Assembly: GCA_964502885.1 (NCBI GenBank)
Contig: CAZCXU010000001.1
Span: 17,994-81,993 of the forward strand
Direction: 5' to 3'
Length of the DNA stretch: 64,000 bases
DNA from: an uncultured Gammaproteobacteria bacterium
GTDB lineage: Bacteria; Patescibacteriota; Microgenomatia; CAZETR01; Amesbacteraceae
In this document: piece after piece, positions 1-64,000 of the stretch
How the letters are laid out: each line of letters opens with the position of its first letter
How positions within the stretch are numbered: position 1 is the stretch's first letter
The notes under the pieces: model-generated
What the model was told of the DNA's origin: nothing
The model's input: only the letters and a program-made list of their open reading frames with translations
Databases searched by the model: none
Translations under genes and position numbers: made by a program

Positions 1-645
1 GCCACAATCACAGTTTGGATTACAGACCTCGCCAAATTTTGGATCATGAGGGATGGAAGTAAATTCGTAGAAGATCTCTGAATCTGGTCCACCAGGTTCC
101 CCTTCGGGCATATTTTCAGGGACACCAGAACGGGACCACCAGTTTTTGTTGCTGGGATACTGAAAAATTCGCTCGCCAACCTTAGCGTTTATGCCTACTC
201 TAGAATAAATTTCCTGCCAGAGCGAAATTGATTCCGCATCAGGATCCAAGTTATTACCGGGATCGCCGGCAAAGACAGACACGTAAAGCTTTCGAGGATC
301 TAAACCTAGTTCTTGGGTGAGAAATTCAAAAACCCAGTGAAGTTGTTCGGTTTTAAAATAATCACCGAGTGACCAGTTGCCCAGCATTTCGAAGAAAGTG
401 ATATGACGATTGTCGCCAACTTCCTCAATATCCTGGGAGCGAAAACATTTTTGGGAATCAACGATACGAGTCCCCAATGGATGCGGCTGACCAAGCAAGT
501 AAGTGATCATTGGCTGCATGCCAGAGCCAGTAAAAAGAGTGGTGGGATCATTTTCCGGGACTAGAGGGGCGGATGGAACAATTTGATGCCCGCGGGCGGC
601 AAAAAAATCTAAATACTTCTTGCGTAGTTGTGAGCCTGAAATCAT
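1..645 (-). CDS. alaS: Alanine--tRNA ligase (AlaRS), N-terminal catalytic fragment. The gene continues past the window start.
   Basis: Manual translation of the reverse strand from ATG at 645 gives MISGSQLRKKYLDFFAARGHQIVPSAPLVPENDPTTLFTGSGMQPM...HITFFEMLGNWSLGDYFK...GEPGGPDSEIFYEF. These are the class II AlaRS motifs (FFEMLGNxSxGDYFK, GPxGPxSEIFYD). The frame stays open to position 1. The ORF track missed it because it is truncated at the edge. Confidence 0.85.
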   Translation of the reverse strand, partial: MISGSQLRKKYLDFFAARGHQIVPSAPLVPENDPTTLFTGSGMQPMITYLLGQPHPLGTRIVDSQKCFRSQDIEEVGDNRHITFFEMLGNWSLGDYFKTEQLHWVFEFLTQELGLDPRKLYVSVFAGDPGNNLDPDAESISLWQEIYSRVGINAKVGERIFQYPSNKNWWSRSGVPENMPEGEPGGPDSEIFYEFTSIPHDPKFGEVCNPNCDCG

Positions 646-662
646 GCGCTCATTATACCCGA

Positions 663-1010
663 TCAGGAACTACGAAGCGGAAGGCCGGCTTTTTTGAAAA
701 AACGGGGAAACCTGGATTCGGACAGGTGACTCTTTGAGGGGGTGATAACCTTGTCCGGAGTGGCAGCAATAATTTCGTCCTGTGTCTCGTGGACCAAATC
801 CTTGACCTCGGTAAAGAAAGAGTTGACTGCAGTTACGGGACGAACGGCAGACTCAGAAAGAGTCTGGGTGTTGTCTAGAATGCGATTTAGTTTTTTTACT
901 GTAATGCGCATATCGTGCAGTATATGAAAAATCTGAAAACCAATTGCTGATAGCATAATGGTAAATGTTGCTATGACTGCGGCGAGAAGAATCTGAATGA
1001 GGATCGTCAT
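663..1010 (-). CDS. Small N-terminally anchored membrane protein (DUF948-like), hypothetical
   Basis: 115 aa. One N-terminal TM helix (ILLAAVIATFTIMLSAIGF) followed by a polar, coiled-coil-like region. Lies between alaS and the RodZ-like gene on the same strand. Confidence 0.45.
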   Translation of the reverse strand: MTILIQILLAAVIATFTIMLSAIGFQIFHILHDMRITVKKLNRILDNTQTLSESAVRPVTAVNSFFTEVKDLVHETQDEIIAATPDKVITPSKSHLSESRFPRFFKKAGLPLRSS

Positions 1011-1024
1011 ATGTTTGGATTAAG

Positions 1025-1675
1025 TTAATCTGAATTTTGCGGCTCTGTCAAGGTGACACGACGCTCAATTTCCGTCGTTTTGCTGTTTTTGCCCACAGAA
1101 ATGATCCGAAAATTATTGTCTCCAGGTTTAAGGGGCATACGGATTGAAAACTCCCCACCCTTGTCCAGAGAAATTAAATTACCATTTATCGAAACAGCGG
1201 CTTCAGGATCGGTTCGACCAATTATTTCCACTGTGGAATGGGTTGTGCTTAAATCTCCGGCTGGTACGATGACCAAAAGCTGTGGCGGGCCGAGATACTG
1301 CCAAAACTGGAAACCCAGATAAACGGCAAACATGGTGAAGATGCTGACAACTGCGGCAATTACAGTGGATCTGGGAGTCCACATACTACTTTGAGAAACG
1401 GGGTCTACAAAACTGCGGGGGACGATTTGACCGAAACGATTTTCGATAAAATCGCGACGGAAAATAGCCATAAGCTGGTCAGGATTTTCGCCTAAGAATT
1501 GGCCATAATTTTTTATGAAACCCTTGGCAATGGTGGCATTTGGCAGTCCGCGGTAATTATCAGACTCAAGCAAACGTAAGAAGTCGATGCGAATACGAGT
1601 AACTTTGGCTGCCTGCTCTAATTCCAGCTTCTGAGACAAGCGGGCTGCCTGTAACATCTGACCTACGGTTTTCAT
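1025..1675 (-). CDS. RodZ-like HTH (XRE-type) membrane protein with a C-terminal DUF4115-like domain
   Basis: The N-terminus MKTVGQMLQAARLSQKLELEQAAKVTRIRIDFLRLLE is a typical RodZ/XRE helix-turn-helix. A central TM segment (AAVVSIFTMFAVYLGFQFW) follows. The 3-prime end overlaps ftsK by 4 nt. Confidence 0.65.
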   Translation of the reverse strand: MKTVGQMLQAARLSQKLELEQAAKVTRIRIDFLRLLESDNYRGLPNATIAKGFIKNYGQFLGENPDQLMAIFRRDFIENRFGQIVPRSFVDPVSQSSMWTPRSTVIAAVVSIFTMFAVYLGFQFWQYLGPPQLLVIVPAGDLSTTHSTVEIIGRTDPEAAVSINGNLISLDKGGEFSIRMPLKPGDNNFRIISVGKNSKTTEIERRVTLTEPQNSD

Positions 1676-3870
1676 GAATTAAGAGAGCTTTCGGTGATCT
1701 CGTCCGAAGCTGCCTCCCCACTACCCGGCATTTCATGAATGAGAATTTCTCTGGCTTTGGCACCATCTGCGGGACCAATGTACCCAGATTGCTGCAACTC
1801 ATCCAGGACACGGGCGGCACGGGCATATCCAATACTAAGTTTGCGCTGCAGGAATGAAGCGGATGCGTTGTTGTGCTGAAGAATCAAACGCAAAGCATCC
1901 TCGAATAAAGAGTCTCGTTCTTCTCCATTTGAAGAAATGAAACTGGCTCCGCGGCCTTTTTTGAGTCCGGTAGGAGTGGAGGTAATCTCTTCAGTGTAGT
2001 TGGGAGTAACACCTTGTCTTTTGAGGAAATCAATGAGCTGGCGGGTTTCTTTGTCAGAAACAAACGCACCCTGGATACGTGAGGGCTTGGCGGCATCCGG
2101 AGGAACATAGAGCATGTCTCCCCTACCCAATAGTTTCTCAGCACCGGGCTGGTCGATAATGACGCGAGAGTCGATCATGCTGGAAACGGCAAATGCGATT
2201 CGGGTGGGGATGTTTGCTTTGATTAAGCCGGTGATAATGTCGACTGATGGCCTCTGGGTAGCGATAACGAGATGGATACCAGTAGCCCGGGCCATCTGAG
2301 CAATTCTGGTGATAGCATCTTCAACTTCGACAGGAGCAAACAACATGATATCTGCCAACTCATCAATAAAGATAACCAGATACGGTAGAGCCTGGAAACC
2401 GGACAGTTCATTGTAGCTTTCAAGGTTGCGGACACCAACTTCCGAGAACAATTTGTAACGACGATCCATCTCATGAGTAGCCCATTTTAGAGCAGATAGT
2501 ACTTTTTCCGGCTCAACGATGACCGGAGAAATTAGATGGGGAATTCCGTTGTACCCAGTTAACTCAACCCGTTTGGGATCGACCATAATAAGATTCAGCT
2601 CCTGAGGACTACAACGAAAGAGAAGTGATGAGATAAAGGCGTTGATAAGTATAGATTTACCAGAACCTGTCTGCCCAGCGACAAGCACATGCGGCATGCG
2701 GGAAATGTCGCCAATAATCGGCTGGCCTGAAACATCCAGCCCCATAGCGACGGCCAATTTACTCTTGTGGTGCTTCATGCGCTCATCATCAAGAATTTTA
2801 CGCAAGCCCACGAACTCTGGAGCACGATTGGGCAGCTCGATACCAACCAGGGATTTGCCGGGGATAGGCGCTTCGATGCGAATTTGACCGGTTGGAGCAG
2901 CTAAAGCCAGAGCCAAATCATTTGAAAGAGCGCTAATTTTACTAAGCTTTGTGCCAATGGCTACCTGAAGACAATATTGGGTGACTGCAGGACCTCCGTT
3001 GACCTCGACCACTTTGGCTTCGATACCAAAAGCGTCAAGTGTCTGCTCGATAGTATCGGCATTTTCCTTGACGCTACCACGATCGGCTTTTCCGGAGATA
3101 TTTTCTGATAGCAGGGTAAGGGGTGGATAGTGCCAGGGAGCATTTGAAGCTGACTGCGGGGTAGTCATATGTGGCAAGTCGTGGCTTTCGGGTGAAGACA
3201 AAGTTGCCAGTTTGGATGAAGCCGCCTTGCCGCCGCCTTCCAATTTGGGATCTGATATACCTGTAGTGCGCATAGGAGTCGGCTTTACCGGCAGACCACT
3301 CTGAACCTGACCGGAAATCTTGATCTGCGGCGGACCTTCCGGGAATTTGCCAGTAAGAGTTTGTTTGCCGGGACGATTGAAGAGTTTTATAAAAAGATTA
3401 ACAACATCTTCGAAAGGGACGTTGGACATGATCATAAGACCGATCAAGGTGGTAATAGTCAGAAGCAGATATGAGCCCGGGGCGGAAATCAGAAAACTGG
3501 AGCTGCGCCACATCTGCAAGCCCAGAGACCCATCATGGGTCAAACCAGATAAGGCAATGATTGTAATAATACTGCCGATCAAGGTGTGAGGTTGGCCGAG
3601 CGAATTTTTGAATTTGATTACCAACATGCCACCCACTAAGAACGGAAAGGGCAAAAACAGCGACGGTAATAGTCCTACATTGGCCAGCAAAAAGGAATTG
3701 ATTTTGGTAAGAAGTAAACCCTGACGAATGAATGAGATCCAAATGAGGCCAGCTAGGAAAAAAAGCATCAGCGCTGAAATGGAATAAACGGTGTGTTTTT
3801 TTAGCTTGAATTTGAATTTGTTGCGGCCAAATGGCGAGGACTTACGACCCATAAATTTATTATATAGCAC
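1672..3870 (-). CDS. ftsK: DNA translocase FtsK/SpoIIIE
   Basis: 732 aa. N-terminal TM segments. Walker A motif VLVAGQTGSGKS and the FtsK motor signature. C-terminal gamma winged-helix region LRLILQHNNASASFLQRKLSIGYARAARVLDELQQSGYIG. Confidence 0.9.
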   Translation of the reverse strand: MLYNKFMGRKSSPFGRNKFKFKLKKHTVYSISALMLFFLAGLIWISFIRQGLLLTKINSFLLANVGLLPSLFLPFPFLVGGMLVIKFKNSLGQPHTLIGSIITIIALSGLTHDGSLGLQMWRSSSFLISAPGSYLLLTITTLIGLMIMSNVPFEDVVNLFIKLFNRPGKQTLTGKFPEGPPQIKISGQVQSGLPVKPTPMRTTGISDPKLEGGGKAASSKLATLSSPESHDLPHMTTPQSASNAPWHYPPLTLLSENISGKADRGSVKENADTIEQTLDAFGIEAKVVEVNGGPAVTQYCLQVAIGTKLSKISALSNDLALALAAPTGQIRIEAPIPGKSLVGIELPNRAPEFVGLRKILDDERMKHHKSKLAVAMGLDVSGQPIIGDISRMPHVLVAGQTGSGKSILINAFISSLLFRCSPQELNLIMVDPKRVELTGYNGIPHLISPVIVEPEKVLSALKWATHEMDRRYKLFSEVGVRNLESYNELSGFQALPYLVIFIDELADIMLFAPVEVEDAITRIAQMARATGIHLVIATQRPSVDIITGLIKANIPTRIAFAVSSMIDSRVIIDQPGAEKLLGRGDMLYVPPDAAKPSRIQGAFVSDKETRQLIDFLKRQGVTPNYTEEITSTPTGLKKGRGASFISSNGEERDSLFEDALRLILQHNNASASFLQRKLSIGYARAARVLDELQQSGYIGPADGAKAREILIHEMPGSGEAASDEITESSLNS

Positions 3871-3969
3871 CTGAGGTATATATTTCCGTCATACGGCAAT
3901 TTGTGTGTGGATACTCATCATTGGAGGAAAATGTCCGTCACTGCAAATCATAAATAATACGGGAGTTTT

Positions 3970-5631
3970 TTAGGATTCTACGACTACGGGAATTATCATC
4001 GGACGGCGGTGTGTCTGTTCGAAAAGAAAAGTCTCCAGAGATGTAGTAATAATCTGTCGTAAATGGCGTTCTGATTCGATTTTTCCAGATTTCCCCCCCA
4101 CGGACTGCTTTATCTTTTGTGAAGCCTGGGCAAGCAAGTTGGCACTGTATTTTTCAAAAACGAAACCACGGCTGATCAACTCAAGATCGATGATGCTGCC
4201 CAGGTTGTTTTGATCTACTTCAGCAATGGCCACGACCACACCTTCTTCAGCCAATTGCTGGCGATCGCGTAAGACTACATTGCCAACATCCCCAACACCC
4301 AAACCGTCTACCATAACGTTTCGCACCGGAACTGGAGCCCCCAAGGAAACGCCAGCAGGAGTAATTACTATTGAGTAGCTATTTTCCGGCAAAAGGATTT
4401 TGTCCGGAGAATAACCCATCTTCTGGGCGAGCCGCGAATACTGAACCATATGCCGATAAGTACCTCCGATTGGCAGTAAATACTGTGGACGAGTAAGCGA
4501 CATAAGTAGAAGCATGTCCTGCTGACCACCATGGCCCGAGACGTGTAAGTGATCGGTAATTTCGGAATAAATTACCTCGGCGCCCTGCTTGGAAAGAGCG
4601 TCAATAAGGGAATGAACTGCAGTCTCATTGCCGGGAATATAGTCTGAAGAGAACATGACTTTGTCGCCAGGGGCAATGCGAATATCCTTATGATCACCAG
4701 TAGCGACCCGCTCCATGGAGGAACCAGTTTGGGCTTGAGAACCAGCGATAAGAATACAGACATTTTTGGGAGGAAGCCGACGAACATCCTTGGTCTGGAT
4801 AAAGGCACTTTTTGGCAAATTGAAATAACCGAGTTTTCCTGCAATGTCGAGATTTCGATCGATGCTACGGCCGGATATGGCGATTTTTCGGCCATGGGCG
4901 ATTGCCGACTTGGCAGCCTGATACCAACGACTAATATTGCTGCTCATTGAAGTAACAATAAATTTTCCACGACAACTGGCAACTTCACGATCAAATGTTT
5001 CCTGCAGAGTCTGCTCCGATGGAGTATATCCGGCCCGCTCACTTCCGAGAGAATCTGACAGCAATAGGCGAATTCCGTCACTACCTGCCCTGGCAATACG
5101 GCGAACATCCGGCTGAACCCCATCAATTGGCGTAAAGTCAAATTTGAAATCGCTGCCGTGATAAACGGTACCAACCGGACTGTGAATGATTAAGTGGGTA
5201 GAGTCCGGAATAGAGTGAGTAATGCGCACTGATTCGACGGTAAATTTTCCCAGCTGCAGAGGCTGGCCAGGAATGAGAATGTTGATTTTCTTGGGCATAT
5301 TTTGGTACTCTGCGAGTTTGTCCATGATGAGGTTGGCCGGCAACTGACTGGCATATACAGGAATATTGGGTAGACGAGGCAGAATATAGGCTAGACCGCC
5401 CGTGTGATCTTCGTGACCGTGGGTAATAACCAAACCTCGAATACGAGATAGCTTGTCTTTGAGGTAGGTGATATCGGGAATTAAGATGTCCACCCCATAC
5501 ATATCCTCTGTGGGAAAACCCATGCCGCAATCGACAAGGAGAATATCGTCTTCCAGTTCGTAAACGAACATGTTTGAGGTGACTTTTCCGAAACCTCCAA
5601 GGGAAATTATTTTGAGAGTAGGATTTGCCAT
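3970..5631 (-). CDS. rnj: Ribonuclease J (metallo-beta-lactamase/beta-CASP RNase)
   Basis: 553 aa. N-terminal KIISLGGFGKVTSNMFVYE...LLVDCGMGFP and the HGHEDHTGGL zinc-binding motif. beta-CASP and C-terminal domains are present. Confidence 0.9.
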   Translation of the reverse strand: MANPTLKIISLGGFGKVTSNMFVYELEDDILLVDCGMGFPTEDMYGVDILIPDITYLKDKLSRIRGLVITHGHEDHTGGLAYILPRLPNIPVYASQLPANLIMDKLAEYQNMPKKINILIPGQPLQLGKFTVESVRITHSIPDSTHLIIHSPVGTVYHGSDFKFDFTPIDGVQPDVRRIARAGSDGIRLLLSDSLGSERAGYTPSEQTLQETFDREVASCRGKFIVTSMSSNISRWYQAAKSAIAHGRKIAISGRSIDRNLDIAGKLGYFNLPKSAFIQTKDVRRLPPKNVCILIAGSQAQTGSSMERVATGDHKDIRIAPGDKVMFSSDYIPGNETAVHSLIDALSKQGAEVIYSEITDHLHVSGHGGQQDMLLLMSLTRPQYLLPIGGTYRHMVQYSRLAQKMGYSPDKILLPENSYSIVITPAGVSLGAPVPVRNVMVDGLGVGDVGNVVLRDRQQLAEEGVVVAIAEVDQNNLGSIIDLELISRGFVFEKYSANLLAQASQKIKQSVGGKSGKIESERHLRQIITTSLETFLFEQTHRRPMIIPVVVES

Positions 5632-5651
5632 GCTAATGGTATTGTAATCGA

Positions 5652-6302
5652 CTAGAAAAGAGATTGCTGGGCTTTTTTGGCCAACTCTTCGACTGGAGCG
5701 CCTGTTTTCCCGTCAGTTTTCTGGGCTTGTAAATAAGCGTTTAATTTCTGGAAATCAGCTACAAATGCCGCCATCATATCTCCGGAACGAAGCGCAGCAG
5801 CGGGATGATACATGGGAAAAATTAGAATCGGATGGGTTACTTCCGGAAAGCGATAATTGCGCGGCTGACCATGTACACGAGATATGGAGGCATCAGGAAT
5901 AAATTTACCCATTGAGTAGCGCCCAAGAGTGACTATGATTTTAGGGCTAACAATCTGAATCTGACGATCCAACCAACCTTTGCAGGCGAGAATCTCCTCG
6001 GGCGTGGGGTCACGGTTTTCGGGAGGACGAAATTTGACGATGTTGGTAATAAATACTTCAGAACGGGTAAGATGGAGTGGATCGGTCAAAACTTTTTCCA
6101 ATAATTTCCCTGCTTGACCTACGAATGGGCGGCCCAGCTTATCTTCGTTGAAACCGGGAGCTTCTCCTATAAACATGATGCTGGCATTGGGATCGCCTTC
6201 TCCTGGAACGGAGCGAATACAATTGCGGGCGATGTCTAAATCTCTAAATGAGGCAATTTCGGAGGCAATCTGATCCAGAGCGGCTTTTTTGTCTAAATCC
6301 AT
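5652..6302 (-). CDS. Uracil-DNA glycosylase, family 4
   Basis: 216 aa. Motif MFIGEAPGFNEDKLGRPFVGQAGKLL is the UDG family 4 active-site signature. HPAAALR lies near the C-terminus. Confidence 0.85.
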   Translation of the reverse strand: MDLDKKAALDQIASEIASFRDLDIARNCIRSVPGEGDPNASIMFIGEAPGFNEDKLGRPFVGQAGKLLEKVLTDPLHLTRSEVFITNIVKFRPPENRDPTPEEILACKGWLDRQIQIVSPKIIVTLGRYSMGKFIPDASISRVHGQPRNYRFPEVTHPILIFPMYHPAAALRSGDMMAAFVADFQKLNAYLQAQKTDGKTGAPVEELAKKAQQSLF

Positions 6303-6305
6303 GAG

Positions 6306-7352
6306 TTAATATGTAGGGAGGTACTGTTTGACATTGTCTTCGGTAATCACAAATTCTTTACCCTTACCCTCTACTAATAATTTGGCAACCTTGCGGACTA
6401 TCCCCTCGATGGTTCTTTCCAGAGTACGAATACCGGCATCAAAACCCAGAGGACGAGTAATCTTGGCCCAGACGGAATCATCGAACTTGAGAGCACCGGT
6501 GGGAATTGCAGCTTTTTCGAGCTGAGCCGGAAGAATATATTCACGGGCAATGTGAATTTTTTCGTCATCGGAATATGATGGCATAAGAATGGGTTCAAGA
6601 CGGTCCATGACAGCCGTATTGATGTGGGTAGTGTTGTTTGCGGTGGCAATGAACATGACAGACGAGAGGTCAAACGGATAATCGATGTAATGATCGGAGA
6701 AAGAATTGTTTTGAGAGGGATCGAGAAGCTCGACCAATACACCCATAATTTCCCCCCTGGCGGTATCAGAAACACGATCGATTTCATCTAGTAATATGAC
6801 AGGATTTTTGACACCGGTACGACGCAGGCTCTTGATGATGTGTCCGGGCTCAGCTTCCCCATGAATCCGATACTGACCCCGTAGATCGAGAGCAGAATTC
6901 ATACCACCAAAAGGAATGCGGACAAATTTTCGTCCAAGTGCCTCGGCGATACTCTGAGCAATGGTAGTCTTTCCTGTACCCACAAGTCCGACTAACAACA
7001 GAATCGGAGCACGAAATCCGGAATCGGGCTTGCGACGATTGAGTATCATGACGGAAAGGTACTCCAAGAAACGTTCTTTGAGCGACTCCAGCCCATAATG
7101 GTGTTTGTCTAGAACCTGCTTTACGTGACCTAGATCGAGCAGATCTTCAGTCGCATTATTCCAGGGCAAGTGAGTAATCCAATCTATGTAATGAGAAATT
7201 TGTTCGTAGTCGGCACTGTAACTACCATGCTTGGCTTGTCTGCCCAGTCGTTCGATCATCTCCAGAGCGCGGGTTTTGAGATCAGTGGGCAAAACAGCCT
7301 GATCAACCTGGGCTTTGAGTTTTTGAATATCGAGAGTCAGTTCTTGATCCAC
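6306..7352 (-). CDS. Lon-like AAA+ ATPase module. It lacks both the LON N-domain and the S16 protease domain.
   Basis: 348 aa. It aligns along its whole length with the Lon AAA+ region: DKHHYGLESLKERFLEYLSV, Walker A LVGLVGTGKTT, RKFVRIPFGG, ILLDEIDRVS, LLDPSQNNSFSDHYIDYPFDLSSVMFIATAN, DRLEPI and DDEKIHIAREYILP. It ends exactly where the Lon protease domain would begin. UDG starts 3 nt downstream. Confidence 0.75.
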   Translation of the reverse strand: MDQELTLDIQKLKAQVDQAVLPTDLKTRALEMIERLGRQAKHGSYSADYEQISHYIDWITHLPWNNATEDLLDLGHVKQVLDKHHYGLESLKERFLEYLSVMILNRRKPDSGFRAPILLLVGLVGTGKTTIAQSIAEALGRKFVRIPFGGMNSALDLRGQYRIHGEAEPGHIIKSLRRTGVKNPVILLDEIDRVSDTARGEIMGVLVELLDPSQNNSFSDHYIDYPFDLSSVMFIATANNTTHINTAVMDRLEPILMPSYSDDEKIHIAREYILPAQLEKAAIPTGALKFDDSVWAKITRPLGFDAGIRTLERTIEGIVRKVAKLLVEGKGKEFVITEDNVKQYLPTY

Positions 7353-7381
7353 AATCTTATATTAGCAAACCGGAGCTATTG

Positions 7382-9592
7382 TTAGAAGCGACGGCGACCA
7401 CCGCGACCACCACGATCTCTGTCAAAACGTTTTGGGGCGTCAAACGGATCACCGGCATGACGATCGCCCCCACGGGAACCTTCTGTTTTAACTTTAACGG
7501 CTGGATTACCTTGATCATCAAATAACATACTAAGGTTGATGCGACCCTGAGAGTCTATCTCTGTAACCCAAACCTTGACTTTTTGTCCCTCTGAAACAAA
7601 TTGATTGGGATCCTGAACAAAACCCGGGTCCATCTGAGAAACATGGACCAATCCATCTTTTCCGGGGAGAATGTTCACAAAAGCACCAAAAGGCTGAATA
7701 CGGGCAACTGTGCCCTCATAAATTTCTCCGGGAATAACTTCTTTACCCAAACCGCTAATCCAAGCAACTGCTCGTGACGCACCATCAGGATCGGTTCCGG
7801 AGATAAAGACCGTACCGTCGTCCTTGACATCGATAGTCGTAGTAGTGGAAGCCATAAGAGCTTTGATATTTTTTCCGCCTGGACCAATCAGTTCACCGAT
7901 TTTTTCAACGGGAATCTGGGTGCGGATAATGCGAGGTGCGAGTGTAGAAATGTCTGATCTAGGAGCTGCGATAGCTGCGTGAATGACTTCGAGAATCTGT
8001 CCACGGGCAATCTTGGCTCTTTCAAAAGTCTCCTCACACATCTTTAGAGTAATACCGGGAACTTTGACGTCGAGCTGGATAGCGGTAACCCCGGTCTTGG
8101 TGCCTGCGACTTTGAAATCCATGTCTCCGTGATGATCTTCCATGCCGATAATGTCGGTAAGCAGAACATACTTGTTGCTCTTTTGGTAGTCGGGGGCTGT
8201 AACAAGCCCTATAGAAATACCAGCAACTGGCGCAAGGAGAGGAACGCCAGCATCCATGAGTGACAAAGTAGAGCCACAAGTGCTGGCCATGCTAGTAGAA
8301 CCATTTGAGCTCATGATTTCGGAAACAACACGAATGGCATATGGGAAGTCTGCTTCGGCAGGAATGACGGGCAAGAGTGCGCGTTCGGCTAATGCACCGT
8401 GACCAATTTCGCGACGGCTGGGACTGCCCATACGGCCAACTTCACCTGTGCTAAAAGGCGGGAAATTGTAGTGGTGAATATAACGCTTGGTTTCTTCGCC
8501 TTCGGCACTTTCGAGAGACTGATAGAGAGAGGGTGCGCCAAGGGTGGTGATCGTCAAAGCCTGAGTTTGGCCGCGTTGAAAAACGGCGGAACCATGGACT
8601 CGAGGGATTACGCCCACCTGAGCATCTAACGGACGAATTTCGTCGAATTTTCGACCATCTGGACGATGGGATTTTTCGAGGATGTTGCTACGAATTGTCT
8701 TGTGCAATAAATCTTCGACCAAACCCGACACATAGATTTTTTGGCTATCCTCAAGTCCATCAGCTGTGGCCTCAATGAGCTTGGAAAGTGTATTTCCTTC
8801 GTGAGAAGCGGCCTGAGTAATGAAAGCATCCATCGAAGGAGAGATGCGATCTTTTACCAGAGCTGCCACTTCGGCGGGAACTTCAACTGTGGGAAGTGCC
8901 AATTTCGTCTGACCAACCTCGGCCACCAATTCCTTGATCAAACCGATAATCTTTTGATTTTCGGTAAATCCTGCTTTCAGGCCTTCGAGAATGACTGATT
9001 CCGCAATCTGCTTTGCTCCGGCTTCGATCATGTCGATGAGATTTTCGGTGCTGCTGACGACAAGATCCAAAGTGACCCCTGACTGATTGCCATTTAGAGG
9101 ATTGACGACAACTTGGTTGTTTTCATCTACCCCAATACGAACTGTGGAAGTCGGTCCATTCCAGGGCAAGGGAGAAATGGCAATAGCGGCGGAAGCGGCT
9201 ATAGCTCCAACAATATCCGGATCATTGTCTTTGTCTGCAGAGAGAACCATAACGACGAGCTGAACATCACGACGAAAGTTTTTTGGGAATAGGGGGCGAA
9301 CAGTACGATCGATCAAGCGACCGGAAAGCGTCTCTGCATCTGTGGCACGACCTTCACGCTTCACCCAGCGGGAGCCTTTAATACGACCACCGGCATAAAG
9401 TCGCTCCTGGTACTCAACTGACAAAGGAAAATAATCCTTTTTGGTGTCTTCGTTGCCCATGGTGATAACCGCCATGACTGTAGTGTCGCCATATCGGGCG
9501 AGTACTGAAGATGTAGCTTGATGAGCGAAACGACCCACTTCTAATGAAAGTGTGCGTCCGGAAACTTCTAAGGACTTCTTGGTAATTTTCAT
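7382..9592 (-). CDS. pnp: Polyribonucleotide nucleotidyltransferase (PNPase)
   Basis: 736 aa. Two RNase PH domains, KH and S1 domains, and an RGG-rich C-terminal tail. Confidence 0.95.
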   Translation of the reverse strand: MKITKKSLEVSGRTLSLEVGRFAHQATSSVLARYGDTTVMAVITMGNEDTKKDYFPLSVEYQERLYAGGRIKGSRWVKREGRATDAETLSGRLIDRTVRPLFPKNFRRDVQLVVMVLSADKDNDPDIVGAIAASAAIAISPLPWNGPTSTVRIGVDENNQVVVNPLNGNQSGVTLDLVVSSTENLIDMIEAGAKQIAESVILEGLKAGFTENQKIIGLIKELVAEVGQTKLALPTVEVPAEVAALVKDRISPSMDAFITQAASHEGNTLSKLIEATADGLEDSQKIYVSGLVEDLLHKTIRSNILEKSHRPDGRKFDEIRPLDAQVGVIPRVHGSAVFQRGQTQALTITTLGAPSLYQSLESAEGEETKRYIHHYNFPPFSTGEVGRMGSPSRREIGHGALAERALLPVIPAEADFPYAIRVVSEIMSSNGSTSMASTCGSTLSLMDAGVPLLAPVAGISIGLVTAPDYQKSNKYVLLTDIIGMEDHHGDMDFKVAGTKTGVTAIQLDVKVPGITLKMCEETFERAKIARGQILEVIHAAIAAPRSDISTLAPRIIRTQIPVEKIGELIGPGGKNIKALMASTTTTIDVKDDGTVFISGTDPDGASRAVAWISGLGKEVIPGEIYEGTVARIQPFGAFVNILPGKDGLVHVSQMDPGFVQDPNQFVSEGQKVKVWVTEIDSQGRINLSMLFDDQGNPAVKVKTEGSRGGDRHAGDPFDAPKRFDRDRGGRGGRRRF

Positions 9593-9689
9593 AATTTAAG
9601 TTCTTTTGAGAAGCAAACAGGAGAAAAACTGTGAGGTACTTTCTGGTTTGTTCTTTTTTGTTCTGTTGGTTATATTAACAGACGGTGAG

Positions 9690-9959
9690 TTATTTGGAAA
9701 GGCCGAGTTTCTTACCCACGTCCTTGAAACGATCAAGGTCTTTCTTTTGTAAATAAGCAAGTAGTCTGCGGCGCTTGCTGACCATGCTGATCAATCCACG
9801 ACGAGAATGATTGTCTTTTTTGTGCAACTTCAGATGCTCTGCCAATTTGGTGATCTTTTCAGAGAGAAGAGCAATCTGGACTTCGGGAGAACCAGTGTCG
9901 CCTTTAACTACGGCAAATTTTTTGATGATCTCTTGTTTTGATTTGGTGTTTAGGGCCAT
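9690..9959 (-). CDS. rpsO: 30S ribosomal protein S15
   Basis: 89 aa. [37 protein letters not shown] is the conserved S15 core. It has the canonical position upstream of pnp. Confidence 0.95.
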
Positions 9960-10070
9960 ATTTTTGGACTAAAAAAAATTAAGATAGGGCCAACTTAGCG
10001 AGATGAGAAAGCCTCTCAAGCTGTGGCTAATTCTTAACTGAATATGCGAATTATATCACGCAATTGATTT

Positions 10071-10994
10071 TTAAGGAAGCATGGGCCCTTTGAAAACTTT
10101 GGGCTCATACCAATCTGCTGGAGGCTTACTAAGCGGCGGAGGTGGCTCAACTGCAGGAGCTGAATCGGTGCCATATCCTTGAAAACTGGAAACTACGGGC
10201 GGGGGTGTAGGCACTGAATGAAGTGTAGGAATAGATCCGACAGGATAGTCAGAGGGTGACAACTCGGAGTGTCTGACCGCACCATGATTCATCAGCAAGA
10301 AAGCGGCTTCGAAAGTGGAGGCAGTGACCTGATGATGAGTGAAGTTTCGGGTTGCTTTTTCGATACCTGCGAGTAAGTTGGTAGCGGAATCTGCGTCAAA
10401 CGCCAGTCCCAAATCTTTGGCTATATGGGCAACAACCTGAGATAGTGATGGGGAGGAAACGTCATGGAAATGATGGTTTGCGATTGGTTGAAACGACTCT
10501 TCATGGGAAATAGAGACAGATTGGACTCCGGCAGCGTGTTCATTGATCTGGGCAGCTATGGGACCCAGATCCTGGTGACTTTTGACTCCCAGGTAGACCA
10601 CCAAATCAGTTTTACTGGATCCGGCGACAAACTTGAGCTTCTGGTAATCCAAATCCGGGGCTGTATTTTTGGGGGTGATAACCAACTGCAACTCCCCTTT
10701 TTCGAGATTGTAACTCACCTTGTCGACGTGTTCGGTCTGACCAGGAAAAGAAATGACCAGGTTGCGACCCCCAAAAGTGTCAACAACCGTATCTATGCCT
10801 ACTAATCGATTGAATTCGACCAAGACAGCATCGGGGCTGACTACGCGAGTTTGTTTACCGGAATGGTCCAATACCAATTTCAATCCAAGCGAGGCGGCTA
10901 CAATATCAAAGCTGGCGCGCTGGGGTAAAACGAGGCTAATATGGTTTGAAGCTTCAAAGAGACTCCGAAGCGGGGAGAGATCATTTGCGAGCAT
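10071..10994 (-). CDS. NrnA/DHH-family-like protein with degenerate catalytic motifs and a Pro-rich C-terminal tail
   Basis: 307 aa. Order and spacing follow DHH/DHHA1 phosphoesterases, e.g. SATNLLAGIEKATRNFTH vs NrnA AELIYAGIVGDTGRF. The DxD, D and DHH motif positions read QRASFD, G and SHE. The C-terminal roughly 60 aa are Pro-rich. The position between infB and rpsO is typical of the nusA-infB-rbfA-truB neighbourhood. rbfA and truB are absent. Confidence 0.5.
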   Translation of the reverse strand: MLANDLSPLRSLFEASNHISLVLPQRASFDIVAASLGLKLVLDHSGKQTRVVSPDAVLVEFNRLVGIDTVVDTFGGRNLVISFPGQTEHVDKVSYNLEKGELQLVITPKNTAPDLDYQKLKFVAGSSKTDLVVYLGVKSHQDLGPIAAQINEHAAGVQSVSISHEESFQPIANHHFHDVSSPSLSQVVAHIAKDLGLAFDADSATNLLAGIEKATRNFTHHQVTASTFEAAFLLMNHGAVRHSELSPSDYPVGSIPTLHSVPTPPPVVSSFQGYGTDSAPAVEPPPPLSKPPADWYEPKVFKGPMLP

Positions 10995-10997
10995 AGA

Positions 10998-12398
10998 TTA
11001 TCCTGTAGTCGCGATTATATCGTCCCCGATCTTAAAGTCAACAAAGGGGCTGAACACGGCCCCAAATTCTGTGCCGATCTTTACCCTTTCGACTATCGTC
11101 TTGCCCTGGCGGAGAGAGCGGATTTTGGTCTTGCCAATGAGCTGTCCTGCTCGTTCTACTCTGATGAAACTTCCCTTTTCGATGGCTCCTTCGGTGCACT
11201 TACAGCCGGCAATTTTTTCGGATTCGATTTTGAAATCAGCGAGTACTTTTGCTTTGCCAAGAATCTGCTCAGTACTCACCGGGTGCAACTTTTTATCCAG
11301 ATAGTCAAAGAGTTCGTAAATAATACGGAATGTCGAAATACTGACTTTTTCGGACTCAGCAAGCTTGGCAACTCCCGAGGGAGTGCGAACATTGAAACCG
11401 AGAACTTCGGATCCGGAAGTGCGAGCAAGCATGATGTCATTTTCGGAAATGTCACCAGTACCGGAAGACACTATGGTGACGTCTGAGGGTAAACCGGCCA
11501 GAATTGCTTCCAGTGATCCGGCGACATCTGCTTTGATAATGAGATTCAATTTGGATCCACGAACAGAACCACCTGATGATCTGGGAGCGTTGGCTAAATT
11601 TACGGAGGATTGCAATGGGTGGTTGGAAATCTGGCTGCCTACTTCAATCACATGAGCCAACCCAAGAATTTCTACCGGCTGAGACGGCAAAGCAACGGAA
11701 ACAGTCTTGCCATCTGAATCTATGATGGCGCGAGCTTTTCCTATCGAATTGGTCTGAAAAACCTCTTGGCCAGTGTGTAATGATCCATTTTTGATAATTA
11801 AAGTTGCTAATGGGCCCTTTTTTGAGTCCATGCGGCTTTCTAGTACTGTAGCCTCCAGATCCGCGTCCGAATCGGCCATTGCCGGATTTAAACTATTTAT
11901 TAAAGTGATTATCTCTAAAAGATCGGGGACGCCCTGACCAGTCTTGGCGGAAATCTTTACTGCCGGAACACCACCACCAAAAGATTCAACCAGTACCCCA
12001 TCTTCGGCAAGCTGGGTAAGAACCCGGTCAGGATCTGCCGATGGGACATCAATCTTGTTGAGAGCAACTATGAAAGATAATCCAGACTCTTTGATAAAGG
12101 ATATTGATTGCCTGGTCTGGGGCATAACCCCGTCGTCTGCGGCGACTACCAATACGGCAATATCGGCAACCCGACTTCCACGGTGGCGCATTTCGGAAAA
12201 CGCCTGGTGACCTGGAGTGTCAATGAAAGTAACCGAAGTGGAACCGGGAAGTTCTAACTGAAAGGAGCGGATGTGCTGAGTGATGCCACCAGATTCGCGA
12301 GCGGCTACATTGGACTTTCTCAGATAATCCAGCAATGTAGTCTTGCCGTGATCTACATGGCCTAATATTACAACTATCGGCGGTCTAACGCTTTGCAT
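10998..12398 (-). CDS. infB: Translation initiation factor IF-2, short form that starts at the G domain
   Basis: 466 aa. [24 protein letters not shown]1 motif at the N-terminus, DTPGH, NKID, and a C-terminal beta-barrel. No N-terminal extension. Confidence 0.9.
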   Translation of the reverse strand: MQSVRPPIVVILGHVDHGKTTLLDYLRKSNVAARESGGITQHIRSFQLELPGSTSVTFIDTPGHQAFSEMRHRGSRVADIAVLVVAADDGVMPQTRQSISFIKESGLSFIVALNKIDVPSADPDRVLTQLAEDGVLVESFGGGVPAVKISAKTGQGVPDLLEIITLINSLNPAMADSDADLEATVLESRMDSKKGPLATLIIKNGSLHTGQEVFQTNSIGKARAIIDSDGKTVSVALPSQPVEILGLAHVIEVGSQISNHPLQSSVNLANAPRSSGGSVRGSKLNLIIKADVAGSLEAILAGLPSDVTIVSSGTGDISENDIMLARTSGSEVLGFNVRTPSGVAKLAESEKVSISTFRIIYELFDYLDKKLHPVSTEQILGKAKVLADFKIESEKIAGCKCTEGAIEKGSFIRVERAGQLIGKTKIRSLRQGKTIVERVKIGTEFGAVFSPFVDFKIGDDIIATTG

Positions 12399-12474
12399 TT
12401 GTGGAAACTAATTTGTTTTTAATAATTATTCCTAAGCTACAAACTCCAAACAAGGCAAGGTACCGTCGGTATAT

Positions 12475-13590
12475 TTAAATTGTCTCGTTTGACGTGGGGG
12501 CTTCGGAAGCAGCGATGGGGGCATTTTTGTCTTCGGAGACTTCGATGTGATAGCCCGTGAGCTTGCCAGCGAGTTTGGCGTTTTCTCCGTTGCGTCCGAT
12601 GGCTAAGGGCAGCTGGTCTGCCGGAACAAAAACGATCGCAGTCATGGTTTTTTCGTCAATCTTTACAGATATGTTGGCTGCTGGGGCAAGGGCAGATGCG
12701 ATGAATTTTTCGGGGTCTGTATTGTATTGGACGATATCTAATTTCTCTCCGTTTAGCTCACCAATGACAGCCTGAACACGAACACCCTTTTGACCTACAC
12801 AGGATCCAACAGGATCAACACCCGACTGAGTGGAGTAAACGGCAATTTTTGTGCGAGACCCCGGGTCTCGGGCAACGGCCTTGATTTCTACGGAGCCGGA
12901 ACTGACCTCGGGAACTTCACGACGAAATAGCTCTTTGATTAGGTTGTTGTCCGCACGAGAAACAACGACCTCTCGACCACGAACTGTGTCGCGAATGGTC
13001 TGAAGTAAGACAGTAAGACGCTGGTTGAGGTGATAATTTTCGGAGTGGATCTGTTCTGAGGGGGGCATGACGGCTTCAGCCTTGCCAACATCGATAATAA
13101 TGTCGCTACCCACAAAGCGAATAACCATACCTGTGGCCAATGTACCAAGGCGTCTTTCGTACTCGGCGACCACCACTGATTTTTCAGCTTCGCGAATTTT
13201 TTGCAAAATAACTTGTTTGGCGGTCTGGGCGGCAATGCGGCCGAACCCGGGAGGAGTGACATCCGTCTTTTTTGCGCCGGCTTTGGGAGTGAGAGTTACC
13301 TGACCTTCGACTTCAGATGTAGTCGTATCGGCTTCCATTTCGTAAATCTGAGCTTCACCTGTACCCGAATCTAGTTGAACTTCGTAATAATGATCTTCCT
13401 TATAATTTGCCGGGTAGTCTTTTTTAAAAGCAGCAAGAATTGCCTGCTTGATAGTATCCAGGACAACTTGGGGATCAATATTGCGTTCGTGGGCCACCTG
13501 ATTAAGAGCAGCTGAAAACTCAGTGCGAGGAGTGTTGGTGGTGGGACTGCTACGCATTTTTAAAAAAATGGCGGGATACTTTCCCACCAT
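12475..13590 (-). CDS. nusA: Transcription termination/antitermination factor NusA
   Basis: 371 aa. N-terminal RNAP-binding domain, S1 and two KH domains (GRNGENAKLAGKLTGYHIEV). An alternative start at ATG 13557 is possible. Confidence 0.9.
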   Translation of the reverse strand: MVGKYPAIFLKMRSSPTTNTPRTEFSAALNQVAHERNIDPQVVLDTIKQAILAAFKKDYPANYKEDHYYEVQLDSGTGEAQIYEMEADTTTSEVEGQVTLTPKAGAKKTDVTPPGFGRIAAQTAKQVILQKIREAEKSVVVAEYERRLGTLATGMVIRFVGSDIIIDVGKAEAVMPPSEQIHSENYHLNQRLTVLLQTIRDTVRGREVVVSRADNNLIKELFRREVPEVSSGSVEIKAVARDPGSRTKIAVYSTQSGVDPVGSCVGQKGVRVQAVIGELNGEKLDIVQYNTDPEKFIASALAPAANISVKIDEKTMTAIVFVPADQLPLAIGRNGENAKLAGKLTGYHIEVSEDKNAPIAASEAPTSNETI

Positions 13591-13619
13591 TAATAAGGGA
13601 TTTAAACATCCGCATTATA

Positions 13620-14504
13620 TCAAGATCGAGCGAATTCTTCCAGAAGCTGTTTTTGACGACGGTTGAGATTATCGGGAATTTTTATCACTAAATGAATGTA
13701 AAAATCCCCGCGATCATTTTTTGAGAAAGATGAAAGCCGGGCAATCCCCTTACCGGTAAGTCGAACCGTTGTGTTTGGCTGAGTTCCCGGACGGATCTTG
13801 ATCTTTAAATCTCCGTCCAATGTAGTCACGGAGACCTCGCCACCCAAAACAGCTGCCGTGAAAGGGATTTCCTGATTGACGTGGACATCTGCACCATCAC
13901 GTGTGAAGTGGGAATGAGGTTCCACTTCGAATGTAACATCAAAATCAGAGAAACGCAGGTGAGTGCCCGTGTCAGCACCGGCAGGGATTTTGATAGTGTG
14001 AGACTTACCATTGATCTCGACTTTTTGGGTACCACCTTTGACTGCGGTCAGAAATGGAATTCGCAGTGAGTAGTGGGCTTTGCGTGAACCGGCACGCCCA
14101 AAAGGATTACCCCCCCCGCCAAAAAACTGCTCGAAAATATCAAATGGATCTGAAAAACCCCCCATATCACCAAAGGGGTTTTGACCAGGAGTGCTGGAAT
14201 AGTAATAGGTATGCGAGCCAGCGCGACCACCTCCCCCGAAGCCAGAGAATGGGTTCCCTCCTGCTCCACCAAAGGAGGGGTCAAACGCAGCATGGCCAAA
14301 CTGATCATATGTGGAACGTTTCTTGGCATCTGAGAGAACCTGATAGGCTTCGTTGATTTCCTTAAATTTGCTTTCGGATTCGGCCGATTTATTGCGATCT
14401 GGATGCCACTGCAGAGCCAGCTTACGATAGGCGGTTTTGAGTTCCTGAGCCGTAGCGGATTTGGAAACGCCAAGAATATCATAGTAATCACGCTTGGTAG
14501 CCAT
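13620..14504 (-). CDS. dnaJ: J-domain chaperone DnaJ/CbpA type, without the Cys-rich zinc-finger domain
   Basis: 294 aa. [40 protein letters not shown] domain with HPD. A Gly/Phe-rich linker follows. There are no CxxCxGxG repeats. C-terminal substrate-binding domains are present. Confidence 0.85.
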
Positions 14505-14516
14505 ATTATTTTTGTT

Positions 14517-14543
14517 TTGGCAATTTTACAATGCGAGTGCTAA
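14517..14543. promoter_or_regulatory. CIRCE-like HrcA operator, 13 nt upstream of the dnaJ start codon. One half-site is perfect (GAGTGCTAA) and one is degenerate (TTGGCAATT).
   Basis: On the + strand, TTGGCAATT-N9-GAGTGCTAA, compared with CIRCE TTAGCACTC-N9-GAGTGCTAA. The right half-site is identical to the one in front of hrcA in this window. Confidence 0.45.
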
Positions 14544-14647
14544 TAATCCAATACCTTTCTATATTGCCACTTCCAAACATGATGACCATACACATCACAC
14601 AAAAATCTGAAATTTTTGTTTCGTGCCCACCAAAGCCATATATGGGA

Positions 14648-14676
14648 TTGTGGCAAATAGAAGATTCTGTTACAAT
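14648..14676 (+). promoter_or_regulatory. Sigma70-like promoter for fusA-tuf (TTGTGG-N17-TACAAT)
   Basis: TTGTGG at 14648-53, a 17-nt spacer, and TACAAT at 14671-76, about 28 nt upstream of the fusA ATG. Confidence 0.4.
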
Positions 14677-14704
14677 TTGCATCTGACGCTTTCGTCTTTT
14701 TTTT

Positions 14705-16843
14705 ATGGCCGACGTAAAAACTACTAATCGAAATGTCCCGCTAGATCGGGTACGAAACATTGGAATCATTGCCCATATTGATGCTGGAAAGACGACAACC
14801 TCTGAGCGAATTTTGTACTATACCGGAAAAAGCTACAAGATCGGGGATATTGATGATGGTGATACACAAATGGACTGGATGGAGCAGGAAAAAGAGAGAG
14901 GAATCACCATCGTATCTGCAGCAACAACAACTTTTTGGACTGTGCAAGACCCACATTCTCCAGTCCCCCACGCTTCGTACCGAATCAATTTGATCGATAC
15001 ACCAGGTCATGTGGATTTCACTGCGGAAGTCGAGCGATCATTGCGAGTACTGGATGGAGCTGTGACCGTGTTGGATGCGGAAGAAACCGTGCAATCGCAG
15101 ACTGAGACCGTGTGGAGACAGGCAGATAAATATAAGGTGCCGCGAATCATATTTGTAAATAAGAATGACAAATTGGGAGCTAACTTTGAAGGAACAATTA
15201 AAGCAGTGATCGACAGATTGGGAGCCAACCCAGCAGTGATGGCTTATCCTATTGGAGCCGAACACTCTTTTAAGGGCGTAGTTCTCCTCCTGGAAAGAAA
15301 AGCTTTGGTGTGGCAGGGAGACGAAACAGGAGCTAAGTATACGGAAGAAGAAGTCTCTGCTGATATGACTGAGAAAGTTGAGCAATGGAGAGCTAAGTTA
15401 GTGGAACAAATATGCGAAACAGACGACGCGCTTCTAGAAAAGTTTCTATCAGGCGAAGAACCCAGCATTCCAGAAATGAAAGAGGCTTTGAGGCGGGCCG
15501 TCATTGCCTATAAATTGGTACCGGTGTACTGCGGCGCTTCTTTAAGAAATAAGGGGGTACAGCCTGTGCTGGACGCCATCGTGGAATACCTGCCGAGCCC
15601 AGTGGATATGGATCATGTGACCGGCACGAATCCGCAAACGGGAGAAGAAGTAAAACGTAAGACTACTAATGAAGAAACTTTGTCGGGACTGGCCTTTAAG
15701 ATCCAAACCGATCCACATGTAGGCCGACTGACTTACTATAGAATCTACTCTGGGACTTTGACAGCCGGCCAATCAATTTATAACGCCTCGAAGCAAAAAG
15801 AGGAACGTGTGTCACGAATGCTTTTGATGCATGCCAACAAACGGGAAGAAATCGATAAGGCCTTCGCTGGGGAAATCGTGGCTTTGGTTGGGCTTAAAGA
15901 AACAACCACCGGAAACACGTTGTGTGATAGATCCAATCCGATTCTTTTGGAGTCAATCAGTTTTCCAGAACCAGTCATTTCACTAGCTATTGAGCCTAAA
16001 ACCAAATCTGACCAGGAGAAGATGGGATATGCCTTGGCTAAATTGTCGGATGAAGATCCAACTTTTATGATAAAGACTAACCATGAAACGGGTCAAACTA
16101 TTGTGGCGGGAATGGGTGAATTGCATTTGGAAATTATCGTGGATCGCATGAAGCGAGAATTTGGCGTAGAAGCAACAACAGGAGCGCCACAGGTTGCATA
16201 TAAAGAAACCATTAAGAAACTTACTGAGGGCGAGGGAAAATACATTCGACAATCTGGCGGTCGCGGGCAATATGGCCACTGTCTCATCAGAATGGAACCG
16301 CTACCCAGAGGATCGGGGTACGAGTGGGTAAACGCAATTAAAGGTGGTGCCATTCCGGGAGAATTCATTGCACCTATTGAAAAGGGTATTAAAGAAGCTA
16401 TGGAAAATGGAGCTTTGGCCGGTTTTCCGACAGTAGATGTGAGGGTAACTCTGTACGACGGGTCGTACCATGACGTTGATTCATCAGAAATGGCGTTTAA
16501 GATTGCTGGATCGATGGCTTTCCAGGCTGCAGCTAAACAAGGGGACTTAACACTTCTTGAGCCGGTTATGAAAGTTGAAGTGTCTACTCCTGATGATTTC
16601 ATGGGCGAGGTAATTGGGGACCTGTCTGCGAAAAGGGCACAGATTTTGGGGACCGATAAAAGGGGTCATCTGACAATTGTAAGAGCATATGTGCCTCTGT
16701 CAGAGTTGTCCGGATATGCAACCAGGTTGAGATCACTGACTCAAGGTAGAGCATCATATTATATGGAACCATCACACTATGATGAGGTTCCGCGTAATAT
16801 TGCTGAAGCGGTTGTGGCAAAGAGCGGTAAACATGCCAATTAA
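14705..16843 (+). CDS. fusA: Elongation factor G
   Basis: 712 aa. NIGIIAHIDAGKTTTSERIL, DTPGHVDF, and all five EF-G domains. Confidence 0.95.
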   Translation: MADVKTTNRNVPLDRVRNIGIIAHIDAGKTTTSERILYYTGKSYKIGDIDDGDTQMDWMEQEKERGITIVSAATTTFWTVQDPHSPVPHASYRINLIDTPGHVDFTAEVERSLRVLDGAVTVLDAEETVQSQTETVWRQADKYKVPRIIFVNKNDKLGANFEGTIKAVIDRLGANPAVMAYPIGAEHSFKGVVLLLERKALVWQGDETGAKYTEEEVSADMTEKVEQWRAKLVEQICETDDALLEKFLSGEEPSIPEMKEALRRAVIAYKLVPVYCGASLRNKGVQPVLDAIVEYLPSPVDMDHVTGTNPQTGEEVKRKTTNEETLSGLAFKIQTDPHVGRLTYYRIYSGTLTAGQSIYNASKQKEERVSRMLLMHANKREEIDKAFAGEIVALVGLKETTTGNTLCDRSNPILLESISFPEPVISLAIEPKTKSDQEKMGYALAKLSDEDPTFMIKTNHETGQTIVAGMGELHLEIIVDRMKREFGVEATTGAPQVAYKETIKKLTEGEGKYIRQSGGRGQYGHCLIRMEPLPRGSGYEWVNAIKGGAIPGEFIAPIEKGIKEAMENGALAGFPTVDVRVTLYDGSYHDVDSSEMAFKIAGSMAFQAAAKQGDLTLLEPVMKVEVSTPDDFMGEVIGDLSAKRAQILGTDKRGHLTIVRAYVPLSELSGYATRLRSLTQGRASYYMEPSHYDEVPRNIAEAVVAKSGKHAN

Positions 16844-16859
16844 TGGCATAAAATACCCC

Positions 16860-16888
16860 TTGCATAAATAATTCGCGTCGTTTACAAT
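16860..16888 (+). promoter_or_regulatory. Putative internal promoter upstream of tuf (TTGCAT-N17-TACAAT)
   Basis: TTGCAT at 16860-65, a 17-nt spacer, and TACAAT at 16883-88. AAGGA follows about 20 nt before the tuf ATG. Confidence 0.35.
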
Positions 16889-16927
16889 TTACAAAGTCTA
16901 AATTAAGGACTAATTTTTTTCGCAAAA

Positions 16928-18106
16928 ATGGCAACGTTTGTCCGCAGTAAACCACATGTAAATATCGGAACCATCGGTCACGTTGATCACGGTAAGACCA
17001 CTCTGACTTCCGCCATTACCATGGTATTGTCGAAAAAGGGTTGGGCTACTGCTAAGAAGTACGAAGATATTGATTCTGCACCGGAGGAGAGAGCCCGTGG
17101 AGTTACCATTAATCTTTCGCACCAAGAGTACGAAACTGAAAAAAGACACTATGCGCACATTGATGCTCCAGGTCACGCTGACTATATCAAAAACATGATT
17201 ACCGGAGCTGCTCAGATGGATGGCGCCATATTAGTAGTTTCAGCCCCAGATGGTCCAATGCCACAAACTCGTGAGCACATTTTGTTGGCTAATCAGGTAA
17301 ATGTTCCTGCTATTGTGGTCTTTCTAAATAAGTGCGATATGGTGGATGACGCTCAACTTTTGGATTTAGTTGAAATGGAAGTTCGTGAATTGTTGACAAA
17401 ATATGGTTTCCCTGGTGATGAAGTGCCAATTATAAGAGGTTCTGCTCTAAAAGCCACAGAGGGTGATCCAGAAGCGGAAAAGGCGATTCTTGACCTGATG
17501 GAAAAAGTGGATTCTTATGTTCCAGATCCTGTTCGCCAATTGGACAAGCCGTTTTTAATGCCTGTGGAAGACGTGTTTTCAATTAAAGGACGAGGAACTG
17601 TAGTGACGGGGAGAATTGATCGCGGAATTGTAAAGGTGAATGATACTGTGGAGATTGTCGGTATCAAGCCAACACAGACAACAGTTGTAACTGGTGTGGA
17701 GATGTTTAGAAAGCAATTGGATGAGGGTCAGGCCGGAGACAACGTCGGGCTGCTTCTCAGGGGTATTGATAAAGAAAAGGTAGAACGGGGCCAGGTTATT
17801 GCCAAGGTTGGATCAGTCACTCCACATACTGAGTTTGAAGCTCAGGTGTATATCCTGAAGAAGGAAGAGGGTGGTCGCCATACTTCGTTCTTCTCTGGTT
17901 ATCGCCCACAGTTCTATATTCGCACAACTGATGTAACAGGCGAGGTAACACTAGCTGCCGGTGTGGAAATGGTTATGCCTGGTGATAACGCCAAAATGAC
18001 AATTAAGCTCATTGCTCCAGTAGCTCTTGAAGAAGGTCTGCGATTTGCTATCCGCGAAGGCGGAAAAACTGTTGGAGCCGGTGTGGTAAGCAAGATCATT
18101 AGCTAA
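16928..18106 (+). CDS. tuf: Elongation factor Tu
   Basis: 392 aa. [48 protein letters not shown]. Confidence 0.95.
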
Positions 18107-18108
18107 TT

Positions 18109-18153
18109 GCCCGATCAGCTGGTGAGATGGGTTTAACGGTTCGGGCGTTTTTT
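18109..18153 (+). terminator. Possible intrinsic terminator after tuf (GCCCGA...TCGGGC stem followed by a T-run)
   Basis: GCCCGA at 18109-14 pairs with TCGGGC at 18141-46. The 26-nt loop contains a CAGCTG palindrome. TTTTTT follows at 18148-53. The long loop lowers confidence. Confidence 0.3.
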
Positions 18154-18163
18154 GTACATTAAT

Positions 18164-18472
18164 ATGGCAAAGGGAAGACTAAGAGTAAAACTAAAATCAT
18201 TTGACCATCGCGTCCTCGATGAGGCTGCTGCTAAGATATTGGAAGCCGCGTTTTCAACAGGAGCCAAAGTAGTTGGCCCAGTTCCCTTGCCTACTGATAG
18301 AAAATTGATAGTTGTAACAACTTCACCCCATGTAGATAAGAATGCCCGGGATCATTATGAAATGTTGGTTCATAAGCGACTGGTAGATATTGTGGATCCA
18401 ACTGGGAAAACAATTGATGCCCTGTCACACCTGGACTTGCCTGCGGGTGTGGATATTGAAGTTAAGATGTAA
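18164..18472 (+). CDS. rpsJ: 30S ribosomal protein S10
   Basis: MAKGRLRVKLKSFDHRVLDEAAAKILEAA... The ATG at 18164 matches the canonical S10 N-terminus. The ORF-track start at 18152 is an upstream TTG. Confidence 0.9.
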   Translation: MAKGRLRVKLKSFDHRVLDEAAAKILEAAFSTGAKVVGPVPLPTDRKLIVVTTSPHVDKNARDHYEMLVHKRLVDIVDPTGKTIDALSHLDLPAGVDIEVKM

Positions 18473-18485
18473 TTTGTGTTAAAAT

Positions 18486-18532
18486 AAGCACGTTTTGTAA
18501 GCAGAGAAACTTGCCTGAATTAGTGCTTACAA
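18486..18532 (+). promoter_or_regulatory. Mutually exclusive inverted repeats in the rpsJ-rplC spacer, forming a putative regulatory leader
   Basis: AAGCAC (18487-92) can pair with GTGCTT (18523-28). Alternatively TTGTAAGCA (18495-503) can pair with TGCTTACAA (18524-32). Both use the same right arm, which is an attenuator-like arrangement. Confidence 0.35.
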
Positions 18533-18567
18533 ATCTCGGCAGGCTAATTAGATCAAAATAATTAGAA

Positions 18568-18588
18568 GTGCCTCCGGGCGCTTTTTTT
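18568..18588 (+). terminator. Intrinsic-terminator-like hairpin plus U7 between rpsJ and rplC
   Basis: GUGCC-uccg-GGCGC forms a 5-bp GC-rich stem with one G-U pair and a tetraloop. TTTTTTT follows at 18582-88. It lies inside an otherwise conserved operon. The ORF-track rplC N-extension (GTG 18568) reads through this element. Confidence 0.4.
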
Positions 18589-18630
18589 GTTGAATATATG
18601 ATAAATAGCTTTTTTGCAAAAAAAACCAGA

Positions 18631-19170
18631 ATGACTATGGCCTTCTCCCCATCCGGGGATCAAATTGGCGTCACTGAGCTTTTTGTGCCACAAACCACAG
18701 TAAAGGACTTGCGATCAAAAGAAAAAAATGGATACGCTGCACTGAGATTAGAGATTGCAGACGGAAAAAAAACACTGATTAGAGAGGTGAGATCCGAAGA
18801 TAGTGTTGCGATTGGGACAGAGATAAAGTTTGAGGAAATTCTTAAACCTGGAGACATCGTGTCCGTGTCCGGCATTTCCAAAGGGAAGGGTTTCGCAGGT
18901 GTGGTTAAACGTCATAATTTTAAGGGCGGACCCAGAACTCATGGTCAATCAGATAGGGAAAGGGCTCCAGGAAGCAGTGGCTCAACCACTACACCAGGCC
19001 GAGTTTTTAAGGGAACCCGTAGAGCTGGACACATGGGCAATGTGAGGGTGATGATGAGAGGCCTAAAAGTACATGAGGTGGATGCTGCTAACCATAGAAT
19101 ATTTTTGATCGGATCTATTCCGGGATTTTCCAGAAAGGGTTCATTATTAACTATTAGAAAATCAAAATGA
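18631..19170 (+). CDS. rplC: 50S ribosomal protein L3 with a divergent N-terminus
   Basis: SKGKGFAGVVKRHNFKGGPRTHGQS...TPGRVFKGTRRAGHMGNVRV is the L3 core. The start was placed at ATG 18631 (MTMAFSPSGDQIG...) downstream of the terminator-like element. The usual GMTRIF N-terminal motif is replaced. Confidence 0.75.
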   Translation: MTMAFSPSGDQIGVTELFVPQTTVKDLRSKEKNGYAALRLEIADGKKTLIREVRSEDSVAIGTEIKFEEILKPGDIVSVSGISKGKGFAGVVKRHNFKGGPRTHGQSDRERAPGSSGSTTTPGRVFKGTRRAGHMGNVRVMMRGLKVHEVDAANHRIFLIGSIPGFSRKGSLLTIRKSK

Positions 19171-19811
19171 TTTCAGTAAATTCTTACACAGCAGGAGGAA
19201 AGCTCGGTGATAAAGTAAAGCTTCCCGAAGCAGTTTTTGGAGTTGAGGCTGCGCTTGATACGATTGCCCAGGCAATAAGAGTTTTTTTGGCGAATCAGAG
19301 GTCTGCCCGCGCAAAATCTAAAACCCGCAGTGAAGTTGCGAAGACAACAGCAAAGATGTATAGGCAAAAAGGAACAGGTCGAGCCCGTCACGGATCGTAC
19401 TCAGCACCGATTTTTGTTGGGGGTGGCGTGGCCCACGGACCGACAGGAAGGCAAAATTATAAATTATCAGTTCCAAAGCTTGCAAATAAAATTGCCTTGC
19501 TTGGTGCTCTGTCTATAAAAGCAAAAGGCGGAGAAGTGGCGGTAATTTCAATTAACGACAAGTTGGTGAAAACTAAAGAAGCGGGAGTTATTGTATCTGC
19601 AATAAATGAGAATAAAATGTTAAGAACTTTGGTCGTTGTTTCCAGTCAACAACGCGGGATACTGAAAGCGATGAGAAATCTACCTAAAGTGGAAGTTGTC
19701 ATGCCTAATCAATTGAATACTTATACGGTAGTAAAGAGTTCGAAGGTTTTGTTTACGAATGGCGCAATTGATGAATTAACAAACATATTCGGAGGAAAAA
19801 ATGCTAATTAA
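19167..19811 (+). CDS. rplD: 50S ribosomal protein L4
   Basis: 214 aa. KGTGRARHGS...GGGVAHGP L4 signature. Confidence 0.9.
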   Translation: MISVNSYTAGGKLGDKVKLPEAVFGVEAALDTIAQAIRVFLANQRSARAKSKTRSEVAKTTAKMYRQKGTGRARHGSYSAPIFVGGGVAHGPTGRQNYKLSVPKLANKIALLGALSIKAKGGEVAVISINDKLVKTKEAGVIVSAINENKMLRTLVVVSSQQRGILKAMRNLPKVEVVMPNQLNTYTVVKSSKVLFTNGAIDELTNIFGGKNAN

Positions 19812-20088
19812 ACACCCAATTATTTCAGAAAAAACCATGAGATTGGTTGGAGAGAACCGTTATACATTCGCGGTTGACCCTAAAGCTACAAAAATTGACA
19901 TCAAAAGAGTGGTAGAGAGGGTGTTTGGACATAAGGTTCTGAAAGTGCAAACCATTACGGTCTCGGGAAAAACCTACAGAACCGGCCGAAGATGGATCAT
20001 GCGGAGAAAGTCAGATTGGAAAAAAGCGATAGTAACCCTGGAACCTGGAAAGCAGATTGATTTATTTGAGGTCACCAAAGCAGCGTAA
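19801..20088 (+). CDS. rplW: 50S ribosomal protein L23
   Basis: 95 aa. PIISEKTMRL...YTFAVDPKATKIDIKRVVE L23 fold signature. Correct operon position. Confidence 0.9.
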   Translation: MLIKHPIISEKTMRLVGENRYTFAVDPKATKIDIKRVVERVFGHKVLKVQTITVSGKTYRTGRRWIMRRKSDWKKAIVTLEPGKQIDLFEVTKAA

Positions 20089-20091
20089 AAT

Positions 20092-20919
20092 ATGTCATTA
20101 AAACTGTACAAACCTATCACTGCCGGAATGAGGTTTTCCTCAGGTTTAGACTATTCAAACCTCAGCAAAAAACGACCAGAGAAAGCTTTGGTGCGTATTT
20201 TGCAAAAGCAAAGCGGGAGAAACTCATCCGGTAAGGTAACTACCCGACACCAGGGAGCACGCGAAAAGCGTTTCCTGCGTGAAATCGACTGGAAAAGAAA
20301 TCTTGATGGAGTAAAGGCAAAAGTAACAGCATTGGAATATGATCCAAACAGAACCGCAAATATTGCCTTGCTCTGTTATGAAAACGGAGAGAAAAGATAC
20401 ATTTTGGCACCTGAGGGCCTTGTTGTCGGACAAACAATTATGAGTGGCGAGACCGCTCCGCTAGTATCAGGCAACAGCTTGAACCTGGCCCACATTCCCG
20501 TGGGGACGATGGTTCATAATTTGGAGATCGTCCCGGGTAAGGGGGCACAAATGGTAAGAAGTGCGGGTGCAGCAGCCGTGGTATTTGGTTTCGAAGAAGA
20601 GTATGCTCTGGTAAAATTGCCATCTGGTGAGATCAGGCGGTTTTTGCCTACCTGCCGAGCGACAATCGGGCAACTTGGCAATACCGAATGGAAGAACATC
20701 AACTTTGGTAAAGCGGGAAGACGCAGGCACATGGGTATTCGCCCCACTGTCCGCGGCACCGCACAAAATCCCCGGAGCCATGCTCATGGCGGCGGAGAGG
20801 GACGAAGTGGAGAGGGTATGCACCCCAAGACTCCGTGGGGTAAGCCCGCCAGAGGCAAGAAAACCAGGGGTAAGTTTAAGTTTTCTAATAAATTTATTGT
20901 TCAAAGGAGAAAGAAATAA
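20092..20919 (+). CDS. rplB: 50S ribosomal protein L2
   Basis: 275 aa. Conserved L2 C-terminus ...[28 protein letters not shown]. Confidence 0.95.
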
Positions 20920-21203
20920 TGGCTAGATCAGCTAGAAAAGGACCATACATTGATAAAGCTTTGCTTAAAAAAGTAGCAAAGATGCGTCAAACTGGCAAAA
21001 AGGAGCCGGTAAAAACATGGGCTAGAGCCAGTCAAATTCCGCCGGAATTTGTGGGTTTTACATTCAGTGTTCATGCCGGTAATAAATTTGTCGACGTATT
21101 TGTCTCTGAATCAATGGTGGGCCACAGACTGGGAGAGTTTTCTCCAACCAGAACATTCAGAGGTCACGGCGCGATTGTTAAAAGAACTATGGATAAAACT
21201 TAA
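20919..21203 (+). CDS. rpsS: 30S ribosomal protein S19
   Basis: 94 aa. [19 protein letters not shown]...[16 protein letters not shown]. Confidence 0.95.
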
Positions 21204-21206
21204 CAT

Positions 21207-21575
21207 ATGGATAATCAATCAAATAAAATTATTTATGCTCGTTCGAGCTTTGTACACACTAGCCCAAGAAAACTTAGGTTGGTGGCGAGAGCTGTGGCCA
21301 AGCTTTCCCCTATGCAGGCAATTAATCAGTTGCGGGTTATGGATAAGAAAGCTGCTACCCCTATCTTAAAAGTAATGGAGCAAGGTGTGGCAAACGCCAA
21401 GAACAATTTTCAGATTTCTCCAGCAGCGCTCAAGATTGACTCTCTTCAGATAGAAGAAGGGCCGCGAGGAGGCAAAAAGACCGATAAATCTCATAGTGCA
21501 AGATTTGATCGTGGTATTAAAAGAAAGAGACTAGCTCATATTTTATTAAGATTAGCTTCCACAGAGGAAAAGTAA
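21207..21575 (+). CDS. rplV: 50S ribosomal protein L22
   Basis: 122 aa. ARSSFVHTSPRKLRLVARAV L22 N-terminus. Confidence 0.9.
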   Translation: MDNQSNKIIYARSSFVHTSPRKLRLVARAVAKLSPMQAINQLRVMDKKAATPILKVMEQGVANAKNNFQISPAALKIDSLQIEEGPRGGKKTDKSHSARFDRGIKRKRLAHILLRLASTEEK

Positions 21576-21576
21576 A

Positions 21577-22242
21577 ATGGGACAAAAAGTAAATCCAATA
21601 GCCTATCGCCTACCACTCGCAACAACGAGTAATTGGAAATCTCGATGGTTTACAACAAATCCCAGAAGATATCAGGAATACCTGGCATCTGATGTCATGC
21701 TTCGAGAAGCGCTCATGAAACGACTGTCGATAGCTTCGGTTTGCGATATTCAGATCGAAAGATCATTGAAAAGCATGAGAATCATCATTTATGTAACTCG
21801 ACCAGGTGTGGTAATTGGAAGAGGAGGTTCAGGTCTTGAAGATTTAAAGAAATTCATATATCAGGTTTTGGGATTTGCACGAAACATTGATAAGGCTCCA
21901 AAGATTGATCTGCAAGTTGAGGAAGTCAAAGAGCCGGATCTGAACGCCTATTTGGTTGCGTACAAGATCGCAGAGCAATTAGCCAAGAGGATGCCAGCAC
22001 GAAGAGTTGTGAAGAAAACAATGGAGCGCACAATGCAATCGAGAGCGCTTGGCATCAAGATACTACTGGCAGGCCGTATTGGAGGTGCAGAAATATCCAG
22101 AAAAGAACTCTACCAGACTGGATCGGTGCCGCTCCAAACTCTGCGAGCTGATATAGACTATGCACAGGTACCCGCTTTGACAAGATCAGGTTATATAGGA
22201 GTAAAAGTCTGGATCCACCGGGGAGAGAAAAAGACTAATTAA
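21577..22242 (+). CDS. rpsC: 30S ribosomal protein S3
   Basis: 221 aa. MGQKVNPIAYRL, KH domain, C-terminal domain. Confidence 0.95.
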   Translation: MGQKVNPIAYRLPLATTSNWKSRWFTTNPRRYQEYLASDVMLREALMKRLSIASVCDIQIERSLKSMRIIIYVTRPGVVIGRGGSGLEDLKKFIYQVLGFARNIDKAPKIDLQVEEVKEPDLNAYLVAYKIAEQLAKRMPARRVVKKTMERTMQSRALGIKILLAGRIGGAEISRKELYQTGSVPLQTLRADIDYAQVPALTRSGYIGVKVWIHRGEKKTN

Positions 22243-22245
22243 AGT

Positions 22246-22647
22246 ATGCAACCTAAAAAGCAAAAATATCGAAAGCAATTCCGTGGCCAGATGCCAGGAA
22301 AGTCTTACCGAGGGGCGGAAGTGTCTTTTGGGGAGTTCGGGCTGAAAGCTATGGACCGGGGGTGGTTATCTTCGAGGCAGATTGAGGCCGCAAGAAAGGC
22401 CATTGCAAAAGACGCCAAAAGAGGGGGGAAGTTGTGGATTCGAGTGTTTCCCGATAAACCCGTTACCAAGAAAGCTTTGGGGGTAAGAATGGGATCCGGT
22501 AAAGGTGATATCCATGAATATGTGGCTGTAATTAAGCCCGGAAGAATTTTATTTGAAACAGCTGGTATAACTCGTGATGTAGCAGAAGTGGCATTCAAAA
22601 ACGCTGCAGCAAAAATTCCGTTTAAAGTTAAATTAGTGAGTAAGTAA
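22246..22647 (+). CDS. rplP: 50S ribosomal protein L16
   Basis: 133 aa. MQPKKQKYRKQFRGQ...RMGSGKGD L16 signature. Confidence 0.95.
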   Translation: MQPKKQKYRKQFRGQMPGKSYRGAEVSFGEFGLKAMDRGWLSSRQIEAARKAIAKDAKRGGKLWIRVFPDKPVTKKALGVRMGSGKGDIHEYVAVIKPGRILFETAGITRDVAEVAFKNAAAKIPFKVKLVSK

Positions 22648-22651
22648 TAAT

Positions 22652-22900
22652 ATGGCAACAAAGAAGACTGATAACAAAAAACAACCCATCGTCAGGTGGG
22701 CAGATATGACTGTGCAGGAGCTGGCCTCAGCTCTCAAAGAAAAGCAGCTTCTTCTGGCAAAGAAAAAATTGGATTTAAAGACTGGCAAATTACCAAACCG
22801 TAAAGAGGTATTTTTCCTACGCAAAGAAATTGCGCGTATTCAGACATCTGCGACTTCAAAAATGAGGCTAAATAGTGTAAAATTGGAGGCTAAATCATGA
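22652..22900 (+). CDS. rpmC: 50S ribosomal protein L29
   Basis: 82 aa, helical. MTVQELASALKEKQLLLAKKKLDLKTGKL matches the L29 pattern. It sits between L16 and S17. Confidence 0.85.
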   Translation: MATKKTDNKKQPIVRWADMTVQELASALKEKQLLLAKKKLDLKTGKLPNRKEVFFLRKEIARIQTSATSKMRLNSVKLEAKS

Positions 22901-23142
22901 AAACTTTAACAGGTAAGGTGGTGTCCTGCAAAATGCAAAAAACTGCGGTAGTAGAGGTTGTAAGATTTGTAGCCCACCCAATGTATCAAAAACGAATTAG
23001 AAACACCAAGAAATTTCACGCACATTGTGAGATACCTGTGGAGAATGGTGACACCGTAAAACTGTCTGAATCAAAACCCATTTCAAAAACCAAAAACTGG
23101 ACAGTTATAAAAGTGCTGAAAGGTAAAAATGGTACAACTTAG
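22897..23142 (+). CDS. rpsQ: 30S ribosomal protein S17
   Basis: 81 aa. KTLTGKVVSCKMQKTAVVEVVRFVAHPMYQKRIRNTKKFHAH. Confidence 0.9.
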   Translation: MKTLTGKVVSCKMQKTAVVEVVRFVAHPMYQKRIRNTKKFHAHCEIPVENGDTVKLSESKPISKTKNWTVIKVLKGKNGTT

Positions 23143-23500
23143 AACAATGCTTAATCCCGCTGATAACAGTGGAGCGAAACGCCTGAGATTGATTCATGTC
23201 ATGGGAGCCTGGAAAAAGACGTACGCACACATTGGCGATGTCGTAACTGCGGTTGTAGACAAAGCTGACCCAAATGGAGTGGTAAAAGACTCTGAAGTGG
23301 TAAAGGCCGTTATAGTGCGCACAAGAAAAGAGACACGAAGGAAAGATGGAAGTTATGTGCGATTTGACGACAATGCTGCTGTAATAATTGATCCAAAGTC
23401 TGGCGACCCACGGGCCACTAGAGTTTTCGGACCAATAGCGCGTGAAGTAAAAGACGCAGGTTACTCAAAAATTGCCTCGCTTGCAGCAGAGGTTGTTTAA
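23129..23500 (+). CDS. rplN: 50S ribosomal protein L14
   Basis: 123 aa. MVQLRTMLNPADNSGAKRL aligns with the L14 N-terminus MIQQETRLKVADNSGAR. Confidence 0.9.
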   Translation: MVQLRTMLNPADNSGAKRLRLIHVMGAWKKTYAHIGDVVTAVVDKADPNGVVKDSEVVKAVIVRTRKETRRKDGSYVRFDDNAAVIIDPKSGDPRATRVFGPIAREVKDAGYSKIASLAAEVV

Positions 23501-23505
23501 CAAAT

Positions 23506-23814
23506 ATGAAATTTAAAAAGAATGATCAGATCCAAGTAATGTCCGGCAAAGACCGAGGCAAACAAGGCAAGATCGAAAAGGTTTTTACCAAAGAAGAAGT
23601 GGTGCTTGTGCGAGGAGTGGGTCTGTACAAGAAACATCGCAAGTCTCAGGGTGAAAATCGTCCAGGTGAGATATTAACCCTGGAGAGACCTATCGCCACC
23701 TCTAAACTTGCCCTGGTATGTCCCAAATGTAACGCACTAACGCGAGTGGGTTATTTAGTTAAAAATGATAAAAAGACACGAGTCTGCAAAAAATGTAAGG
23801 GGGAAATAAACTAA
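23506..23814 (+). CDS. rplX: 50S ribosomal protein L24
   Basis: 102 aa. KKNDQIQVMSGKDRGKQGKI KOW motif. Confidence 0.9.
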   Translation: MKFKKNDQIQVMSGKDRGKQGKIEKVFTKEEVVLVRGVGLYKKHRKSQGENRPGEILTLERPIATSKLALVCPKCNALTRVGYLVKNDKKTRVCKKCKGEIN

Positions 23815-23815
23815 T

Positions 23816-24358
23816 ATGAATATCAAGGATATTTATCACAATCAGGCTTTGCCGCAAGTGATGGAAGAGTTTGGCATTAAGAATGTTATGGCAGCTCCTA
23901 AAATCAAAAAGATCGTCCTTAACATCGGTCTAAAAGAGGCGGCACACGACAAGGGAGTCTTGGAAAAGGCCAAAGAGCAACTGATGGCCATCGCTGGACA
24001 AAAGCCAAAAGTTACCACGGCTAAACTGTCTATCGCCAGCTTTAAAGTGAGAGAGGGAGATCCAGTAGGGCTTACCGCAGTGCTACGAGGCAAGCGCATG
24101 TACGATTTCATGACCAAACTTATTCTAATAGCATTGCCGCGCGTGAGAGATTTTCAGGGAGTTTCAAAAAAGGCGTTTGACCAAGCTGGAAACTACACAC
24201 TGGGACTCTCTGAACAAACTGTTTTTCCGGAAATAGATTATTCTAAGGTTGATAAAATCCGAGGATTGGAGATTACTTTTGCGATTAAAAATAGTAATGC
24301 TAAAATTTCACACAAACTACTGTCCTTAATGGGCATGCCGTTTGAGAAGAAAGACTAA
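23816..24358 (+). CDS. rplE: 50S ribosomal protein L5
   Basis: 180 aa. L5 core with [17 protein letters not shown]. Confidence 0.95.
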
Positions 24359-24363
24359 ACAAT

Positions 24364-24552
24364 ATGGCTAAAACATCAAAAATAGTAAAACAGACCTTGG
24401 GAAATCTGAAGTATCCGACTCAGTTCCGCAATCGTTGCACACGGTGCGGCAGACCGAGAGGATATATTCGGATGTTTGGTTTGTGTCGACTTTGTTTCAG
24501 AGATTTGGCAAATCGAGGAGAGTTACCTGGAGTAAGAAAGGCGTCATGGTAA
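24364..24552 (+). CDS. rpsZ: 30S ribosomal protein S14, zinc-binding type Z
   Basis: 62 aa. [38 protein letters not shown] carries the CxxC...CxxC motif. Confidence 0.9.
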
Positions 24553-24926
24553 CAGACAGGTTGTCGGATTTCGTTACGAGAGTAAGAAATGCCTATCTGG
24601 CAGGATTGCCATCATTGTCAGTGCCCAGCACGAAGATGATTGAACAGGTGGCTAGGGTGTTGGTGGAAACTAAATATTTGGCATCGGCAGTAAAAGAAGA
24701 AGGAAATCTCCAAATAACATTGAGATATTCAGGAAAAACTCCGGCAATTACCGGCATTGAAAGAGTCAGTCGTCCCGGGGCCAGAATTTATCGTGGAGTG
24801 GACAACTTACCGAAAGTACTTGGCGGACTAGGAATTAACATATTGACCACACCTAAGGGAGTTATTTCTGATAAACAAGCCAAGAAGATTAATGCTGGCG
24901 GCGAAGTTATCGTCAAAGTCTGGTAA
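24546..24926 (+). CDS. rpsH: 30S ribosomal protein S8
   Basis: Start placed at ATG 24546 ([20 protein letters not shown], the canonical S8 N-terminus). It overlaps the S14 stop. The ORF-track start at 24435 lies inside rpsZ. Confidence 0.9.
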
Positions 24927-24930
24927 TCAT

Positions 24931-25467
24931 ATGTCAAGAATTGGTAAATCCCCAATAAAAATCCCTTCCAGCGTGCAATTTGAACTTGCGGATAGAGTTG
25001 TTTCCGTAGACGGCCCCAAAGGTCATCTAAAAATGCGGCTGCCTGATCATGTCGAGATAAAAAGAGAAGCAGAAATAGTTAATGTAGCAATTAGCAAACC
25101 TGAACACGCCAATTTGCACGGTCTAACAAGAACACTAATCCAAAACATGGTCACGGGCGTAGTAGACAACTGGACTCGCATCCTAGAATTGAACGGGACT
25201 GGATTTAGGGCGACTACTAACGGTTCAGACTTACAGTTAGCCCTGGGTTTTTCGCACCCAGTGACTATCAAGGCTCCGGAAGGAATAAGTTTTGAAGTGA
25301 AAGAAACAAAAATAACCGTTAGAGGGGCAGATAAGTCGCTAGTTGGAGAAATAGCTGCTAAAATTAGAGCCCTTAAACCAGCTGATCCGTATAAAGCAAA
25401 GGGCTTCAAGTATGACAACGAAGTTATCGTAAGAAAGGCCGGTAAGGCGGCAAAAGCAGGAGCCTAG
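24931..25467 (+). CDS. rplF: 50S ribosomal protein L6
   Basis: Start at ATG 24931 (MSRIGKSPIKIP), right after the S8 stop at 24924-26. 178 aa. Confidence 0.9.
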   Translation: MSRIGKSPIKIPSSVQFELADRVVSVDGPKGHLKMRLPDHVEIKREAEIVNVAISKPEHANLHGLTRTLIQNMVTGVVDNWTRILELNGTGFRATTNGSDLQLALGFSHPVTIKAPEGISFEVKETKITVRGADKSLVGEIAAKIRALKPADPYKAKGFKYDNEVIVRKAGKAAKAGA

Positions 25468-25471
25468 TACC

Positions 25472-25792
25472 ATGAAAATTGTAAGACAAAAACATCAGGA
25501 TACCAAGCGCTTTTCCCGCACGAAAGGTAAGCTTGAAACAACAAAACGAGCACACAAACTTCTTGTGAGGCGCAGTAATAAGTTTATCTATGCTCAAATT
25601 CTTGAGCTTTCGTCCGGAAAAACCTTAGCCGGGGTAAAAGCGGCAAAAGCCTCTGAGGCAGGAAAGCTGATAGCTGAAAAGGCCAAAGAACTGAAGGTGG
25701 AGGAAATTGTTTTTGATCGAGGATCAAAAAAATATCATGGGCAGATTAAGTTACTAGCAGATGCCGCCAGACAGGGAGGGTTGGTTTTCTAA
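25472..25792 (+). CDS. rplR: 50S ribosomal protein L18
   Basis: 106 aa. [16 protein letters not shown]18 signature. Confidence 0.9.
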
Positions 25793-25796
25793 AAAT

Positions 25797-26255
25797 ATGA
25801 ATACTTTTGAAAGACAACCAAGAGAATTTGACGAGAAAGTTGTACAAATTAATCGGGTAAGCAAAAAGACCAAGGGAGGAAATCGTGTCAGTTTTGCTGC
25901 ATTGATGGTGGTCGGAGATAAAAAGGGTCGAGTGGGTGTTGGTTTGGGGAAAGCTGTTGATGTCTCCTCCGCAATGAAGAAGGCCAGTATCGCGGCGCAA
26001 AAGAAAATGATAACAGTGGCAATGAGGGGGACAACTATTCCCCACGAAGTCAGAATAAAATTTGGCGCTGCGAGAATAATTCTGAAACCCGCTCCAGCCG
26101 GAAGTGGGGTTATTGCCGGAGGTTCGGTGAGAGCAGTTGTGGAAGCGGCCGGAATTAGAGATGTGATAGGCAAGATATTGGGAACCAATAACAAAATCAG
26201 CAATGTCTATGCGACTTTTGAAGCACTAACCCGCCTGAAACAAAAAACACTATGA
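25797..26255 (+). CDS. rpsE: 30S ribosomal protein S5
   Basis: Start at ATG 25797 ([28 protein letters not shown]), after the L18 stop. 152 aa. Confidence 0.9.
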
Positions 26256-26698
26256 ATTTAGCAAATTTACCTAAGATAGTGAGTCATAAATCCAAACGAG
26301 TTGGACGTGGAATAGGCTCCGGTAAAGGCGGCCACACCACTGGCCGTGGCAATAAAGGCCAAAAAGCTCGCGGTAATATGTCGCCGCTTTTTGAAGGCAC
26401 TAAAGCCAAGAAGTCGTTTATTAAAAGATTGCCTCTACTTCGAGGAAAGGGAAGAATGAAGCCTATTTCCGCAAAACCGACAATTATTAATCTGAGTGAC
26501 TTATCCTCGTGGAACAAAGAACAAAAAGTTAACTTAGCAAATTTAGTGAAGAACGGCCTGGTGAATGAACGCACAAACTCCGTAAAAGTACTTGGAAGCG
26601 GAGAAATCGGTAAGGCCCTGCAGTTTGAAAAGGTATTAGTTTCAGCGTCTGCCCTAAAAAAGATAGAATCAGCGGGTGGAAGCGTAAATAAAAAATAA
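26252..26698 (+). CDS. rplO: 50S ribosomal protein L15. It follows S5 directly, so there is no L30 gene.
   Basis: 148 aa. [26 protein letters not shown]. The S5 end overlaps the L15 start by 4 nt, which leaves no room for rpmD. Confidence 0.9.
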
Positions 26699-26707
26699 CG
26701 ATAAGTT

Positions 26708-27997
26708 ATGAAGAATGTTTTCTTGACCCTGAAACAGATATGGGGGGCGAGAGATTTAAAAAGAAAGATCCTGTTTTCAGCTGGGCTACTCCTAATTTAT
26801 AGGTTTCTGGCTCATGTTCCAGCTGCGGGAGTGGATCGTGATGCGTTGTCCAGTCTGTTTTCATCGTCGCAGATTCTGGGACTTTTGGATATTTTTTCCG
26901 GAGGTACTTTGGCGAATTTCAGCTTAGTTGCTTTGGGATTGGGACCATACATTAATGCTTCAATAGTAATGCAACTACTGACAGTAATATTCCCGAAACT
27001 TGAAGAGATGCAAAAAGAGGGAGAATCGGGAAGAGAAATTATTAATCAATACACCAGATTACTAGCGGTTCCAATTGCGATCGCGCAGGCTTTTGCAATG
27101 TACTTTTTATTAAAAAGCCAGGGAGTCATCGGGAATCTCGATGCGGTCAATCTTCTGGCCTTGATAACGACCATGACAGCTGGCACTATTCTGACAGTTT
27201 GGCTAGGAGAATTAATAACAGAGTATGGGGTCGGTAACGGAATTAGCTTACTTATCTTTGCCGGAATAGTGGGCAGACTTCCTGTAATAGTTGGTCAGAC
27301 AGCAATCACTTTGGAAACGATCGACCCAATAGCGCTGATGGCGTTTGGGTTGGTGGGATTAGTGGTAGTAGCGGCGGTAGTATTTATGAATGAAGCGTCC
27401 AGAAACATTGTCGTCCAATATGCAAAGAGAGTGAAGGCTGGAAAAACATATGGGGGGCAGTCTACGCATCTACCACTGCGAATTAATCAGGCGGGAGTTA
27501 TCCCGATAATATTTGCGGTATCTTTAGTGTTGCTACCCTCTATGTTGGGCCGTTTTTTTGAACAGTTGCCGAATCCAGCCATAGTTCAGGCGGCCAGAAA
27601 TGTGACGGCTTTTATGACCCCGGGCGGACTTCCTTATAACTTTATCTACTTTGCCTTGGTTGTGGGTTTTACATATTTTTATACAGCAATAGTATTTAAT
27701 CCGGAAAAAATTGCTGATGACTTAAAAAAGTATGGGGGTTTTATTCCCGGTGTTCGTCCTGGCGAGGCCACAGTTGCATATCTGTCTGGTGTTCTAAACC
27801 GGATCACCTTTGCCGGAGCTATATTCTTAGGGCTTATCGCCATACTTCCAGCAGTAATGCAGGAGGTGCTAAACGTGTCTTCGTTGTCTATCGGAGGAAC
27901 AGGTTTACTGATTGTCGTCTCGGTAGTACTCGAAACTACAAAATCACTGCAGTCACAACTTTTACAACGCAACTATGAGAACTTTTTACATATATGA
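26708..27997 (+). CDS. secY: Preprotein translocase subunit SecY
   Basis: 429 aa, 10 TM segments. [15 protein letters not shown] motif. Confidence 0.95.
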
Positions 27998-28647
27998 ATT
28001 TAGTCATATTGGGTCCGCAAGGATGTGGTAAGGGGACACAGGCGGAACTTTTAGAACAAAAGTATGGCCTGCTTCGTATTGAGACGGGAAAAATTCTTAG
28101 ACAAATAGCCAATTCCGACCATCCGCTCGCGAAACAGATCCGTGAAACAATGCTGTCTGGGAAATTGGTGTCAGATGAAATACTGGAGATGGTACTTACA
28201 GAAAAAATGTCCAGCAGAAAAACCGGGTTTATATTTGATGGTACACCCAGAGATTTAATTCAATATCACCTCATTCAACGGATACTACAAAACATGCAAT
28301 CCCGTCTGGATATGGTGATCGTCATAACAATAAGCGAAGAGGAGTCAATCCGAAGACTTTCTTCTAGAAGAACTTGTGAAAATTGTAACGAAATATTTAA
28401 TATTGTGACTAAGCCACCAAAAACCAGTGATGTTTGTGACGAATGCGGAGGTAAATTAGTTTTTCGAGAGGATGACACACCAGAATCCATTAAGCGACGT
28501 TTGGCAATTTACCATAAGAGTACTATTCCCGTGATTGAGACAGCAAAAACTGAGGGCAAGTATTTAGAAATTGACGGTGAACAGCCAATTGAAGTAATTC
28601 ATAATCAAATTGTTTCTGGCATAGAGGCAGCAGATATTAATGGATAA
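27994..28647 (+). CDS. adk: Adenylate kinase with a Cys4 zinc LID
   Basis: 217 aa. [19 protein letters not shown]-loop. The LID domain reads CENCNEIFN...CDECGGKL. Confidence 0.9.
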
Positions 28648-29398
28648 GTTTTCATTAAAAACGCCTGAGCAAATTCGCATAATGGCGGAGGGAGGCAAAA
28701 TACTGGGGATGATACGCAGAAAATTGGCAGGATTAGTGAATCCAGGCATAACAACTATGGATATTGAAAACCTCGCTAATGATCTGATATCCAAGTCGGG
28801 AGGACAGGCATCATTTAAAATGGTCCCGGGATATCATCATGCCACATGCATAAACGTAAATGAGGTGGTGGTACACGGTATTCCTGATCAAAGGAAGCTC
28901 AAGGAGGGAGATGTTGTGGGTATTGATGTGGGGTTGTTTTACAAGGGGTGGCATACTGATACTTCAGTGACTGTCGGGGTAGGAAAAGTCAATCAAGCCA
29001 CCAAGACTTTCTTGGATACTGGAGAAGCCGCGCTAATGGCGGCTATTGCTCAGGCCAGGCCAGGAAACCGAATCATGGACCTGTCGATACAAATGCAAGA
29101 CGGAGTAGAAAAAGCCGGATACGCCGCCGTGAGATCTCTGACCGGACACGGGATAGGTAGGCATCTACACGAAGAACCAGCAATCCCCTGCTTTCGCCTG
29201 GGAAACCGTTCAAATAGCCCACTTATTCAAAAAGGCATGGTGATTGCCGTAGAAATCATGTACAACGCCGGGGCCTGGGAAGTCGAGTATAAAAACGACG
29301 ACGGTTGGACAATAGTCACGGCCGATGGTAAAATATCGGGGCTGTTTGAGCATACTTTGGCTATTGGTGACGATGGCCCGGTAGTTTTGACAGATTAA
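28640..29398 (+). CDS. map: Methionine aminopeptidase type I
   Basis: 252 aa. Metal ligands are present in D...D...H...E...E order (GHGIGRHLHEEP). Confidence 0.9.
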   Translation: MDKFSLKTPEQIRIMAEGGKILGMIRRKLAGLVNPGITTMDIENLANDLISKSGGQASFKMVPGYHHATCINVNEVVVHGIPDQRKLKEGDVVGIDVGLFYKGWHTDTSVTVGVGKVNQATKTFLDTGEAALMAAIAQARPGNRIMDLSIQMQDGVEKAGYAAVRSLTGHGIGRHLHEEPAIPCFRLGNRSNSPLIQKGMVIAVEIMYNAGAWEVEYKNDDGWTIVTADGKISGLFEHTLAIGDDGPVVLTD

Positions 29399-29401
29399 AG
29401 A

Positions 29402-29641
29402 ATGGTAGACCAGAAAAATTTAGTAATTGAGGGAATGGTGGTAGAAAACCTGCCTAATACCATGTTTCGAATCAAAATCGAAACAGGTGGACCCTCAGAG
29501 CTGACTGGGCAGTTGGTGCTTTGCACAATTGCAGGCAGAATGAGACTAAATTATGTGCGTCTATTGCCTGGGGATCGGGTTAGATGTGAAATCAGCCCGC
29601 TAGATATGACCAGGGGTCGGATTATATATAAACTTAGATAA
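29402..29641 (+). CDS. infA: Translation initiation factor IF-1
   Basis: 79 aa, S1-like. GMVVENLPNTMFRIKIETGG...GRMRLNYVRLLPGDRVRCEISPLDMTRGRIIYK. Confidence 0.9.
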   Translation: MVDQKNLVIEGMVVENLPNTMFRIKIETGGPSELTGQLVLCTIAGRMRLNYVRLLPGDRVRCEISPLDMTRGRIIYKLR

Positions 29642-29645
29642 CTAA

Positions 29646-29759
29646 ATGAAAGTACAAGCATCCATTAAATCACGTTGCAGAAATTGCAAGATTATCAAAA
29701 GGAAAAGAGTTCTGTTTGTTATTTGCAGCAACCCAAAGCACAAGCAGAGACAAGGATAA
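29646..29759 (+). CDS. rpmJ: 50S ribosomal protein L36. Too short for the ORF track.
   Basis: Manual translation gives [37 protein letters not shown] (37 aa). This is the canonical L36 zinc ribbon, with C...C...C...H, in the expected position between infA and rpsM. Confidence 0.85.
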
Positions 29760-29761
29760 TT

Positions 29762-30178
29762 ATGCCAAGAATTGCCGGTATTGATATCCCCGAAAAGAAA
29801 CGCGTTGATATTTCCCTGACATATGTTTATGGCATAGGCAGAACAAATGTGGGAGAAGTGATTAAAGCTGCAAATATTGACCCCGCTAAAAGAGTTGCAT
29901 CTTTGACTTCTGAAGAATTACTGAGAATTCAGAAAGTTGTTGAGGGAATGAAGGTAGAAGGAGACCTGAGAAAACAAATTGCCGGTAACATTACCCGTCT
30001 AAAAGAGATTGGGTCGTATCGAGGTATGCGACACGCAAAGGGATTGCCCAGCAGAGGACAACGCACCCGAACTAATGCCAGAACAAAACGAGGCAAGAGA
30101 ATGACTATTGGCGCCCTTAAGAAAGAGGTGTTAGCTAAAGTTGAAGCAGCAAAGAAAGAAAAGACGGCTGCTAAATAA
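29762..30178 (+). CDS. rpsM: 30S ribosomal protein S13
   Basis: Start at ATG 29762 (MPRIAGIDIP). The ORF-track 5-prime extension overlaps rpmJ. Confidence 0.9.
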   Translation: MPRIAGIDIPEKKRVDISLTYVYGIGRTNVGEVIKAANIDPAKRVASLTSEELLRIQKVVEGMKVEGDLRKQIAGNITRLKEIGSYRGMRHAKGLPSRGQRTRTNARTKRGKRMTIGALKKEVLAKVEAAKKEKTAAK

Positions 30179-30181
30179 AAT

Positions 30182-30529
30182 ATGAATAACCAAGGTAAAG
30201 TGTTTGTCACAGCAACTTTCAACAACACACTGGTGTCAATTACAGATGCCTCTGGAAATGTTGTTGCCTGGGGTTCAGCTGGAGCTTCTGGATTTAAAGG
30301 GGCGAGGAAATCAACTCCATACGCTGCAACTACGGCCGTTGAAGCGACAGCAAGAAAAGCTCAATCTGCAGGCATTAAAGAAGTTGAAGTCTACCTAAAA
30401 GGACCAGGTGCGGGACGAGATGCCGCCCTAAGAGCACTGAAGGCCGCCGGAATGAAAATGTCTTTGATCGCTGATGTGACGCCCATGGCGCACAATGGAG
30501 CCAGACCCAAGAAAAAAAGGAGAGTTTAA
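30182..30529 (+). CDS. rpsK: 30S ribosomal protein S11
   Basis: 115 aa. [18 protein letters not shown]...[13 protein letters not shown]. Confidence 0.9.
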
Positions 30530-30536
30530 GGTGGGA

Positions 30537-31397
30537 ATGCTGTTTGCAAACGATTGGATAGATTATGAGCTGGTAGATTCCGGGCAAGGAGCAAAACTGG
30601 AAAGATGGGGACAGTTTTTGACAGTAAGACCAGATCCGCGGGCTATTTGGAAAAGAACACTTTCAAAAACGGAATGGGAAGAATGTGATGCACACTTTGT
30701 TAATAACGAAGATAGTGGTGAGTGGCAAATGCACAATTCCCCACCCACACCCTGGCAAATTTCATACAACGGACTAAAGTTCAATCTAAAACCCACAGAC
30801 TTCAGACATGTGGGAATATTTCCAGAACAAGCAGCCAACTGGAACTGGCTACAGGAAAGACTTCACAAAACGATTCTTAATGATAGACCTAGAGTATTGA
30901 ATCTGTTTGCATACACAGGTGGGGCTACATTAGCCTGTCTGAAAGCGGGTGCACATGTAACTCATGTAGACTCCTCAAAACCAGCTATGTTGTGGGCTTC
31001 AGAAAACGTAACACTGTCCAAACTCGACAAACAAAGCGTGAGGTGGATACAAGATGATGCAGTAAAATTTGTCAAACGAGAAATTCGCAGAGGCGTAAAA
31101 TACGATGGAATTATTATGGATCCGCCACGTTTTGGACATGGCACAAGAGGAGAAGTGTGGAAACTAGCTGACAACTTAAGTGAATTGATTCAGGATTGTG
31201 CCAACATATTATCCGATAATCCTGCTTTCTTTTTGGTAAATGCGTACACTGCCGATCTGTCACCTATTGCCATTGAGCATGTAATAAAAGATGCATTAAA
31301 ATTTGCGACTATTGAATCCGGAGAGGTGGGATTAAAAGAGACCGCATCAGGTAAAATCCTACCAGCGGGAATATTTGGCAGAGCGATCTTTGATTAA
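30537..31397 (+). CDS. Class I SAM-dependent rRNA methyltransferase, RlmI/RlmK-like catalytic domain without PUA
   Basis: 286 aa from ATG 30537. VLNLFAYTGGATLACLKAGA (SAM motif I), DSSKPA, and the active-site region GIIMDPPRFG. It occupies the position where rpsD-rpoA-rplQ normally follow rpsK. Confidence 0.7.
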   Translation: MLFANDWIDYELVDSGQGAKLERWGQFLTVRPDPRAIWKRTLSKTEWEECDAHFVNNEDSGEWQMHNSPPTPWQISYNGLKFNLKPTDFRHVGIFPEQAANWNWLQERLHKTILNDRPRVLNLFAYTGGATLACLKAGAHVTHVDSSKPAMLWASENVTLSKLDKQSVRWIQDDAVKFVKREIRRGVKYDGIIMDPPRFGHGTRGEVWKLADNLSELIQDCANILSDNPAFFLVNAYTADLSPIAIEHVIKDALKFATIESGEVGLKETASGKILPAGIFGRAIFD

Positions 31398-31464
31398 TTG
31401 GAATTGAAACCGAAAATATGATAATATCCTCTAGTAATTTGTTGGCTGATGGAGGTGACCCAGT

Positions 31465-31722
31465 ATAAACAATAAAAAATTATTCGTTGGCAATTTAAGT
31501 TGGAATGTCACCTCTGATCAATTAAGACAACTGTTTGAAAAAGCAGGAGAGGTAGTTGATGCAGTAGTTCTTTCAGACCGAGCGACTGGCAGGAGCAAAG
31601 GATTTGGTTTTGTCGAAATGAAATCTGATGAAGACGCACAAAAAGCAATTTCTATGTTTGCTGATCAGGACTTCGAAGGAAGAAAGATGACAGTAAATGT
31701 TGCCAGACCAAAAGCAAACTAA
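31465..31722 (+). CDS. RRM (RNA recognition motif) RNA-binding protein with no canonical start codon. ATA at 31465 is the candidate start.
   Basis: Manual translation gives (I)NNKKLFVGNLSWNVTSDQLRQLFEKAGEVVDAVVLSDRATGRSKGFGFVEMKSDEDAQKAISMFADQDFEGRKMTVNVARPKAN, with RNP2 LFVGNL and RNP1 KGFGFVEM. The frame opens after TGA at 31456-58. No ATG, GTG or TTG occurs before the RNP motifs. A perfect SD GGAGGTGA (31451-58) sits 6 nt before ATA 31465. Confidence 0.6.
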   Translation: MNNKKLFVGNLSWNVTSDQLRQLFEKAGEVVDAVVLSDRATGRSKGFGFVEMKSDEDAQKAISMFADQDFEGRKMTVNVARPKAN

Positions 31723-31741
31723 AAACTTAGTTAGGCAACAA

Positions 31742-31786
31742 GAAGAGAGGGGAAGTTTGGAATTAATTTACCACTTCCCCTTCTTC
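31742..31786. terminator. Bidirectional hairpin between the convergent RRM gene and dnaK
   Basis: GAAGAGAGGGGAAGT (31742-56) pairs with ACTTCCCCTTCTTC (31773-86), giving a 14-bp stem with one bulge and a 16-nt loop. The right arm overlaps the dnaK stop region. Confidence 0.5.
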
Positions 31787-33643
31787 GGGTTTGGTGGCAT
31801 CTGATGGAGAATTGGAGTTTTCGGAAGCTGCTTCTTTTGGATTCTGTGATTGTTGATAGGCACTACTGCCAAGTTTTTGCAACGCTTCAAGTAGGTCCTT
31901 GGACTTTGAGTCTAGTTCTGACTTATCTGCTGTTTCGAGAACATCCTTCAATGATTTCGCCCTGGCTTCAACTTCGGACTTTAGATCAGCGGGTACTTTG
32001 TCCCCCAAATCCTTGAGGGTTTTTTCGGAAGTAATAAGGAGGGAATCAGCCTGATTACGGGCCTCAATCTTGGCTTTCTTTTCTTCGTCCTCCTGTCGAT
32101 ATTTATCGGCTTCAGCACGCATCCGTTCAACTTCTTTTTCGTCTAAATTAGTTGAGTTGGTAATAGTGATGTGCTGAAGTTTTGCGGTGGCTTTGTCTTT
32201 TGCCGAAACTTTTAGAATGCCTGAAGCATCTATATCAAAGGTGACTTCAACCTGAGGAACGCCTCGTGGGGCCGGAGGGATACCGTCGAGAATAAAGCGG
32301 CCCAAAGTCTTGTTGTCAGTAGCCATAGGGCGTTCTCCTTGAAGTACATGGATTTCAACTGAAGTCTGACTGTCAGCTGCGGTAGAAAAAGTTTGAGATT
32401 TGCTGGTAGGAATGGTGGTATTTCTTTCTATAAGAGGAGTCATAACCCCACCCAAAGTCTCGAGTCCGAGTGTAAGGGGTGTCACATCCAAAAGAACTAC
32501 GTCTTTGACATCGCCAGTCAGAACCCCCCCCTGAATAGCCGCTCCAATAGCAACCACCTCATCCGGATTAACACTACGGTTTGGTTCTTTTCCAAAGAAT
32601 TTCTTTACGGTCTCAACAACCTTTGGCATCCGGGTCATGCCGCCGACCATAACGATTTCGTCGATATCCGAAACAGTTTTCTTGGCGTCTTTCAAACAAG
32701 CCTTTACAGGCTCTATAGTTTGACTAATTAAATCGTCTACAATTGACTCGAGCTTTGCGCGACTAATTTTCAGATTTAAATGAAGCGGTGTGCCGTCTTT
32801 TTGAGTGATATACGGCTGGCTTATTTCTGCCTCCATTGCCGATGAGAGCTCTATCTTGGCTTTTTCTGCAGCATCCCGGACTCGCTGCAGCGCTTGAGTG
32901 TCTTTTTTAAGATCAGCACCATATTCTTTTTTGAACTCATCGATGATCCAGTTCATGATTTTCTCGTCAAAATCATCACCACCCAAGTGCGTGTCACCGT
33001 TAGTGGCCTTTACTTCAAATACCCCATCACCCAGTTCGAGAATTGAGATGTCGAACGTGCCGCCCCCGAGATCGTAAACGGCCACCGTGTGAGCATTCTT
33101 TTTGTCTAAACCATAAGCTAACGCTGCCGCAGTCGGCTCATTGATTATGCGCTCAACTTTTAATCCGGCTATCTCTCCCGCCTGTTTGGTAGCCTGACGT
33201 TGGGAATCATCAAAATATGCCGGTACCGTAATGACAGCCCGATCAACCGCTGCTCCCAGATAGGCTTCGGCGTGCGCCTTCATGGTCTGAAGGGTCTTAG
33301 CAGAAATTTCCTGGGGTGTGTAAGATTTATCATTGACCTCAACAACCGCCATGCCATCTTTTCCAGAAACTATTCTGTAAGGCACCATCTCCTGAGTTCG
33401 CTTGACTTCTGGATCGGTAGCCTTGCGACCCATTAATCTTTTGACGCTATAGATTGTGTTTTTGGGATTAAGAATCATTTGGCGTTTTGCAACGTCACCA
33501 ACAAGATTCTTCACAGGCTCTACGACTGATGGAGTTACGTTTCGGCCAGTATCGGATGCAGGGATAACTTTTGTACCACCAGACTCCATCACAGCAACAC
33601 AGCTGTTGGTAGTACCGAGATCGATTCCTATAATTTTTGACAT
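31763..33643 (-). CDS. dnaK: Chaperone DnaK (Hsp70)
   Basis: Start at ATG 33643 ([18 protein letters not shown]), 5 nt after the grpE stop. The ORF-track extension to 33676 would overlap grpE. About 626 aa with full NBD and SBD. Confidence 0.95.
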
Positions 33644-33647
33644 ATGC

Positions 33648-34178
33648 TTAATTTGGTGCGGAATCAATTTTAACATCAGAATCAGCAGATGTGAATTTGT
33701 AGACTTTTACCTTTGCGGGCCGTAAGACAAAGTCACCCAAGCGATAACCTTTCAGAATTACTTCTGCAATAGTGTTGTCTTTTGAGTTTTCAGGGGTGGC
33801 CAATGTTTCGGAACATTCGTGCTGGGCGTGATCAAAAGTAGTGTTGTCATCGGGAGAGATAACGACCAATCCCTCCTCACTAAGAGCCTGATGGAACTGC
33901 TTAGCTGCCATCTGAACCCCTAGATCCGAATTGTGCGCAGCAGCCAATTCTATGATGTCCAGACTAGGAATTAGCCTGGCGATGAGATTTGCGTTGGCCA
34001 TGCGAGAAAATTCCCGGCGATCACTTTCGACTCGGCGGAGTAAGTTTTGATAGTCTGCCAACGCCCTCTTCCAATTTTCGTCCAGTACCTTTATTTGAGC
34101 CTGCAAATCAGACAATTCAGTTTTGGTTGTGTCGGTTTTCTTAGTACTCATATTTTTACCAGTTACTGTTGAGCTCAT
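33648..34178 (-). CDS. grpE: Nucleotide exchange factor GrpE
   Basis: 176 aa. [15 protein letters not shown] and the C-terminal beta domain. Operon position between hrcA and dnaK. Confidence 0.9.
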
Positions 34179-34887
34179 TAATTAAGTTTGAAAAATACCT
34201 TAAACTGGGGACAACGCGAGGGAAGTCGAGACGACACGGGCCCATAACAGCTAAAGACCCGCGGCGATTCTTTCCGGCGGCAAAATGAGCAAACGCAAGG
34301 CCCACTGGCTCAAAGTATGGCCAACCCAAGTCAGAACCAAAAACTATATGAACTGGATCCTGGCCATAATTTTTTTGAAAAAACAATTCGCTGAGGCGAT
34401 TTTGTTGATCAAGCAGTGACAGGACTGTGCGAGTCACGTCGATATCAAAAAACTCTGGAGTGTCGAGAATATTCGAAACGCCGGCGTAGTATATATCCCC
34501 CTGATCTGTTGCAGCGACAGCTAAGTTTCCCGTCTGTTGAGCCAAAGCAAGTGTGGCATGACGCATGAGCCGGTCAAAATCAAAACGGGAATCCCACATA
34601 CGCTCTTTAGCCGTAACCTCCTCAGCGACGCTGAGCTGCTTTTCCTGCATTAGATTGTCTACGTAATAACGCAATCCCATGGGAGTCGGAACCCTGCCAG
34701 CTGAGGTGTGAGGTTGCTTTAAGAGCCCCTCATCTGTTAAATGCGCCATTTCATTTCTGATGGTTGCGGGGGATACTCCTAAATTAAATTTTTTTTCAAT
34801 TTGTTCACTTGCAACTGGCTCTGCAGAAGAAATGTATTCCTCTACTATTGCTTTTAGAATTTGAGTTTGCCGATTGCTTAAGTTCAT
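34156..34887 (-). CDS. hrcA: Heat-inducible transcription repressor HrcA
   Basis: Start at ATG 34887 (MNLSNRQTQILKAIVEEYISSAEPVASEQI...ATIRNEMAHLTDEGLLKQPHTSAGRVPT). The ORF-track start at 34929 would read through the CIRCE element. Confidence 0.85.
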   Translation of the reverse strand: MNLSNRQTQILKAIVEEYISSAEPVASEQIEKKFNLGVSPATIRNEMAHLTDEGLLKQPHTSAGRVPTPMGLRYYVDNLMQEKQLSVAEEVTAKERMWDSRFDFDRLMRHATLALAQQTGNLAVAATDQGDIYYAGVSNILDTPEFFDIDVTRTVLSLLDQQNRLSELFFQKNYGQDPVHIVFGSDLGWPYFEPVGLAFAHFAAGKNRRGSLAVMGPCRLDFPRVVPSLRYFSNLINELNSNW

Positions 34888-34892
34888 ATGAA

Positions 34893-34919
34893 TTAGCAAT
34901 AAATTAACACGAGTGCTAA
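34893..34919. promoter_or_regulatory. CIRCE operator (TTAGCAATA-N9-GAGTGCTAA) immediately upstream of hrcA
   Basis: The right half-site GAGTGCTAA is perfect. The left half matches 7 of 9 positions. The spacer is 9 nt, as in CIRCE. It lies 5 nt from the hrcA ATG. Confidence 0.6.
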
Positions 34920-34969
34920 TCAATGTCAATACCAGTAAATTTTAGAAAAAACTAAAGTACAATAGAAGG

Positions 34970-36322
34970 ATGAAGGGACAAAGAGAGAAGGAGCCGCGAT
35001 ACTCATTCATCGTTGTAGTACTGATGGCACTGATGCTACCGGGACTTCTCAAACTTGCTAATGGAGCAATCAGGTATATGGCGGGGGCTGAAGGAAGACT
35101 GGCTTCAATAACCATAGATAGTGATGGTGAATTGGGAAATATGCCGAGAGTATGGGAGTCCCTTGCTCAAGGTGGAGAGAATTTGAGGACTTTTCTGGAT
35201 GGGGATATCGGAGATGTAATCCGGCTTAAACCAAAGTACATTCGCATAGATCATATATATGATGAGTTCAAGGTGGTGAGTCGAAGTAATGGGCAGCTTA
35301 TATATGACTGGACTGCACTTGATCATACTGTAGAGAGAATTGCATCTGTGGGGGCTAAGCCATTTTTTGCACTATCATATATGCCTCCAGCGATTTCCAA
35401 GGATGGTTCCATACTGGCTGAGCCAAACAATTGGAAGGATTGGGAGGCGGTTGTACAAAAAACAATTGAACACTTCAGCGGGGAACTGGGCATTGAGGAT
35501 GTGTACTATGAAGTATGGAATGAGCCAGACTTGTTTGGTAAGTGGACTATGGGAGGAAAAAAGGACTACAAAGTTCTTTATATGTACGCATCCAGAGGCG
35601 CGACAGCGGCCAAAAATGTAAAACCATTTAAAATCGGCGGTCCAGGTACATCCGGACTATATAAGAATTGGCTTGATCGTTTTTTCCCGTTTATTTTGTC
35701 AAACAAATTAAGATTGGATTTTTTTTCCTGGCACAGGTACGACTTAGACCTCACGAAATATGCACAGGATATTCGTAGTGTGGATGCCTGGCTGGAAAGA
35801 CATCCATACTTCTCCCGAGTTGAAAAGATTATCTCTGAGATGGGACCAAACAGTGAGATGGGCAACGAAAACGACACACATGTGGGAGCAGCCCACACCG
35901 TAGCCACAGCTAAGGAGCTGTTACAAAAAGTAGATATGGGTTTTAATTTTGCGGTAAATGGGAGCTGGGGAATACTGGGTAGACCAAGGTATAAAGCACT
36001 TGAATATCTGGCGTCTCTACCACAAACCCGACTTTCGCTCTCCGGCGAGGGTACTTGGGTTAAAGCAATAGCAGCTGCTGATAAAAACGCGTCAGAGGTT
36101 CGGGTGATATTGGTAAACTACGACCAAAAAGGGATTCACAACGAGGTGGTTCCTGTGAATTTCACAGGGCTCAAGGGAAGTAAATATAAACTAACAACTG
36201 AACTACTGGATGGCATGAGGCTAGATGAAGTAATTGCAACTACGAGCAGTTTGCTTCAATATAAGGTCCCCATGACCGCAAACTCAGTAGCCAGAGTGGT
36301 ACTCAGCGTCTTAGAAGACTAA
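34970..36322 (+). CDS. Membrane-anchored glycoside hydrolase, TIM-barrel GH39/GH5-like
   Basis: 450 aa. N-terminal signal anchor (MKGQREKEPRYSFIVVVLMALMLPG). DVYYEVWNEPDLFG carries the NEP acid/base catalytic motif of clan GH-A. TACAAT at 34958-63 is 6 nt upstream of the ATG. Confidence 0.6.
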   Translation: MKGQREKEPRYSFIVVVLMALMLPGLLKLANGAIRYMAGAEGRLASITIDSDGELGNMPRVWESLAQGGENLRTFLDGDIGDVIRLKPKYIRIDHIYDEFKVVSRSNGQLIYDWTALDHTVERIASVGAKPFFALSYMPPAISKDGSILAEPNNWKDWEAVVQKTIEHFSGELGIEDVYYEVWNEPDLFGKWTMGGKKDYKVLYMYASRGATAAKNVKPFKIGGPGTSGLYKNWLDRFFPFILSNKLRLDFFSWHRYDLDLTKYAQDIRSVDAWLERHPYFSRVEKIISEMGPNSEMGNENDTHVGAAHTVATAKELLQKVDMGFNFAVNGSWGILGRPRYKALEYLASLPQTRLSLSGEGTWVKAIAAADKNASEVRVILVNYDQKGIHNEVVPVNFTGLKGSKYKLTTELLDGMRLDEVIATTSSLLQYKVPMTANSVARVVLSVLED

Positions 36323-38109
36323 TCTATTTTGAGGATGGAAAGAAACGCTTCCTGGGGTAAATCTACTTTACCGACCCGTTTCATTCTGGCCTTACCCTTC
36401 TTTTGTTTTTTGAGAAGCTTATCCTTACGGGTTTGATCTCCCCCATAAAGCTTGGCAGTGACATCCTTACGAAAAGCTTTCAGGTCTGCCCTGGCTACAA
36501 CGTGGCTACCGATAGCCGCCTGTATAACAACTTCATATTGCTGCCGAGGAATAATCTCTTTAAGTCTCTCGACCAGTTGTCGTCCCATTCCCTGGCTCTG
36601 AAACTTGGGGACTATCTGGGAAAGAGAATCTATTCGCTCCTGTGAAATGAGAATGTCGAGACGAATCAAATCCGATGGCACAAATCCGATAATTTCATAA
36701 TCCAAAGTAGCAAATCCCTGGGAAACACTCTTCAGTTGATCGTAAAACTTGCGAATCAATTCGACTAGGGGGAGTTGATAGGTCAGACGCACTAGGCTTC
36801 CTAGGTATGTCATGTCCAGCATTACTCCCCTATGATTTTGACAAAGCTGCATGGTTGCACCCACATAGGTGACCGGAACAAAAACGTTTAATAGCAGAAC
36901 AGGTTCACGAATCTCGCGAACAAATGACATATCCGGCAAATCCATAGCACGAGAAATGTGGATAATTTCACCCGTAGTGGTAAGCACCTCATATTCTACA
37001 GATGGGGCTACTGCGATAAGGTCTATATTGAATTCCCGCTCGAGTCGCTCTTGGACTATATCGGCATGTAAAAGCCCCAATAAGCCCAGGCGAAAACCAT
37101 TACCCAACGCAGGGGAAAATTCCGGCTGATAAGCAATCGAACTGTCCTGAAGTTTTAGTTTATCCAGCGCGTCACGCAACAAATTGATTTCAGCACCATC
37201 CAATGGGTAAAAACTGACAAATACGACAGGTTTGATCGGCTGATATCCTGGCAACTGCTGAATAGCTGGAGCATCTTCAGAAGTCAGAGTGTCTCCTACG
37301 TTAATCAGGGATGGATCGCGTAATCCGGTGACGATGTAACCAACTTCGCCAGCAGACAAGCCGGGAGCGCTTTTGCGGAACGGCACAAAGAACCCCACTT
37401 CAATTGCAGAAAGATGAGCAGAAGTCCCCAGCAAACGAAGTTTTTGACCAGCAGTAATTACCCCATCGACCAACCGGATCCAGGCTAGCACCCCCAAATG
37501 CGGATCATAACTAGAATTAAACACCAAGGCCCGAGGAGAAGAAGATATTGATGCGTCCCCGTGTGGCGCGGGAATACGCTTAACTATTTCACTGAGTAGC
37601 TCAGGAATACCGACCCCGGTTTTGGCTGATATTTTTAGTATCGAATCTGGTTCGAAATGAAAAACGTCGACCATCTGGCGCACTGTTTCTGCAACGTTGG
37701 CTGTTGAGACGTCAATTTTATTGATAACAGGTACAATCGCCAGATTTTGCTTTATGGCCTGTTGATAATGAGCGAGTGTCTGCGCCTGAACTCCCTGCGT
37801 GGAATCTACCAAAAGAATGACCCCCTCACAGGCTGCAAGCGAGCGACTGACTTCGTAAGAAAAATCCACATGTCCAGGAGTATCAATAAGATTAAAGATA
37901 TAGTTCTGCCCTGCCTCATTGTAGATCATTCTGACCGGAGCAAGTTTTATAGTGATTCCCCGCTCACGTTCAATGGGGTTACTGTCCAAAAGCTGCTCCT
38001 GCATTTCACGCTTGGATACGGTGTGCGTCTCCTCGAGAAGACGATCTGCTAGCGTGGATTTGCCATGATCAATATGGGCAACGATGGCAAAATTACGAAT
38101 GCTGTTCAC
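36319..38109 (-). CDS. lepA: Elongation factor 4 (LepA)
   Basis: 596 aa. IRNFAIVAHIDHGKSTLADRLL, DTPGHVDF, and the LepA-specific C-terminal domain. Confidence 0.95.
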   Translation of the reverse strand: MNSIRNFAIVAHIDHGKSTLADRLLEETHTVSKREMQEQLLDSNPIERERGITIKLAPVRMIYNEAGQNYIFNLIDTPGHVDFSYEVSRSLAACEGVILLVDSTQGVQAQTLAHYQQAIKQNLAIVPVINKIDVSTANVAETVRQMVDVFHFEPDSILKISAKTGVGIPELLSEIVKRIPAPHGDASISSSPRALVFNSSYDPHLGVLAWIRLVDGVITAGQKLRLLGTSAHLSAIEVGFFVPFRKSAPGLSAGEVGYIVTGLRDPSLINVGDTLTSEDAPAIQQLPGYQPIKPVVFVSFYPLDGAEINLLRDALDKLKLQDSSIAYQPEFSPALGNGFRLGLLGLLHADIVQERLEREFNIDLIAVAPSVEYEVLTTTGEIIHISRAMDLPDMSFVREIREPVLLLNVFVPVTYVGATMQLCQNHRGVMLDMTYLGSLVRLTYQLPLVELIRKFYDQLKSVSQGFATLDYEIIGFVPSDLIRLDILISQERIDSLSQIVPKFQSQGMGRQLVERLKEIIPRQQYEVVIQAAIGSHVVARADLKAFRKDVTAKLYGGDQTRKDKLLKKQKKGKARMKRVGKVDLPQEAFLSILKID

Positions 38110-38144
38110 GGGGCTAATTTTACCATCAATAAGGCTCTGTGAAT

Positions 38145-39818
38145 TTAAAATCCAGGACCGTTGGCGTGGCCGATCAATGGCTCACGGGTACGTGATAAGC
38201 CGCTTTTACGGAATAAAGCGTGTCGACTGAGTGTCGAAAAAATAGTTCGAAGCTGTTCCACATGGAATAAATATGAAAAAAGCAAATAGACAGCAATGCC
38301 TATTGCCGAACTTATCACTGTTAGCATAAGCAATGGAATGGTGCGAGTGGTATCAAATACAAAACGGTCAAGCAAACGCATAGGAATCCAAAGACTTATG
38401 CCTGAGATCAGACCTGTCACAAATAACTTTCCTACTGAAGTAAAAAAATGAGATAAACTCCAGCGGTCCATTCCTATCCTTCCTGAGAGAATTTGAAAAA
38501 GGATAATACTCTCAATCAGTGATGATGCAGAAATACCTACAGCCAGTCCAAAAATTCCCAAAGACGTAAGATTTACAAGCAATACTGTTATTGATGTATT
38601 AAGAACTGCGCCTGCGATTCCAACCACTAAGGGAGTTTTTGTATCGTGGAGAGCGTAAAAACCACGAATAACCAACTGGGACACAGCTGAAAAGATTGAT
38701 GACAGACAAAGGATTGCAAGTAATTTCCCGGTAGTAATGGTGGCTATCCACGGAAATGACTTGGCACCGAAAACCAAGCGGACAATGGGAATGCGCAGAA
38801 CAATGAAGATAATGGTAATGGGGAGAGCCATAAAAACTATCTGCAAAAGCGAGTCCAAAAGGGTGCGGCGAAATGTCTTTTTGTCTGGTTCAGAAGCCAG
38901 GTGAGACAAAGCCGGAAGGGCAGCCTGGCCAATCGTGACTCCAAAAAGAGAAACAGGCAATGCGTACAGAAGTCTAGCAACATTAAACATCGTCAAAGAA
39001 CCGTGGCTCAATAGAGAGGCCAGTATTACAGCGACTAGCTGCTCTATCTGGTCGATACCCAAAGCCAATGCCCGTGGGGGCAACAGACGAAAAATTTCAA
39101 AAACATGAGGATTTCGGTAATTGAAAGATCTTATGGGGCGAAATCCCAATTTCACCGCAACGGGTATCTGTATGGCCATATGCAAAAATGCCCCAAATAC
39201 GACACCTATCGCCGGACCATAAATTCCCATAATTGGGGATAGAAATAGTGTGCCCATTATGATGCCGAGATTGTAAAGAATGGGAGCGATAGCAGGAATT
39301 AAAAAACGTTGATGCGATTGAATAATTCCTGTCATGAATCCGGAAATGCTGAAAAAAATCTGAGCAACTAACATCACACGAAGTACGCCAGTCATTGTGA
39401 TAATCTGCTGCTCGTTGAATCCGGGAGCTATTAGACGGCTGAGGGGATTGGCGAAGACAAAGATCAAGAGAGAAATTACCACAAATATCGCAAGCACCAG
39501 ATTCAGGGAAGTGCCAGCAACCAGCCAGAGATCCCTATCTTTTTTTGACAAAAGACGGGTGAATACCGGAATAAAAGCCGCTGAAAGAGATCCGATGACA
39601 AGTAATTGGAAGATCGTGTCCGGAATCACAAAAGCTGCGTAATATACGTCCAAAAGAGAAGTCTTGTCACCGAAGAACACACTGATAAGAAGCCTGGTCT
39701 TCAATAGTCCAATAAGATGCGAGGCAGCGAATGTGATCATAATAATGATGGCAGCCGAGAGAATGCTTGTCTGACGACGCAAAAAGAGACTACTTCCGTT
39801 TTTGAAAAGTTCTTTCAT
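38145..39818 (-). CDS. murJ: Lipid II flippase MurJ (MviN)
   Basis: Start at ATG 39818 (MKELFKNGSS...), 558 aa with 14 TM segments. The ORF-track extension to 40040 would run antisense across the whole of rpsT, so it was rejected. Confidence 0.8.
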   Translation of the reverse strand: MKELFKNGSSLFLRRQTSILSAAIIIMITFAASHLIGLLKTRLLISVFFGDKTSLLDVYYAAFVIPDTIFQLLVIGSLSAAFIPVFTRLLSKKDRDLWLVAGTSLNLVLAIFVVISLLIFVFANPLSRLIAPGFNEQQIITMTGVLRVMLVAQIFFSISGFMTGIIQSHQRFLIPAIAPILYNLGIIMGTLFLSPIMGIYGPAIGVVFGAFLHMAIQIPVAVKLGFRPIRSFNYRNPHVFEIFRLLPPRALALGIDQIEQLVAVILASLLSHGSLTMFNVARLLYALPVSLFGVTIGQAALPALSHLASEPDKKTFRRTLLDSLLQIVFMALPITIIFIVLRIPIVRLVFGAKSFPWIATITTGKLLAILCLSSIFSAVSQLVIRGFYALHDTKTPLVVGIAGAVLNTSITVLLVNLTSLGIFGLAVGISASSLIESIILFQILSGRIGMDRWSLSHFFTSVGKLFVTGLISGISLWIPMRLLDRFVFDTTRTIPLLMLTVISSAIGIAVYLLFSYLFHVEQLRTIFSTLSRHALFRKSGLSRTREPLIGHANGPGF

Positions 39819-39861
39819 GTGTGATATTATATGGCGGTTATATTGCAAATAATAGAAGGTT

Positions 39862-40098
39862 ATGCCGATATTACGAAACGCCATCCGCAAGCTGAGATCA
39901 GATAAGCGCAGATCAGCGGTCAACCAGAAAGTAAGAAGAAAAGCCAAGGAGACTGTTTCTTCGATGAGAAAAAAACCGACAGTAAAAACATTGGAATCCC
40001 TGTTTTCAGCTTTAGACAAAGCGGTTAAAGGTAGAGTCATTCACAAAAATAAGGCTGCAAGACTGAAGTCCCGACTTTCCAAGTTGATGAAGAAATAA
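39862..40098 (+). CDS. rpsT: 30S ribosomal protein S20
   Basis: 78 aa. MPILRNAIRKLRSDKRRSAVNQKVRRKAKETVSS...AARLKSRLSKLMKK is a typical S20. AGAAGG lies just upstream of the ATG. Confidence 0.9.
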   Translation: MPILRNAIRKLRSDKRRSAVNQKVRRKAKETVSSMRKKPTVKTLESLFSALDKAVKGRVIHKNKAARLKSRLSKLMKK

Positions 40099-40119
40099 AG
40101 CTATTGGTATACTGAGATA

Positions 40120-40647
40120 ATGCCTGCCCACTCCAGAGTTAATCTATTGCCTCCCTCGGAGTTTGAACTGAGCTTTTGGGGTAGGTTTTTAAGATGGGCA
40201 GTAACTACCGGCAGATATATCATTGTGCTAGCTGAATTGTTGGTAATACTAGCGTTTTTGTCCAGATTCAAGCTGGATGAAGACTTAAGAAATATCAATG
40301 AGCAAATAAACGGGCAGGTAAATTTTCTTGAACGCACATACAGGCAGGAATCAGAGTTTCGACAGCTCCAAAATAAAATTGCTTTAACTAAAAAATATCT
40401 GAACCTGCGCCCCTCGCCCTATGAAAGCCTGGATTACCTTGACAAGAGGCTGCCCGATGAAGTGGTGATAAGAACATGGAATATTAATATGGGGGAGTTC
40501 TCCTTTTCTGCCGAAACACAGAATGAGAAGGCCATGGGTAAAATAATGGCTACGATGTCTGGAGATAAAAAATGGAAAAGCATTGACGTGACGCAACTAT
40601 ACGGTGAAAAAGTCTCAGGAATTAAATTTTCAATTACAGCCAAGTAA
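40120..40647 (+). CDS. PilN-like type IV pilus assembly protein
   Basis: 175 aa. The N-terminal RVNLLPPSEFE is the INLLP PilM-binding motif of PilN. A single TM segment follows, then a coiled-coil/ferredoxin-like periplasmic part. Confidence 0.55.
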   Translation: MPAHSRVNLLPPSEFELSFWGRFLRWAVTTGRYIIVLAELLVILAFLSRFKLDEDLRNINEQINGQVNFLERTYRQESEFRQLQNKIALTKKYLNLRPSPYESLDYLDKRLPDEVVIRTWNINMGEFSFSAETQNEKAMGKIMATMSGDKKWKSIDVTQLYGEKVSGIKFSITAK

Positions 40648-40652
40648 GTCTT

Positions 40653-41306
40653 ATGGCACTTGATTATAAAAGCAGTTTAAGCAGATACCGGAGGTATTTA
40701 CAGATGGTATCAAACAAACCACTGTGGACAGCCAGTCTGTGGGTAATTTTCTCTTTGGTACTGCTTATTGTGCTGGTGATATGGGCACTGCGTCCAACAT
40801 TAGTAACTATATCAGGATTGATGGGCAAGATAGAGAGTCAGAGAAACATCAGCAAACAACTAGAAGATAAAATCGCAACAGTGCAACAAGCGTTTGCAGA
40901 AATGGACTCAGTGGCTACGTCAATGCCGCTTTTAGAAGCAGCCGTCCCCGCTGAGGCTCAGTGGAATCAATTGGCCGGAGATCTGGAAAAAATTGCAACA
41001 GACAGCAGCTTGGCCCTCATAGGTATTACCATAGCAGAGATAGCAAATGATGTGAGTGAATTGAAGATTGACCCAGCGATGTCTGCTGCGTCCAGAGCAC
41101 AAATGCTACCTGCAGGAATTATTCCCGTTAGTTTTATTTTTTCAGCATCAGGGAATTATGCTGATGTAAAAAACGCAGTGCGGCAAATTGAATCTTTGGC
41201 ACGAAAGCCTCTGCTGCGTTCGGTTTCTATTACTCCAAACAAGGAAGGTAATCTGGATTTAACGATAATAGGTGAAGCAATATTTATTAAACCAAACGAG
41301 CCATGA
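40653..41306 (+). CDS. PilO-like type IV pilus assembly protein
   Basis: 217 aa. Short cytoplasmic N-terminus, one TM segment, a coiled coil and a C-terminal domain. It immediately follows the PilN-like gene. Confidence 0.45.
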   Translation: MALDYKSSLSRYRRYLQMVSNKPLWTASLWVIFSLVLLIVLVIWALRPTLVTISGLMGKIESQRNISKQLEDKIATVQQAFAEMDSVATSMPLLEAAVPAEAQWNQLAGDLEKIATDSSLALIGITIAEIANDVSELKIDPAMSAASRAQMLPAGIIPVSFIFSASGNYADVKNAVRQIESLARKPLLRSVSITPNKEGNLDLTIIGEAIFIKPNEP

Positions 41307-41521
41307 AAAAAAGAGGATTAGACAAGGATCTTGTGCTACTATTAATTACGACCTTGATTATGTTGTGTACCTGGGTAGGGCTTGAGGTCTATCGCTCGTA
41401 CGCACATAGCCCCGTAGAGCCCGAGGTGGAGAAACATCTAAAAATGCTTGATCCCACTTTGGATAAAACGGTGTTTTCTTTGTTATCAGAAGAGGAGAAG
41501 AACTCTGATGAGAAACCGTGA
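41303..41521 (+). CDS. Small single-TM protein, hypothetical
   Basis: 72 aa. TM helix LVLLLITTLIMLCTWVGL. Translationally coupled to the PilO-like gene. Its 3-prime end overlaps the next gene. Confidence 0.35.
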   Translation: MKKRGLDKDLVLLLITTLIMLCTWVGLEVYRSYAHSPVEPEVEKHLKMLDPTLDKTVFSLLSEEEKNSDEKP

Positions 41522-42983
41522 GATAAAAATTCCCACACTATTTGGACTGTTGCTGGCAATTGGCGGCCTGGCGAGTGGGATAGTGATGGTACAGAGTCAG
41601 CTGAGACAAAGAGCTGAGGCTGCATCGGCACTTGCACCTAACTCCGTTGTCATTTCAAATGTAACTGAGAATAGTTTTTCAGTGTCATGGACTACCGACA
41701 GGGCTGTAAATGGAAGAGTGGTGTTTTCAAAAAAGGGAGAGAGTGTGTCGAATACAATTGCAGATGATCGCGATCGAGCAAACGGATCGATTGAAACGTA
41801 CTTTACCCACTTTGTAACGGTTGATAATTTGGAGCCACAAACAGAGTATGAGTTTCAGATTAACTCGGGGGGGGAGTTTTTTGGAGTCACAAAAGACGTA
41901 CCGTATCAGATAGCCACTGCAAAGAAGATAGATAGTAAGCCAGATGCAGATGTGGCTTATGGTGAGATAAAGACAGCAACCGGGGAACCGGCGGTTGGAG
42001 CGCTAGTTTATGTTGAAGCTCCCGGAGGAATTGTCCAGTCTACTATCGTTACCAAACAAAGCGGATCTTTTGTAATCCCCTTGTCCACCGTGAGAAAAGC
42101 CGACTTGTCAGGATATCTAGATTATGACCGCTCAAACACTTTGATCACAATCCGAGTTGATAATGGGGCTTTGGGAAAAACCACAGCAACTCTATATACA
42201 TCAGATGATAGCCCTGTCCCTGAATTGGTTCTGGGAAATACATACGATTTTGCTTCCGAGACAGGGAACCGCCAAGAGACAAAATCGTCTGGCATGAACT
42301 ACTCAGATACCCAAACTGACACCCAGACTGAATCAGAATCCCAATCCATTTCAGTGCCTGTTACTGGCCTACAGCTTACTTCCCCCATGGATGGTGAGGG
42401 GGTTAATGCGAATATGCCCGTTATTATCGGGAAAGCGCCGGCAGGAACCGAAATAACTATTGAGGTCCACTCTGAAAATCAAATCAAAACAACTGTGGCC
42501 GCTGATGAAAATGGCACATTTTCATACAATGTAAGTACCCCACTTGAGCCCGGGGAACACACCATTACTATTTCGGCGGTGGTCGGAGGAGTGTTACAAA
42601 GAGTTACAAGAACTTTTACTGTCTATGCTGAGGGGGAAAGTTATTTGCCCGCTTATTCGGCGACTCCTTCAGCGACTTTGGCTCCCTCCATCTTTCCTTC
42701 CCCAACCATTACCAATACTCCACGGCCTACGGCAACCCCACGACCAACGGCAACACCAAGACCAACTAATACACCAAGACCCACAACAACCCCAAAGCCG
42801 GAAATAACTGTTACACCCACCGTGATCCTGCAACCGTCCCCCACTATTGAACCGATAATTTCTCAAGCCCCCGATAATTTGCCGGAGTCCGGCACTCTTG
42901 ACCACTCACTATTATTGATACTATTGGGAGTAGGATTGATACTTTCCGGCGTTTGGTGGCACAAGACTACGACTTTGCGGTAA
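41508..42983 (+). CDS. Secreted surface protein with FN3-like and CarboxypepD_reg-like domains, a Thr/Pro-rich linker and a C-terminal LPESG sorting signal
   Basis: Start at ATG 41508, with a GGAG SD 10 nt upstream (MRNREIKIPTLFGLLLAIGGLASGIVMV signal anchor). FN3-like region (SVSWTTDRAVNGRVVF...LEPQTEYEF). PT repeats TPRPTA TPRPTA TPRPTN TPRPTT TPKP. The C-terminus reads NLPESG followed by a 17-aa hydrophobic stretch and HKTTTLR. Confidence 0.7.
   Translation: MRNREIKIPTLFGLLLAIGGLASGIVMVQSQLRQRAEAASALAPNSVVISNVTENSFSVSWTTDRAVNGRVVFSKKGESVSNTIADDRDRANGSIETYFTHFVTVDNLEPQTEYEFQINSGGEFFGVTKDVPYQIATAKKIDSKPDADVAYGEIKTATGEPAVGALVYVEAPGGIVQSTIVTKQSGSFVIPLSTVRKADLSGYLDYDRSNTLITIRVDNGALGKTTATLYTSDDSPVPELVLGNTYDFASETGNRQETKSSGMNYSDTQTDTQTESESQSISVPVTGLQLTSPMDGEGVNANMPVIIGKAPAGTEITIEVHSENQIKTTVAADENGTFSYNVSTPLEPGEHTITISAVVGGVLQRVTRTFTVYAEGESYLPAYSATPSATLAPSIFPSPTITNTPRPTATPRPTATPRPTNTPRPTTTPKPEITVTPTVILQPSPTIEPIISQAPDNLPESGTLDHSLLLILLGVGLILSGVWWHKTTTLR
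42716..42799 (+). repeat. Imperfect 18-nt tandem repeat of about 4.7 copies, encoding (TPRPTx)n inside the surface protein
   Basis: ACTCCACGGCCTACGGCA / ACCCCACGACCAACGGCA / ACACCAAGACCAACTAAT / ACACCAAGACCCACAACA / ACCCCAAAGCCG. Confidence 0.6.
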
Positions 42984-43010
42984 AATTTGATTGTGAAGGA
43001 TATTGGGAAA

Positions 43011-43583
43011 ATGGCACCAATTAAGATCGGGTTGGATTTCGATGGGGTTGTGGCGTACAACCCACTTAGAGCGACCAGAGCTGTGGTTTCGTTTTTTAAA
43101 AAAAATGTTCTAAAAAAAAGAAAATTAAGTTTTTTTGTACCTAAAAACAAGGTACAAACATGGTTATGGATTATGCTGCATGAAAGCAGCCTGTTCCCTT
43201 CGGCCGGAAAGGGTTTACTTAGACAAATGTCAGGGAATCCGAGGTATGAATTTTATCTGATTACCGGCAGGTATGACTGCCTTGGCTTCCAAGTCAGAAA
43301 ATGGTTGAACAAGTTTGACATGGATGGAGTATTCAAGGAGATCTTTGTAAACGAAGAGAAAGAGCAGCCGCATTTGTTCAAATCGCGGATGATTGAGCAG
43401 CTGAATCTAGATGTATACGTTGAAGACAACTGGGACATAGTCAACTTTCTCAAAGACAAATTCGGGAAGAAAATTTATTGGGTATGCAACTTACTGGATA
43501 GACATGTGCATTACGAAAAAAAATTTCCGAGTTTAAAAGAAGCACTGGAAGACTGCCTGAGCCTAGAACCTAATGAGCCATGA
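43011..43583 (+). CDS. HAD-superfamily hydrolase, 5-prime(3-prime)-deoxyribonucleotidase-like
   Basis: KIGLDFDGVV is the HAD motif I DxDGV. About 190 aa. Start placed at ATG 43011, which has GAAGGA upstream. The ORF-track TTG at 42987 is possible. Confidence 0.5.
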   Translation: MAPIKIGLDFDGVVAYNPLRATRAVVSFFKKNVLKKRKLSFFVPKNKVQTWLWIMLHESSLFPSAGKGLLRQMSGNPRYEFYLITGRYDCLGFQVRKWLNKFDMDGVFKEIFVNEEKEQPHLFKSRMIEQLNLDVYVEDNWDIVNFLKDKFGKKIYWVCNLLDRHVHYEKKFPSLKEALEDCLSLEPNEP

Positions 43584-44692
43584 AGGTGTTGTTTAGTTTG
43601 AGTTATTATTTTCCATATATTTCCGGGCTGAGTGATTATGTCAAAAGATTAGCGGAGAGCATGTGTGGCACAGACATTTTGCCGGAGATAATTTGCACTA
43701 AACATCTTTCTTATCTCGCAGACAGAGAAATAATAAACGGTGTTTCTGTAAACAGATTAAATAAGATCGGAAAAATGGGAAAATGGATAGTACCCCTTTT
43801 GAACCCCTTAAGGATTTTCCGAATATTTCAAAATACCGATAAGGTTGTCATCAATCTTCCCCAACCAGAAGCGATAATTTATAGCATACTTGCAAAACTT
43901 TTGGGTAAAAAAATAATTGCTATTTATCATTGTGATTATGTTTTTGGATCTGATAATTTATCTTCAATATTAAACTTTTGTTTAAGATCAGTTAATTCAA
44001 TATGTCTAAATCTTGCGGATTCGGTGGTTGTTAACTCTTTTGACTATGCTTACAACTCCAGTCTGTTGAAAAATTACTTAAAGAAAGTACAGGAAATATT
44101 CCCCGTGATAGGTTTGGAGTCAGGCAAAAAAATTAATAAACGTTCTTGCTCTCCAAAAATGAGAATTGGATATTTGGGAAGAATTTCTCGTGAAAAAGGC
44201 ATACATATCTTACTGCGGGCAATAAGTTCATCGGGTAATGCTGGCAAATTTTCATTGATAATGGCTGGACCGCGAGATACCATAGGAGAGGAAAGCTACT
44301 TAAGAGAGATTAGCCAGTTAATCACTGATACGAATATTGATGTTAAGAATATGGGCTTCCTCCCCGATCAGGCAAAAAGAGATTTCTTTAACAATATTGA
44401 CGTGTTGGTAATTCCAGCAACAAATTCCAGCGAATCATTTGGAATAGTTCAAGTTGAGGCGATGCAGCACGGGATACCGGTATTGGCTAGTGACTTACCA
44501 GGAGTCAGACAGGTTATAGCTGAGACGGCAGCAGGACTGCTTGTAAAAGCGGGAGACCATTGCGACTGGGCTGAAAAGTTGGAGATGGCTTTAAGCTCAA
44601 TTCAAAAGTATCGCAAGAATACACATAAGGTGTTTAAGAAGTTTAATGGGCTGATAGAATTCAAAAAGTGGAAGACTTTGTTGAATTCTTGA
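43580..44692 (+). CDS. Glycosyltransferase family 4 (GT-B fold)
   Basis: 370 aa. ISREKGIHILLRA...ESFGIVQVEAMQHGIPVLASDLPG is the GT4 EX7E region. Confidence 0.8.
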   Translation: MKVLFSLSYYFPYISGLSDYVKRLAESMCGTDILPEIICTKHLSYLADREIINGVSVNRLNKIGKMGKWIVPLLNPLRIFRIFQNTDKVVINLPQPEAIIYSILAKLLGKKIIAIYHCDYVFGSDNLSSILNFCLRSVNSICLNLADSVVVNSFDYAYNSSLLKNYLKKVQEIFPVIGLESGKKINKRSCSPKMRIGYLGRISREKGIHILLRAISSSGNAGKFSLIMAGPRDTIGEESYLREISQLITDTNIDVKNMGFLPDQAKRDFFNNIDVLVIPATNSSESFGIVQVEAMQHGIPVLASDLPGVRQVIAETAAGLLVKAGDHCDWAEKLEMALSSIQKYRKNTHKVFKKFNGLIEFKKWKTLLNS

Positions 44693-46355
44693 AAATACTG
44701 ACACGGGGATGGTCATACACAGTATATGACTCATCGGCATAGTCATCTACTAAGCTTATGCCAATGGGACAATCTGATATGTTTTCCGCAATTCTGCCAT
44801 AATGAAGAGCCGGCGGTACAATACAGTAATTTATGAATGGAATGGGAAGATTGGGACGGGAAGTAAAAGAACGGACGTGAACAAATGGAGAATTGCCTAA
44901 AAACAGCTTAGAGTAAAAAAGACTTGATTGAGGGTAAAGCTTGGGAACTGTTGAAATGGAGCCATAAAGCCGGTTGCTTGATAGTATGAGATAGTCCAAC
45001 GAGGCTAGTTTTTTATCTAAATTTTGCCACTTTTCGGGACTATCAGGTTCATAAAAAGGCAATTCAATAACTTTAAAACGTCCGTCATTGATTAGCGGCA
45101 GACAGTCGTCCCAATACTCACAACTCAAAGTTGATCCTGATGGGATGTTCTCATAAATCCAGGAGCTGGCTTGAACCCGAGTGTGTGGAACAGAATAAAT
45201 AGACAAAAACATAACTCCAGGCAAAACCATAATTACTGAGGCCGCAACAGATAAACCCAATCGTTTTTTTGTAAACAAGGGGACAAGAAATGGGCCGGCG
45301 ATAATTGCAGCCAGAGGAAGAATTGGATAAAAATAACGCAACGGCCTAGCAAATTGAATATCCTGAAACACAAACAAAATTATGACCATTATTGCTAAGA
45401 TGCGAGGTAAAGAATCTTTACCCACAAGGAAGCGGGCGAGCGAGAAAAGGATAATTACTGAAAGAAACGGACCTACGCCGACAAAGAACAAATTGGGGAG
45501 AGAGTAAGTCAATGGTTTTGTTTCAAACCACTGAACGGACGGGGGAAACATTACTTCTTTTTTTTCTAAAGACTTAAGAGTGTTCAGATTTGCAATTATT
45601 TTCGGATTGGGATGTATTAAATTGATGAAGTAATATGGTGCAGCTAGGCGAAAAGTGATTAAGCTCGATAATCCAAATAGAAATAAATTAATCACCACAG
45701 TTTTCCACCCCACATCCCGCTTTTTAATAAGTAACAAAAGGACGAAAAAAGGGGTGAATGCAATGGCTGAAACTTTGGAGGCAAGTGCGAGGGCGAAAGA
45801 CGCTCCTCCCACTACAGACAACCATCTTTGAGAAGTGTTTTGAGAAAGACGCAGGAGGAGATAGAGTGCAAGCAACAAAAAGGACACCAGAAAAGTATCT
45901 ACTGCAAAAAAGTGCGACAACTGGATGGGAATAACCAATGACGCATATACAAATGCCGACAACATACCACTTTTCCAGCTGGAGAATATAAATCTTGCAA
46001 CAAGAAAGACCAAAATGACGATAACGGTATCCAGTACCGCTGAGATACTTCGACCTACCAGCGGTAGGGAAAAATATGAGTCCATCCCAAGAACTGAAGC
46101 GAGCGATTTTGTCAAAATAACTGGGTACGTACCATAGACATAGAAATCGTGTCCCGCATTGTGAGGATTGCTTTTAGATCCGGACGTGGACAGGTAATCC
46201 GATAAGGAAGATGGAAGATTTATCGACTGACTGACCATGACCAAAAAACGTTCATCTGGATGAAGATGTTGCCCCTGGTCCCAGTTCAATCCCCAAAAAC
46301 GACTAATGACAACGAAAAGCAGCAATAGTGCCCAAGATAACACTTTCATCCTCAT
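44661..46355 (-). CDS. GT-C membrane glycosyltransferase, PMT/ArnT-like (GT39/GT83 family)
   Basis: 564 aa, polytopic. The first extracytoplasmic loop carries HPDERFL, the DE motif of PMT/ArnT enzymes. Translationally coupled to the upstream membrane gene by a 4-nt overlap. Confidence 0.7.
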   Translation of the reverse strand: MRMKVLSWALLLLFVVISRFWGLNWDQGQHLHPDERFLVMVSQSINLPSSLSDYLSTSGSKSNPHNAGHDFYVYGTYPVILTKSLASVLGMDSYFSLPLVGRSISAVLDTVIVILVFLVARFIFSSWKSGMLSAFVYASLVIPIQLSHFFAVDTFLVSFLLLALYLLLRLSQNTSQRWLSVVGGASFALALASKVSAIAFTPFFVLLLLIKKRDVGWKTVVINLFLFGLSSLITFRLAAPYYFINLIHPNPKIIANLNTLKSLEKKEVMFPPSVQWFETKPLTYSLPNLFFVGVGPFLSVIILFSLARFLVGKDSLPRILAIMVIILFVFQDIQFARPLRYFYPILPLAAIIAGPFLVPLFTKKRLGLSVAASVIMVLPGVMFLSIYSVPHTRVQASSWIYENIPSGSTLSCEYWDDCLPLINDGRFKVIELPFYEPDSPEKWQNLDKKLASLDYLILSSNRLYGSISTVPKLYPQSSLFYSKLFLGNSPFVHVRSFTSRPNLPIPFINYCIVPPALHYGRIAENISDCPIGISLVDDYADESYTVYDHPRVSIFKNSTKSSTF

Positions 46356-47965
46356 AGACAGTTGCGGGAGACTGAGTAAATTTTCTGATTCCCTAACGGA
46401 GAGATGTAATCCGCAATAAACTCATCATTCCAAAGGGGCCAATTTACAGGAAGAAAGTCTTCAGGTTGAGTATTCAGCTCGACATAGTCAATTGATCGTG
46501 TGATCAAGCGGTTGCAGGCATCATGTTTGGATGTTGAGGAATAAATTGCTGCTGTATCATTTTCCCTATCAGTCTGATCATATCCGTAAGACCACGTGAA
46601 GTAAGGATAACCGTTATATATTTTCCTTCCGGCCAAAGAAGCCGGATGGTAAAACCAAGTACTGTTTAAGACGACAGAGTCAGCGGCAGTCTTGAGGAGA
46701 AAAAAATTTGCAACAGGATCGCGATTGTAATCGGGGATGTGAAGACGAATATCATTTTTAATCGGAAAATAATCTACAACACCGCCAGAGATCAAGGCGA
46801 CAAATATGGTAGTGGCTAGAATCTTGTATCTTGTGTCCCTATGCAAAAATTTAACAATCAAGTTGGCTGAAAAAACTCCTGCAATAGTTAAGAAGAAGTT
46901 AAGAAGTTTGTGGTTGTTTATAATATCCGGGGACAACTGAAATGTATAAGCCAACAAAAAAATCGTAAGAGCCGGAAGAATAATCAATCTTGAGCATTTG
47001 GGAGCAAAATAAAGACCAACTGGCAAAAGAACAAAATGCAAACCATAGTTGTAAATCGCGTACTTAGCCAACGAGAATATAGTTATCGGCGGTGGTGTCA
47101 AAAAACCAAAGTTAAGGGAGACTGACGAAGACACGTTAACGGTTAATAGATATAGAATTAACCAAGGGATAGCTCCCAACAGGGATACAAACAAAAACAA
47201 ACGCTCCGGACGCAGAATGAGAGCCCACAAATAAAAGACAGCGCCAATTATGAAAGCGGCCTGATTGAGCAGTAATAAACTTCCAAGCAGAAAGCCGGAT
47301 ATCAATTTGCTGCGAGTGTTTGGGATATATAGCAAATAAACAAGGATAATTGTGGTGGCGAATGCCAATCCCAAATGCCTCTGGTTGGTAAAAATGTTAA
47401 GATTCCAAAAGGCAGAAACTTCTCCTCCATCCCAAGGACCAAATGAGACAAATTTTGAACTGTGAATTAACTGATCGAGATATCCAGATAAAGATGAAGC
47501 GCTCTGAATAAATATGGGTAAAGTAAGAGAGGAATTAAAAAAAATAAACACCATAGCCACGATCCCTACAAGAAATGACCGAAAAAGACGAGACGCAAAA
47601 ATTCCCAAACCCAAAGCGAAAGCACATAACCCCAATGCGCTTTGAACATTAAGGGCAATATCAATCCTCAACCCTAGTCGCTCAAGCACCCCAACAAAAA
47701 GATAAAAAAGATAGTGGTACCTGATTGGCTCTCCTGGAAAAAGTGGATACTGGGGCGGCCAGTTGACGGCAGCAGAAAATGAACGAATTAGGGGTATGTG
47801 ACTACCAAAGTCACTGTAAGCTTTTGAGGCAATTAGCAGATCTCCGTCATCCGAATAGGTAAAAGTATGAAACATTAACCAAAAACAAAAAATAAATACT
47901 GCCAGGATGGCAAGTGGCCACAATATATACCTACTGTTATGTGTAAGCTTTTTCAACATCAACAT
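46352..47965 (-). CDS. Polytopic membrane protein, putative GT-C-type glycosyltransferase of unknown family
   Basis: 537 aa. At least 12 TM segments in the N-terminal two-thirds and a soluble C-terminal domain. It is the first gene of a 2-gene operon with the GT39-like gene. Confidence 0.45.
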   Translation of the reverse strand: MLMLKKLTHNSRYILWPLAILAVFIFCFWLMFHTFTYSDDGDLLIASKAYSDFGSHIPLIRSFSAAVNWPPQYPLFPGEPIRYHYLFYLFVGVLERLGLRIDIALNVQSALGLCAFALGLGIFASRLFRSFLVGIVAMVFIFFNSSLTLPIFIQSASSLSGYLDQLIHSSKFVSFGPWDGGEVSAFWNLNIFTNQRHLGLAFATTIILVYLLYIPNTRSKLISGFLLGSLLLLNQAAFIIGAVFYLWALILRPERLFLFVSLLGAIPWLILYLLTVNVSSSVSLNFGFLTPPPITIFSLAKYAIYNYGLHFVLLPVGLYFAPKCSRLIILPALTIFLLAYTFQLSPDIINNHKLLNFFLTIAGVFSANLIVKFLHRDTRYKILATTIFVALISGGVVDYFPIKNDIRLHIPDYNRDPVANFFLLKTAADSVVLNSTWFYHPASLAGRKIYNGYPYFTWSYGYDQTDRENDTAAIYSSTSKHDACNRLITRSIDYVELNTQPEDFLPVNWPLWNDEFIADYISPLGNQKIYSVSRNCL

Positions 47966-48040
47966 ATTCTAACCCGGGAATGGCAACTAATGAACTATTT
48001 ATGGTCATATCAAAATAGTATGACTTGATATCTCACTCAA

Positions 48041-48073
48041 ATATCGGACATTTTGTCTTCTGTTCGCTATAAT
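48041..48073 (+). promoter_or_regulatory. Promoter module upstream of the YYY gene, homologous (about 27 of 32 positions) to the tandem module upstream of the FemAB pair
   Basis: ATCGGACATTTTGTCTTCTGTTCGCTATAATT compared with ATCTGACATTTAGTTTTGTGCTCGCTATAATT. The -35-like GGACA is followed by a 17-nt spacer and TATAAT at 48068-73. TATAAT is 6 nt before GTG 48080. Confidence 0.45.
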
Positions 48074-48079
48074 TAAACG

Positions 48080-50179
48080 GTGGAATACGGCGAATTGTTT
48101 AAGTGGTGGGCAACAGTGTTTATTCTGGGGTGGGCGGCTTGGCCCTTGGCCAGCAAATTGTTTGAGAGCTTTCCAGGACGTGGGTATTTACTGGCCAAGG
48201 GTATGGGTTTAATACTAGTAAGCTTCGCCGTCTGGGTACTCGCCAGCCTGAAAATTGCAGAATTTGGAGTATCTTCAGTGTGGTTTTTTTGTCTTTTAAT
48301 GGCAGTTTTGGCATGGACACGAATGAAAAATCCCCTAACCAAGAATTGGCGTGAGGTCATGTGGTTGGAGATGATTTTTGCGATCGTATTTGTAGGGTGG
48401 TCCTGGATAAAAGCTCACGAACCGAGCATTAATGGGCTGGAAAAATTTATGGATTATGGTTTTGCCATGGCGATTAATAACTCTACACACTTTCCACCTC
48501 CGGATATCTGGTTCTCCGGACAACCGATTAACTACTATTACTTCGGACATCTGATGTTGGCAGTGTTGAGTAAGTTGTCCACCGTGAATTTGGATTATGG
48601 TTTTAACTTGATGCTCGCTACTATCGCCGCCTTTTGTTTTACGATCTCATATTCAATAGGCCATTATCTGGCACGTTCCCTAGATAGGAGCAAACAAACG
48701 CTGTTGGCACTTCTGGTAGCAGTGCTGGTTACTTTTTCGGGAAACCTACATACTATTTATGCATTTACCAAGGGGTACTGGGGTGAGGAAAACCCGCCGG
48801 CGTTTTGGACAATTCTGGCGCCCTTGTCGGATCTAAGTCTATCTTTTGGGAATTACTGGTATCCAAATGCGACGAGGTTTATACCGTTTACAATCCATGA
48901 GTTCCCCAGTTATTCATTTGTGGTATCCGATATCCATGGCCATGTACTATCTATACCAGTAGCACTGCTGCTGATAGCATTGTTTTTAAAAATTTATCAG
49001 CAGAAGGAAAGACGTTCAGGTATAGATATTGCGGTATATGCATTTGGATGTGGAATTGCGTTTATGACAAACGCCCTGGATGGATTGATATACATATGCC
49101 TACTGGGATTTACAATAGCTGTCCAAGAATTTGAAATTTGGAGACAGACAAAAAAAGTTAATTACCCGGCACTGATCAAAATTGGAGTAGTGGGGACGGT
49201 AATGTTTTTTTTAACAACAGGATTATTTCTTGCAAACTTTGAATCGTTTGTCTCTGGGGTGGCAGTCAATTGTCCACCTGCGGCGTGGGTGGGCAAAAAA
49301 GTCGGCCCGCTCATATTTGAAACGGCAGATAAATGTCAAAAGTCCCCCATTTGGATGATGCTTATTCTTTGGGGATTTTTTGTATATAACTTTATCGGCT
49401 TGTACTGGCTTATAGACGAGAAAGAGCAATTCAGAAAGATTGCGATTATAAGTTTTGTGTTTTCAGGCTTGTTAATTCTATTCCCTGAATTTTTTTACTT
49501 CAAAGATATTTATCCACAACACTTCCGCAGTAACACAATGTTCAAACTTGGATATCAAGCTTTTATGCTCATGTCTATCTGGTCCGGATGGGTGATTGTA
49601 AAAATCTATCAGGTGAAACTTCGAACCTGGAAGCACAAGATATTTTTGATCGGAACTGTTCCCCTACTGGTATTGGTGCTTATTTATCCATATTTTTCGG
49701 TTAAATCATACTTTAATTCATTAAATGAAAATAAAGGCTTGTCGGGAACCTCCTGGTTACAACAAAAGTACCCAGAAAACTGGGCAGTCATTAGATGGCT
49801 ACGGCAGACGATAACCGATCCCCACACGGTGGTTTTGGAAGCACAAGGCGATAGTTATCAGGATCCGGTATCGGGAAAACCATATAACCAAATTTCCACC
49901 TTTACAGGACTGCCTACCGTTGCTGGATGGTTTGTACACGAGTGGCTATGGAGGGGCTATGAATCAATCGCTCTCAGGGCCGCTGATGTGAGAACCATTT
50001 ACGATTCCCCCGATATTGAGACTACTAGAACGTTAATAAAAAAATACGAGATCAAATACATAGTTGTTGGGGAAATGGAAAGAGAAAAATATCCGACGCT
50101 AAAACAGGAAAAGTTTGAAAAATTAGGAGGAAGAGTGGTTTATTCAGCGGGCAATACAAGCATCTACAAAATTGACTAA
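48080..50179 (+). CDS. YYY-domain (Chlor_Arch_YYY/DUF2298) polytopic membrane protein, GT-C/oligosaccharyltransferase-like
   Basis: 699 aa. More than 12 TM segments. Signature GQPINYYYFGHLM. Large C-terminal soluble domain. The apparent start is GTG 48080. Confidence 0.65.
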   Translation: MEYGELFKWWATVFILGWAAWPLASKLFESFPGRGYLLAKGMGLILVSFAVWVLASLKIAEFGVSSVWFFCLLMAVLAWTRMKNPLTKNWREVMWLEMIFAIVFVGWSWIKAHEPSINGLEKFMDYGFAMAINNSTHFPPPDIWFSGQPINYYYFGHLMLAVLSKLSTVNLDYGFNLMLATIAAFCFTISYSIGHYLARSLDRSKQTLLALLVAVLVTFSGNLHTIYAFTKGYWGEENPPAFWTILAPLSDLSLSFGNYWYPNATRFIPFTIHEFPSYSFVVSDIHGHVLSIPVALLLIALFLKIYQQKERRSGIDIAVYAFGCGIAFMTNALDGLIYICLLGFTIAVQEFEIWRQTKKVNYPALIKIGVVGTVMFFLTTGLFLANFESFVSGVAVNCPPAAWVGKKVGPLIFETADKCQKSPIWMMLILWGFFVYNFIGLYWLIDEKEQFRKIAIISFVFSGLLILFPEFFYFKDIYPQHFRSNTMFKLGYQAFMLMSIWSGWVIVKIYQVKLRTWKHKIFLIGTVPLLVLVLIYPYFSVKSYFNSLNENKGLSGTSWLQQKYPENWAVIRWLRQTITDPHTVVLEAQGDSYQDPVSGKPYNQISTFTGLPTVAGWFVHEWLWRGYESIALRAADVRTIYDSPDIETTRTLIKKYEIKYIVVGEMEREKYPTLKQEKFEKLGGRVVYSAGNTSIYKID

Positions 50180-51231
50180 GGTTTCCCCAAACTGGTGCTC
50201 ACGAAGTTAAAAATTTCAGTGAATTTTGAGTCTTTTGGAATGAGCACCCACTGATTCTGATATTTTGCCGAAAGAGGAGGATTGATCAAAAGCCCAGAAT
50301 CAATTAGCGAAATCTGACGAACGGGAGCACTTCGAAGTTTCATGGCCGCCTGAAAAAGTGTGGAATAGTAAGGGCTCTCAATGTCAGAGGAAACACTATC
50401 GGCAGCAAGAGCCACTAAACTTTTGTATATGGAGGTATTTTTGAGATTATTAAGCGACAGCAGTTTGTCGGCAAAACCCCTAAGAACTTTGGTCTGACGC
50501 TTTGAACGGGCAAAGTCGGTCCCCTCTTCCACGTCCTCTGAATGCCGGGAGCGAACAAACTTAAGAGCCATCTCTCCATCCAGATGGGCGTCCCCAGCCT
50601 CAAAGGTGATACTTTCATAACGACAGGAGTATTTAATATCACCCCCACAAGTGTCGTTTTCTCTACCAGGGATAGGATACAGATTGTCAGTAAAAGTCTT
50701 ATCTATGGTTATATCTACGCCGCCAATAATATCTATGGCTTTAGAAAACGTGGAGAAGTCTATGTTGAGAGCGAAATGAACCGGTTGATTTATTACCTCA
50801 GTGACTGCAGCTTTTGCCATAAGGAGTCCTCCAGCAGTTGCTGCCTTTTCATATCCAAAGAAATAGGCATGATTTATCTTTGCTTTAAGTGAGTTTACCC
50901 AGAGGTCGCGAGGAATTGGAATAAGAGCTATATCTGGGGAATTTTGATTTACAGAAATAAAAATCATAGTGTCCGAGAGATTTGATCCGTCATGGCCTTC
51001 GCCACCAGAACCAAGAATCAAGAAATTAGTACGACCACCCGACTGAGGAAGTGGGCGACCGGTTACCATTTCCCAAGTCAAATGTCGACCTGAGGTACGC
51101 TCAAAAAGAAAGTAACCACCGATTAGAACCGAGGCGGTAAGTCCTAATATGAGGATCCTTGCCAGCCAAACATGGGACAGCAATTGGCGTTTGAACCGAT
51201 TGTAAAAAGAACCAATTCTGCTAATCTGCAT
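50176..51231 (-). CDS. LytR-CpsA-Psr (LCP) family glycopolymer-to-peptidoglycan ligase
   Basis: Start at ATG 51231 (MQISRIG...); the ORF-track TTG at 51273 is less likely. N-terminal TM segment. LCP core TNFLILGSGGEGHDGSNLSDTMIFISV...IPRDLWV. Confidence 0.8.
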   Translation of the reverse strand: MQISRIGSFYNRFKRQLLSHVWLARILILGLTASVLIGGYFLFERTSGRHLTWEMVTGRPLPQSGGRTNFLILGSGGEGHDGSNLSDTMIFISVNQNSPDIALIPIPRDLWVNSLKAKINHAYFFGYEKAATAGGLLMAKAAVTEVINQPVHFALNIDFSTFSKAIDIIGGVDITIDKTFTDNLYPIPGRENDTCGGDIKYSCRYESITFEAGDAHLDGEMALKFVRSRHSEDVEEGTDFARSKRQTKVLRGFADKLLSLNNLKNTSIYKSLVALAADSVSSDIESPYYSTLFQAAMKLRSAPVRQISLIDSGLLINPPLSAKYQNQWVLIPKDSKFTEIFNFVSTSLGKP

Positions 51232-51250
51232 ATATGTATTTTTAAGGAGT

Positions 51251-53113
51251 ATGGAGATTTTAACCGAACTCAATCCAGTTCAACAAGAAGCGGTAAGTTT
51301 TGATACCAATACCCCGCTGGCGATTTTGGCCGGAGCGGGCAGCGGAAAAACTAGAATCCTTACACATCGAGTGGCATATTTTGTTAAGGAACTGGGGATA
51401 GACAGACAAAACATATTGCTACTGACTTTTACAAACAAAGCTGCAGGAGAAATGTTGTACCGGGTTTCGAAACTGACCGGGGATGCTGCCAGATCGGGCA
51501 TAGCGGGGGGGACTTTTCATAGCTTTGGCGTTAAAGTGCTGAGAGAGTTTGGTGGAGTTGCGGGAATTCGGGCAAATTTTTCTATATTCGATGAGTCTGA
51601 CCAGTTGGATACTATTAAAAGAGCGATGGAGTCTGGTGGAGTTGACCCTAAAACAGTCAAGCCATCAAGTGTGGCTGGGGCTATTTCGGAAGCAAAGAAT
51701 AACCTTATCTCACCCAATGACTATGCTTCTTTTGCGAGAGGGAGTTTTTCACAAGGAGTGGCAAAAGTATATCTTGTTTACGAACAAATGCTTCGCAGAT
51801 ACAATGCATTTGATTTTGATGATTTACTTGTCCGATCCGTACAACTCATCAAAACCTATCCACAAGTGAAACAGGCATTGCAGGAAAGATACACACATAT
51901 ATTGATTGATGAGTACCAAGATACGAATAAGGCCCAATATGAACTTACAAAGATGCTCGCCGAACCGGGGCACCTAACCGTAGTGGGAGATGCGTCACAA
52001 GCCATTTATTCATGGAGGGGAGCAGATTACAAAAATTTGCTGTATCTCAAACAGGATTTTCCGAACTTAAAAGTTATCCGACTGGAGCAAAATTATCGCT
52101 CTACACAAAACCTACTTGACGCGGCAAATGCCGTCATAGCGAAAAATACCTCTCATCCCATACTGGAATTGTGGACGGAAAATCCGACTGGGGAAAAAAT
52201 TAAAATAACTGAATACCCTTCTGAATACGAAGAAGCACGAGCCATAGCCGACGAAATCAATGTCCTTTCCCAGATGAAAAAGACTTCACTGCAGGATGTG
52301 GCGGTTTTGTATAGAACAAATGCGCAATCTCGGGTATTAGAGGAGGCACTGCTCCAAGCAGGCATTCCATATCACCTGGTGGGGGGTGTGAGATTTTATG
52401 AGAGAAAAGAAATAAAAGACGTATTGGCTTATGCAAAAATATTGGTAAACCCAAGCGATGAAGTATCCAGAAAACGAGCTGGGAAACTGGGCAAAGCTCG
52501 GTTGGCACGGCTAGAAGAGAAGAAAATTGATGTCACGCGATTTACCACTCTGGAAGTTTTATCTCAAATATTTAAGTTGACCGGGTATCTGGAAACATAT
52601 GACAGCAACAGCGAGGAGGACGCGGTGAGACTTGAAAATATTGACGAGCTTAAGAGCGTAGCTTTGCTGTATCCCAAGATCGATGAGTTCCTGCAGCAAA
52701 TTACTTTGACAGAAAAGGAGGCTAAGAAAAAAATGGGCAGATCAAGGAATGAAATGGGGGCTGTCACCATGATGACTTTACATGCTTCTAAGGGGCTTGA
52801 ATTTGATGTGGTTTTTCTGGTGGGAATGGAGGAAGGATTGTTTCCTCACAGCAGAGCATTAAACGACCCGGAACAGATGGAGGAAGAGAGAAGATTGTGT
52901 TATGTAGGGATGACCAGAACACGCAAAAAACTTTATATCACCTATGCCAGAAACAGGCTTATTTTTGGACAAAGATCGCCGGGGATCGTGTCCAGATTTG
53001 TGGCAGATATTCCAGAAAAAGTAATTGATAATTTCCAGGTACTTCTTACGGCAAAAAAAGTTGATCAAAGCTGGGGATTTGATGAAAACGGAGAGTGGCG
53101 GTGGCAACCTTGA
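51251..53113 (+). CDS. UvrD/PcrA-family DNA helicase, compact
   Basis: 620 aa. LNPVQQEAVS...LAGAGSGKTRIL (motif I), DEYQDTN (II), and the remaining helicase motifs, ending in the 2B/C-terminal region. Confidence 0.9.
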   Translation: MEILTELNPVQQEAVSFDTNTPLAILAGAGSGKTRILTHRVAYFVKELGIDRQNILLLTFTNKAAGEMLYRVSKLTGDAARSGIAGGTFHSFGVKVLREFGGVAGIRANFSIFDESDQLDTIKRAMESGGVDPKTVKPSSVAGAISEAKNNLISPNDYASFARGSFSQGVAKVYLVYEQMLRRYNAFDFDDLLVRSVQLIKTYPQVKQALQERYTHILIDEYQDTNKAQYELTKMLAEPGHLTVVGDASQAIYSWRGADYKNLLYLKQDFPNLKVIRLEQNYRSTQNLLDAANAVIAKNTSHPILELWTENPTGEKIKITEYPSEYEEARAIADEINVLSQMKKTSLQDVAVLYRTNAQSRVLEEALLQAGIPYHLVGGVRFYERKEIKDVLAYAKILVNPSDEVSRKRAGKLGKARLARLEEKKIDVTRFTTLEVLSQIFKLTGYLETYDSNSEEDAVRLENIDELKSVALLYPKIDEFLQQITLTEKEAKKKMGRSRNEMGAVTMMTLHASKGLEFDVVFLVGMEEGLFPHSRALNDPEQMEEERRLCYVGMTRTRKKLYITYARNRLIFGQRSPGIVSRFVADIPEKVIDNFQVLLTAKKVDQSWGFDENGEWRWQP

Positions 53114-53136
53114 GTTGTGTGGTCCCGACAAAACTT

Positions 53137-53260
53137 AATGACTATATATCTTGCACAAAATCTGACATTTAGTTTTGTGCTCGCTATAAAGTCATGACGA
53201 GACAGAAAATGACTATATATCTTGCACAAAATCTGACATTTAGTTTTGTGCTCGCTATAA
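53137..53260 (+). repeat. Perfect 53-bp direct repeat of 2 copies with a 71-bp period. Each copy contains an 8-bp inverted repeat and a promoter-like module.
   Basis: Copy 1 at 53137-53189 and copy 2 at 53208-53260 are both AATGACTATATATCTTGCACAAAATCTGACATTTAGTTTTGTGCTCGCTATAA. Inside each, GCACAAAA-N12-TTTTGTGC. Confidence 0.85.
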
Positions 53261-53261
53261 T
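53233..53261 (+). promoter_or_regulatory. Promoter for the FemAB-like pair (cTGACA-N17-TATAAT), 6 nt upstream of ATG 53268. A duplicate lies 71 bp upstream with TATAAA.
   Basis: CTGACA at 53233-38, a 17-nt spacer, and TATAAT at 53256-61. The -35 lies in the loop of the GCACAAAA/TTTTGTGC inverted repeat, which suggests an operator. The upstream copy is at 53162-53190. Confidence 0.5.
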
Positions 53262-53267
53262 TCAGGA

Positions 53268-54248
53268 ATGGAGAGCTGGGTTGAGGCAGATTTTGACCAT
53301 AAGAATGAGTGGAATGCACTAGCAGGACATCCGTTACAGTCCTGGGAATGGGGAGAGTTTAGAGGAAAAAGACAAAAAGTTAGTCGGCTGGCTCTATCAG
53401 ATGGAGGTAACTACAAAAGAGTTATCAATGTGATCTGGACCCGGCTGGGAAGGCTGCCATGGCAAATCGGATATGCACCCATGATAAAGCTGCCAAATAA
53501 ACAAGATCTATCTGGTCTTATCGCTGCCGCAAAAGCCAACCGAGCAATATTTGTGAGAATCGAACCTCTTCCGGGCCAGAATGGACTGGAGCTACAAGAA
53601 TTTGAACAGATAAAGGGAGAGCTAAAAACCGGCAGATCATTGTTTAAAAAGAAAACTCGGGTTGTAAACCTAACTTTAAATGAAGAGGATCTACTTAAAC
53701 AAATGCATCCTAAAGGCAGATACAATATTCGGGTAGGATTAAAGCACGGGGTGAAAGTCAGTCAGGAAACAGATTTGGACAGTTTCAATAAGTATTTGCA
53801 GTTAATGTTTTCCGGAACTGCAAAACGGCAAAAAATTTTTATGCATAATTATACGTACCATCAGCAGATGTGGGATAGTTTGAGCGGATCAGGGATAGCC
53901 AAACTATTTCTTGCAAGAGTCGGCAAGGACGCGGTGGCGGCGGCAATTCTATATTGCTTTAAAGAAACCGCTTATTATGCTTATGGGGCGTCTGAGCTTG
54001 AACATAAAGAGGCAATGGCACCTACCGGGTTGTTGTGGGAAATGATTAGGTGGGCCAAGAGCAAAGGATTCAAATATTTTGATATGTGGGGAAGCGAAAG
54101 CGGAAAAGGTTTCTCCAGATTTAAGGAGCAATTTGGAGGCAATGAGATAGAGTTGCCTGGAAGTTTTGATTTACCAACCAGCCCGCTATATCGATTATTT
54201 AGAATTGCAGAAGAACTCAGGTGGAAAATAATTCACAACTGGAAGTAG
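53268..54248 (+). CDS. FemAB-family peptidoglycan interpeptide-bridge aminoacyltransferase (FemX-like)
   Basis: 326 aa. N-terminal Q-S-W-E-W-G-E-F pattern. LFLARVGKDAVAAAILYCFKETAYYAYGAS...GLLWEMIRWAKSKGFKYFDMWG is the FemAB GNAT-like acceptor region. Confidence 0.7.
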   Translation: MESWVEADFDHKNEWNALAGHPLQSWEWGEFRGKRQKVSRLALSDGGNYKRVINVIWTRLGRLPWQIGYAPMIKLPNKQDLSGLIAAAKANRAIFVRIEPLPGQNGLELQEFEQIKGELKTGRSLFKKKTRVVNLTLNEEDLLKQMHPKGRYNIRVGLKHGVKVSQETDLDSFNKYLQLMFSGTAKRQKIFMHNYTYHQQMWDSLSGSGIAKLFLARVGKDAVAAAILYCFKETAYYAYGASELEHKEAMAPTGLLWEMIRWAKSKGFKYFDMWGSESGKGFSRFKEQFGGNEIELPGSFDLPTSPLYRLFRIAEELRWKIIHNWK

Positions 54249-55069
54249 TCGAAGACTTAAGACAAACAAAAGAATACGGAGAATATATGGAGTCTTTGGG
54301 GTGGAAAGTCGCTGAATTAGGCAGGTGTGGCAAAATATTTCTTCGGCCATTGGGGCCCTTAAAACTCGCTAAGTTTCAGAGGTTTACAAAAATTCCGGAG
54401 ATTAACCTTTTGGATGAGCTAATGAATAAAGAGCGGGTGGTCATGTGCAAGTTAGAGCCAAGTGAAAAAATACAAGAAACCGAGTTGAACAGTTTTACTG
54501 CGGCTGGATTTAAAAAAGACAAATGGCCACTGCTTGCCAGCAAGACTTTAAGAGTTGACCTACGACCCGCGACTGAGGTTATTTTTTCAAAATTTAAAAA
54601 GGATGCCAGGTACTGCATACGTAAGGTGCAGGAGGATAGGTACAAGATAAGTGACGATGACACTGAGCTGTTTTATTTTATATGGAAAAAAAGTTCGAAA
54701 CGAAAAAATCTATGGATCCCAAGTAAAAACGAATATGATAATTTTGTCAGAGTGTGGGGGAAAAAAGTTCTTTGTATAACGATAGGCGAAATGGCGGGGG
54801 TGGTAATTATTGTCCACAAACAGACGGCTTTTTATTACTATGCGGGGGCAACAAAAGAAGGAACGGACAAGAACCTCCCCTATTTAGCGGTGTGGTCTGG
54901 AATGCAAGAAGCCAAGAAACGAGGCGCAAAGACGTGGGATTTTGAGGGCATCTTTGATACCCGATGGCCGAACAAGAGATGGCTGGGTTTTTCTCATTTC
55001 AAGAAAAGTTTCGGGGGGCAGGATGTGGAATATCCCGGTTCATTTGAAAAATGGCGATGGCCATTTTAG
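54221..55069 (+). CDS. Second, shorter FemAB-family paralog
   Basis: 282 aa. YGEYMESLGWKVAELG N-terminal pattern. VVIIVHKQTAFYYYAGATKE...LAVWSGMQEAKKRGAKTWDFEGI. Overlaps the upstream paralog by 28 nt. An alternative start is ATG 54287. Confidence 0.6.
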   Translation: MENNSQLEVVEDLRQTKEYGEYMESLGWKVAELGRCGKIFLRPLGPLKLAKFQRFTKIPEINLLDELMNKERVVMCKLEPSEKIQETELNSFTAAGFKKDKWPLLASKTLRVDLRPATEVIFSKFKKDARYCIRKVQEDRYKISDDDTELFYFIWKKSSKRKNLWIPSKNEYDNFVRVWGKKVLCITIGEMAGVVIIVHKQTAFYYYAGATKEGTDKNLPYLAVWSGMQEAKKRGAKTWDFEGIFDTRWPNKRWLGFSHFKKSFGGQDVEYPGSFEKWRWPF

Positions 55070-55070
55070 G

Positions 55071-57974
55071 CTATGGTTCAGAAATTGAGAGGTCGCACAG
55101 ATAGTGATAGTCGCATCCTGACTGACATATTTGAGACTGTGAGCATGTGAAATCTGATCTAGATATCTCTTCTGCCTTTGCCAAGATTTCAGCTTTGGCT
55201 CTTTCGAGTTGATCAGCTGTCAGAACAACACTAACTTTTTCCTGGGTATCGAGATAGTAAAGTGAAAGCTTTATTTTATCGATCGACTTTCCATACGGAT
55301 GGCAGGTAAGACCGGTGGCCGCCAGTGCGTAAAATGATAACTGCAAATTCGATTGTGCCTCCTTTGGGGTTAGGTGTTTTGAGCTGGTTTTATAATCAAT
55401 AATCTCCAGGGAACCATCTGGGAGTATATCGACCCGGTCAATTTTTCCACCTACAGTTATCATGCCCAGCGGCAACTTAAAATTGTCTTCAAGTCTCAGA
55501 ACCTGGGAGATAGGAGGGGTGTTTTCCAAGAATTCAGTTAAATACTGCTTGCCCTTGGCAAAATATAGATTAGCATGGGCCGCATTCTCATAACCGACTT
55601 TTATCCAGTTTTTGGCGTAGAGCTCAAAGATGTTTGGATTTAGGGAAGACTTTAGATCAGTGAAATATTCATTCAATGTCTTATGTATGGTATTGCCAAA
55701 GCTTGAGGCAGCAGAAGGAGGAGAGGAAATTTTTAATATATATTTAGCTTTATAGTGGAGAGGGCAAGTATCAAATGTCTGGATCTGCGAATAACTTAAG
55801 TAGGCCACCTTGTGCAGTGGTGTTGTCGAATGTATTTTGGACACTTCTTTGGGCGCAAAATGCCAATCAAGAAGCGGAAGTTGAGTTGACGGCTGAGCCG
55901 CCGACAAAGCTGTTTCAAGCGAGCCGTACATCTCAGAAATAAATTGGGAAATTTTCCTAGTTCTTTTACCCAGTCCATATATATCAGAACTGGTGGTAAA
56001 AAGTCGTTCTTTGGCGCGGGTGATAGCGACATAAAAAAGCCGACGTTCTTCGTATAGATGCTGATCAACAGTCGGCAGGCTTTCCTTAATAAGATTCTCG
56101 GGAATAGGAAACGAATCTTTCCTGTCTTGTGACGGGAAACGTCCGGAAATCAGATTTACCACAAACACAACCGGAAACTCCAACCCCTTGGAAGCGTGAA
56201 CTGTTAGAATATTTACTACATCCGCAGTCCCCCATTCTTCATGCGAAGAGGCAGTAGTATCTGATATTAACTGTGAATTTTCTACCCATACCAAGGTATC
56301 GGCAACCGTAACAATGCCCAACTCTTCAAGGTTTTTCAGCTGGTTGAAAAAGTTGAATATATTTATTGCTTTGTCAGCATCGGAACTGGTACCAGCGTTT
56401 AATAATGATTCCAATCTACCAAAATGCCTAAGATATTCGTAAAGAAGCTGTCCGGAAGACTGGGAAAGTGATTCGCGGGTCTGTTTATCTATGAGCGCCA
56501 ATAGTGCCGAAATACTCTTTTCCGATGCCGGTGAGAGCTTGTCTGCCTGGCCATCCAGAGATCGGCAATATTCAATAAGAGACTGCTGCTGAGCAGCAGC
56601 CAAATTTGTGAGAGCATACAGTTCCTTTGGCTGAAGTCCCACTTCAGATGAGGAGAGAAGACGAAAGAATGCTTGGTTATCATGCGGGCTTTGAATTATC
56701 TGTAGGTATGCGATCAGATCTTTTACTTCTGGTGTCTCCAACAACCGAGATTGGCCAAGAAACTGAAACGGTATGTTGAAACGTTTGAATGCGTCGGTAA
56801 AAAGGTGGGCGTGTGAATTCGCCCTGACTAGCACAGCAAAATCCTTATATGAATAATGCCCAGGTTCATCTTCCATCAGCTCCTTAATCTTTTGGACCAC
56901 TGCAAATGCTTCGTCTGCGCCCCGGGAAAAGTGCATATGTTGCGGCGCGATAGTACGCCCACGATTGACAGCGATCAGGTGTTTGTCGATATTGGCCTGA
57001 GATTCGAGACGGTAGGGATTATTGAACTGGATCAGACGATAAGCCGCGTCGAGGATGGGCTGAGAAGAACGGTAATTTTTTGTAAGAACAATTACCTTTG
57101 CGGCAGGATACTGTGACTGGAAACTTAGGATGTTTGTTAGAGATGCTCCCCGCCAGCGGTAAATAGCCTGATCATCATCAGCCACGACAGTAAGATTTGG
57201 CGAGGAGCCGGCTAACAAACCAACTAGATGATTTTGAGCGAAATTTGTGTCCTGGAATTCATCAACCAAGATGTATTTATATTTATGTTGATACTTTTTA
57301 AGAATATTTGGGCGTTTTTGGAATAAAACCAAACTGTAATAAATTAGGTCGGAAAAGGTAAACAGGCCCTTTGACTGCTTAAGTTTTTGAAAGAAATCAT
57401 AAGATCTGGATAGTTCCTGATATCTTAGCTTTTCCAGCTCAACATCCTGACCCACGGGAGATATGGAGAACTGATTGTTAACCCATTGGATATATTCGCC
57501 AGGAGAAATATTCTCATCCTGAAGCCGATCGATGTGGGAAAGCAGGTCGGTAACAAATTTGTATGGATTACCCAGGGGACGGAAATAATCAAGCTCCAAC
57601 TCAAAAAAATGTTTGGTGAGCAAAGCCGCTGATTCAGAAGTGGTCATAAGAGTGTAGTTTGGATCCAGACCAATCTCGACCAACTCAGACCGAAGAATGC
57701 GATCACAAAAAGAGTGGAATGTAGTGGCCTGAGGAAGAGATGAGGTGAGCGGGAAAGCTGTCTCAAGTCGAGATTGCATTTCAGCGGCGGCCTTATCGGT
57801 GAATGTTAAGGCGAGAATCTCCTCTGAGCGAGCAAGCCCCGACTCAACCAAAAACTTTATTCTCTCGATAATTACCGTGGTTTTGCCGGTACCCGCCCCG
57901 GCGACAATCAGCAGCGGACCAGAGCCAAAACTGACCGCTTCCAACTGACGTTCATTTAATTGTGATTGAGGCAT
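55071..57974 (-). CDS. UvrD-family helicase with a fused C-terminal PD-(D/E)XK, Cas4/AddB-like nuclease carrying four Cys
   Basis: 967 aa. The N-terminus LNERQLEAVSFGSGPLLIVAGAGTGKTT and DEFQDTN identify the helicase. The C-terminus carries C-x-C...C-x5-C (CPLHYKAKY...CSQSQICQSGCDYHYLC), typical of Fe-S RecB-family nucleases. Confidence 0.8.
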   Translation of the reverse strand: MPQSQLNERQLEAVSFGSGPLLIVAGAGTGKTTVIIERIKFLVESGLARSEEILALTFTDKAAAEMQSRLETAFPLTSSLPQATTFHSFCDRILRSELVEIGLDPNYTLMTTSESAALLTKHFFELELDYFRPLGNPYKFVTDLLSHIDRLQDENISPGEYIQWVNNQFSISPVGQDVELEKLRYQELSRSYDFFQKLKQSKGLFTFSDLIYYSLVLFQKRPNILKKYQHKYKYILVDEFQDTNFAQNHLVGLLAGSSPNLTVVADDDQAIYRWRGASLTNILSFQSQYPAAKVIVLTKNYRSSQPILDAAYRLIQFNNPYRLESQANIDKHLIAVNRGRTIAPQHMHFSRGADEAFAVVQKIKELMEDEPGHYSYKDFAVLVRANSHAHLFTDAFKRFNIPFQFLGQSRLLETPEVKDLIAYLQIIQSPHDNQAFFRLLSSSEVGLQPKELYALTNLAAAQQQSLIEYCRSLDGQADKLSPASEKSISALLALIDKQTRESLSQSSGQLLYEYLRHFGRLESLLNAGTSSDADKAINIFNFFNQLKNLEELGIVTVADTLVWVENSQLISDTTASSHEEWGTADVVNILTVHASKGLEFPVVFVVNLISGRFPSQDRKDSFPIPENLIKESLPTVDQHLYEERRLFYVAITRAKERLFTTSSDIYGLGKRTRKISQFISEMYGSLETALSAAQPSTQLPLLDWHFAPKEVSKIHSTTPLHKVAYLSYSQIQTFDTCPLHYKAKYILKISSPPSAASSFGNTIHKTLNEYFTDLKSSLNPNIFELYAKNWIKVGYENAAHANLYFAKGKQYLTEFLENTPPISQVLRLEDNFKLPLGMITVGGKIDRVDILPDGSLEIIDYKTSSKHLTPKEAQSNLQLSFYALAATGLTCHPYGKSIDKIKLSLYYLDTQEKVSVVLTADQLERAKAEILAKAEEISRSDFTCSQSQICQSGCDYHYLCDLSISEP

Positions 57975-57998
57975 ATTTGATGATGATATTATTCCAGC

Positions 57999-58583
57999 AT
58001 GATTATATGCGGATTAGACGAAGTAGGAAGAGGGCCACTGGCGGGGCCTCTAGTGGCAGCTGGTGTAATTTTAGGAAGAAAAGTCGTCGGTCTCAATGAT
58101 AGTAAAAAACTTAACCCCAACCAGAGAAGAATACTGTACGAAGAAATTATTAACACATGTAAAGTTTACGCCGTTGAAGTTTTTTCCGTAGAAGAAATCG
58201 ACCGGGTAGGAATAGGGCAAGCTAACAAGACGATATTTGAAATGCTTATTAAAAAAATAGCGGCTGACAAATATATAGTCGACGGAAACTTAAGAATAAC
58301 GGGAGACACAAGAAACCGTCCAAATATTGAATCCGTCATCAAGGCAGATGCAAAGTTTCCGGAGGTAATGGCGGCTTCGATAGTAGCTAAAGTCACCCGA
58401 GACGGGATAATGCGCAATCTACATAAAGAGTATCCAGAATACGGATGGGAAACAAATGTAGGCTACGGAACAAAAAAACATATCAGCGCAATAATTTCAT
58501 TCGGAACAACCCCCCACCACCGAATCAAATTTGTTCAGACTGCGGTGACAAACCGCCTGACGACTTTGACGAGTCATCTTTAA
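57999..58583 (+). CDS. rnhB: Ribonuclease HII
   Basis: 194 aa. MIICGLDEVGRGPLAGPLVAAGVIL carries the DEVGRG catalytic motif. Confidence 0.9.
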   Translation: MIICGLDEVGRGPLAGPLVAAGVILGRKVVGLNDSKKLNPNQRRILYEEIINTCKVYAVEVFSVEEIDRVGIGQANKTIFEMLIKKIAADKYIVDGNLRITGDTRNRPNIESVIKADAKFPEVMAASIVAKVTRDGIMRNLHKEYPEYGWETNVGYGTKKHISAIISFGTTPHHRIKFVQTAVTNRLTTLTSHL

Positions 58584-59571
58584 GACCAGAGAGGAGCTGA
58601 GCATGATTAAGTTTGGCCCCCAAAGACGAAGTCCGCACGGACACCTGAGACATCTGATTATAAGCATTGGTCACATGCCGTCCCAACACTCCCAAGCTAT
58701 CCTCGATTTGAGAGTAGTCTCCTTGAATGCTTTTTATAAGCTTTAGTAGTTCAAAAGACTTGTCCTGCAACTGCTTGCTTTGGTACGCCATCAACACACC
58801 TTTAAGATATGCGTATAAAGTAGCAGGTGAAACGGGAATGATGCGTTTTTGAGATGCAAAGTCGGTCAGTTCTGAATTGGAAGCAATTTCATAAAAGACA
58901 GATTCACTAGGGATGTACATGAAAGCGATGTCGACAGTGCCCTCGTCTGGATTAATGTATTTCTCAGAAATTGAGGAGGTGTGTTTTTTTACGTCCTGGA
59001 TAAAGTCCTTTTTGGCCCGTTCACGCTGTACTTCTTCTGAAGAAGAAAAAATTAAACGAAAGTTTGACATAGGAAACTTGGAATCAATGCACAACAGGCC
59101 GGCGGCAGTGACAATGGCCGCGTCAACCCGGTTTCCTGACCTAAAAGAATGCTGGACCTTGTAAAGATGCGTCGGAAGTATCTGTTTGAGCATATCGACC
59201 AGGATTTGTTCGCCTAAATTACCCCGAAGTTTCGGGTGATTTAAAAATTCTTGGATATCTTTTATTCCCTTACCAAATTCAGTCATCTCTCCCAAATTTC
59301 GTTGAACCTGAGAGATTAAGGTAGCTGCTGTGTCCAGCCGAGAGTTGAGTTGTTGCGAGTTCTCACGAAGCGCCCTAGATATTTCAAAGGAAGAGCCTCT
59401 CAGGGCTTCGTTCATGTTTCTGTTGGTGTTATCAAGCGAATTCTGCATTGACTGCAACCAGGGCAAGAGATCCACCCCAGGGGACTTTGTCAGCCACTTA
59501 CGGATAAAAAAGAGGCTCACGGAAAAACTAAGCAAAATGACGCACGAGAGGAAAAGAATATCAGTATTCAT
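58525..59571 (-). CDS. rmuC: DNA recombination protein RmuC
   Basis: 348 aa. N-terminal TM segment, a long coiled coil, KLRGNLGEQILVDMLKQ (matching the RmuC TRGQWGE region), and a C-terminal nuclease-like domain. Its 3-prime end overlaps rnhB by 59 nt in convergent orientation. Confidence 0.75.
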   Translation of the reverse strand: MNTDILFLSCVILLSFSVSLFFIRKWLTKSPGVDLLPWLQSMQNSLDNTNRNMNEALRGSSFEISRALRENSQQLNSRLDTAATLISQVQRNLGEMTEFGKGIKDIQEFLNHPKLRGNLGEQILVDMLKQILPTHLYKVQHSFRSGNRVDAAIVTAAGLLCIDSKFPMSNFRLIFSSSEEVQRERAKKDFIQDVKKHTSSISEKYINPDEGTVDIAFMYIPSESVFYEIASNSELTDFASQKRIIPVSPATLYAYLKGVLMAYQSKQLQDKSFELLKLIKSIQGDYSQIEDSLGVLGRHVTNAYNQMSQVSVRTSSLGAKLNHAQLLSGLKDDSSKSSGGLSPQSEQI

Positions 59572-59625
59572 GGAAGTTGGTTATATTATATATGGGTGAG
59601 GAAAAGAAGCCGAAAATCTATTGGA

Positions 59626-59892
59626 ATGGTGGGCGGACTTACCTGCATTACGGGAGTGTTTGTAGTATTGTGGACTACAAAACCAGATCTTCTGGTAAAA
59701 GAGATTCTGGTAATCGGCATGTTGTGGGTGGGGTTATTTTTGGTCTCTGCCTGGATATTTGTAAATCGAAAGGTGGGGTTAGCATTGTCCACAGGAGCTG
59801 TTGCATTGATTATTATGAGCCGAATAGAGATCCTAGACTGGCTGACGGGTCTATTGACAATAATAATTGTCTTAGGCATAAGCCTTTTGTAA
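59626..59892 (+). CDS. Small 3-TM membrane protein, hypothetical
   Basis: ATG 59626 gives MVGGLTCITGVFVVLWTT... The ORF-track GTG is at 59596. Three hydrophobic helices. Competing overlapping ORFs (59577..59933 on +, 59586..60044 on -) look less protein-like. Confidence 0.35.
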   Translation: MVGGLTCITGVFVVLWTTKPDLLVKEILVIGMLWVGLFLVSAWIFVNRKVGLALSTGAVALIIMSRIEILDWLTGLLTIIIVLGISLL

Positions 59893-59944
59893 ATCCGCGC
59901 GATTCGTCTCTGTGCATGGCGATTAGTATATAATCGAAGCGATT

Positions 59945-60349
59945 TTGTATGAATGTATGCAACTCTCAAAAGAAAAGGTAAATCATAATCTGGAAAAACA
60001 GCTGAAATCTGTTTTTTTTCAAATGATCGTTGACATTGATACAACGAAGGACGCAGAAACGATTTTTTCGGATATTTTGAGTGAAACCGAGATGGTGGCG
60101 ATAGTCAAAAGATTGGGAGTGGCTTATTGGTTGAGTAAAAAAAGAAGTTACGCAGTGATTAAATCAAGTCTGAAGGTGTCGTCAGCGACAATCGCATCAC
60201 AGCAACATGAGTTAAAAAAGGCCGGGTGGCAACTTACTATGAAAAAAATAATGGCAGATGAATGGGCTACTCGGTGGGAGCAAAGGATTAAACAATTATG
60301 GAAAATGCCGGGGGCTACTAAATTAAAAATCGACCGTCGGAGTAAATGA
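59945..60349 (+). CDS. TrpR/YerC-YecD-family helix-turn-helix regulator
   Basis: 134 aa. AIVKRLGVAYWLSKKRSYAVIKSSLKVSSATIASQ resembles the YerC/TrpR-like HTH (yerC ...GKTYHEIETETGASTATISRV). Confidence 0.55.
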   Translation: MYECMQLSKEKVNHNLEKQLKSVFFQMIVDIDTTKDAETIFSDILSETEMVAIVKRLGVAYWLSKKRSYAVIKSSLKVSSATIASQQHELKKAGWQLTMKKIMADEWATRWEQRIKQLWKMPGATKLKIDRRSK

Positions 60350-61538
60350 CTTTCCGTTCTCCTGATGCAAGAATTGCGGAAACTGTGCGGTTGGTGGTAC
60401 TAATTATATCAGTGTGAATTGCCGAGTCGTTGAAGCCCAATTTGCGCCAATCAGAAACTTTGAGGTCTGATTGTTTTTTTGAATAACAATCATGATAACT
60501 ACTACCTAATGCAATGTGGGTGTTCCCAAACGGACCGGAAATGTTTTCGTCGTAAAGAGTTTCTGCCATAAAGTGATCTATGCGCGAAATTCGACTATCG
60601 GTAAGAGAGAACTCTCCAAGCCGGTTTGCTCCGGGAACGGAAATCATCTGTTTGAGCAATTCTTCATTGATGTCCGCATGGGATTCAACTACGACCCCGG
60701 CAACAAAGCGTAAAAATACGTTGGTAATCAAACTTCCATATCGATACAATGGCTGGTTAAAACGAATCCAACCATCAGTTCCCCGCCAGTCAGGGGATGT
60801 AAAAATCTCGAATGAGGGGATATTTCTTCCTGACCCCCCTAGCCATTGACGATCTGCGCCTATGGTTATCCATAAATCGGCGTCTTCACCCTCAATGTGG
60901 AGCCTGGAAATCCGCAATCGGTTCAGTGAATTGCGTAGTTTTTCCAGATGGGCAAATATTTCGCGCCATTTAGCGACAGGGTCAGGATGATCTAGAAAAC
61001 AAGCCTTAATGATTTGATCCCAATATGCTTCCAGACTGAGTCCGGCTTCTTTGGCCATTGCAGGTGTTCCATAGGCAGCCAGTGTCCATGTGTAACCCAA
61101 ATTAGCCTCTTTCCTGTCCAGCCAGTTTTTAAAAGGTTTTGCCGATCTTATACGGGTCATTATCTTTTGAGGTTCGATGCCCTCCAGCTCCCGCTTATCG
61201 GATTCAGAAATAATAGTAATTGAGTGATTGATGTCATCGGCAAGCCCTCGATAAAAACGTTTGGGAAAAAATTTCAGCTGATCGATCGAAGAGAGTTCGA
61301 AAAATTCGCGTGACACATCATCGGGAGAATAGAAGGTCAAACAATGACCTCCCGATCTGAGAATCTGATTTCTTACAGCAACATATAATGGCTTTGCTGA
61401 CTCACACGCTTGTAACCTAACCACTTCTCCTGTATGCAGGCCATTGCCAGAATTTAAGGCAAAATTGACTAAAACTTTGGCATATTTATTTAGAACTGAA
61501 TCCGACGGTACATAACCTTCATGCATGATGAAGCTCAT
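60318..61538 (-). CDS. Aminopeptidase, M29 (PepS/AmpS thermophilic metalloprotease) family
   Basis: Start at ATG 61538 (MSFIMHEGYVPSDSVLNKYAKVLVNFALNSGNG). About 406 aa with M29 core regions throughout. The ORF-track TTG/ATG at 61649 lies inside tatD. Confidence 0.75.
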   Translation of the reverse strand: MSFIMHEGYVPSDSVLNKYAKVLVNFALNSGNGLHTGEVVRLQACESAKPLYVAVRNQILRSGGHCLTFYSPDDVSREFFELSSIDQLKFFPKRFYRGLADDINHSITIISESDKRELEGIEPQKIMTRIRSAKPFKNWLDRKEANLGYTWTLAAYGTPAMAKEAGLSLEAYWDQIIKACFLDHPDPVAKWREIFAHLEKLRNSLNRLRISRLHIEGEDADLWITIGADRQWLGGSGRNIPSFEIFTSPDWRGTDGWIRFNQPLYRYGSLITNVFLRFVAGVVVESHADINEELLKQMISVPGANRLGEFSLTDSRISRIDHFMAETLYDENISGPFGNTHIALGSSYHDCYSKKQSDLKVSDWRKLGFNDSAIHTDIISTTNRTVSAILASGERKVIYSDGRFLI

Positions 61539-61636
61539 TATATCTCCATATGGAACCTTTACCACACGATATTGCCTTATGCATATGAGGAATTGGTACG
61601 CACCATTCGTGCCATCTTTTAGTCTAAAATGTGTCA

Positions 61637-62413
61637 ATGATCGATACACACTGTCATTTGACAGATCCGCAGTTGTTTGGCGAAAGAGATCAGGTAATAA
61701 AAAGAGGTGTGGAAGCAGGAATAAAAGGTTTCATAAATAATGGAGCCGGAACAGAGTCATCCATGCAGGGGATAAGAATCGCCGAAGAGTTTCCTGGGGT
61801 ATACACGACAGTAGGCATCCACCCTGAAGAAATTGCAGAATGGAAAAGACTTGGCGATACTGAAACCAAAAGAATTTTACTTGAATTGTGCAGTCACAAA
61901 AAAGTTGTAGCCATAGGCGAGGCTGGTTTTGATATTTATGAGACTACAACAGCCGCAGATGTTGAGGAACAAAAAAAACTATTTGAGATTAATGTGTGGC
62001 TAGCAGAACAAACTGGGTTACCTATGGTAATCCACAATAGGAATGCTGATACTGAACTAATCAGCGCTCTAAAAGACAGAAAGCTGACAGGACAACTACA
62101 TTGTTTTGTAGGCAGTGAAGAATATGCAGTAAAAATGATAAATATGGGTTTTTATGTTTCTCTCGGCGGAATTCTGACGTTTAAGAAATCAACTGCCCTT
62201 CGAGAGACGGCTAAAAATCTTCCCATTGAACGTATTCTTATAGAGACAGATGCTCCGTATCTAGCGCCAGAGCCACTACGCGGACAAAGAAATGAGCCCA
62301 AGAATGTTAAAATCGTGATGGAGGCTTTTGCCCAACTAAAATCGATCACACTGGATGAGGTCTCCAAAGTTACCCAGGAAAACGCCAGATGCCTGTTCCC
62401 AAAATTAATTTGA
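61637..62413 (+). CDS. tatD: TatD-family metal-dependent hydrolase (DNase)
   Basis: ATG 61637 gives MIDTHCHLTD, the canonical TatD HxH start. 258 aa. Confidence 0.9.
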   Translation: MIDTHCHLTDPQLFGERDQVIKRGVEAGIKGFINNGAGTESSMQGIRIAEEFPGVYTTVGIHPEEIAEWKRLGDTETKRILLELCSHKKVVAIGEAGFDIYETTTAADVEEQKKLFEINVWLAEQTGLPMVIHNRNADTELISALKDRKLTGQLHCFVGSEEYAVKMINMGFYVSLGGILTFKKSTALRETAKNLPIERILIETDAPYLAPEPLRGQRNEPKNVKIVMEAFAQLKSITLDEVSKVTQENARCLFPKLI

Positions 62414-63873
62414 CCAGAAAAAGATTTTTTGAAATTGTTCCGGGATTTGTAAGCTGGAACTTGATCCTGTTTCTCGTTTGGGGAGGGTACTTCTTTCCAG
62501 AATTCACTGCATATTTTATATTGGCATTCGACGTCTTCTGGGTGTGGAAGGGGTTATCTCTTACCATTGCCGCAATCATTGCTCACTTGGGGATTAAGTC
62601 AGCCGAAAAATTAAACTGGATGGAGGAAGTAAGACTTTTTGGAGATTGGAAAAAAGTAAAACATGTAGTGATTATTCTGGTGGCTAACGAACCGGTAGAA
62701 GTCTATCGACGAGGAGTCGAGGAACTGCTAAAGCAAACAATTCCACTGAACCAAATAGCAGTAGTTATGGCGACAGAAGAACGATTTCCAAATGCGAAGA
62801 TTGAATGCGAAAAAATGGCGAAAACCCTGGGGAATAAATTTGGAGCATTTTTAATCACAACACACCCTGCAAATATCGTAGGGGAGATAAAAGGCAAATC
62901 CTCTAATGAGGCCTGGGGGGCAAAACGGGCTAAGGAGATTCTGGTTGACCAGTTGGGGTGGGATATTAACTATATGACGGTGACCTCAAACGACTCAGAT
63001 CTGGTGTTGCATCCACAGTATCTGGCATGTTTAACATATAAGTTTTTAGATGATCCAAACCGTTATGAAAGATTTTGGCAACCGGCGGTAGTCTTTTATA
63101 ACAATATCTGGAGAATTCCGGCAATGACGAGAATTGTGAATGTTTTTTCAAATGTTTGGCAAATAGGTGTTTTGGTTAGAAAAGACAGATTAATAAACTT
63201 TTCAAATTACTCCATGTCATTCTCGATGTTAGATAAAATTGGATACTGGGACACTGATGTTATTCCGGAGGATTATCGAATTTTCTTTAAAGCGTTTTTT
63301 AAACTTCAAGGAAGAGTTGAAGTCGAACCAATATTCCTACCATCCAGTGCTGATGCAGCAGAATCCACCTCAACATGGAAAACATTCGTCAATGAGTATG
63401 AGCAAAAAAAGAGGTGGGCGTGGGGGGTCTCGGATCTGCCAGTATTTATTGAAATGTACTTAATACAGCCCCGCGTGTCTTTTGTGAATAAGACTTTAAG
63501 GATTCTTCGAGTAATGCAAGATCATCTTCTGTGGCCGGTAAATTGGTTTATTGTTACGGTTGGGGTTTCTATTGTCACACTGATAAATCCTGTGTTTAAA
63601 CGGACTGCGCTGGGTTTTATGCTTCCCAAGATGTCATCAGGAATTCTTACAGTGACACTATTGTTTTTAGTGATATTGCTTATTATTGAATTCCGCCACC
63701 GACCAGCCCGACCCAAGGATGTGCCGAGATGGAAAATGTGGCTGGCACCATTTGAATTCATACTAATGCCGCTATCCGGGTTTTTCTTCAACGCTCTCCC
63801 CGGACTTGACGCACACACACGATTAATGATGGGGAAGTATTTGGAATATCGAATAACGGACAAGGTGAAGTAA
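62389..63873 (+). CDS. Processive GT2-family membrane glycosyltransferase (cellulose/chitin/hyaluronan-synthase-like) with D, DxD and QxxRW motifs
   Basis: 494 aa. 2 N-terminal TM segments, a GT-A domain (VTSNDSDLVL DxD; QKKRWAWG QxxRW), and 3-4 C-terminal TM segments. Overlaps the tatD end by 25 nt. Confidence 0.8.
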   Translation: MPVPKINLTRKRFFEIVPGFVSWNLILFLVWGGYFFPEFTAYFILAFDVFWVWKGLSLTIAAIIAHLGIKSAEKLNWMEEVRLFGDWKKVKHVVIILVANEPVEVYRRGVEELLKQTIPLNQIAVVMATEERFPNAKIECEKMAKTLGNKFGAFLITTHPANIVGEIKGKSSNEAWGAKRAKEILVDQLGWDINYMTVTSNDSDLVLHPQYLACLTYKFLDDPNRYERFWQPAVVFYNNIWRIPAMTRIVNVFSNVWQIGVLVRKDRLINFSNYSMSFSMLDKIGYWDTDVIPEDYRIFFKAFFKLQGRVEVEPIFLPSSADAAESTSTWKTFVNEYEQKKRWAWGVSDLPVFIEMYLIQPRVSFVNKTLRILRVMQDHLLWPVNWFIVTVGVSIVTLINPVFKRTALGFMLPKMSSGILTVTLLFLVILLIIEFRHRPARPKDVPRWKMWLAPFEFILMPLSGFFFNALPGLDAHTRLMMGKYLEYRITDKVK

Positions 63874-64000
63874 AAGAACAATAATCGCAGGCACAGGATC
63901 GCTGTAGAATTTTTTGGGTATTGCCCGCAAATAGACAGATGTGACATTTTGTTTTGGTATCGGCTATAGTTATTTTTAATATGCTGTTGAATTTTAAACA

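Follow-up and report, generated by a model that had tools for sequence, protein, structure and literature searches.

Three neighbouring GT-C-type membrane proteins of a Microgenomates bacterium, including a diverged relative of the DUF2298/YYY family

Several described families of GT-C glycosyltransferases can be set beside the locus considered here. The oligosaccharyltransferases (OSTs) STT3, AglB and PglB (GT66) consist of a transmembrane core of the GT-C_A type and, behind it, an extracytoplasmic alpha/beta domain that has the OST C-terminal core fold; WWDYGY is the OST motif. The PMT_2 group (GT39-GT83) takes in the bacterial protein O-mannosyltransferase and ArnT; a DE pair in the first loop is the typical acidic motif of such PMT/ArnT-type enzymes and has a probable catalytic role. 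In streptococci the Pgf system, made up of the GT2 protein PgfS, the epimerase PgfE and the GT-C proteins PgfM1 and PgfM2, carries out O-glycosylation of wall-anchored adhesins. The mycobacterial arabinofuranosyltransferases are AftA, AftD and Emb. For pentofuranose, three-component systems of PPPRS, flippase and a GT-C enzyme (GT136) have been published, whose logic combines a HAD phosphatase, UbiA and the GT-C enzyme (PMC11127046).

The literature on DUF2298, PF10060, TIGR03662 and the 'YYY domain' yielded nothing beyond passing mentions and papers on Y_Y_Y, a sensor domain of no relation; no biochemical or genetic data were found there for DUF2298 or for the family of gene B described below, and a search on Patescibacteria together with GT-C returned nothing. 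The locus lies in a 64-kb stretch of DNA (the window) from a bacterium that relatives at about 50 % identity place in Microgenomates (Patescibacteria, candidate phyla radiation), and in this window an initial annotation had placed three consecutive GT-C-like polytopic proteins around a divergent promoter. We read these proteins, here called A, B and C, as GT-C-fold glycosyltransferases that use polyprenyl-monophosphate-sugar donors and act on an envelope acceptor, B and C being an obligatory pair and A an accessory enzyme, and we give this reading a probability of about 0.7.

Layout of the locus

The three long polytopic reading frames (44661-50179) are all real genes that neighbour one another, and a hydropathy scan finds 9-10 hydrophobic segments in each product. 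A and B overlap by 4 nt on the minus strand and so make up a single transcription unit, B/A; B and C are divergent, with a spacer of 114 bp and a GC content of 33 %. The genes and their immediate neighbours are the following.

41448..42983, plus strand: surface protein that combines fn3/Big domains and a stalk rich in Pro and Thr with LPESG, a hydrophobic anchor and a basic tail; keeps its synteny with B in relatives
42987..44692, plus strand: operon of a HAD-like and a GT4 gene, convergent with A; co-occurs with A in relatives
42987-43583, plus strand: HAD-like protein, assigned by its motif GLDFDGVV only, no HMM hit
43580-44692, plus strand: GT4 glycosyltransferase, paired with the HAD-like gene
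44661..46355, minus strand: gene A, PMT_2 / GT39-like GT-C membrane protein, 564 aa; PF13231 match above the gathering score
46352..47965, minus strand: gene B, 537 aa, GT-C fold, diverged DUF2298 paralogue; about 11 transmembrane helices and a C-terminal extracytoplasmic alpha/beta domain
47966..48079, no strand: AT-rich B/C intergenic region, 114 bp; putative promoter, from the layout and one sigma-70-like match
48080..50179, plus strand: gene C, DUF2298 / Chlor_Arch_YYY, 699 aa, GT-C fold; PF10060 and TIGR03662; the database annotation begins 12 codons later
50176..51273, minus strand: LytR-CpsA-Psr (LCP) gene that converges on C, with a 4-nt overlap at the end of C; PF03816, E 4e-27

The divergent arrangement of B and C proposed earlier is borne out, and the promoter between them may be supposed from that layout. 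The sole sigma-70-like match in the spacer is CGGACA-17-TATAAT (48045-48073, plus strand), with none found there on the strand of B. Over the 8 kb around it, shuffled sequence gives as many promoter-like matches as the real one (16 real versus 18.8 +/- 5.5 shuffled), and a terminator scan gave no enrichment over shuffles.

Fold and family of the three proteins

C is a full member of DUF2298 (PF10060; E 6e-90, 302.9 bits versus 27.8) and of TIGR03662, Chlor_Arch_YYY (E 1.5e-137, 460 bits versus 300), with at least 4940 homologues. Its YYYFG signature had been regarded as known mainly from Chloroflexi and Archaea, but the YYY family is abundant in Patescibacteria. The model of C has about 14 transmembrane helices, and its best structural neighbours are all GT-C proteins (ALG12, 19.2; AftA, 18.0; ArnT, 17.9; AglB, 17.8).

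A belongs to PMT_2 / GT39 on two grounds, the score of its PMT_2 match (PF13231; E 1e-11; 45.6 bits, cutoff 26.1) and the DE motif of the first loop; it also matches PMT (PF02366). It differs from the described members in falling far under the bacterial Pmt equivalog (NF058602; 24.2 bits against a cutoff of 800) and in having a conserved C-terminal soluble domain of about 170 aa that is its own type. A was also considered as a paralogue of B and rejected, since the B profile gives a probability of 0.6 % on A; neither B nor C has a detectable sequence relation to A.

Searches of Pfam and NCBIfam with B gave nothing credible. It has at least 846 homologues, in a family of 3121 clusters at 50 % identity whose every named example is from Microgenomates, and PF10060 is matched by one of 57 family members (at 2e-8), the other members tested giving no match in Pfam or NCBIfam. 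The model of B is of high confidence (pLDDT 94.6, pTM 0.93), with about 11 transmembrane helices, and all 27 Foldseek matches at E <= 1e-3 are GT-C; STT3, AglB and PglB dominate the list, and PIG-U and GAB1 are present among the neighbours. Models of both B and C agree with the GT-C pattern of roughly 8-13 transmembrane helices and a three-dimensional match to solved GT-C enzymes.

Structure prediction had been suggested as the check on B, a transporter or other non-GT-C polytopic protein being the reading to set against a glycosyltransferase. The only sequence matches of the B profile to solved structures are peptide transporters, at a non-significant E of 0.04, and the B and C profiles run against all PDB chains returned noise, this one included (the other being triosephosphate isomerase, E 1.7). 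We give this reading practically no credence; it is ruled out by the confident model, whose best neighbours are exclusively GT-C, as they are for C. The proposal of three GT-C-like proteins thus stands, on the model fold for B and C and on the PMT_2 threshold together with the DE motif for A.

The residues and segments referred to in the remainder of the text are these.

46251..46256, minus strand: A, DE motif D34-E35 (HPDERF) just past TM1; coordinates confirmed by translation, kept in orthologues
47810..47812, minus strand: B, invariant Asp D52 (SDFG) in the first extracytoplasmic loop helix, candidate catalytic base; aligned with invariant C D125
47702..47722, minus strand: B, RYHYLFY, degenerate counterpart of the C NYYYFGH 'YYY' motif; first Tyr alone shared (Y83/Y152)
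46907..46933, minus strand: B, SPDIINNHK loop ahead of TM10; D347, H352 and N356 invariant
46355..46753, minus strand: B, C-terminal soluble domain (residues 405-537), resembling the C-terminal core domain of the archaeal oligosaccharyltransferase AglB
46580-46594, minus strand: B, TWSYGY within the C-terminal soluble domain
48452-48454, plus strand: C, invariant loop-1 Asp D125, aligned with B D52
48533..48547, plus strand: C, YYYFG signature, five of five positions invariant
49502-49534, plus strand: C, KDIYPQHFRSN loop; D476, H481 and N485, common to B
49727..50176, plus strand: C, C-terminal soluble domain; AglB-S2 and P. furiosus STT3 have a similar structure in their C-terminal globular domain
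49937-49960, plus strand: C, HEWLWRGY within the C-terminal soluble domain

A conserved acidic residue in the first extracytoplasmic loop, as expected of GT-C enzymes, is found in all three proteins (A D34-E35, B D52, C D125), and in B and C it sits in the helix after the TM1-equivalent helix. The relationship between B and C extends over the whole length. Profile-profile comparison of the two families (hhalign) gives a probability of 97.6 % (E 4e-12, 504 columns), rising to 99.0 % (E 1.8e-17) in global mode, and 19 positions are identical in both families and at least 90 % conserved in each; B and C both have the Asp of loop 1, the first of the YYY tyrosines, the D..H..N loop and a C-terminal W..GY..R motif. 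B differs from DUF2298 proper in scoring below the thresholds of both DUF2298 and TIGR03662 and in reading YHYLF for YYYFG, so that of the YYYxG motif Y83 alone is shared, and from C in lacking three N-terminal helices and being some 160 aa shorter. As judged by these alignments, B is a very diverged, apparently ancient paralogue or sister branch of DUF2298/YYY that current family models miss at the level of family and that belongs with it at the level of superfamily. The suggestion that B, having no recognisable motif, might be a new GT-C family is not supported in that form: B is new solely in that no Pfam or NCBIfam model or solved structure covers it, and it is a diverged branch of the DUF2298/YYY superfamily.

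Gene order and fusions in relatives

In Microgenomates this locus regularly has GT-C genes side by side, which disposes, for this lineage, of the idea that a run of three is unusual. Each of the 47 loci whose flanks reach 6 kb or more has a DUF2298 gene no further than 6 kb from B, and the pairing is kept across two different gene arrangements; orthologues of A (44 % and 32 % identity) stand directly downstream of B orthologues. One protein (P0354) is an A-B fusion and is followed on the same strand by a DUF2298 gene. Six fusions of a GT2 domain to B occur among the best 150 cluster representatives of the B family, the GT2 part having a weak likeness to Dol-P-hexose, PpgS and ArnC-type synthases, and relatives also have small GT2 genes between B and C.

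The invariable company of C has a further possible meaning, namely that B is a catalytically dead GT-C scaffold partnering C, in the manner of PIG-U/GAB1 in the GPI transamidase or of the inactive subunit of a heterodimer. The presence of these two proteins among the structural neighbours and the degenerate YYY motif would suit such a role. Against it, B has an invariant Asp in loop 1 and an invariant D..H..N loop, both in common with C, and no DUF2298 gene occurs within 6 kb of one of the GT2-B fusions (P0292), an argument for a B domain that works as a transferase by itself. We hold the scaffold reading to be highly improbable.

The pair is part of the conserved core of very small genomes, beside MurJ, LCP, FemAB and a wall-anchored protein, so that glycosylation outside the cytoplasm may well be fundamental to the envelope of Microgenomates. 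LCP adjacency is kept in both locus arrangements; CPR genomes in general have a frozen gene order in this region, so that adjacency of LCP, MurJ and FemAB is weak functional evidence.

Candidate mechanism, donors and acceptors

Under the reading of A, B and C as monophosphate-dependent transferases, each enzyme would work on the outer side of the cytoplasmic membrane, moving a sugar from a polyprenyl-monophosphate-sugar to an acceptor in the cell envelope. As catalytic base would serve the invariant first-loop Asp (D34/E35 in A, D52 in B, D125 in C), and in B and C the common D..H..N loop and the OST-like C-terminal domain may help to hold the donor phosphate and the acceptor; the SPDIINNHK loop of B is, from its conservation, a candidate second active-site or metal/phosphate site. 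B and C would work as an obligatory pair, in sequential steps or as a heteromer, with A as an accessory third enzyme, inside a conserved envelope block of MurJ, a PilO-like protein, the wall-anchored Pro/Thr-rich surface protein, B-C, LCP and FemAB. Two acceptors are conceivable, the Pro/Thr-rich wall-anchored protein (41448-42983), speculatively a glycosylation target, or a wall glycopolymer later ligated by LCP.

B and C might instead act like OSTs and transfer a ready-assembled glycan en bloc from a polyprenyl-diphosphate carrier to protein, for example to the Pro/Thr-rich fn3/Big protein, the AglB-like domain binding the acceptor peptide. Both share with STT3, AglB and PglB the GT-C_A-type core followed by an extracytoplasmic domain of the OST core fold, and the same OST enzymes lead the Foldseek list of B. 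TWSYGY in B and WLWRGY in C are reminiscent of WWDYGY, a conserved surface protein with a Pro/Thr-rich stalk and a sorting signal is syntenic, and the MOP-family flippase MurJ lies nearby. B and C thus have an aromatic-Gly-Tyr motif in that domain. Against this reading, STT3 (PF02516) is unmatched by B, C and the 57 B-family members, solved OSTs give no sequence match, the Asp of WWDYG is replaced by Ser in B and Arg in C, and one loop-1 Asp takes the place of the DxD pair. The TM9-TM10 loop is short in both, no initiating phosphoglycosyltransferase is present at the locus, and fusion of GT2 to B speaks for single sugars on a monophosphate carrier as donors. We consider en bloc transfer unlikely.

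As for a donor synthase, the window lacks both a polyprenyl-P-sugar synthase, whether small GT2 or UbiA, and a flippase of the GtrA/MATE type, and its sole GT2 (62389-63873) is not DPM-like. The expectation of a co-occurring DPM-like GT2 thus fails within the window and finds its support in relatives, in the GT2-B fusions and GT2 neighbours. Along with UbiA neighbours in relatives and the invariant Cys pairs of the soluble parts, these are indirect signs of a polyprenyl-phosphate-linked donor used outside the membrane. The PgfS model, too, is weakly matched by the GT2 domains of the fusions and by GT2 genes nearby, and as far as these weak HMM matches go the locus may resemble Pgf in its logic of a GT2 donor synthase, two paralogous GT-C proteins and a wall-anchored substrate.

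Other neighbours raise the question of pentofuranosyl transfer, in which B and C, with A, would use polyprenyl-P-pentofuranose (Araf/Ribf) to build a wall polysaccharide ligated to peptidoglycan by LCP, comparable to the work of AftA, Emb and AftD. In 8 related loci a DPPRS-like UbiA gene adjoins the orthologue of the window's HAD-like gene, giving the set of HAD phosphatase, UbiA and GT-C that matches the published logic (PMC11127046); an SDR epimerase occurs in 6, 56 of 79 loci have a FAD oxidoreductase directly upstream of B, and the adjacency of LCP is conserved. The window itself, on the other hand, was searched for a FAD oxidoreductase, UbiA, an epimerase, a small GT2, a methyltransferase and a further PMT_2 protein and contains none, so that its GT-C genes have no pair of UbiA and HAD phosphatase beside them; a GT4 is what accompanies the HAD-like gene here. 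In type the FAD enzyme resembles HpnE/phytoene desaturase (PRK07233) rather than DprE1, and most loci that have it lack a UbiA nearby. Sequence similarity to AftA, AftD, Emb and GT136 is absent. With hexose-type donors implied by the GT2-B fusions in at least some members, we regard an arabinan-like pathway as quite unlikely.

These assignments give a fold and family to thousands of 'hypothetical' proteins of Patescibacteria and link DUF2298/YYY to the GT-C fold and, through the C-terminal domain, to oligosaccharyltransferases. It is conceivable, though doubtful, that DUF2298/YYY and the B family form a third OST-related GT-C branch, with a transmembrane core and an AglB-like peptide-binding domain, and that the B-C pair, with A and the FAD enzyme in many lineages, is a general surface-protein glycosylation machine of Microgenomates modifying the Pro/Thr-rich stalk of the sortase-anchored neighbour; they would then be bacterial protein glycosyltransferases of a new class, descended from the OST ancestor or from a lineage parallel to it. 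The GT2-B and A-B fusions are concrete test constructs, and culturable Chloroflexi, clostridia and archaea with DUF2298 offer genetic entry points.

Each family also has an invariant Cys pair, C484/C536 in the C-terminal domain of B and C398/C419 in C, which suggests an extracytoplasmic location for these segments.

The three membrane-protein genes

Genes A, B and C are long neighbouring ORFs, arranged as follows:

44661-46355, minus strand: gene A, 564 aa
46251-46256, minus strand: loop-1 DE motif of A
46352-47965, minus strand: gene B, 537 aa
48080-50179, plus strand: gene C, 699 aa
48533-48547, plus strand: YYYFG motif of C

Database entries for B and C begin 14 and 12 codons further in, respectively. 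The initial observation of three consecutive genes, one PMT-like and one with YYYFG, is borne out: A scores above the Pfam threshold for PMT_2 (E 1e-11) and hits PMT as well, C falls into DUF2298 (E 6e-90) and TIGR03662 Chlor_Arch_YYY (E 1.5e-137), and for B neither Pfam nor NCBIfam gives a credible match. A is an ordinary PMT_2/GT39-like protein and not the Pmt characterised in bacteria (24 bits, where the cut-off is 800), and C is a regular DUF2298/TIGR03662 member; a literature search found no functional study of DUF2298.

Genes B and A share 4 nt and so form an operon, while a 114-bp gap of 33 % GC separates the divergent B and C. The divergent promoter proposed here is implied by this layout only; a single CGGACA-17-TATAAT match precedes C, and matches of this type are no more frequent than in shuffled sequence.

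Fold and family of B and C

The AlphaFold2 model of B, run on an alignment of 57 B-family sequences, is very confident (pLDDT 94.6, pTM 0.93); it shows roughly 11 transmembrane helices, a first external loop that is helical, and an alpha/beta domain at the C-terminus. The model of C (pLDDT 88.7) retrieves the same list of structural neighbours.

Structural neighbours of the B and C models (scores; residues aligned in brackets)
ALG12: B 18.8; C 19.2
AftA: B 17.0 (442); C 18.0 (476)
STT3B: B 17.0; C 16.3
ArnT: B 16.5; C 17.9
AglB: B 14.8; C 17.8
DPY19: B 15.2
PglB: B 15.1
AftD: B 14.6
Pmt4: C 16.6

Further neighbours of B are ALG9, Pmt4, PIG-M, AftB, ALG3, ALG6, PimE and EmbA, along with GAB1 and PIG-U, which are non-catalytic GPI-transamidase subunits; Foldseek returns DPY19 and STT3 at about 1e-8. 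A transporter or other non-GT-C fold, named at the outset as the outcome that would speak against a glycosyltransferase, is rejected; MFS transporters turn up in Foldseek no better than E > 0.04, and their TM-scores are close to 0.1. The predicted fold of B is that of a GT-C protein, as is that of C.

The isolated C-terminal domain of C matches two OST domains structurally. In this domain B carries TWSYGY and C EWLWRGY, which resemble the OST motif WWDYGY and are its putative counterparts, but lack the Asp. B and C share the OST domain plan, yet neither is an OST by sequence, and no sequence-detectable relatives of either family were found among solved structures.

At least 846 homologues of B are found, none with a Pfam domain. 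PF10060 is matched directly (2e-8) by one of the 57 aligned family members. Residues invariant in this alignment include D52, Y83, H84, E95, N190, N194-Q195-R196, D347, N350-N351-H352-K353, C484 and C536. Profile comparison reveals no relation of B to A. Against the single C sequence, the B profile aligns end to end (E 7.5e-4), and against a profile of 51 C-family sequences it aligns over 504 columns with 97.6 % probability (E 4e-12), rising to 99.0 % (E 1.8e-17) in global mode. Nineteen positions, each at least 90 % conserved, are identical in the two families, both of which carry an invariant loop-1 Asp, and 'WPPQ.PLFPGEPIRYHYLFY' of B is the counterpart of 'FPPPDIWFSGQPINYYYFGH' of C.

Positions common to the B and C families (B/C)
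D52/D125, S62/S131, P70/P139, G78/G147, Y83/Y152, N106/N176, N194/N263
H197/H273, N234/N331, W303/W425, D347/D476, H352/H481, N356/N485
F456/F608, W458/W617, G461/G626, Y462/Y627, R467/R633, Y475/Y641

Judged from these comparisons, B is a strongly diverged DUF2298/YYY paralogue and no orphan, homologous to that family, whose mode of action it would share, yet failing its HMMs, and lacking both YYYxG and three N-terminal helices present in C. Rather than the new GT-C family initially envisaged, B fits best as a new subfamily, without a model so far, of a GT-C family that is known but functionally uncharacterised.

Genomic setting, synteny and fusions

The window covers the conserved core of a small genome, with FtsK, RNase J, PNPase, IF2, NusA, EF-G, EF-Tu, the ribosomal-protein operon, SecY, DnaK/GrpE/HrcA and LepA. 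Its envelope block runs from MurJ through small membrane proteins, an fn3/Big protein, HAD-like and GT4 genes and A/B/C to LCP, UvrD and two FemAB genes:

38145-40040, minus strand: MurJ homologue (domain at residues 122-561 of 631)
40120-41521, plus strand: three small membrane-protein genes (175, 217 and 72 aa) between MurJ and the surface protein
40653-41306, plus strand: the 217-aa protein of these, weakly PilO-like
41448-42983, plus strand: surface protein with fn3, Pur_ac_phosph_N and Big domains
42987-43583, plus strand: unannotated HAD-like protein, 198 aa, motif I GLDFDGVV
43580-44692, plus strand: GT4 glycosyltransferase, its start overlapped 4 nt by the HAD-like gene
50176-51273: LCP ligase

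An extension of about 120 aa precedes the MurJ domain, and the 175-aa and 217-aa proteins keep their place across Microgenomates.

A full HMM search of 1.84 billion cluster representatives yields 3121 B-family clusters at E <= 1e-3, of which 1025 reach E <= 1e-30. Homologues sharing about 50 % identity with B and C occur in Amesbacteria and in Gottesman-, Woese-, Levy-, Davies- and Shapirobacteria, which places the organism in the Microgenomates class of the Patescibacteria. Among 80 fetched loci, 79 have a recognisable B gene and all those with a phylum-level name are Microgenomates; a DUF2298 gene lies within 6 kb of B in every locus with 6 kb or more of sequence on either side (47/47). Many MAGs titled 'uncultured Gammaproteobacteria bacterium' (L008, L014, L016, L019-L023 and others) have B/C orthologues and Microgenomates-type gene order, and the taxonomy in these titles seems to be a placeholder or mistaken.

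Arrangements of the locus (< marks reverse orientation)
Type 1, that of the window: LCP, C<, B, A, [variable], GT4<, HAD<
Type 2: MurJ<, small proteins, fn3/Big, FAD-oxidoreductase, B, [variable], C, LCP<

Both keep the B-C pairing and the tail-to-tail adjacency of C and LCP. The variable slots hold further PMT_2 or GT87-like GT-C genes, small GT2, methyltransferases, SDR epimerases and, in 8 loci, a DPPRS-like UbiA beside the HAD gene, and such a variable B-C interval is typical of surface-glycan diversification. Unannotated membrane proteins of about 560 aa also occur in the type 2 interval (for example that of L017:11573-16578 or L050:11642-14277). Directly upstream of B in 56 of the 79 loci (within L016-L084, and in L088 upstream of an A-B fusion) is a PRK07233-family FAD oxidoreductase (HpnE/phytoene-desaturase-like, E 1e-122; for example L035:6718-8004 and L004:15519-16790), which is absent from the window and might modify the donor sugar or polyprenyl carrier. 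A Chloroflexi genome lists a DUF2298 gene adjoining PMT_2 genes (PMC8756737, appendix 2), so that this association may extend beyond Patescibacteria.

Six of the best 150 representatives are GT2-B fusions, and one of them is isolated: the 6 kb fetched on each side contain no DUF2298 gene. In the GT2 part there is weak resemblance to Dol-P-hexose, PpgS and ArnC-type synthases and to PgfS. These fusions favour monophosphate monosaccharide donors. The FAD enzyme lies ahead of an A-B fusion (cluster representative P0354), behind which comes a DUF2298 gene on the same strand; C-terminal NHL propellers or a CBM_4_9 domain are found in other members.

Proposed donor, candidate acceptors and probable envelope glycosylation

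With a probability of roughly 0.7, A, B and C are polyprenyl-phosphate-sugar-dependent envelope glycosyltransferases, B and C forming a functional pair. By analogy with GT-C enzymology, the donor would be made cytoplasmically by a GT2 or UbiA-type enzyme and then flipped, and catalysis would take place on the outer face, where the loop-1 Asp, as in ArnT, PglB, PMT and Aft/Emb, would activate the acceptor nucleophile. Invariant Cys pairs (C484/C536 in B, C398/C419 in C) fit an extracytoplasmic location. The HAD-like gene is partnered in relatives by either GT4 or a DPPRS-like UbiA (8 loci), which points to dephosphorylation as a step in the synthesis of a sugar or lipid-linked sugar. Nothing in the 64-kb window is obviously a donor synthase or a small flippase, which is the main gap in this reading. 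Its sole GT2 (62389-63873, plus strand; Glyco_trans_2_3, 494 aa, hydrophobic C-terminal part, no NCBIfam match) is not obviously a polyprenyl-phosphate-sugar synthase.

One candidate acceptor is the neighbouring conserved surface protein; a protein substrate would suit A, which is PMT-like, as well as B and C with their OST-like domains. At its C-terminal end the surface protein has a Pro/Thr-rich repeat (TPRPTATPRPTATPRPTNTPRPTTTPKP) and then LPESG, a hydrophobic segment and a basic tail, a sequence that looks like a sortase-type wall anchor. Its orthologues keep this design and adjoin B in many Microgenomates; among 36 orthologous ORFs, 16 contain a 60-residue stretch in which Pro/Thr/Ser make up 60 % or more, and a strict [LIVN]PxxG-type motif is present in 17. 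The other candidate is a wall glycopolymer or lipoglycan, joined to peptidoglycan by the adjacent LCP enzyme; here mycobacterial arabinogalactan offers a parallel, in which several GT-Cs act ahead of an LCP ligase. A glycan acceptor of this kind fits the CBM fusion as well as the UbiA, HAD and epimerase genes of relatives (PMC11127046).

The finding is no surprise in principle. It is of use in annotating thousands of proteins, ties DUF2298 to the GT-C fold and an OST-like architecture, and points to a module for envelope glycosylation that is conserved in Microgenomates. Elsewhere in the window, a GH39-like glycoside hydrolase gene (34970-36322, plus strand) lies between hrcA-grpE-dnaK and lepA.

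Follow-up and report, generated by a model that had tools for sequence, protein, structure and literature searches.

Which kind of sequence is the perfect tandem repeat that lies in front of a femAB gene pair, and does it mark a regulatory module shared with another gene of the neighbourhood, as the preliminary description of this DNA proposed? We addressed these questions in the window, i.e. the whole stretch of 64,000 nucleotides that was analysed, which comes from a Microgenomates/Amesbacteria-like CPR bacterium, and in other genomes. We favour, with a probability of about 0.6, the view that the repeat is a head-to-tail pair of Correia-like miniature inverted-repeat elements with an outward-facing promoter. 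The family is best classed among the promoter-carrying miniature inverted-repeat elements, a known class of which it would be a new, CPR-borne representative.

The femAB repeat and its locus

The repeat is confirmed as real and non-random. Its two copies (Table 1), detected as family D2 of the repeat search at 100% identity, match at 53/53 positions with a start-to-start period of 71 nt, exactly as first described. Each contains GCACAAAA (53153-60 and 53224-31) followed 12 nt further on by TTTTGTGC, with CTGACA in the loop (53162-67 and 53233-38) at 17 nt from TATAAA (53185-90) or TATAAT (53256-61); this arrangement, too, had been read correctly. Tandem Repeats Finder gave no report at the locus, as expected for a repeat of 1.75 copies in which 18 nt do not match.

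The repeat occupies the interval between uvrD, whose stop codon is at 53111-53113, 2 nt before the start of the distal unit, and two FemAB-family genes. The gene identities guessed in the preliminary description, namely this pair and a DUF2298 (Chlor_Arch_YYY) membrane protein, proved right. The closest FemAB homologue among 5.8 billion proteins is 54% identical. Homologues align with FemAB from its very first residue, and the YYY/DUF2298 protein matches TIGR03662 with 460 bits from residue 2 onwards, so that the start codons at 53268 and 48080 are well supported.

Five syntenic relatives (L001 and L046-L049, with about 45-55% protein identity) share the gene order PMT_2, hypothetical, DUF2298, LytR, UvrD, FemAB x2, AddA-like and RNase HII. 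The femAB and YYY genes are both part of this conserved cell-envelope cluster. The gap between uvrD and femAB is 154 nt in the window versus 8-28 nt in the relatives, and an nhmmer search of about 80 kb of these genomes, at about 50% protein identity, yielded no match to the element, which is absent from both their femAB and their DUF2298 loci. Comparison with related genomes, suggested in the preliminary description as a test of whether the duplication is strain-specific, thus indicates that it is lineage-specific. At this distance, the relatives serve as analogues of empty sites and not as true ones.

Table 1. Positions of the features of the window, and inverted arms of related loci in other genomes
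Feature	Position	Strand	Description
Perfect repeat, copy 1	53137-53189	+	53 nt; E1 centre and right arm plus one base
Perfect repeat, copy 2	53208-53260	+	53 nt; E2 centre and right arm plus one base
E1, distal unit	53116-53188	+	left arm TGTGTGGTCCCGACAAAACTTAATGAC, centre TATATATCTTGCACAAAATCT, right arm GACATTTAGTTTTGTGCTCGCTATA; from the family alignment
E2, proximal unit	53185-53259	+	left arm TATAAAGTCATGACGAGACAGAAAATGAC; TATA at 53185-53188 common to the end of E1
YYY/DUF2298 copy	47996-48071	+	decayed palindrome; -35 CGGACA 48045-50, -10 TATAAT 48068-73, GTG 48080; nhmmer E=9e-14
Fourth copy, more diverged	63903-63968	+	left boundary uncertain; nhmmer E=2e-8
Fifth copy, degenerate	about 14560-14642	+	intergenic between dnaJ (-) and fusA (+); nhmmer E=0.001-0.005
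Predicted promoter P2	53233-53261	+	-35 CTGACA, 17-nt spacer, -10 TATAAT; ATG 53268 after 6 nt
Predicted crippled promoter P1	53162-53190	+	-35 CTGACA, 17-nt spacer, TATAAA
femAB-family gene pair	53268-55069	+	53268-54248 (326 aa) and 54221-55069 (282 aa); Pfam PF02388/PF13480, homologues
L005 inverted arms			27 nt, 85% complementarity
L007 inverted arms			25 nt, 84% complementarity
L013 inverted arms			56 nt, 80% complementarity
L026 inverted arms			23 nt, 83% complementarity
L028 inverted arms			23 nt, 78% complementarity

Predicted promoters and leaderless starts

The repeat had been described as two stacked promoters. They are unequal, as the -10 box of the distal one lacks its last T, a base that is highly conserved and important in sigma-70 promoters. 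In P2, the TATA of TATAAT belongs to the end of the element and the AT to the flanking DNA, whereas in P1 the first base of E2 stands where the final T of the box would be. A sigma-70-like scan of 12 kb (46-58 kb) placed P2 (11/12) and the DUF2298 copy (10/12) at the top, both with a 17-nt spacer (CTGACA-17-TATAAT and CGGACA-17-TATAAT); P1 is missing from the list because the scan demands a T at position 6. The earlier claim that TATAAT lies 6-7 nt before the start codon in all copies holds for the proximal copy (ATG 53268) and for the DUF2298 copy (GTG 48080), both with 6 nt, but not for the distal one, whose TATAAA hexamer is 77 nt from the ATG.

The prediction of leaderless transcripts from this geometry is sound, since the start codons are backed by homologues and a TATAAT-like box is found at the matching place in the relatives, 6-8 nt before the start of FemAB in 4/5 and of DUF2298 in 5/5. 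Throughout the window, a -10-like hexamer stands exactly 6 nt before 7/59 gene starts versus 23/952 internal start codons (Fisher p=0.001). Few Shine-Dalgarno-like motifs occur across the window, and none precedes the starts at 53268 or 48080. Because relatives devoid of the element share the spacing, and given the enrichment over the whole window, we conclude that leaderless geometry is an ancestral property of the lineage and not special to the module.

Several other readings of the sequence were discarded. The simple motif CGCTATAAT was rejected as a generic promoter feature of the window, where its 6 matches compare with 10.5 expected. A transcript from P1 would have a 71-nt leader with no usable Shine-Dalgarno sequence, and this leader folds no better than shuffled sequences (z=-0.9); a terminator or attenuator was rejected on that score and for the absence of a U-tract after the hairpin. 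As for a divergent reverse promoter (ATGTCA-N16-TATAGT on the minus strand), we regard it as a by-product of the symmetry of the element. In the window it would yield only antisense RNA into uvrD, and the divergent gene at locus L009 of another genome has a consensus promoter of its own. A small peptide starting MTIYLAQ... from ATGACT, in both the window and L009, was set aside as non-coding, the frame diverging after a 1-nt indel. Finally, we know of no LexA/SOS-box or ECF-sigma motif that matches the repeat.

Element copies in the window and in other genomes

In total, the window harbours five copies of the element at four loci, namely E1 and E2 at femAB and single copies at DUF2298, at 63.9 kb and between dnaJ and fusA. 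The module before the YYY gene, previously reported as about 84% identical over 32 nt, is indeed related to the femAB copies, with 83% identity over 35 nt (48040-48074), but the figure falls to 44/56 (79%) for the whole module, and the similarity extends over about 75 nt (about 47996-48071). The stretch at 48040-48074 precedes the next divergently transcribed gene upstream. The fourth copy was detected by a looser search; it has GTGACA (63941-46), an 18-nt spacer and TATAGT (63965-70) ahead of an ATG at 63981, and the gene downstream extends past the end of the window. The fifth emerged from a profile search, and an insertion that splits its right arm leaves no usable -35/-10 spacing. At 4/4 loci of the window, the right arm is directed at the start of a co-oriented gene, at a distance of 6-62 nt. 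A 26-nt degenerate pattern, built from the very copies that it retrieves, has 3 matches in the window versus 0 in 100 shuffles, and the 13-mer GACATTTTGTTTT with at most 1 mismatch occurs in the window in element copies only.

Alignment of full units delimits an element that spans from TATA-TAG(T/C)CAT to ...GCTCGC-TATA, about 75 nt with the terminal TATAs included. Conservation ends at ...CGC-TATA in every copy, and the next two bases vary (AT, AA, GT, GC or GA). The left arm, TATATAGTCAT..CAAAAC..AAAATGAC, is an imperfect reverse complement of the right arm GTGACATTTTGTTTTGTGCTCGCTATA, and left arms are the least conserved part of the element between genomes. TA or TATA is present at both ends of the copies, where it is inseparable from the arm tips as a target-site duplication. 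At E1, the inverted arms of the window (53138-53160 and 53173-53195; ATGACTATATATCTTGCACAAAA and TTTTGTGCTCGCTATAAAGTCAT) are 23 nt long and 83% complementary. The DUF2298 copy has 0 inverted pairs and a fold z of -0.3, and its inverted-repeat character is gone.

The 18 nt that separate the perfect copies had looked like a spacer, yet with the TATAA in front of them they make up the left arm of E2. Compared directly with the 23 nt that precede copy 1, they show no significant similarity (p of about 0.3), and their homology emerged only on comparison with the left arms of the family. In its left arm, E2 shares 14-15 of 21-22 positions with L009, L026 and L028, and its centre and right arm agree at 50/56 positions with L009 and at 47/56 with L026 and L028. 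The left arm of E1 matches the family consensus at 12/21 positions (binomial p=0.009), although its left tip is TGTGTGG and not TATATAG. Given the homology of the 18 nt to family left arms, there are two bona fide units at femAB.

E1 and E2 are thus identical at 53/53 positions over centre and right arm but at only 11/21 over the left arm, a pattern that would be expected neither from two fresh insertions nor from a clean duplication. A recent origin of the 53 identical bases, as suggested in the preliminary description, is plausible, to be set against the 11/21 agreement of the left arms. Gene conversion, or a faster decay of left arms, may account for the mismatch.

Could the duplication be an artefact, either because one unit was wrongly assembled twice or because units varying in number were collapsed? 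The genome is metagenome-assembled with no second assembly of the species, and 53 is just under a k of 55. However, the assembly path needs the junctions ...CTATAA-AGTCATG... and ...CAGAA-AATGACT... in the reads, the 18 nt between the copies are homologous to a left arm of the family, and tandem arm copies recur at L008, L016 and L024. We consider such an artefact very improbable.

Outside the window, a core-pattern scan of 185,579 species-representative genomes (596 Gb), to which the source genome of the window does not belong, retrieved 22 loci, among which CPR genomes are strongly over-represented. Separately, among the loci compared in detail, 22 contain the exact 13-mer GACATTTTGTTTT, which forms inverted pairs in 8 of them, and near-exact pairs are found at L007 and L013. 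Locus L009 in Ca. Microgenomatus gives a BLAST match of 91% over 57 nt (E=3e-15) and is identical at 50/56 positions (89%) across the module. The gene behind it resembles the YebC family by eye, and its flanking genes are unrelated to femAB. A metagenome scan with the upstream box and the -35 added the L026 and L028/L038 copies, 84% identical and located before other genes. The femAB copy is therefore nearer to foreign copies (84-91%) than to its DUF2298 paralogue in the same genome (79%). The same arms, 25-27 nt long, also bound short repeats of Roizmanbacteria and of a Brocadiaceae MAG (Bin_5). In the latter, they enclose a 106-nt repeat present in at least three full copies, with unrelated flanks directly outside TATAG...CTATA. 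No match to the element was obtained in plasmid and phage collections, and a scan of viral contigs gave one match, which is unrelated. Rfam had no match in the window, and the related loci gave tRNAs only.

Several of these features are those of a MITE. Terminal inverted repeats are present, with arms of 23-56 nt that are 78-85% complementary, except in the DUF2298 copy. Several copies with unrelated flanks and sharp boundaries were found, at four loci of the window and in the Brocadiaceae trio. Neither a transposase nor a related autonomous element was found in the window.

An alternative that needs no mobile element is a local tandem duplication, in which replication slippage doubled a native femAB promoter, while the likeness to the DUF2298 promoter and to promoters elsewhere reflects convergence on the optimal sigma-70 sequence. 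The 29-nt core is indeed near an ideal promoter. Unrelated phyla fit the pattern, Firmicutes tRNA promoters included, and the 22 matches in 596 Gb are near chance expectation. The spacer also obeys the general four-region rule of promoters, T-tract/G/T-tract/G-rich (PMC12641261). Convergence may explain part of the similarity of the core across phyla. Several observations speak against this alternative. The likeness reaches about 45 nt upstream of the core, over positions with no known polymerase contact, and amounts to 89-91% with L009; CPR genomes are over-represented among the matches; the free (N) positions of the pattern are non-random; and cores are found as inverted pairs. At the locus itself, a clean slippage event would have copied all 71 nt, yet 18 nt differ, and the short gaps of the relatives leave no space for such a promoter. 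Slippage of a native promoter is thus unlikely.

The preliminary description had proposed a promoter combined with an operator, at which a dimeric repressor would control femAB and the YYY/GT-C gene together, with two stacked regulated promoters resulting from the duplication. Positions not contacted by sigma, among them the dyad GCACAAAA/TTTTGTGC and the ATGACTATATATCT box, are 84-91% conserved between genomes, which argues for some constraint other than that imposed by RNA polymerase. The fold of the femAB module is also better than that of shuffled sequences (z=-3.1), and both genes belong to the cell-envelope cluster. For a dimeric-repressor operator, one would look for the same dyad with a fixed spacing at all promoters, and this is not what we found. 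The dyad is missing from the DUF2298 copy, one arm is altered in L028 (TTTTGCGC) with no compensating change, and the arms are 12-13 nt apart in the window versus about 22 nt in the L008 type. Relatives with the same cluster show no such motif at either promoter, and the element has no linked candidate regulator. The proposed palindrome is accounted for as the inner part of the inverted repeats of the element.

The genes behind the copies do not form a coherent group either. They comprise FemAB, YYY, an unknown gene and the YebC-like gene identified by eye, with a further copy in the dnaJ/EF-G intergenic region; another downstream gene has a weak, sub-threshold match to a cytidine-deaminase domain. 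As these genes are functionally unrelated, the idea of a femAB/GT-C regulon is not supported, and we regard joint control by a repressor as improbable. A conserved factor might conceivably bind the element nevertheless, in view of the high conservation between genomes of positions free of polymerase contact, and the genes that bear it may well be expressed at similar levels.

Proposed history of the locus and relation to known systems

How might a pair of elements have come to drive femAB? Under the element reading, the units would measure about 67-69 nt plus a terminal TA or TATA and belong to a family dispersed in the host genome and present in other CPR bacteria. The outward-facing right arm (GTGACATTTTGTTTTGTGCTCGC-TATA) carries a near-consensus -35 (TGACA) and, 17 nt away, the first four bases of a -10. 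Where the flanking DNA contributes AT, TATAAT would be complete, and RNA polymerase would be expected to initiate about 7 nt further on, at the first base of the start codon, yielding a leaderless mRNA.

The ancestral uvrD-femAB junction was presumably compact, with the stop codon, about 2 nt, TATAAT, 6 nt and the ATG. E1 would have inserted into the TATA of this ancestral -10, thereby regenerating TATAAT on its right side. E2 would later have come to lie in that TATA, as a further insertion or as the duplicate of a unit, which would give the 71-nt period (69+2 or 67+4). With E2 lodged in the TATA at the end of E1, the -10 of E1 would have become TATAAA. The sum of this reconstruction, 2 + 4 + 67 + 2 + 69 + 2 + 2 + 6 = 154 nt, equals the observed spacer. 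Removal of both units and of one copy of each TA leaves gtTATAATtcaggaATG, i.e. TGA-gt-TATAAT-tcagga-ATG, on the premise that the TGTG at the tip of E1 was formerly TATA. The junction so obtained is compact like those of the relatives (8-28 nt) and has the same 6-nt geometry.

It follows from this scheme that P2 would be the working, leaderless promoter of femAB and P1 a damaged and weakened relic. The promoter cassette common to femAB and DUF2298 would then reflect the acquisition of one kind of element by both genes, and not a common operator. The repeat, its membership of the family, the inverted arms, the sharp boundaries, the absence of the element from the relatives and the conserved spacing between -10 and start are observed, whereas promoter activity, mobility, target choice and the order of events are all inferred from sequence. 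It is tempting to go further and to envisage a cross-phylum Correia-like family that lands preferentially in the TATA of -10 boxes, brings its own -35 and rebuilds a working promoter at each insertion, but we hold this broader proposal to be rather doubtful. If it were true, such elements would be 'promoter-neutral' or promoter-replacing; they would directly drive leaderless genes of CPR bacteria and could rewire envelope genes such as femAB.

CPR promoters and mobile elements are almost uncharacterised. If the element reading is true, it provides Microgenomates with a portable promoter cassette of about 55-75 nt, and the Correia-type design, a MITE with an outward promoter, would exist far beyond Neisseria. 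It also calls for caution in regulon prediction, as upstream motifs common to several genes of a small genome may be copies of a repeat.

The locus can be compared with several known systems. As for tandem P1/P2 promoters with operator palindromes, the resemblance lies in the promoter-like units 71 nt apart and in the dyad overlapping the -35. It ends with the damaged distal -10 and with a dyad that belongs to a repeat element and that the other member of the supposed regulon lacks. Promoters of leaderless mRNAs, with TANNNT 6-8 nt before the start, are known from Actinobacteria, Deinococcus-Thermus and archaea. The window has a comparable arrangement, with the -10 located 6 nt before ATG or GTG and no Shine-Dalgarno sequence. 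Its lineage, Microgenomates/CPR, is a different one; our literature search found no paper tying leaderless initiation or transcription starts to CPR.

REP/REPIN sequences mobilised by a RayT-like HUH tyrosine transposase are likewise short, palindromic, intergenic and often arranged as inverted doublets. The family could be of this type, its promoter likeness being secondary. In favour of this type, each unit is a composite palindrome containing two hairpins, inverted doublets are frequent, and an ORF lies 170 nt from the element pair of L008, its only family matches being RayT (E=0.0016) and Y1_Tnp (E=0.004). The two matches are sub-threshold, with 17.7 bits for PF01797 against a cut-off of 23 and 18.3 for NF047646 against 80, and they concern a single locus; no homologue was detected in the window or at the other loci examined. 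REPs are usually located 3' of genes. In contrast, the elements described here are 5' of genes in a fixed orientation, aimed at their starts, and their terminal TATA and TA-type junctions suit elements that target TA. With no supported RayT gene, we find a REP/REPIN origin quite unlikely.

The closest parallel is with the Correia elements. To our knowledge, these elements (CREE, or nemis) have been reported from Neisseria only, and the hosts of the window family are CPR bacteria and members of other phyla. Both are short and non-coding, with inverted arms of 25-27 nt that start with TATAG and end with CTATA, and the target is of the TA type in CREE and presumably also here. Their size classes correspond, 69-73 and about 105 bp for CREE versus about 70-75 and 106 nt here. 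Correia elements are mostly found 5' of genes, and in their 'Black promoter' the -35 and part of the -10 lie inside the element, while the insertion site completes the box (PMC2649163; PMC10969869). The window family similarly combines a predicted outward sigma-70 promoter, whose -35 is internal and whose partial -10 is completed by the flank, with a position mostly 5' of genes and with tandem-repeat variants. Nevertheless, the arms are only weakly alike, sharing the TATAGCG tip and an AACAAAA block (19-21 of 30-31 columns in gapped alignments, p 0.002-0.07), and they do not match the 26-bp Correia repeat TATAG[CT]GGATTAACAAAAATCAGGAC within 3 mismatches (PMC2649163). As this similarity is weak, we consider the family an analogue of the Correia elements and not a member. 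The IHF site and RNase III features belong to CREE and have no counterpart in evidence here, and the promoter of the window element abuts the start codon, which makes it a predicted leaderless one.

Finally, putative mobile promoters have been defined as sequences of at least 50 nt with at least 80% identity that precede non-homologous genes within or between genomes (Matus-Garcia et al. 2012, PMC3488235). The femAB copy and L009, with 50/56 identical positions (89%) and 91% identity over 57 nt in front of unrelated genes, fall within this definition, whereas the femAB/DUF2298 pair of the window, at 44/56 (79%), lies just below the 80% cut-off. What sets the window family apart from such promoters is that its carrier structure, the inverted arms, can be named.

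The uvrD-femAB junction within a conserved gene block

The element-bearing promoter region lies in a block of cell-envelope and DNA-repair genes that is also found in the five syntenic relatives devoid of the element (L001, L046-L049), and its synteny is kept across the six genomes at only ~50% protein identity. UvrD of the window ends in ...WRWQP, and the protein extends 2-4 acidic residues further in all five relatives, with the termini PDD, PDE, PEDD, PDDDV and PDDN. The femAB promoter of these relatives has its -35 region within the 3' end of uvrD, and in L049 the uvrD stop codon is located inside the TATAAT of that promoter.

Feature coordinates in the window and in loci (L-numbers) from other genomes or metagenomes
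Feature	Location	Description
Conserved gene block	window 43580-58583	GT4, PMT_2 (GT-C), hypothetical membrane protein, DUF2298/YYY, LytR-CpsA-Psr, UvrD, FemAB x2, AddA-like helicase-nuclease, RNase HII, RmuC
UvrD C-terminal end	window 53095-53113
TAnnnT box 6 nt before start, examples	window 645(-), 3852(-), 34970, 40120, 42993, 47959(-), 57999, 61637
Three-arm elements	L024 5896-6013 (also L035, L042); L008 4328-4552; L016 1046-1178
Repeat-rich ORF	L008 377-4315	1312 aa
Short ORF after element	L008 4552-4722
ORF with sub-threshold transposase matches	L008 4725-5795
Brocadiaceae 106-nt repeat	L005 3369-3472	same unit in L015, L020
Brocadiaceae repeat, partial copies	L011, L021

Translation initiation and strand composition

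Shine-Dalgarno-like motifs precede only ~9 of the 59 genes called in the window, and a TAnnnT box lies 6 nt upstream of the start of many operon-first genes. Together, these sequence features suggest that leaderless or non-Shine-Dalgarno initiation is widespread in this Microgenomates genome. GC skew and AT skew are both positive in nearly all 2-kb bins of the window (1-64000), whatever the orientation of the genes, and the cumulative GC skew climbs monotonically to 3.1. A disparity in strand composition has reportedly been observed in another Microgenomates genome (PMC7143001).

Related and unrelated sequences in other genomes

Seven metagenome contigs (L029, L031, L036, L037 and L044, and also L040 and L045) share a conserved upstream sequence unlike the element, CTATATATCT(G/A)ACAATCGTTGACATTTGGTCTTGCCAAGCCATATTTA, which is probably a single orthologous promoter region from an unrelated organism.

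A subfamily of the element has three arms with ACATTTTGTTT inside ~150 nt; two of them are in tandem and the third is inverted, and the ATG of a small ORF immediately adjoins the inverted arm (GCTATATAAcATG / GCTATATGCAT). In L008, an inverted pair of element arms is 170 nt from an ORF whose sole family matches, both sub-threshold, are to an IS200-like Y1 transposase and a REP-associated tyrosine transposase; an SH3_3 domain is present at its C-terminal end. The same locus harbours an ORF composed almost entirely of SPSASL-type repeats; the C-terminal 50 residues of this ORF recur in the short ORF that follows the element.

Brocadiaceae Bin_5 (JBDIVL01) contains a 106-nt repeat with 27-nt inverted arms at both ends (TATAGTAATGTTAAAACAAAATGTCAC ... 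GTGACATTTTGTTTTGAGATCGCTATA), and the flanks are unrelated among at least three full copies. Despite the different host phylum, its arm is nearly the same as that of the elements of the candidate phyla radiation.

Follow-up and report, generated by a model that had tools for sequence, protein, structure and literature searches.

Overlapping Fem-type genes conserved across Microgenomates and a possible two-step addition to a peptidoglycan side chain

The window (the whole 64-kb stretch of DNA that we analyzed) carries two overlapping genes for FemAB-family proteins, one long and one short, here referred to as FemL and FemS. The pair is old and conserved across Microgenomates. Our preferred reading, to which we assign a probability of roughly 0.55, is that FemL and FemS build a peptidoglycan side chain through two successive tRNA-dependent additions, the first made by FemL and the second, an extension, by FemS. 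Each enzyme would transfer an amino acid from aminoacyl-tRNA to an amino group of a cell wall precursor in a nonribosomal peptidyl transfer. FemL, with a FemX-like basic residue to hold the precursor, would attach the first residue at the side-chain amine of stem-peptide position 3, and FemS, whose acceptor pocket lacks those contacts, would lengthen the FemL product by a further residue. The outcome would be a short side chain for cross-linking and possibly an anchor point for sortase. We infer the tRNA dependence, the peptidoglycan acceptor, and both the length and the makeup of the bridge; the acceptor and the branched stem peptides form an unproven proposal that draws on family resemblance, and the order of action is suggested by residue patterns.

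The gene pair and its conservation

FemL (positions 53268 to 54248, forward strand) starts with ATG and encodes a 326-residue Fem-type double GNAT protein, and FemS (54221 to 55069, forward strand) starts with GTG and encodes a short Fem-type paralog of 282 residues with both GNAT lobes. A preliminary description of this DNA had called two tandem FemAB-family genes here, and this is confirmed: both open reading frames were recovered at exactly the positions it gave, and both proteins score above the Pfam cutoff. The two are paralogs (25% identity over 217 residues by BLASTP, E = 1e-16), with a profile-profile probability of 99.7%. Read from the sequence, the 3' end of FemL and the 5' end of FemS overlap by 28 nt (54221 to 54248, forward strand). 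This overlap is real because no ATG, GTG, or TTG codon other than the GTG at 54221 lies downstream of the in-frame TAG at 54200 and ahead of the conserved DLRQ motif (FemS residue 12). Probably the two genes share a transcript and are coupled in translation.

The same arrangement recurs in related genomes, where the proteins fall into two clean orthologous groups. FemL orthologs all reach 261 bits or more with the FemL profile and never exceed 105 bits with the FemS profile; for FemS orthologs, the corresponding limits are a minimum of 190 bits with the FemS profile and a maximum of 155 bits with that of FemL. We measured adjacency as the distance from the FemL stop codon to the conserved residue-12 motif of FemS. 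Of the 72 species-level Microgenomates loci with both copies, 64 have FemS beginning at the 3' end of FemL or overlapping it, with the motif less than 100 nt past the FemL stop and mostly 2 to 15 nt past it. The usual gene order in relatives is LCP, UvrD, FemL, FemS, and AddA-like. Of 83 related loci, 82 have a UvrD-family open reading frame next to the pair, and 55 have a LytR-CpsA-Psr (LCP) homolog less than 5 kb away. In the window, a UvrD/PcrA-like helicase gene (51251 to 53113, forward strand; PF00580, 273.7 bits) lies directly upstream of the pair and is syntenic with it. The conserved downstream neighbor, an AddA-like UvrD helicase-nuclease gene (55071 to 57974, reverse strand; PF00580 and PF12705), is convergent, its stop codon 1 nt from that of FemS. 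The direct syntenic neighbors of the pair are DNA helicase genes and not mur genes, which counts against the peptidoglycan scheme.

Family, fold, and active-site residues

Against a Pfam gathering cutoff of 24 bits for FemAB (PF02388), FemL scores 98.9 bits (E = 3.7e-28) and FemS 59.2 bits (E = 4.4e-16), and the same family is present in all homologs among the matches listed. Acetyltransf_6 is the only other Pfam family above its cutoff in FemL (52 bits, versus 99 for FemAB); in FemS it ranks second and falls under its cutoff. The preliminary description had regarded assignment to a non-Fem GNAT family as evidence against its call, and no such family outscores FemAB in either protein. We rejected a non-Fem GNAT assignment on these scores and because the structures of MprF-type proteins and ordinary tandem GNATs are clearly farther away.

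AlphaFold2 models of FemL and FemS have high confidence (pLDDT of 95.5 and 94.8, respectively), and FemS forms a complete double GNAT, 44 residues shorter than FemL and lacking its N-terminal strand and C-terminal helix. In Foldseek searches of the PDB, the top 11 matches of each protein are Fem or Fem-like transferases (TM scores of 0.67 to 0.80). FemL matches Staphylococcus aureus FemX (6snr) best (E = 1.3e-21; TM score, 0.80), and FemS matches 6snr (E = 4.7e-17), Sbb17 (9wqx; E = 6.7e-16), and Weissella viridescens FemX (E of about 1e-15). MprF-type aminoacyl-phosphatidylglycerol synthases rank under all Fem matches (TM scores of 0.56 to 0.62; E of about 1e-10). An MprF/DUF2156 identity was rejected on this weaker fold match, on the lack of a Pfam match, and on the short, stand-alone form of both proteins.

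Neither protein reaches an NCBIfam equivalog cutoff. For the FemX equivalog NF047883 (UDP-MurNAc-pentapeptide-lysine N6-alanyltransferase; cutoff, 500 bits), FemL scores 41.6 bits and FemS has no match. The top NCBIfam match of both, slightly ahead of FemX, is the PEP-CTERM/XrtA-associated FemAB TIGR03019, far under its cutoff of 260 bits (FemL, 48.6 bits, E = 5.6e-13; FemS, 37.4 bits, E = 1.4e-9). The PEP-CTERM-associated FemAB lacks a coiled coil. No exosortase or PEP-CTERM domain was found among the window open reading frames scanned against Pfam.

Of the characterized enzymes, W. viridescens FemX (UDP-MurNAc-pentapeptide:L-alanine transferase; 1NE9 and 4II9) resembles the pair in having two GNAT lobes without a coiled-coil insert in about 330 residues. 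It aligns with FemL over residues 24 to 307 (E = 3.4e-15 for the FemL profile against 1ne9; TM score, 0.78), at an identity to the pair of 16 to 17%. The S. aureus lipid II glycyl transferases FemX, FemA, and FemB (6SNR and 1LRZ) include the best sequence and structure match of both proteins, FemX, which the FemL profile matches over its full length (E = 1.1e-33). These enzymes differ from the pair in several ways: identity is 15 to 19%, FemL and FemS are a long/short pair with overlapping reading frames, and the S. aureus proteins have an antiparallel coiled-coil arm, about 60 residues long, inserted in lobe 2 (6SNR residues 235 to 297) that is absent from the models of both FemL and FemS. 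The FemL profile alignment to 6snr likewise jumps over chain residues of about 235 to 283. The coiled-coil domain of Fem factors has been defined previously (bioRxiv 10.1101/2020.06.18.158840).

FemX residue positions were mapped onto the pair by profile and family alignment, with W. viridescens FemX as the reference. In FemX, Lys305 is the sole reactive residue of the active site (PMC12945691). Lys305 and the Phe304 before it correspond to F285-K286 in FemL, present in 71 of 71 species, and to F260-K261 in FemS, present in 77 of 77 nongap orthologs. Phe304 of FemX stacks on the 3' end of the tRNA. FemX Asp108-Pro109 corresponds to E99-P100 in FemL and E79-P80 in FemS. The catalytic-residue comparison proposed in the preliminary description thus finds the Phe-Lys pair in both copies, with Glu in both at the Asp108 position. 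Also invariant among the FemL proteins are E99-P100, R187, H193, Y197, and Y239; among the FemS proteins, Y205 is present in 79 of 79 orthologs, and E79-P80, D240, and E242 are conserved. A basic helix opens lobe 2 in each (K149/R151/R155/K159 in FemL; K127/R130/R134/K135 in FemS). From these residues, both FemL and FemS are apparently catalytically active.

The two groups part at the acceptor site. Lys36 and Arg211 of FemX hold UDP-MurNAc-pentapeptide, with its phosphates and D-Ala-D-Ala bound (PMC2655667), and S. aureus FemX has Lys and Arg in these columns. FemL has R32 at the Lys36 position (Arg in 68 and Lys in 1 of 69 sequences) and the invariant His193 at the Arg211 position, and it retains the equivalents of Tyr215 and Tyr256; only about half of the eight substrate-contact residues of FemX are conserved in it. 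FemS lacks the C-terminal helix of FemX, and in this protein the Lys36 position (column 32) is Glu, although the column is Lys or Arg in 53 of 79 orthologs; at the Arg211 position FemS has P167 (Pro in 69 of 79). An hhalign register for the FemS N terminus that set FemL W28 opposite FemS Y19 was rejected because the FemX motif RQSxYG...GW and the alignment of the family place it 9 residues off; the Lys36 position of FemS is nonbasic in either register (M23 or E32). E32 and P167 would fit a different acceptor for the second enzyme.

Stepwise action and other readings

The preliminary description had likened the tandem to FemA and FemB of staphylococci, and the arrangement does resemble known stepwise pairs. 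The S. aureus femAB operon also consists of adjacent paralogs, which suggests stepwise bridge extension by FemL and FemS. In Streptococcus pneumoniae, the adjacent genes for MurM and MurN supply the first and second residues of a dipeptide branch. With one initiating and one extending paralog, MurM and MurN would be the closest functional analogy to the proposed scheme; the likeness is one of function, and MurM, unlike FemL and FemS, is modeled with a coiled-coil domain.

The first alternative is that one or both enzymes aminoacylate a target other than the stem peptide: a wall glycopolymer, given the LCP, GT-C, and GT4 genes of the locus, a membrane lipid, or a small molecule. We consider this unlikely. 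Fem-like precedents are the PEP-CTERM-associated FemAB (the top, if distant, NCBIfam match of both proteins), Sbb17/Sba18, VlmA, and DhpH. The aminoacyl-tRNA-dependent peptide synthases Sbb17 and Sba18 (9WQW to 9WQY) are compact like FemS, with 285 to 288 residues resolved, and match its structure as well as FemX does (E of about 1e-16; TM scores of 0.73 to 0.75), so catalysis is possible for a Fem-like double GNAT of this small size. Their acceptor, streptothrisamine, differs in being a small-molecule antibiotic precursor of actinomycete secondary metabolism, and in sequence they do not match the FemS profile significantly (E = 0.33). The absence from FemS of counterparts to Lys36 and Arg211, with which FemX binds the nucleotide precursor, the synteny with LCP, and the DUF2298, PMT_2, and GT4 genes just upstream also favor another target. 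Against it, the match of the FemL profile to the S. aureus lipid II:glycine transferase FemX is far above that to any nonpeptidoglycan enzyme, FemAB outscores Acetyltransf_6 in both proteins, and Tyr215, Tyr256, and (as Arg) Lys36 have conserved counterparts in FemL. The MprF-type lipid aminoacylases are clearly farther in structure, and a housekeeping, lineage-wide pair at a single locus is unlike a natural-product cluster.

It is quite unlikely that both enzymes act on peptidoglycan precursors in parallel, for example by adding different amino acids at one position or by shielding the cell, by way of an alternative bridge, from a bridge-specific murein hydrolase. The catalytic pair is kept in both proteins, Fem-like immunity proteins against murein hydrolases have been described (bioRxiv 10.1101/2024.09.27.615381), and the Lys or Arg found at column 32 in most FemS orthologs implies that many FemS proteins may still bind the unmodified precursor. 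However, two groups that separated long ago, yet are tightly coupled in translation and strictly inherited together, fit obligatory joint action better, and they show a systematic difference in residues at the acceptor site (H193 versus P167).

A bolder version of joint action, very unlikely as a whole, would make FemL and FemS an obligatory, Microgenomates-specific module in which FemS, its precursor-phosphate contacts remodeled (Pro at the Arg211 position), uses a new acceptor, either FemL-modified membrane lipid II or an LCP-attached wall polymer. The resulting lineage-defining wall chemistry would serve as a sortase anchor and as self-protection from the cell's own or a host's murein hydrolases.

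That FemS is a noncatalytic accessory or scaffold of FemL, as the preliminary description had suggested the shorter copy might be, is highly improbable: its reduced length and missing strand and helix, the lack of a basic residue at the Lys36 and Arg211 positions in this genome, and a gene overlap that would suit production in fixed proportions, for example of a complex, would fit such a role, but the ortholog alignment rules out loss of the catalytic residues, both GNAT lobes are complete, active Sbb17/Sba18 are of the same size, and the active-site motif is intact in a FemS subfamily of 323 clusters (E ≤ 1e-30).

Envelope genes, wider meaning, and a duplicated upstream element

Two genes upstream of the pair, and divergent from it, lies an LCP gene (50176 to 51273, reverse strand; PF03816, 95.6 bits), and GT-C and GT4 genes are also nearby. 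Farther away are MurJ (38145 to 40040) and a 511-residue surface protein (41448 to 42983) whose C terminus has the motif LPESG followed by a hydrophobic stretch and a basic tail. The PF03816 match and this C terminus bear out an earlier claim of an LCP ligase and a sorting-signal protein nearby. Together with MurJ, these are envelope genes typical of gram-positive-like walls. No sortase, MurE, or penicillin-binding protein genes, and no tRNA genes or Rfam elements, were found within the 64-kb window. Sortase is near ubiquitous in Microgenomates, and the envelopes of Candidate Phyla Radiation (CPR) bacteria look gram-positive-like (PMC6744442).

Among the papers listed by a combined literature search, none had CPR or Patescibacteria and FemAB or FemX together in its main text; the sole record found for CPR and FemAB was one supplementary-table row listing FemAB as enriched in CPR. 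In the literature searched, no wall chemistry has been measured for Microgenomates. Both genes already carry a FemA/FemB family annotation in public records, and with the CPR enrichment this means that the finding refines, rather than overturns, current understanding. A conserved, coupled Fem pair predicts branched (indirectly cross-linked) peptidoglycan in the ultrasmall Microgenomates, like that of many gram-positive bacteria, which fits their near-universal sortases. A small, reduced genome would then spend charged tRNA on wall synthesis. The pair also offers a concrete and cheap biochemical test in a group that is not culturable alone.

Just upstream of FemL (53137 to 53260, forward strand) are two perfect 53-nt copies of a palindromic, promoter-like element with a spacing of 71 nt, a repeat for which 0 occurrences are expected by chance. 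The duplicated element is specific to this genome: no comparable repeat precedes FemL in 45 related loci, and the exact 53-nt element had no match in metagenome contigs. The second copy contains CTGACA-17-TATAAT (an 11/12 promoter match), ending 6 nt before the FemL ATG.

Family assignment and fold of the tandem pair

The preliminary description reported two tandem FemAB-family genes, and both are present exactly where it placed them. FemL (53268..54248, plus strand) starts with ATG and encodes 326 aa, and FemS (54221..55069, plus strand) starts with GTG and encodes 282 aa. Both exceed the 24-bit gathering score of Pfam FemAB (PF02388), FemL with 98.9 bits (E 3.7e-28) and FemS with 59.2 bits (E 4.4e-16). 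The sole other Pfam family of note was Acetyltransf_6, which FemL matched at 52.4 bits and for which FemS scored under the cut-off. With 25% identity across 217 residues (E 1e-16) and a profile-profile probability of 99.7%, the two proteins are paralogs as judged by sequence. The 3' end of FemL and the 5' end of FemS share 28 nt; between an in-frame TAG (54200) and the DLRQ motif conserved near the FemS N terminus (residue 12), no start codon other than GTG 54221 is available, so this overlap is not an artefact of ORF calling. The best NCBIfam match was the PEP-CTERM FemAB family (48.6 bits for FemL and 37.4 for FemS, against a cut-off of 260), and we rejected membership in both the PEP-CTERM-FemAB and the FemX equivalogs, the scores lying below the cut-offs.

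AlphaFold2 models were built from alignments of 45 and 46 sequences and reached a pLDDT of 95.5 for FemL and 94.8 for FemS (pTM 0.91 each). The best PDB match of the FemL model was Staphylococcus aureus FemX (6SNR; E 1.3e-21, TM 0.80), followed among the top matches by Weissella viridescens FemX (TM 0.76-0.78), Sbb17/Sba18, and FemA. These were followed by MprF-type aminoacyl-phosphatidylglycerol synthases (TM 0.56-0.61) and, lower in the list, by ordinary tandem GNATs. The FemS model gave an equal ranking (6SNR, 4.7e-17; Sbb17, 6.7e-16; Weissella FemX, about 1e-15). Searched against PDB sequences, the FemL family profile found 6SNR (1.1e-33) and 1NE9 (3.4e-15), and the FemS family profile found 1NE9 (3.4e-06). 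The staphylococcal enzymes carry a coiled-coil arm of roughly 60 residues (bioRxiv 10.1101/2020.06.18.158840). Neither model contains such an arm, so the staphylococcal coiled-coil type was rejected and the proteins were assigned to the compact, Weissella-FemX type. The FemS model retains both GNAT lobes; two elements of FemL, the first β-strand and the long helix at the C terminus (residues 307-325), are missing from it. By profile, fold, and catalytic motif, FemL and FemS lie inside the FemAB family.

Conservation and genomic surroundings

Homologs came from Candidatus Amesbacteria, Woesebacteria, Gottesmanbacteria, Collierbacteria, Shapirobacteria, and other Microgenomates/Patescibacteria; proteins identical to the window's pair lie on a 159-kb NCBI contig. 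A FemS-profile scan using one genome per species found 149 genomes, from which 80 loci were retained. When all ORFs were scored by HMM, the orthologs fell into two clean groups: no FemL scored below 261 bits with its own profile or above 105 with the other, and the corresponding limits for FemS were 190 and 155. In 64 of 72 two-copy loci, fewer than 100 nt (2-15 nt in most) separate the FemL stop from the FemS residue-12 motif downstream, which implies abutting or overlapping genes, and a separation of 0.1-3.8 kb was seen in eight. In four loci FemL was not found within 5 kb, and four others are cut by a contig end. The short subfamily (FemS) comprises 323 clusters at 50% identity (E<=1e-30). 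Given the two ortholog groups, their adjacency, and the size of the short subfamily, the duplication is older than the Microgenomates radiation, and both copies have been held under constraint.

Two loci, L079 (4992-5894) and L083 (5016-5906), carry FemS-type genes with exceptionally high FemL-profile cross-scores (147-155 bits) and no FemL found within 5 kb; these may be intermediate or single-copy forms, informative on the origin of the pair. Many records with a Microgenomates-type locus (L004-L083) are titled "uncultured Gammaproteobacteria," "Nevskiaceae," "Pseudomonadales," "Bathyarchaeia archaeon," or "Nanoarchaeia archaeon"; these titles look like placeholders or wrong labels, since gene content and synteny fit Microgenomates.

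The pair sits in a syntenic block (50176-57974), conserved throughout the Microgenomates loci, made up of an LCP (LytR-CpsA-Psr) gene (50176..51273, minus), a UvrD/PcrA-like gene (51251..53113, plus), FemL, FemS, and an AddA-like helicase-nuclease gene (55071..57974, minus). The commonest order among related loci was likewise LCP(-), UvrD(+), FemL(+), FemS(+), UvrD/AddA-like(-), with a UvrD-family ORF in 82 and LCP in 55 of the 83 loci surveyed (L001-L083). The wedging of wall enzymes between two DNA helicases may be simple frozen synteny. In the window, a 154-nt spacer upstream of FemL holds two perfect 53-nt direct repeats, 71 nt apart (53137-53260), each an imperfect palindrome with 23-nt arms and a 12-nt loop. 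The second copy contains a near-consensus sigma-70-like promoter (CTGACA-17-TATAAT) whose end lies 6 nt ahead of the FemL start codon (ATG), an arrangement suggestive of a FemL mRNA with no leader or almost none. No comparable repeat precedes FemL in any of 45 related loci, and metagenome contigs yielded no copy of the element; in relatives, the helicase gene on the upstream side directly borders FemL or, in some, overlaps its start.

The window also encodes housekeeping functions (a ribosomal protein cluster, EF-G/EF-Tu, DnaK/GrpE/HrcA, FtsK, RNase J, and PNPase) and envelope functions (MurJ, GT4, PMT_2/GT-C, DUF2298, and LCP). Its 64,000 nt contain no tRNA gene or Rfam element, and its ORFs include no sortase, MurE, or PBP gene. 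Upstream of LCP (44661-50179) lie genes for DUF2298 (699 aa), a 536-aa protein without a Pfam match, and the PMT_2/GT-C glycosyltransferase, all large membrane proteins; with the GT4 gene alongside, this run suggests a wall-glycopolymer or protein-glycosylation locus.

Catalytic and acceptor-site residues

Lys305 is regarded as the sole reactive residue in the FemX active site (PMC12945691), and Lys36 and Arg211 hold the phosphates and D-Ala-D-Ala of UDP-MurNAc-pentapeptide (PMC2655667). Weissella FemX numbering was derived from a profile alignment that recovers the literature residues Lys36, Asn38, and Trp39. In this alignment, Phe304-Lys305 corresponds to F285-K286 in FemL and F260-K261 in FemS, Asp108-Pro109 to E99-P100 and E79-P80, Arg205 to R187 and R161, Arg211 to H193 and P167, Tyr215 to Y197 and E171 or Y172, Tyr256 to Y239 and Y207, and Lys36 to R32 and E32. 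A check for loss of catalytic residues, proposed in the preliminary description, thus found the Phe-Lys pair intact in both proteins.

Conservation was assessed with one genome per species (71 FemL, 79 FemS). FemL F285, K286, R187, H193, Y197, and Y239 did not vary across the 71 species, and the R32 column held R in 68/69 and K in 1/69. F260-K261 of FemS was kept in 77/77, Y205 in 79/79, and P167 in 69/79; column 32 is K/R in 53/79 orthologs and Glu in the window's FemS. The register of the FemS N terminus was set by the common motif RQSxYG...GW. The hhalign register, nine residues off, was rejected; it would place Met23, likewise non-basic, at the Lys36 position. A basic helix opening lobe 2 is present in both proteins. 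Acceptor-site residues differ systematically between the FemL and FemS groups.

Proposed roles in the cell wall

Adjacent Fem paralogs that act stepwise, such as femAB and murMN, are well known, and public records already name proteins of this kind from CPR (the lineage group including Microgenomates) as FemA/FemB family. Supplementary file 4 of Méheust et al. 2019 carries the flag "enriched" for a FemAB+Acetyltransf_6 family comprising 2446 proteins; the adjoining figures, 1428 and 183, probably count CPR and non-CPR genomes, and the family goes undiscussed in the main text. Among the papers that a combined literature search listed, none joins CPR/Patescibacteria terms with FemAB/FemX terms in its main text. 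What is contributed here is the split of the orthologs into a long and a short group, the overlap of the two genes as a conserved trait, their conserved setting with LCP and two helicases, and the differences between the acceptor sites.

FemL and FemS are very likely catalytic Fem-type aminoacyl-tRNA transferases; they are co-inherited obligatorily and probably translationally coupled. From the active-looking Fem folds, this co-inheritance and coupling, and the differing acceptor-site residues, we infer serial action on a peptidoglycan precursor (probability roughly 0.55). FemL would be the initiating, FemX-like enzyme, given that it conserves the basic residue for precursor binding, and FemS would recognise the stem already modified and extend it. 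The side chain would be used for cross-linking and protein anchoring in a Gram-positive-like wall. The nearby LCP gene and sorting-signal protein of the preliminary description were both recovered, the latter as a secreted 511-aa surface protein (41448..42983) with fn3/Ig-like domains and a Pro/Thr-rich stalk. Its C terminus, in which LPESG precedes a hydrophobic stretch and a basic tail, is a sortase-type sorting signal with Ser replacing the usual Thr. Such a wall fits these two genes, MurJ, and the report that sortase is almost universal among Microgenomates (PMC6744442).

An acceptor other than peptidoglycan is unlikely; pointing toward it are the top NCBIfam match to the PEP-CTERM FemAB family, albeit below its cut-off, the resemblance of FemS to Sbb17 as much as to FemX, and the adjoining glycopolymer genes. 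It is decidedly unlikely that FemL and FemS act in parallel instead of in series, or serve in immunity, the acceptor-site differences being among the grounds for serial action. A non-catalytic FemS, which the preliminary description had entertained for the shorter copy, is very improbable: its active-site motif is invariant, and Sbb17/Sba18, Fem-like enzymes as compact as FemS, were deposited as active synthases with substrate bound.
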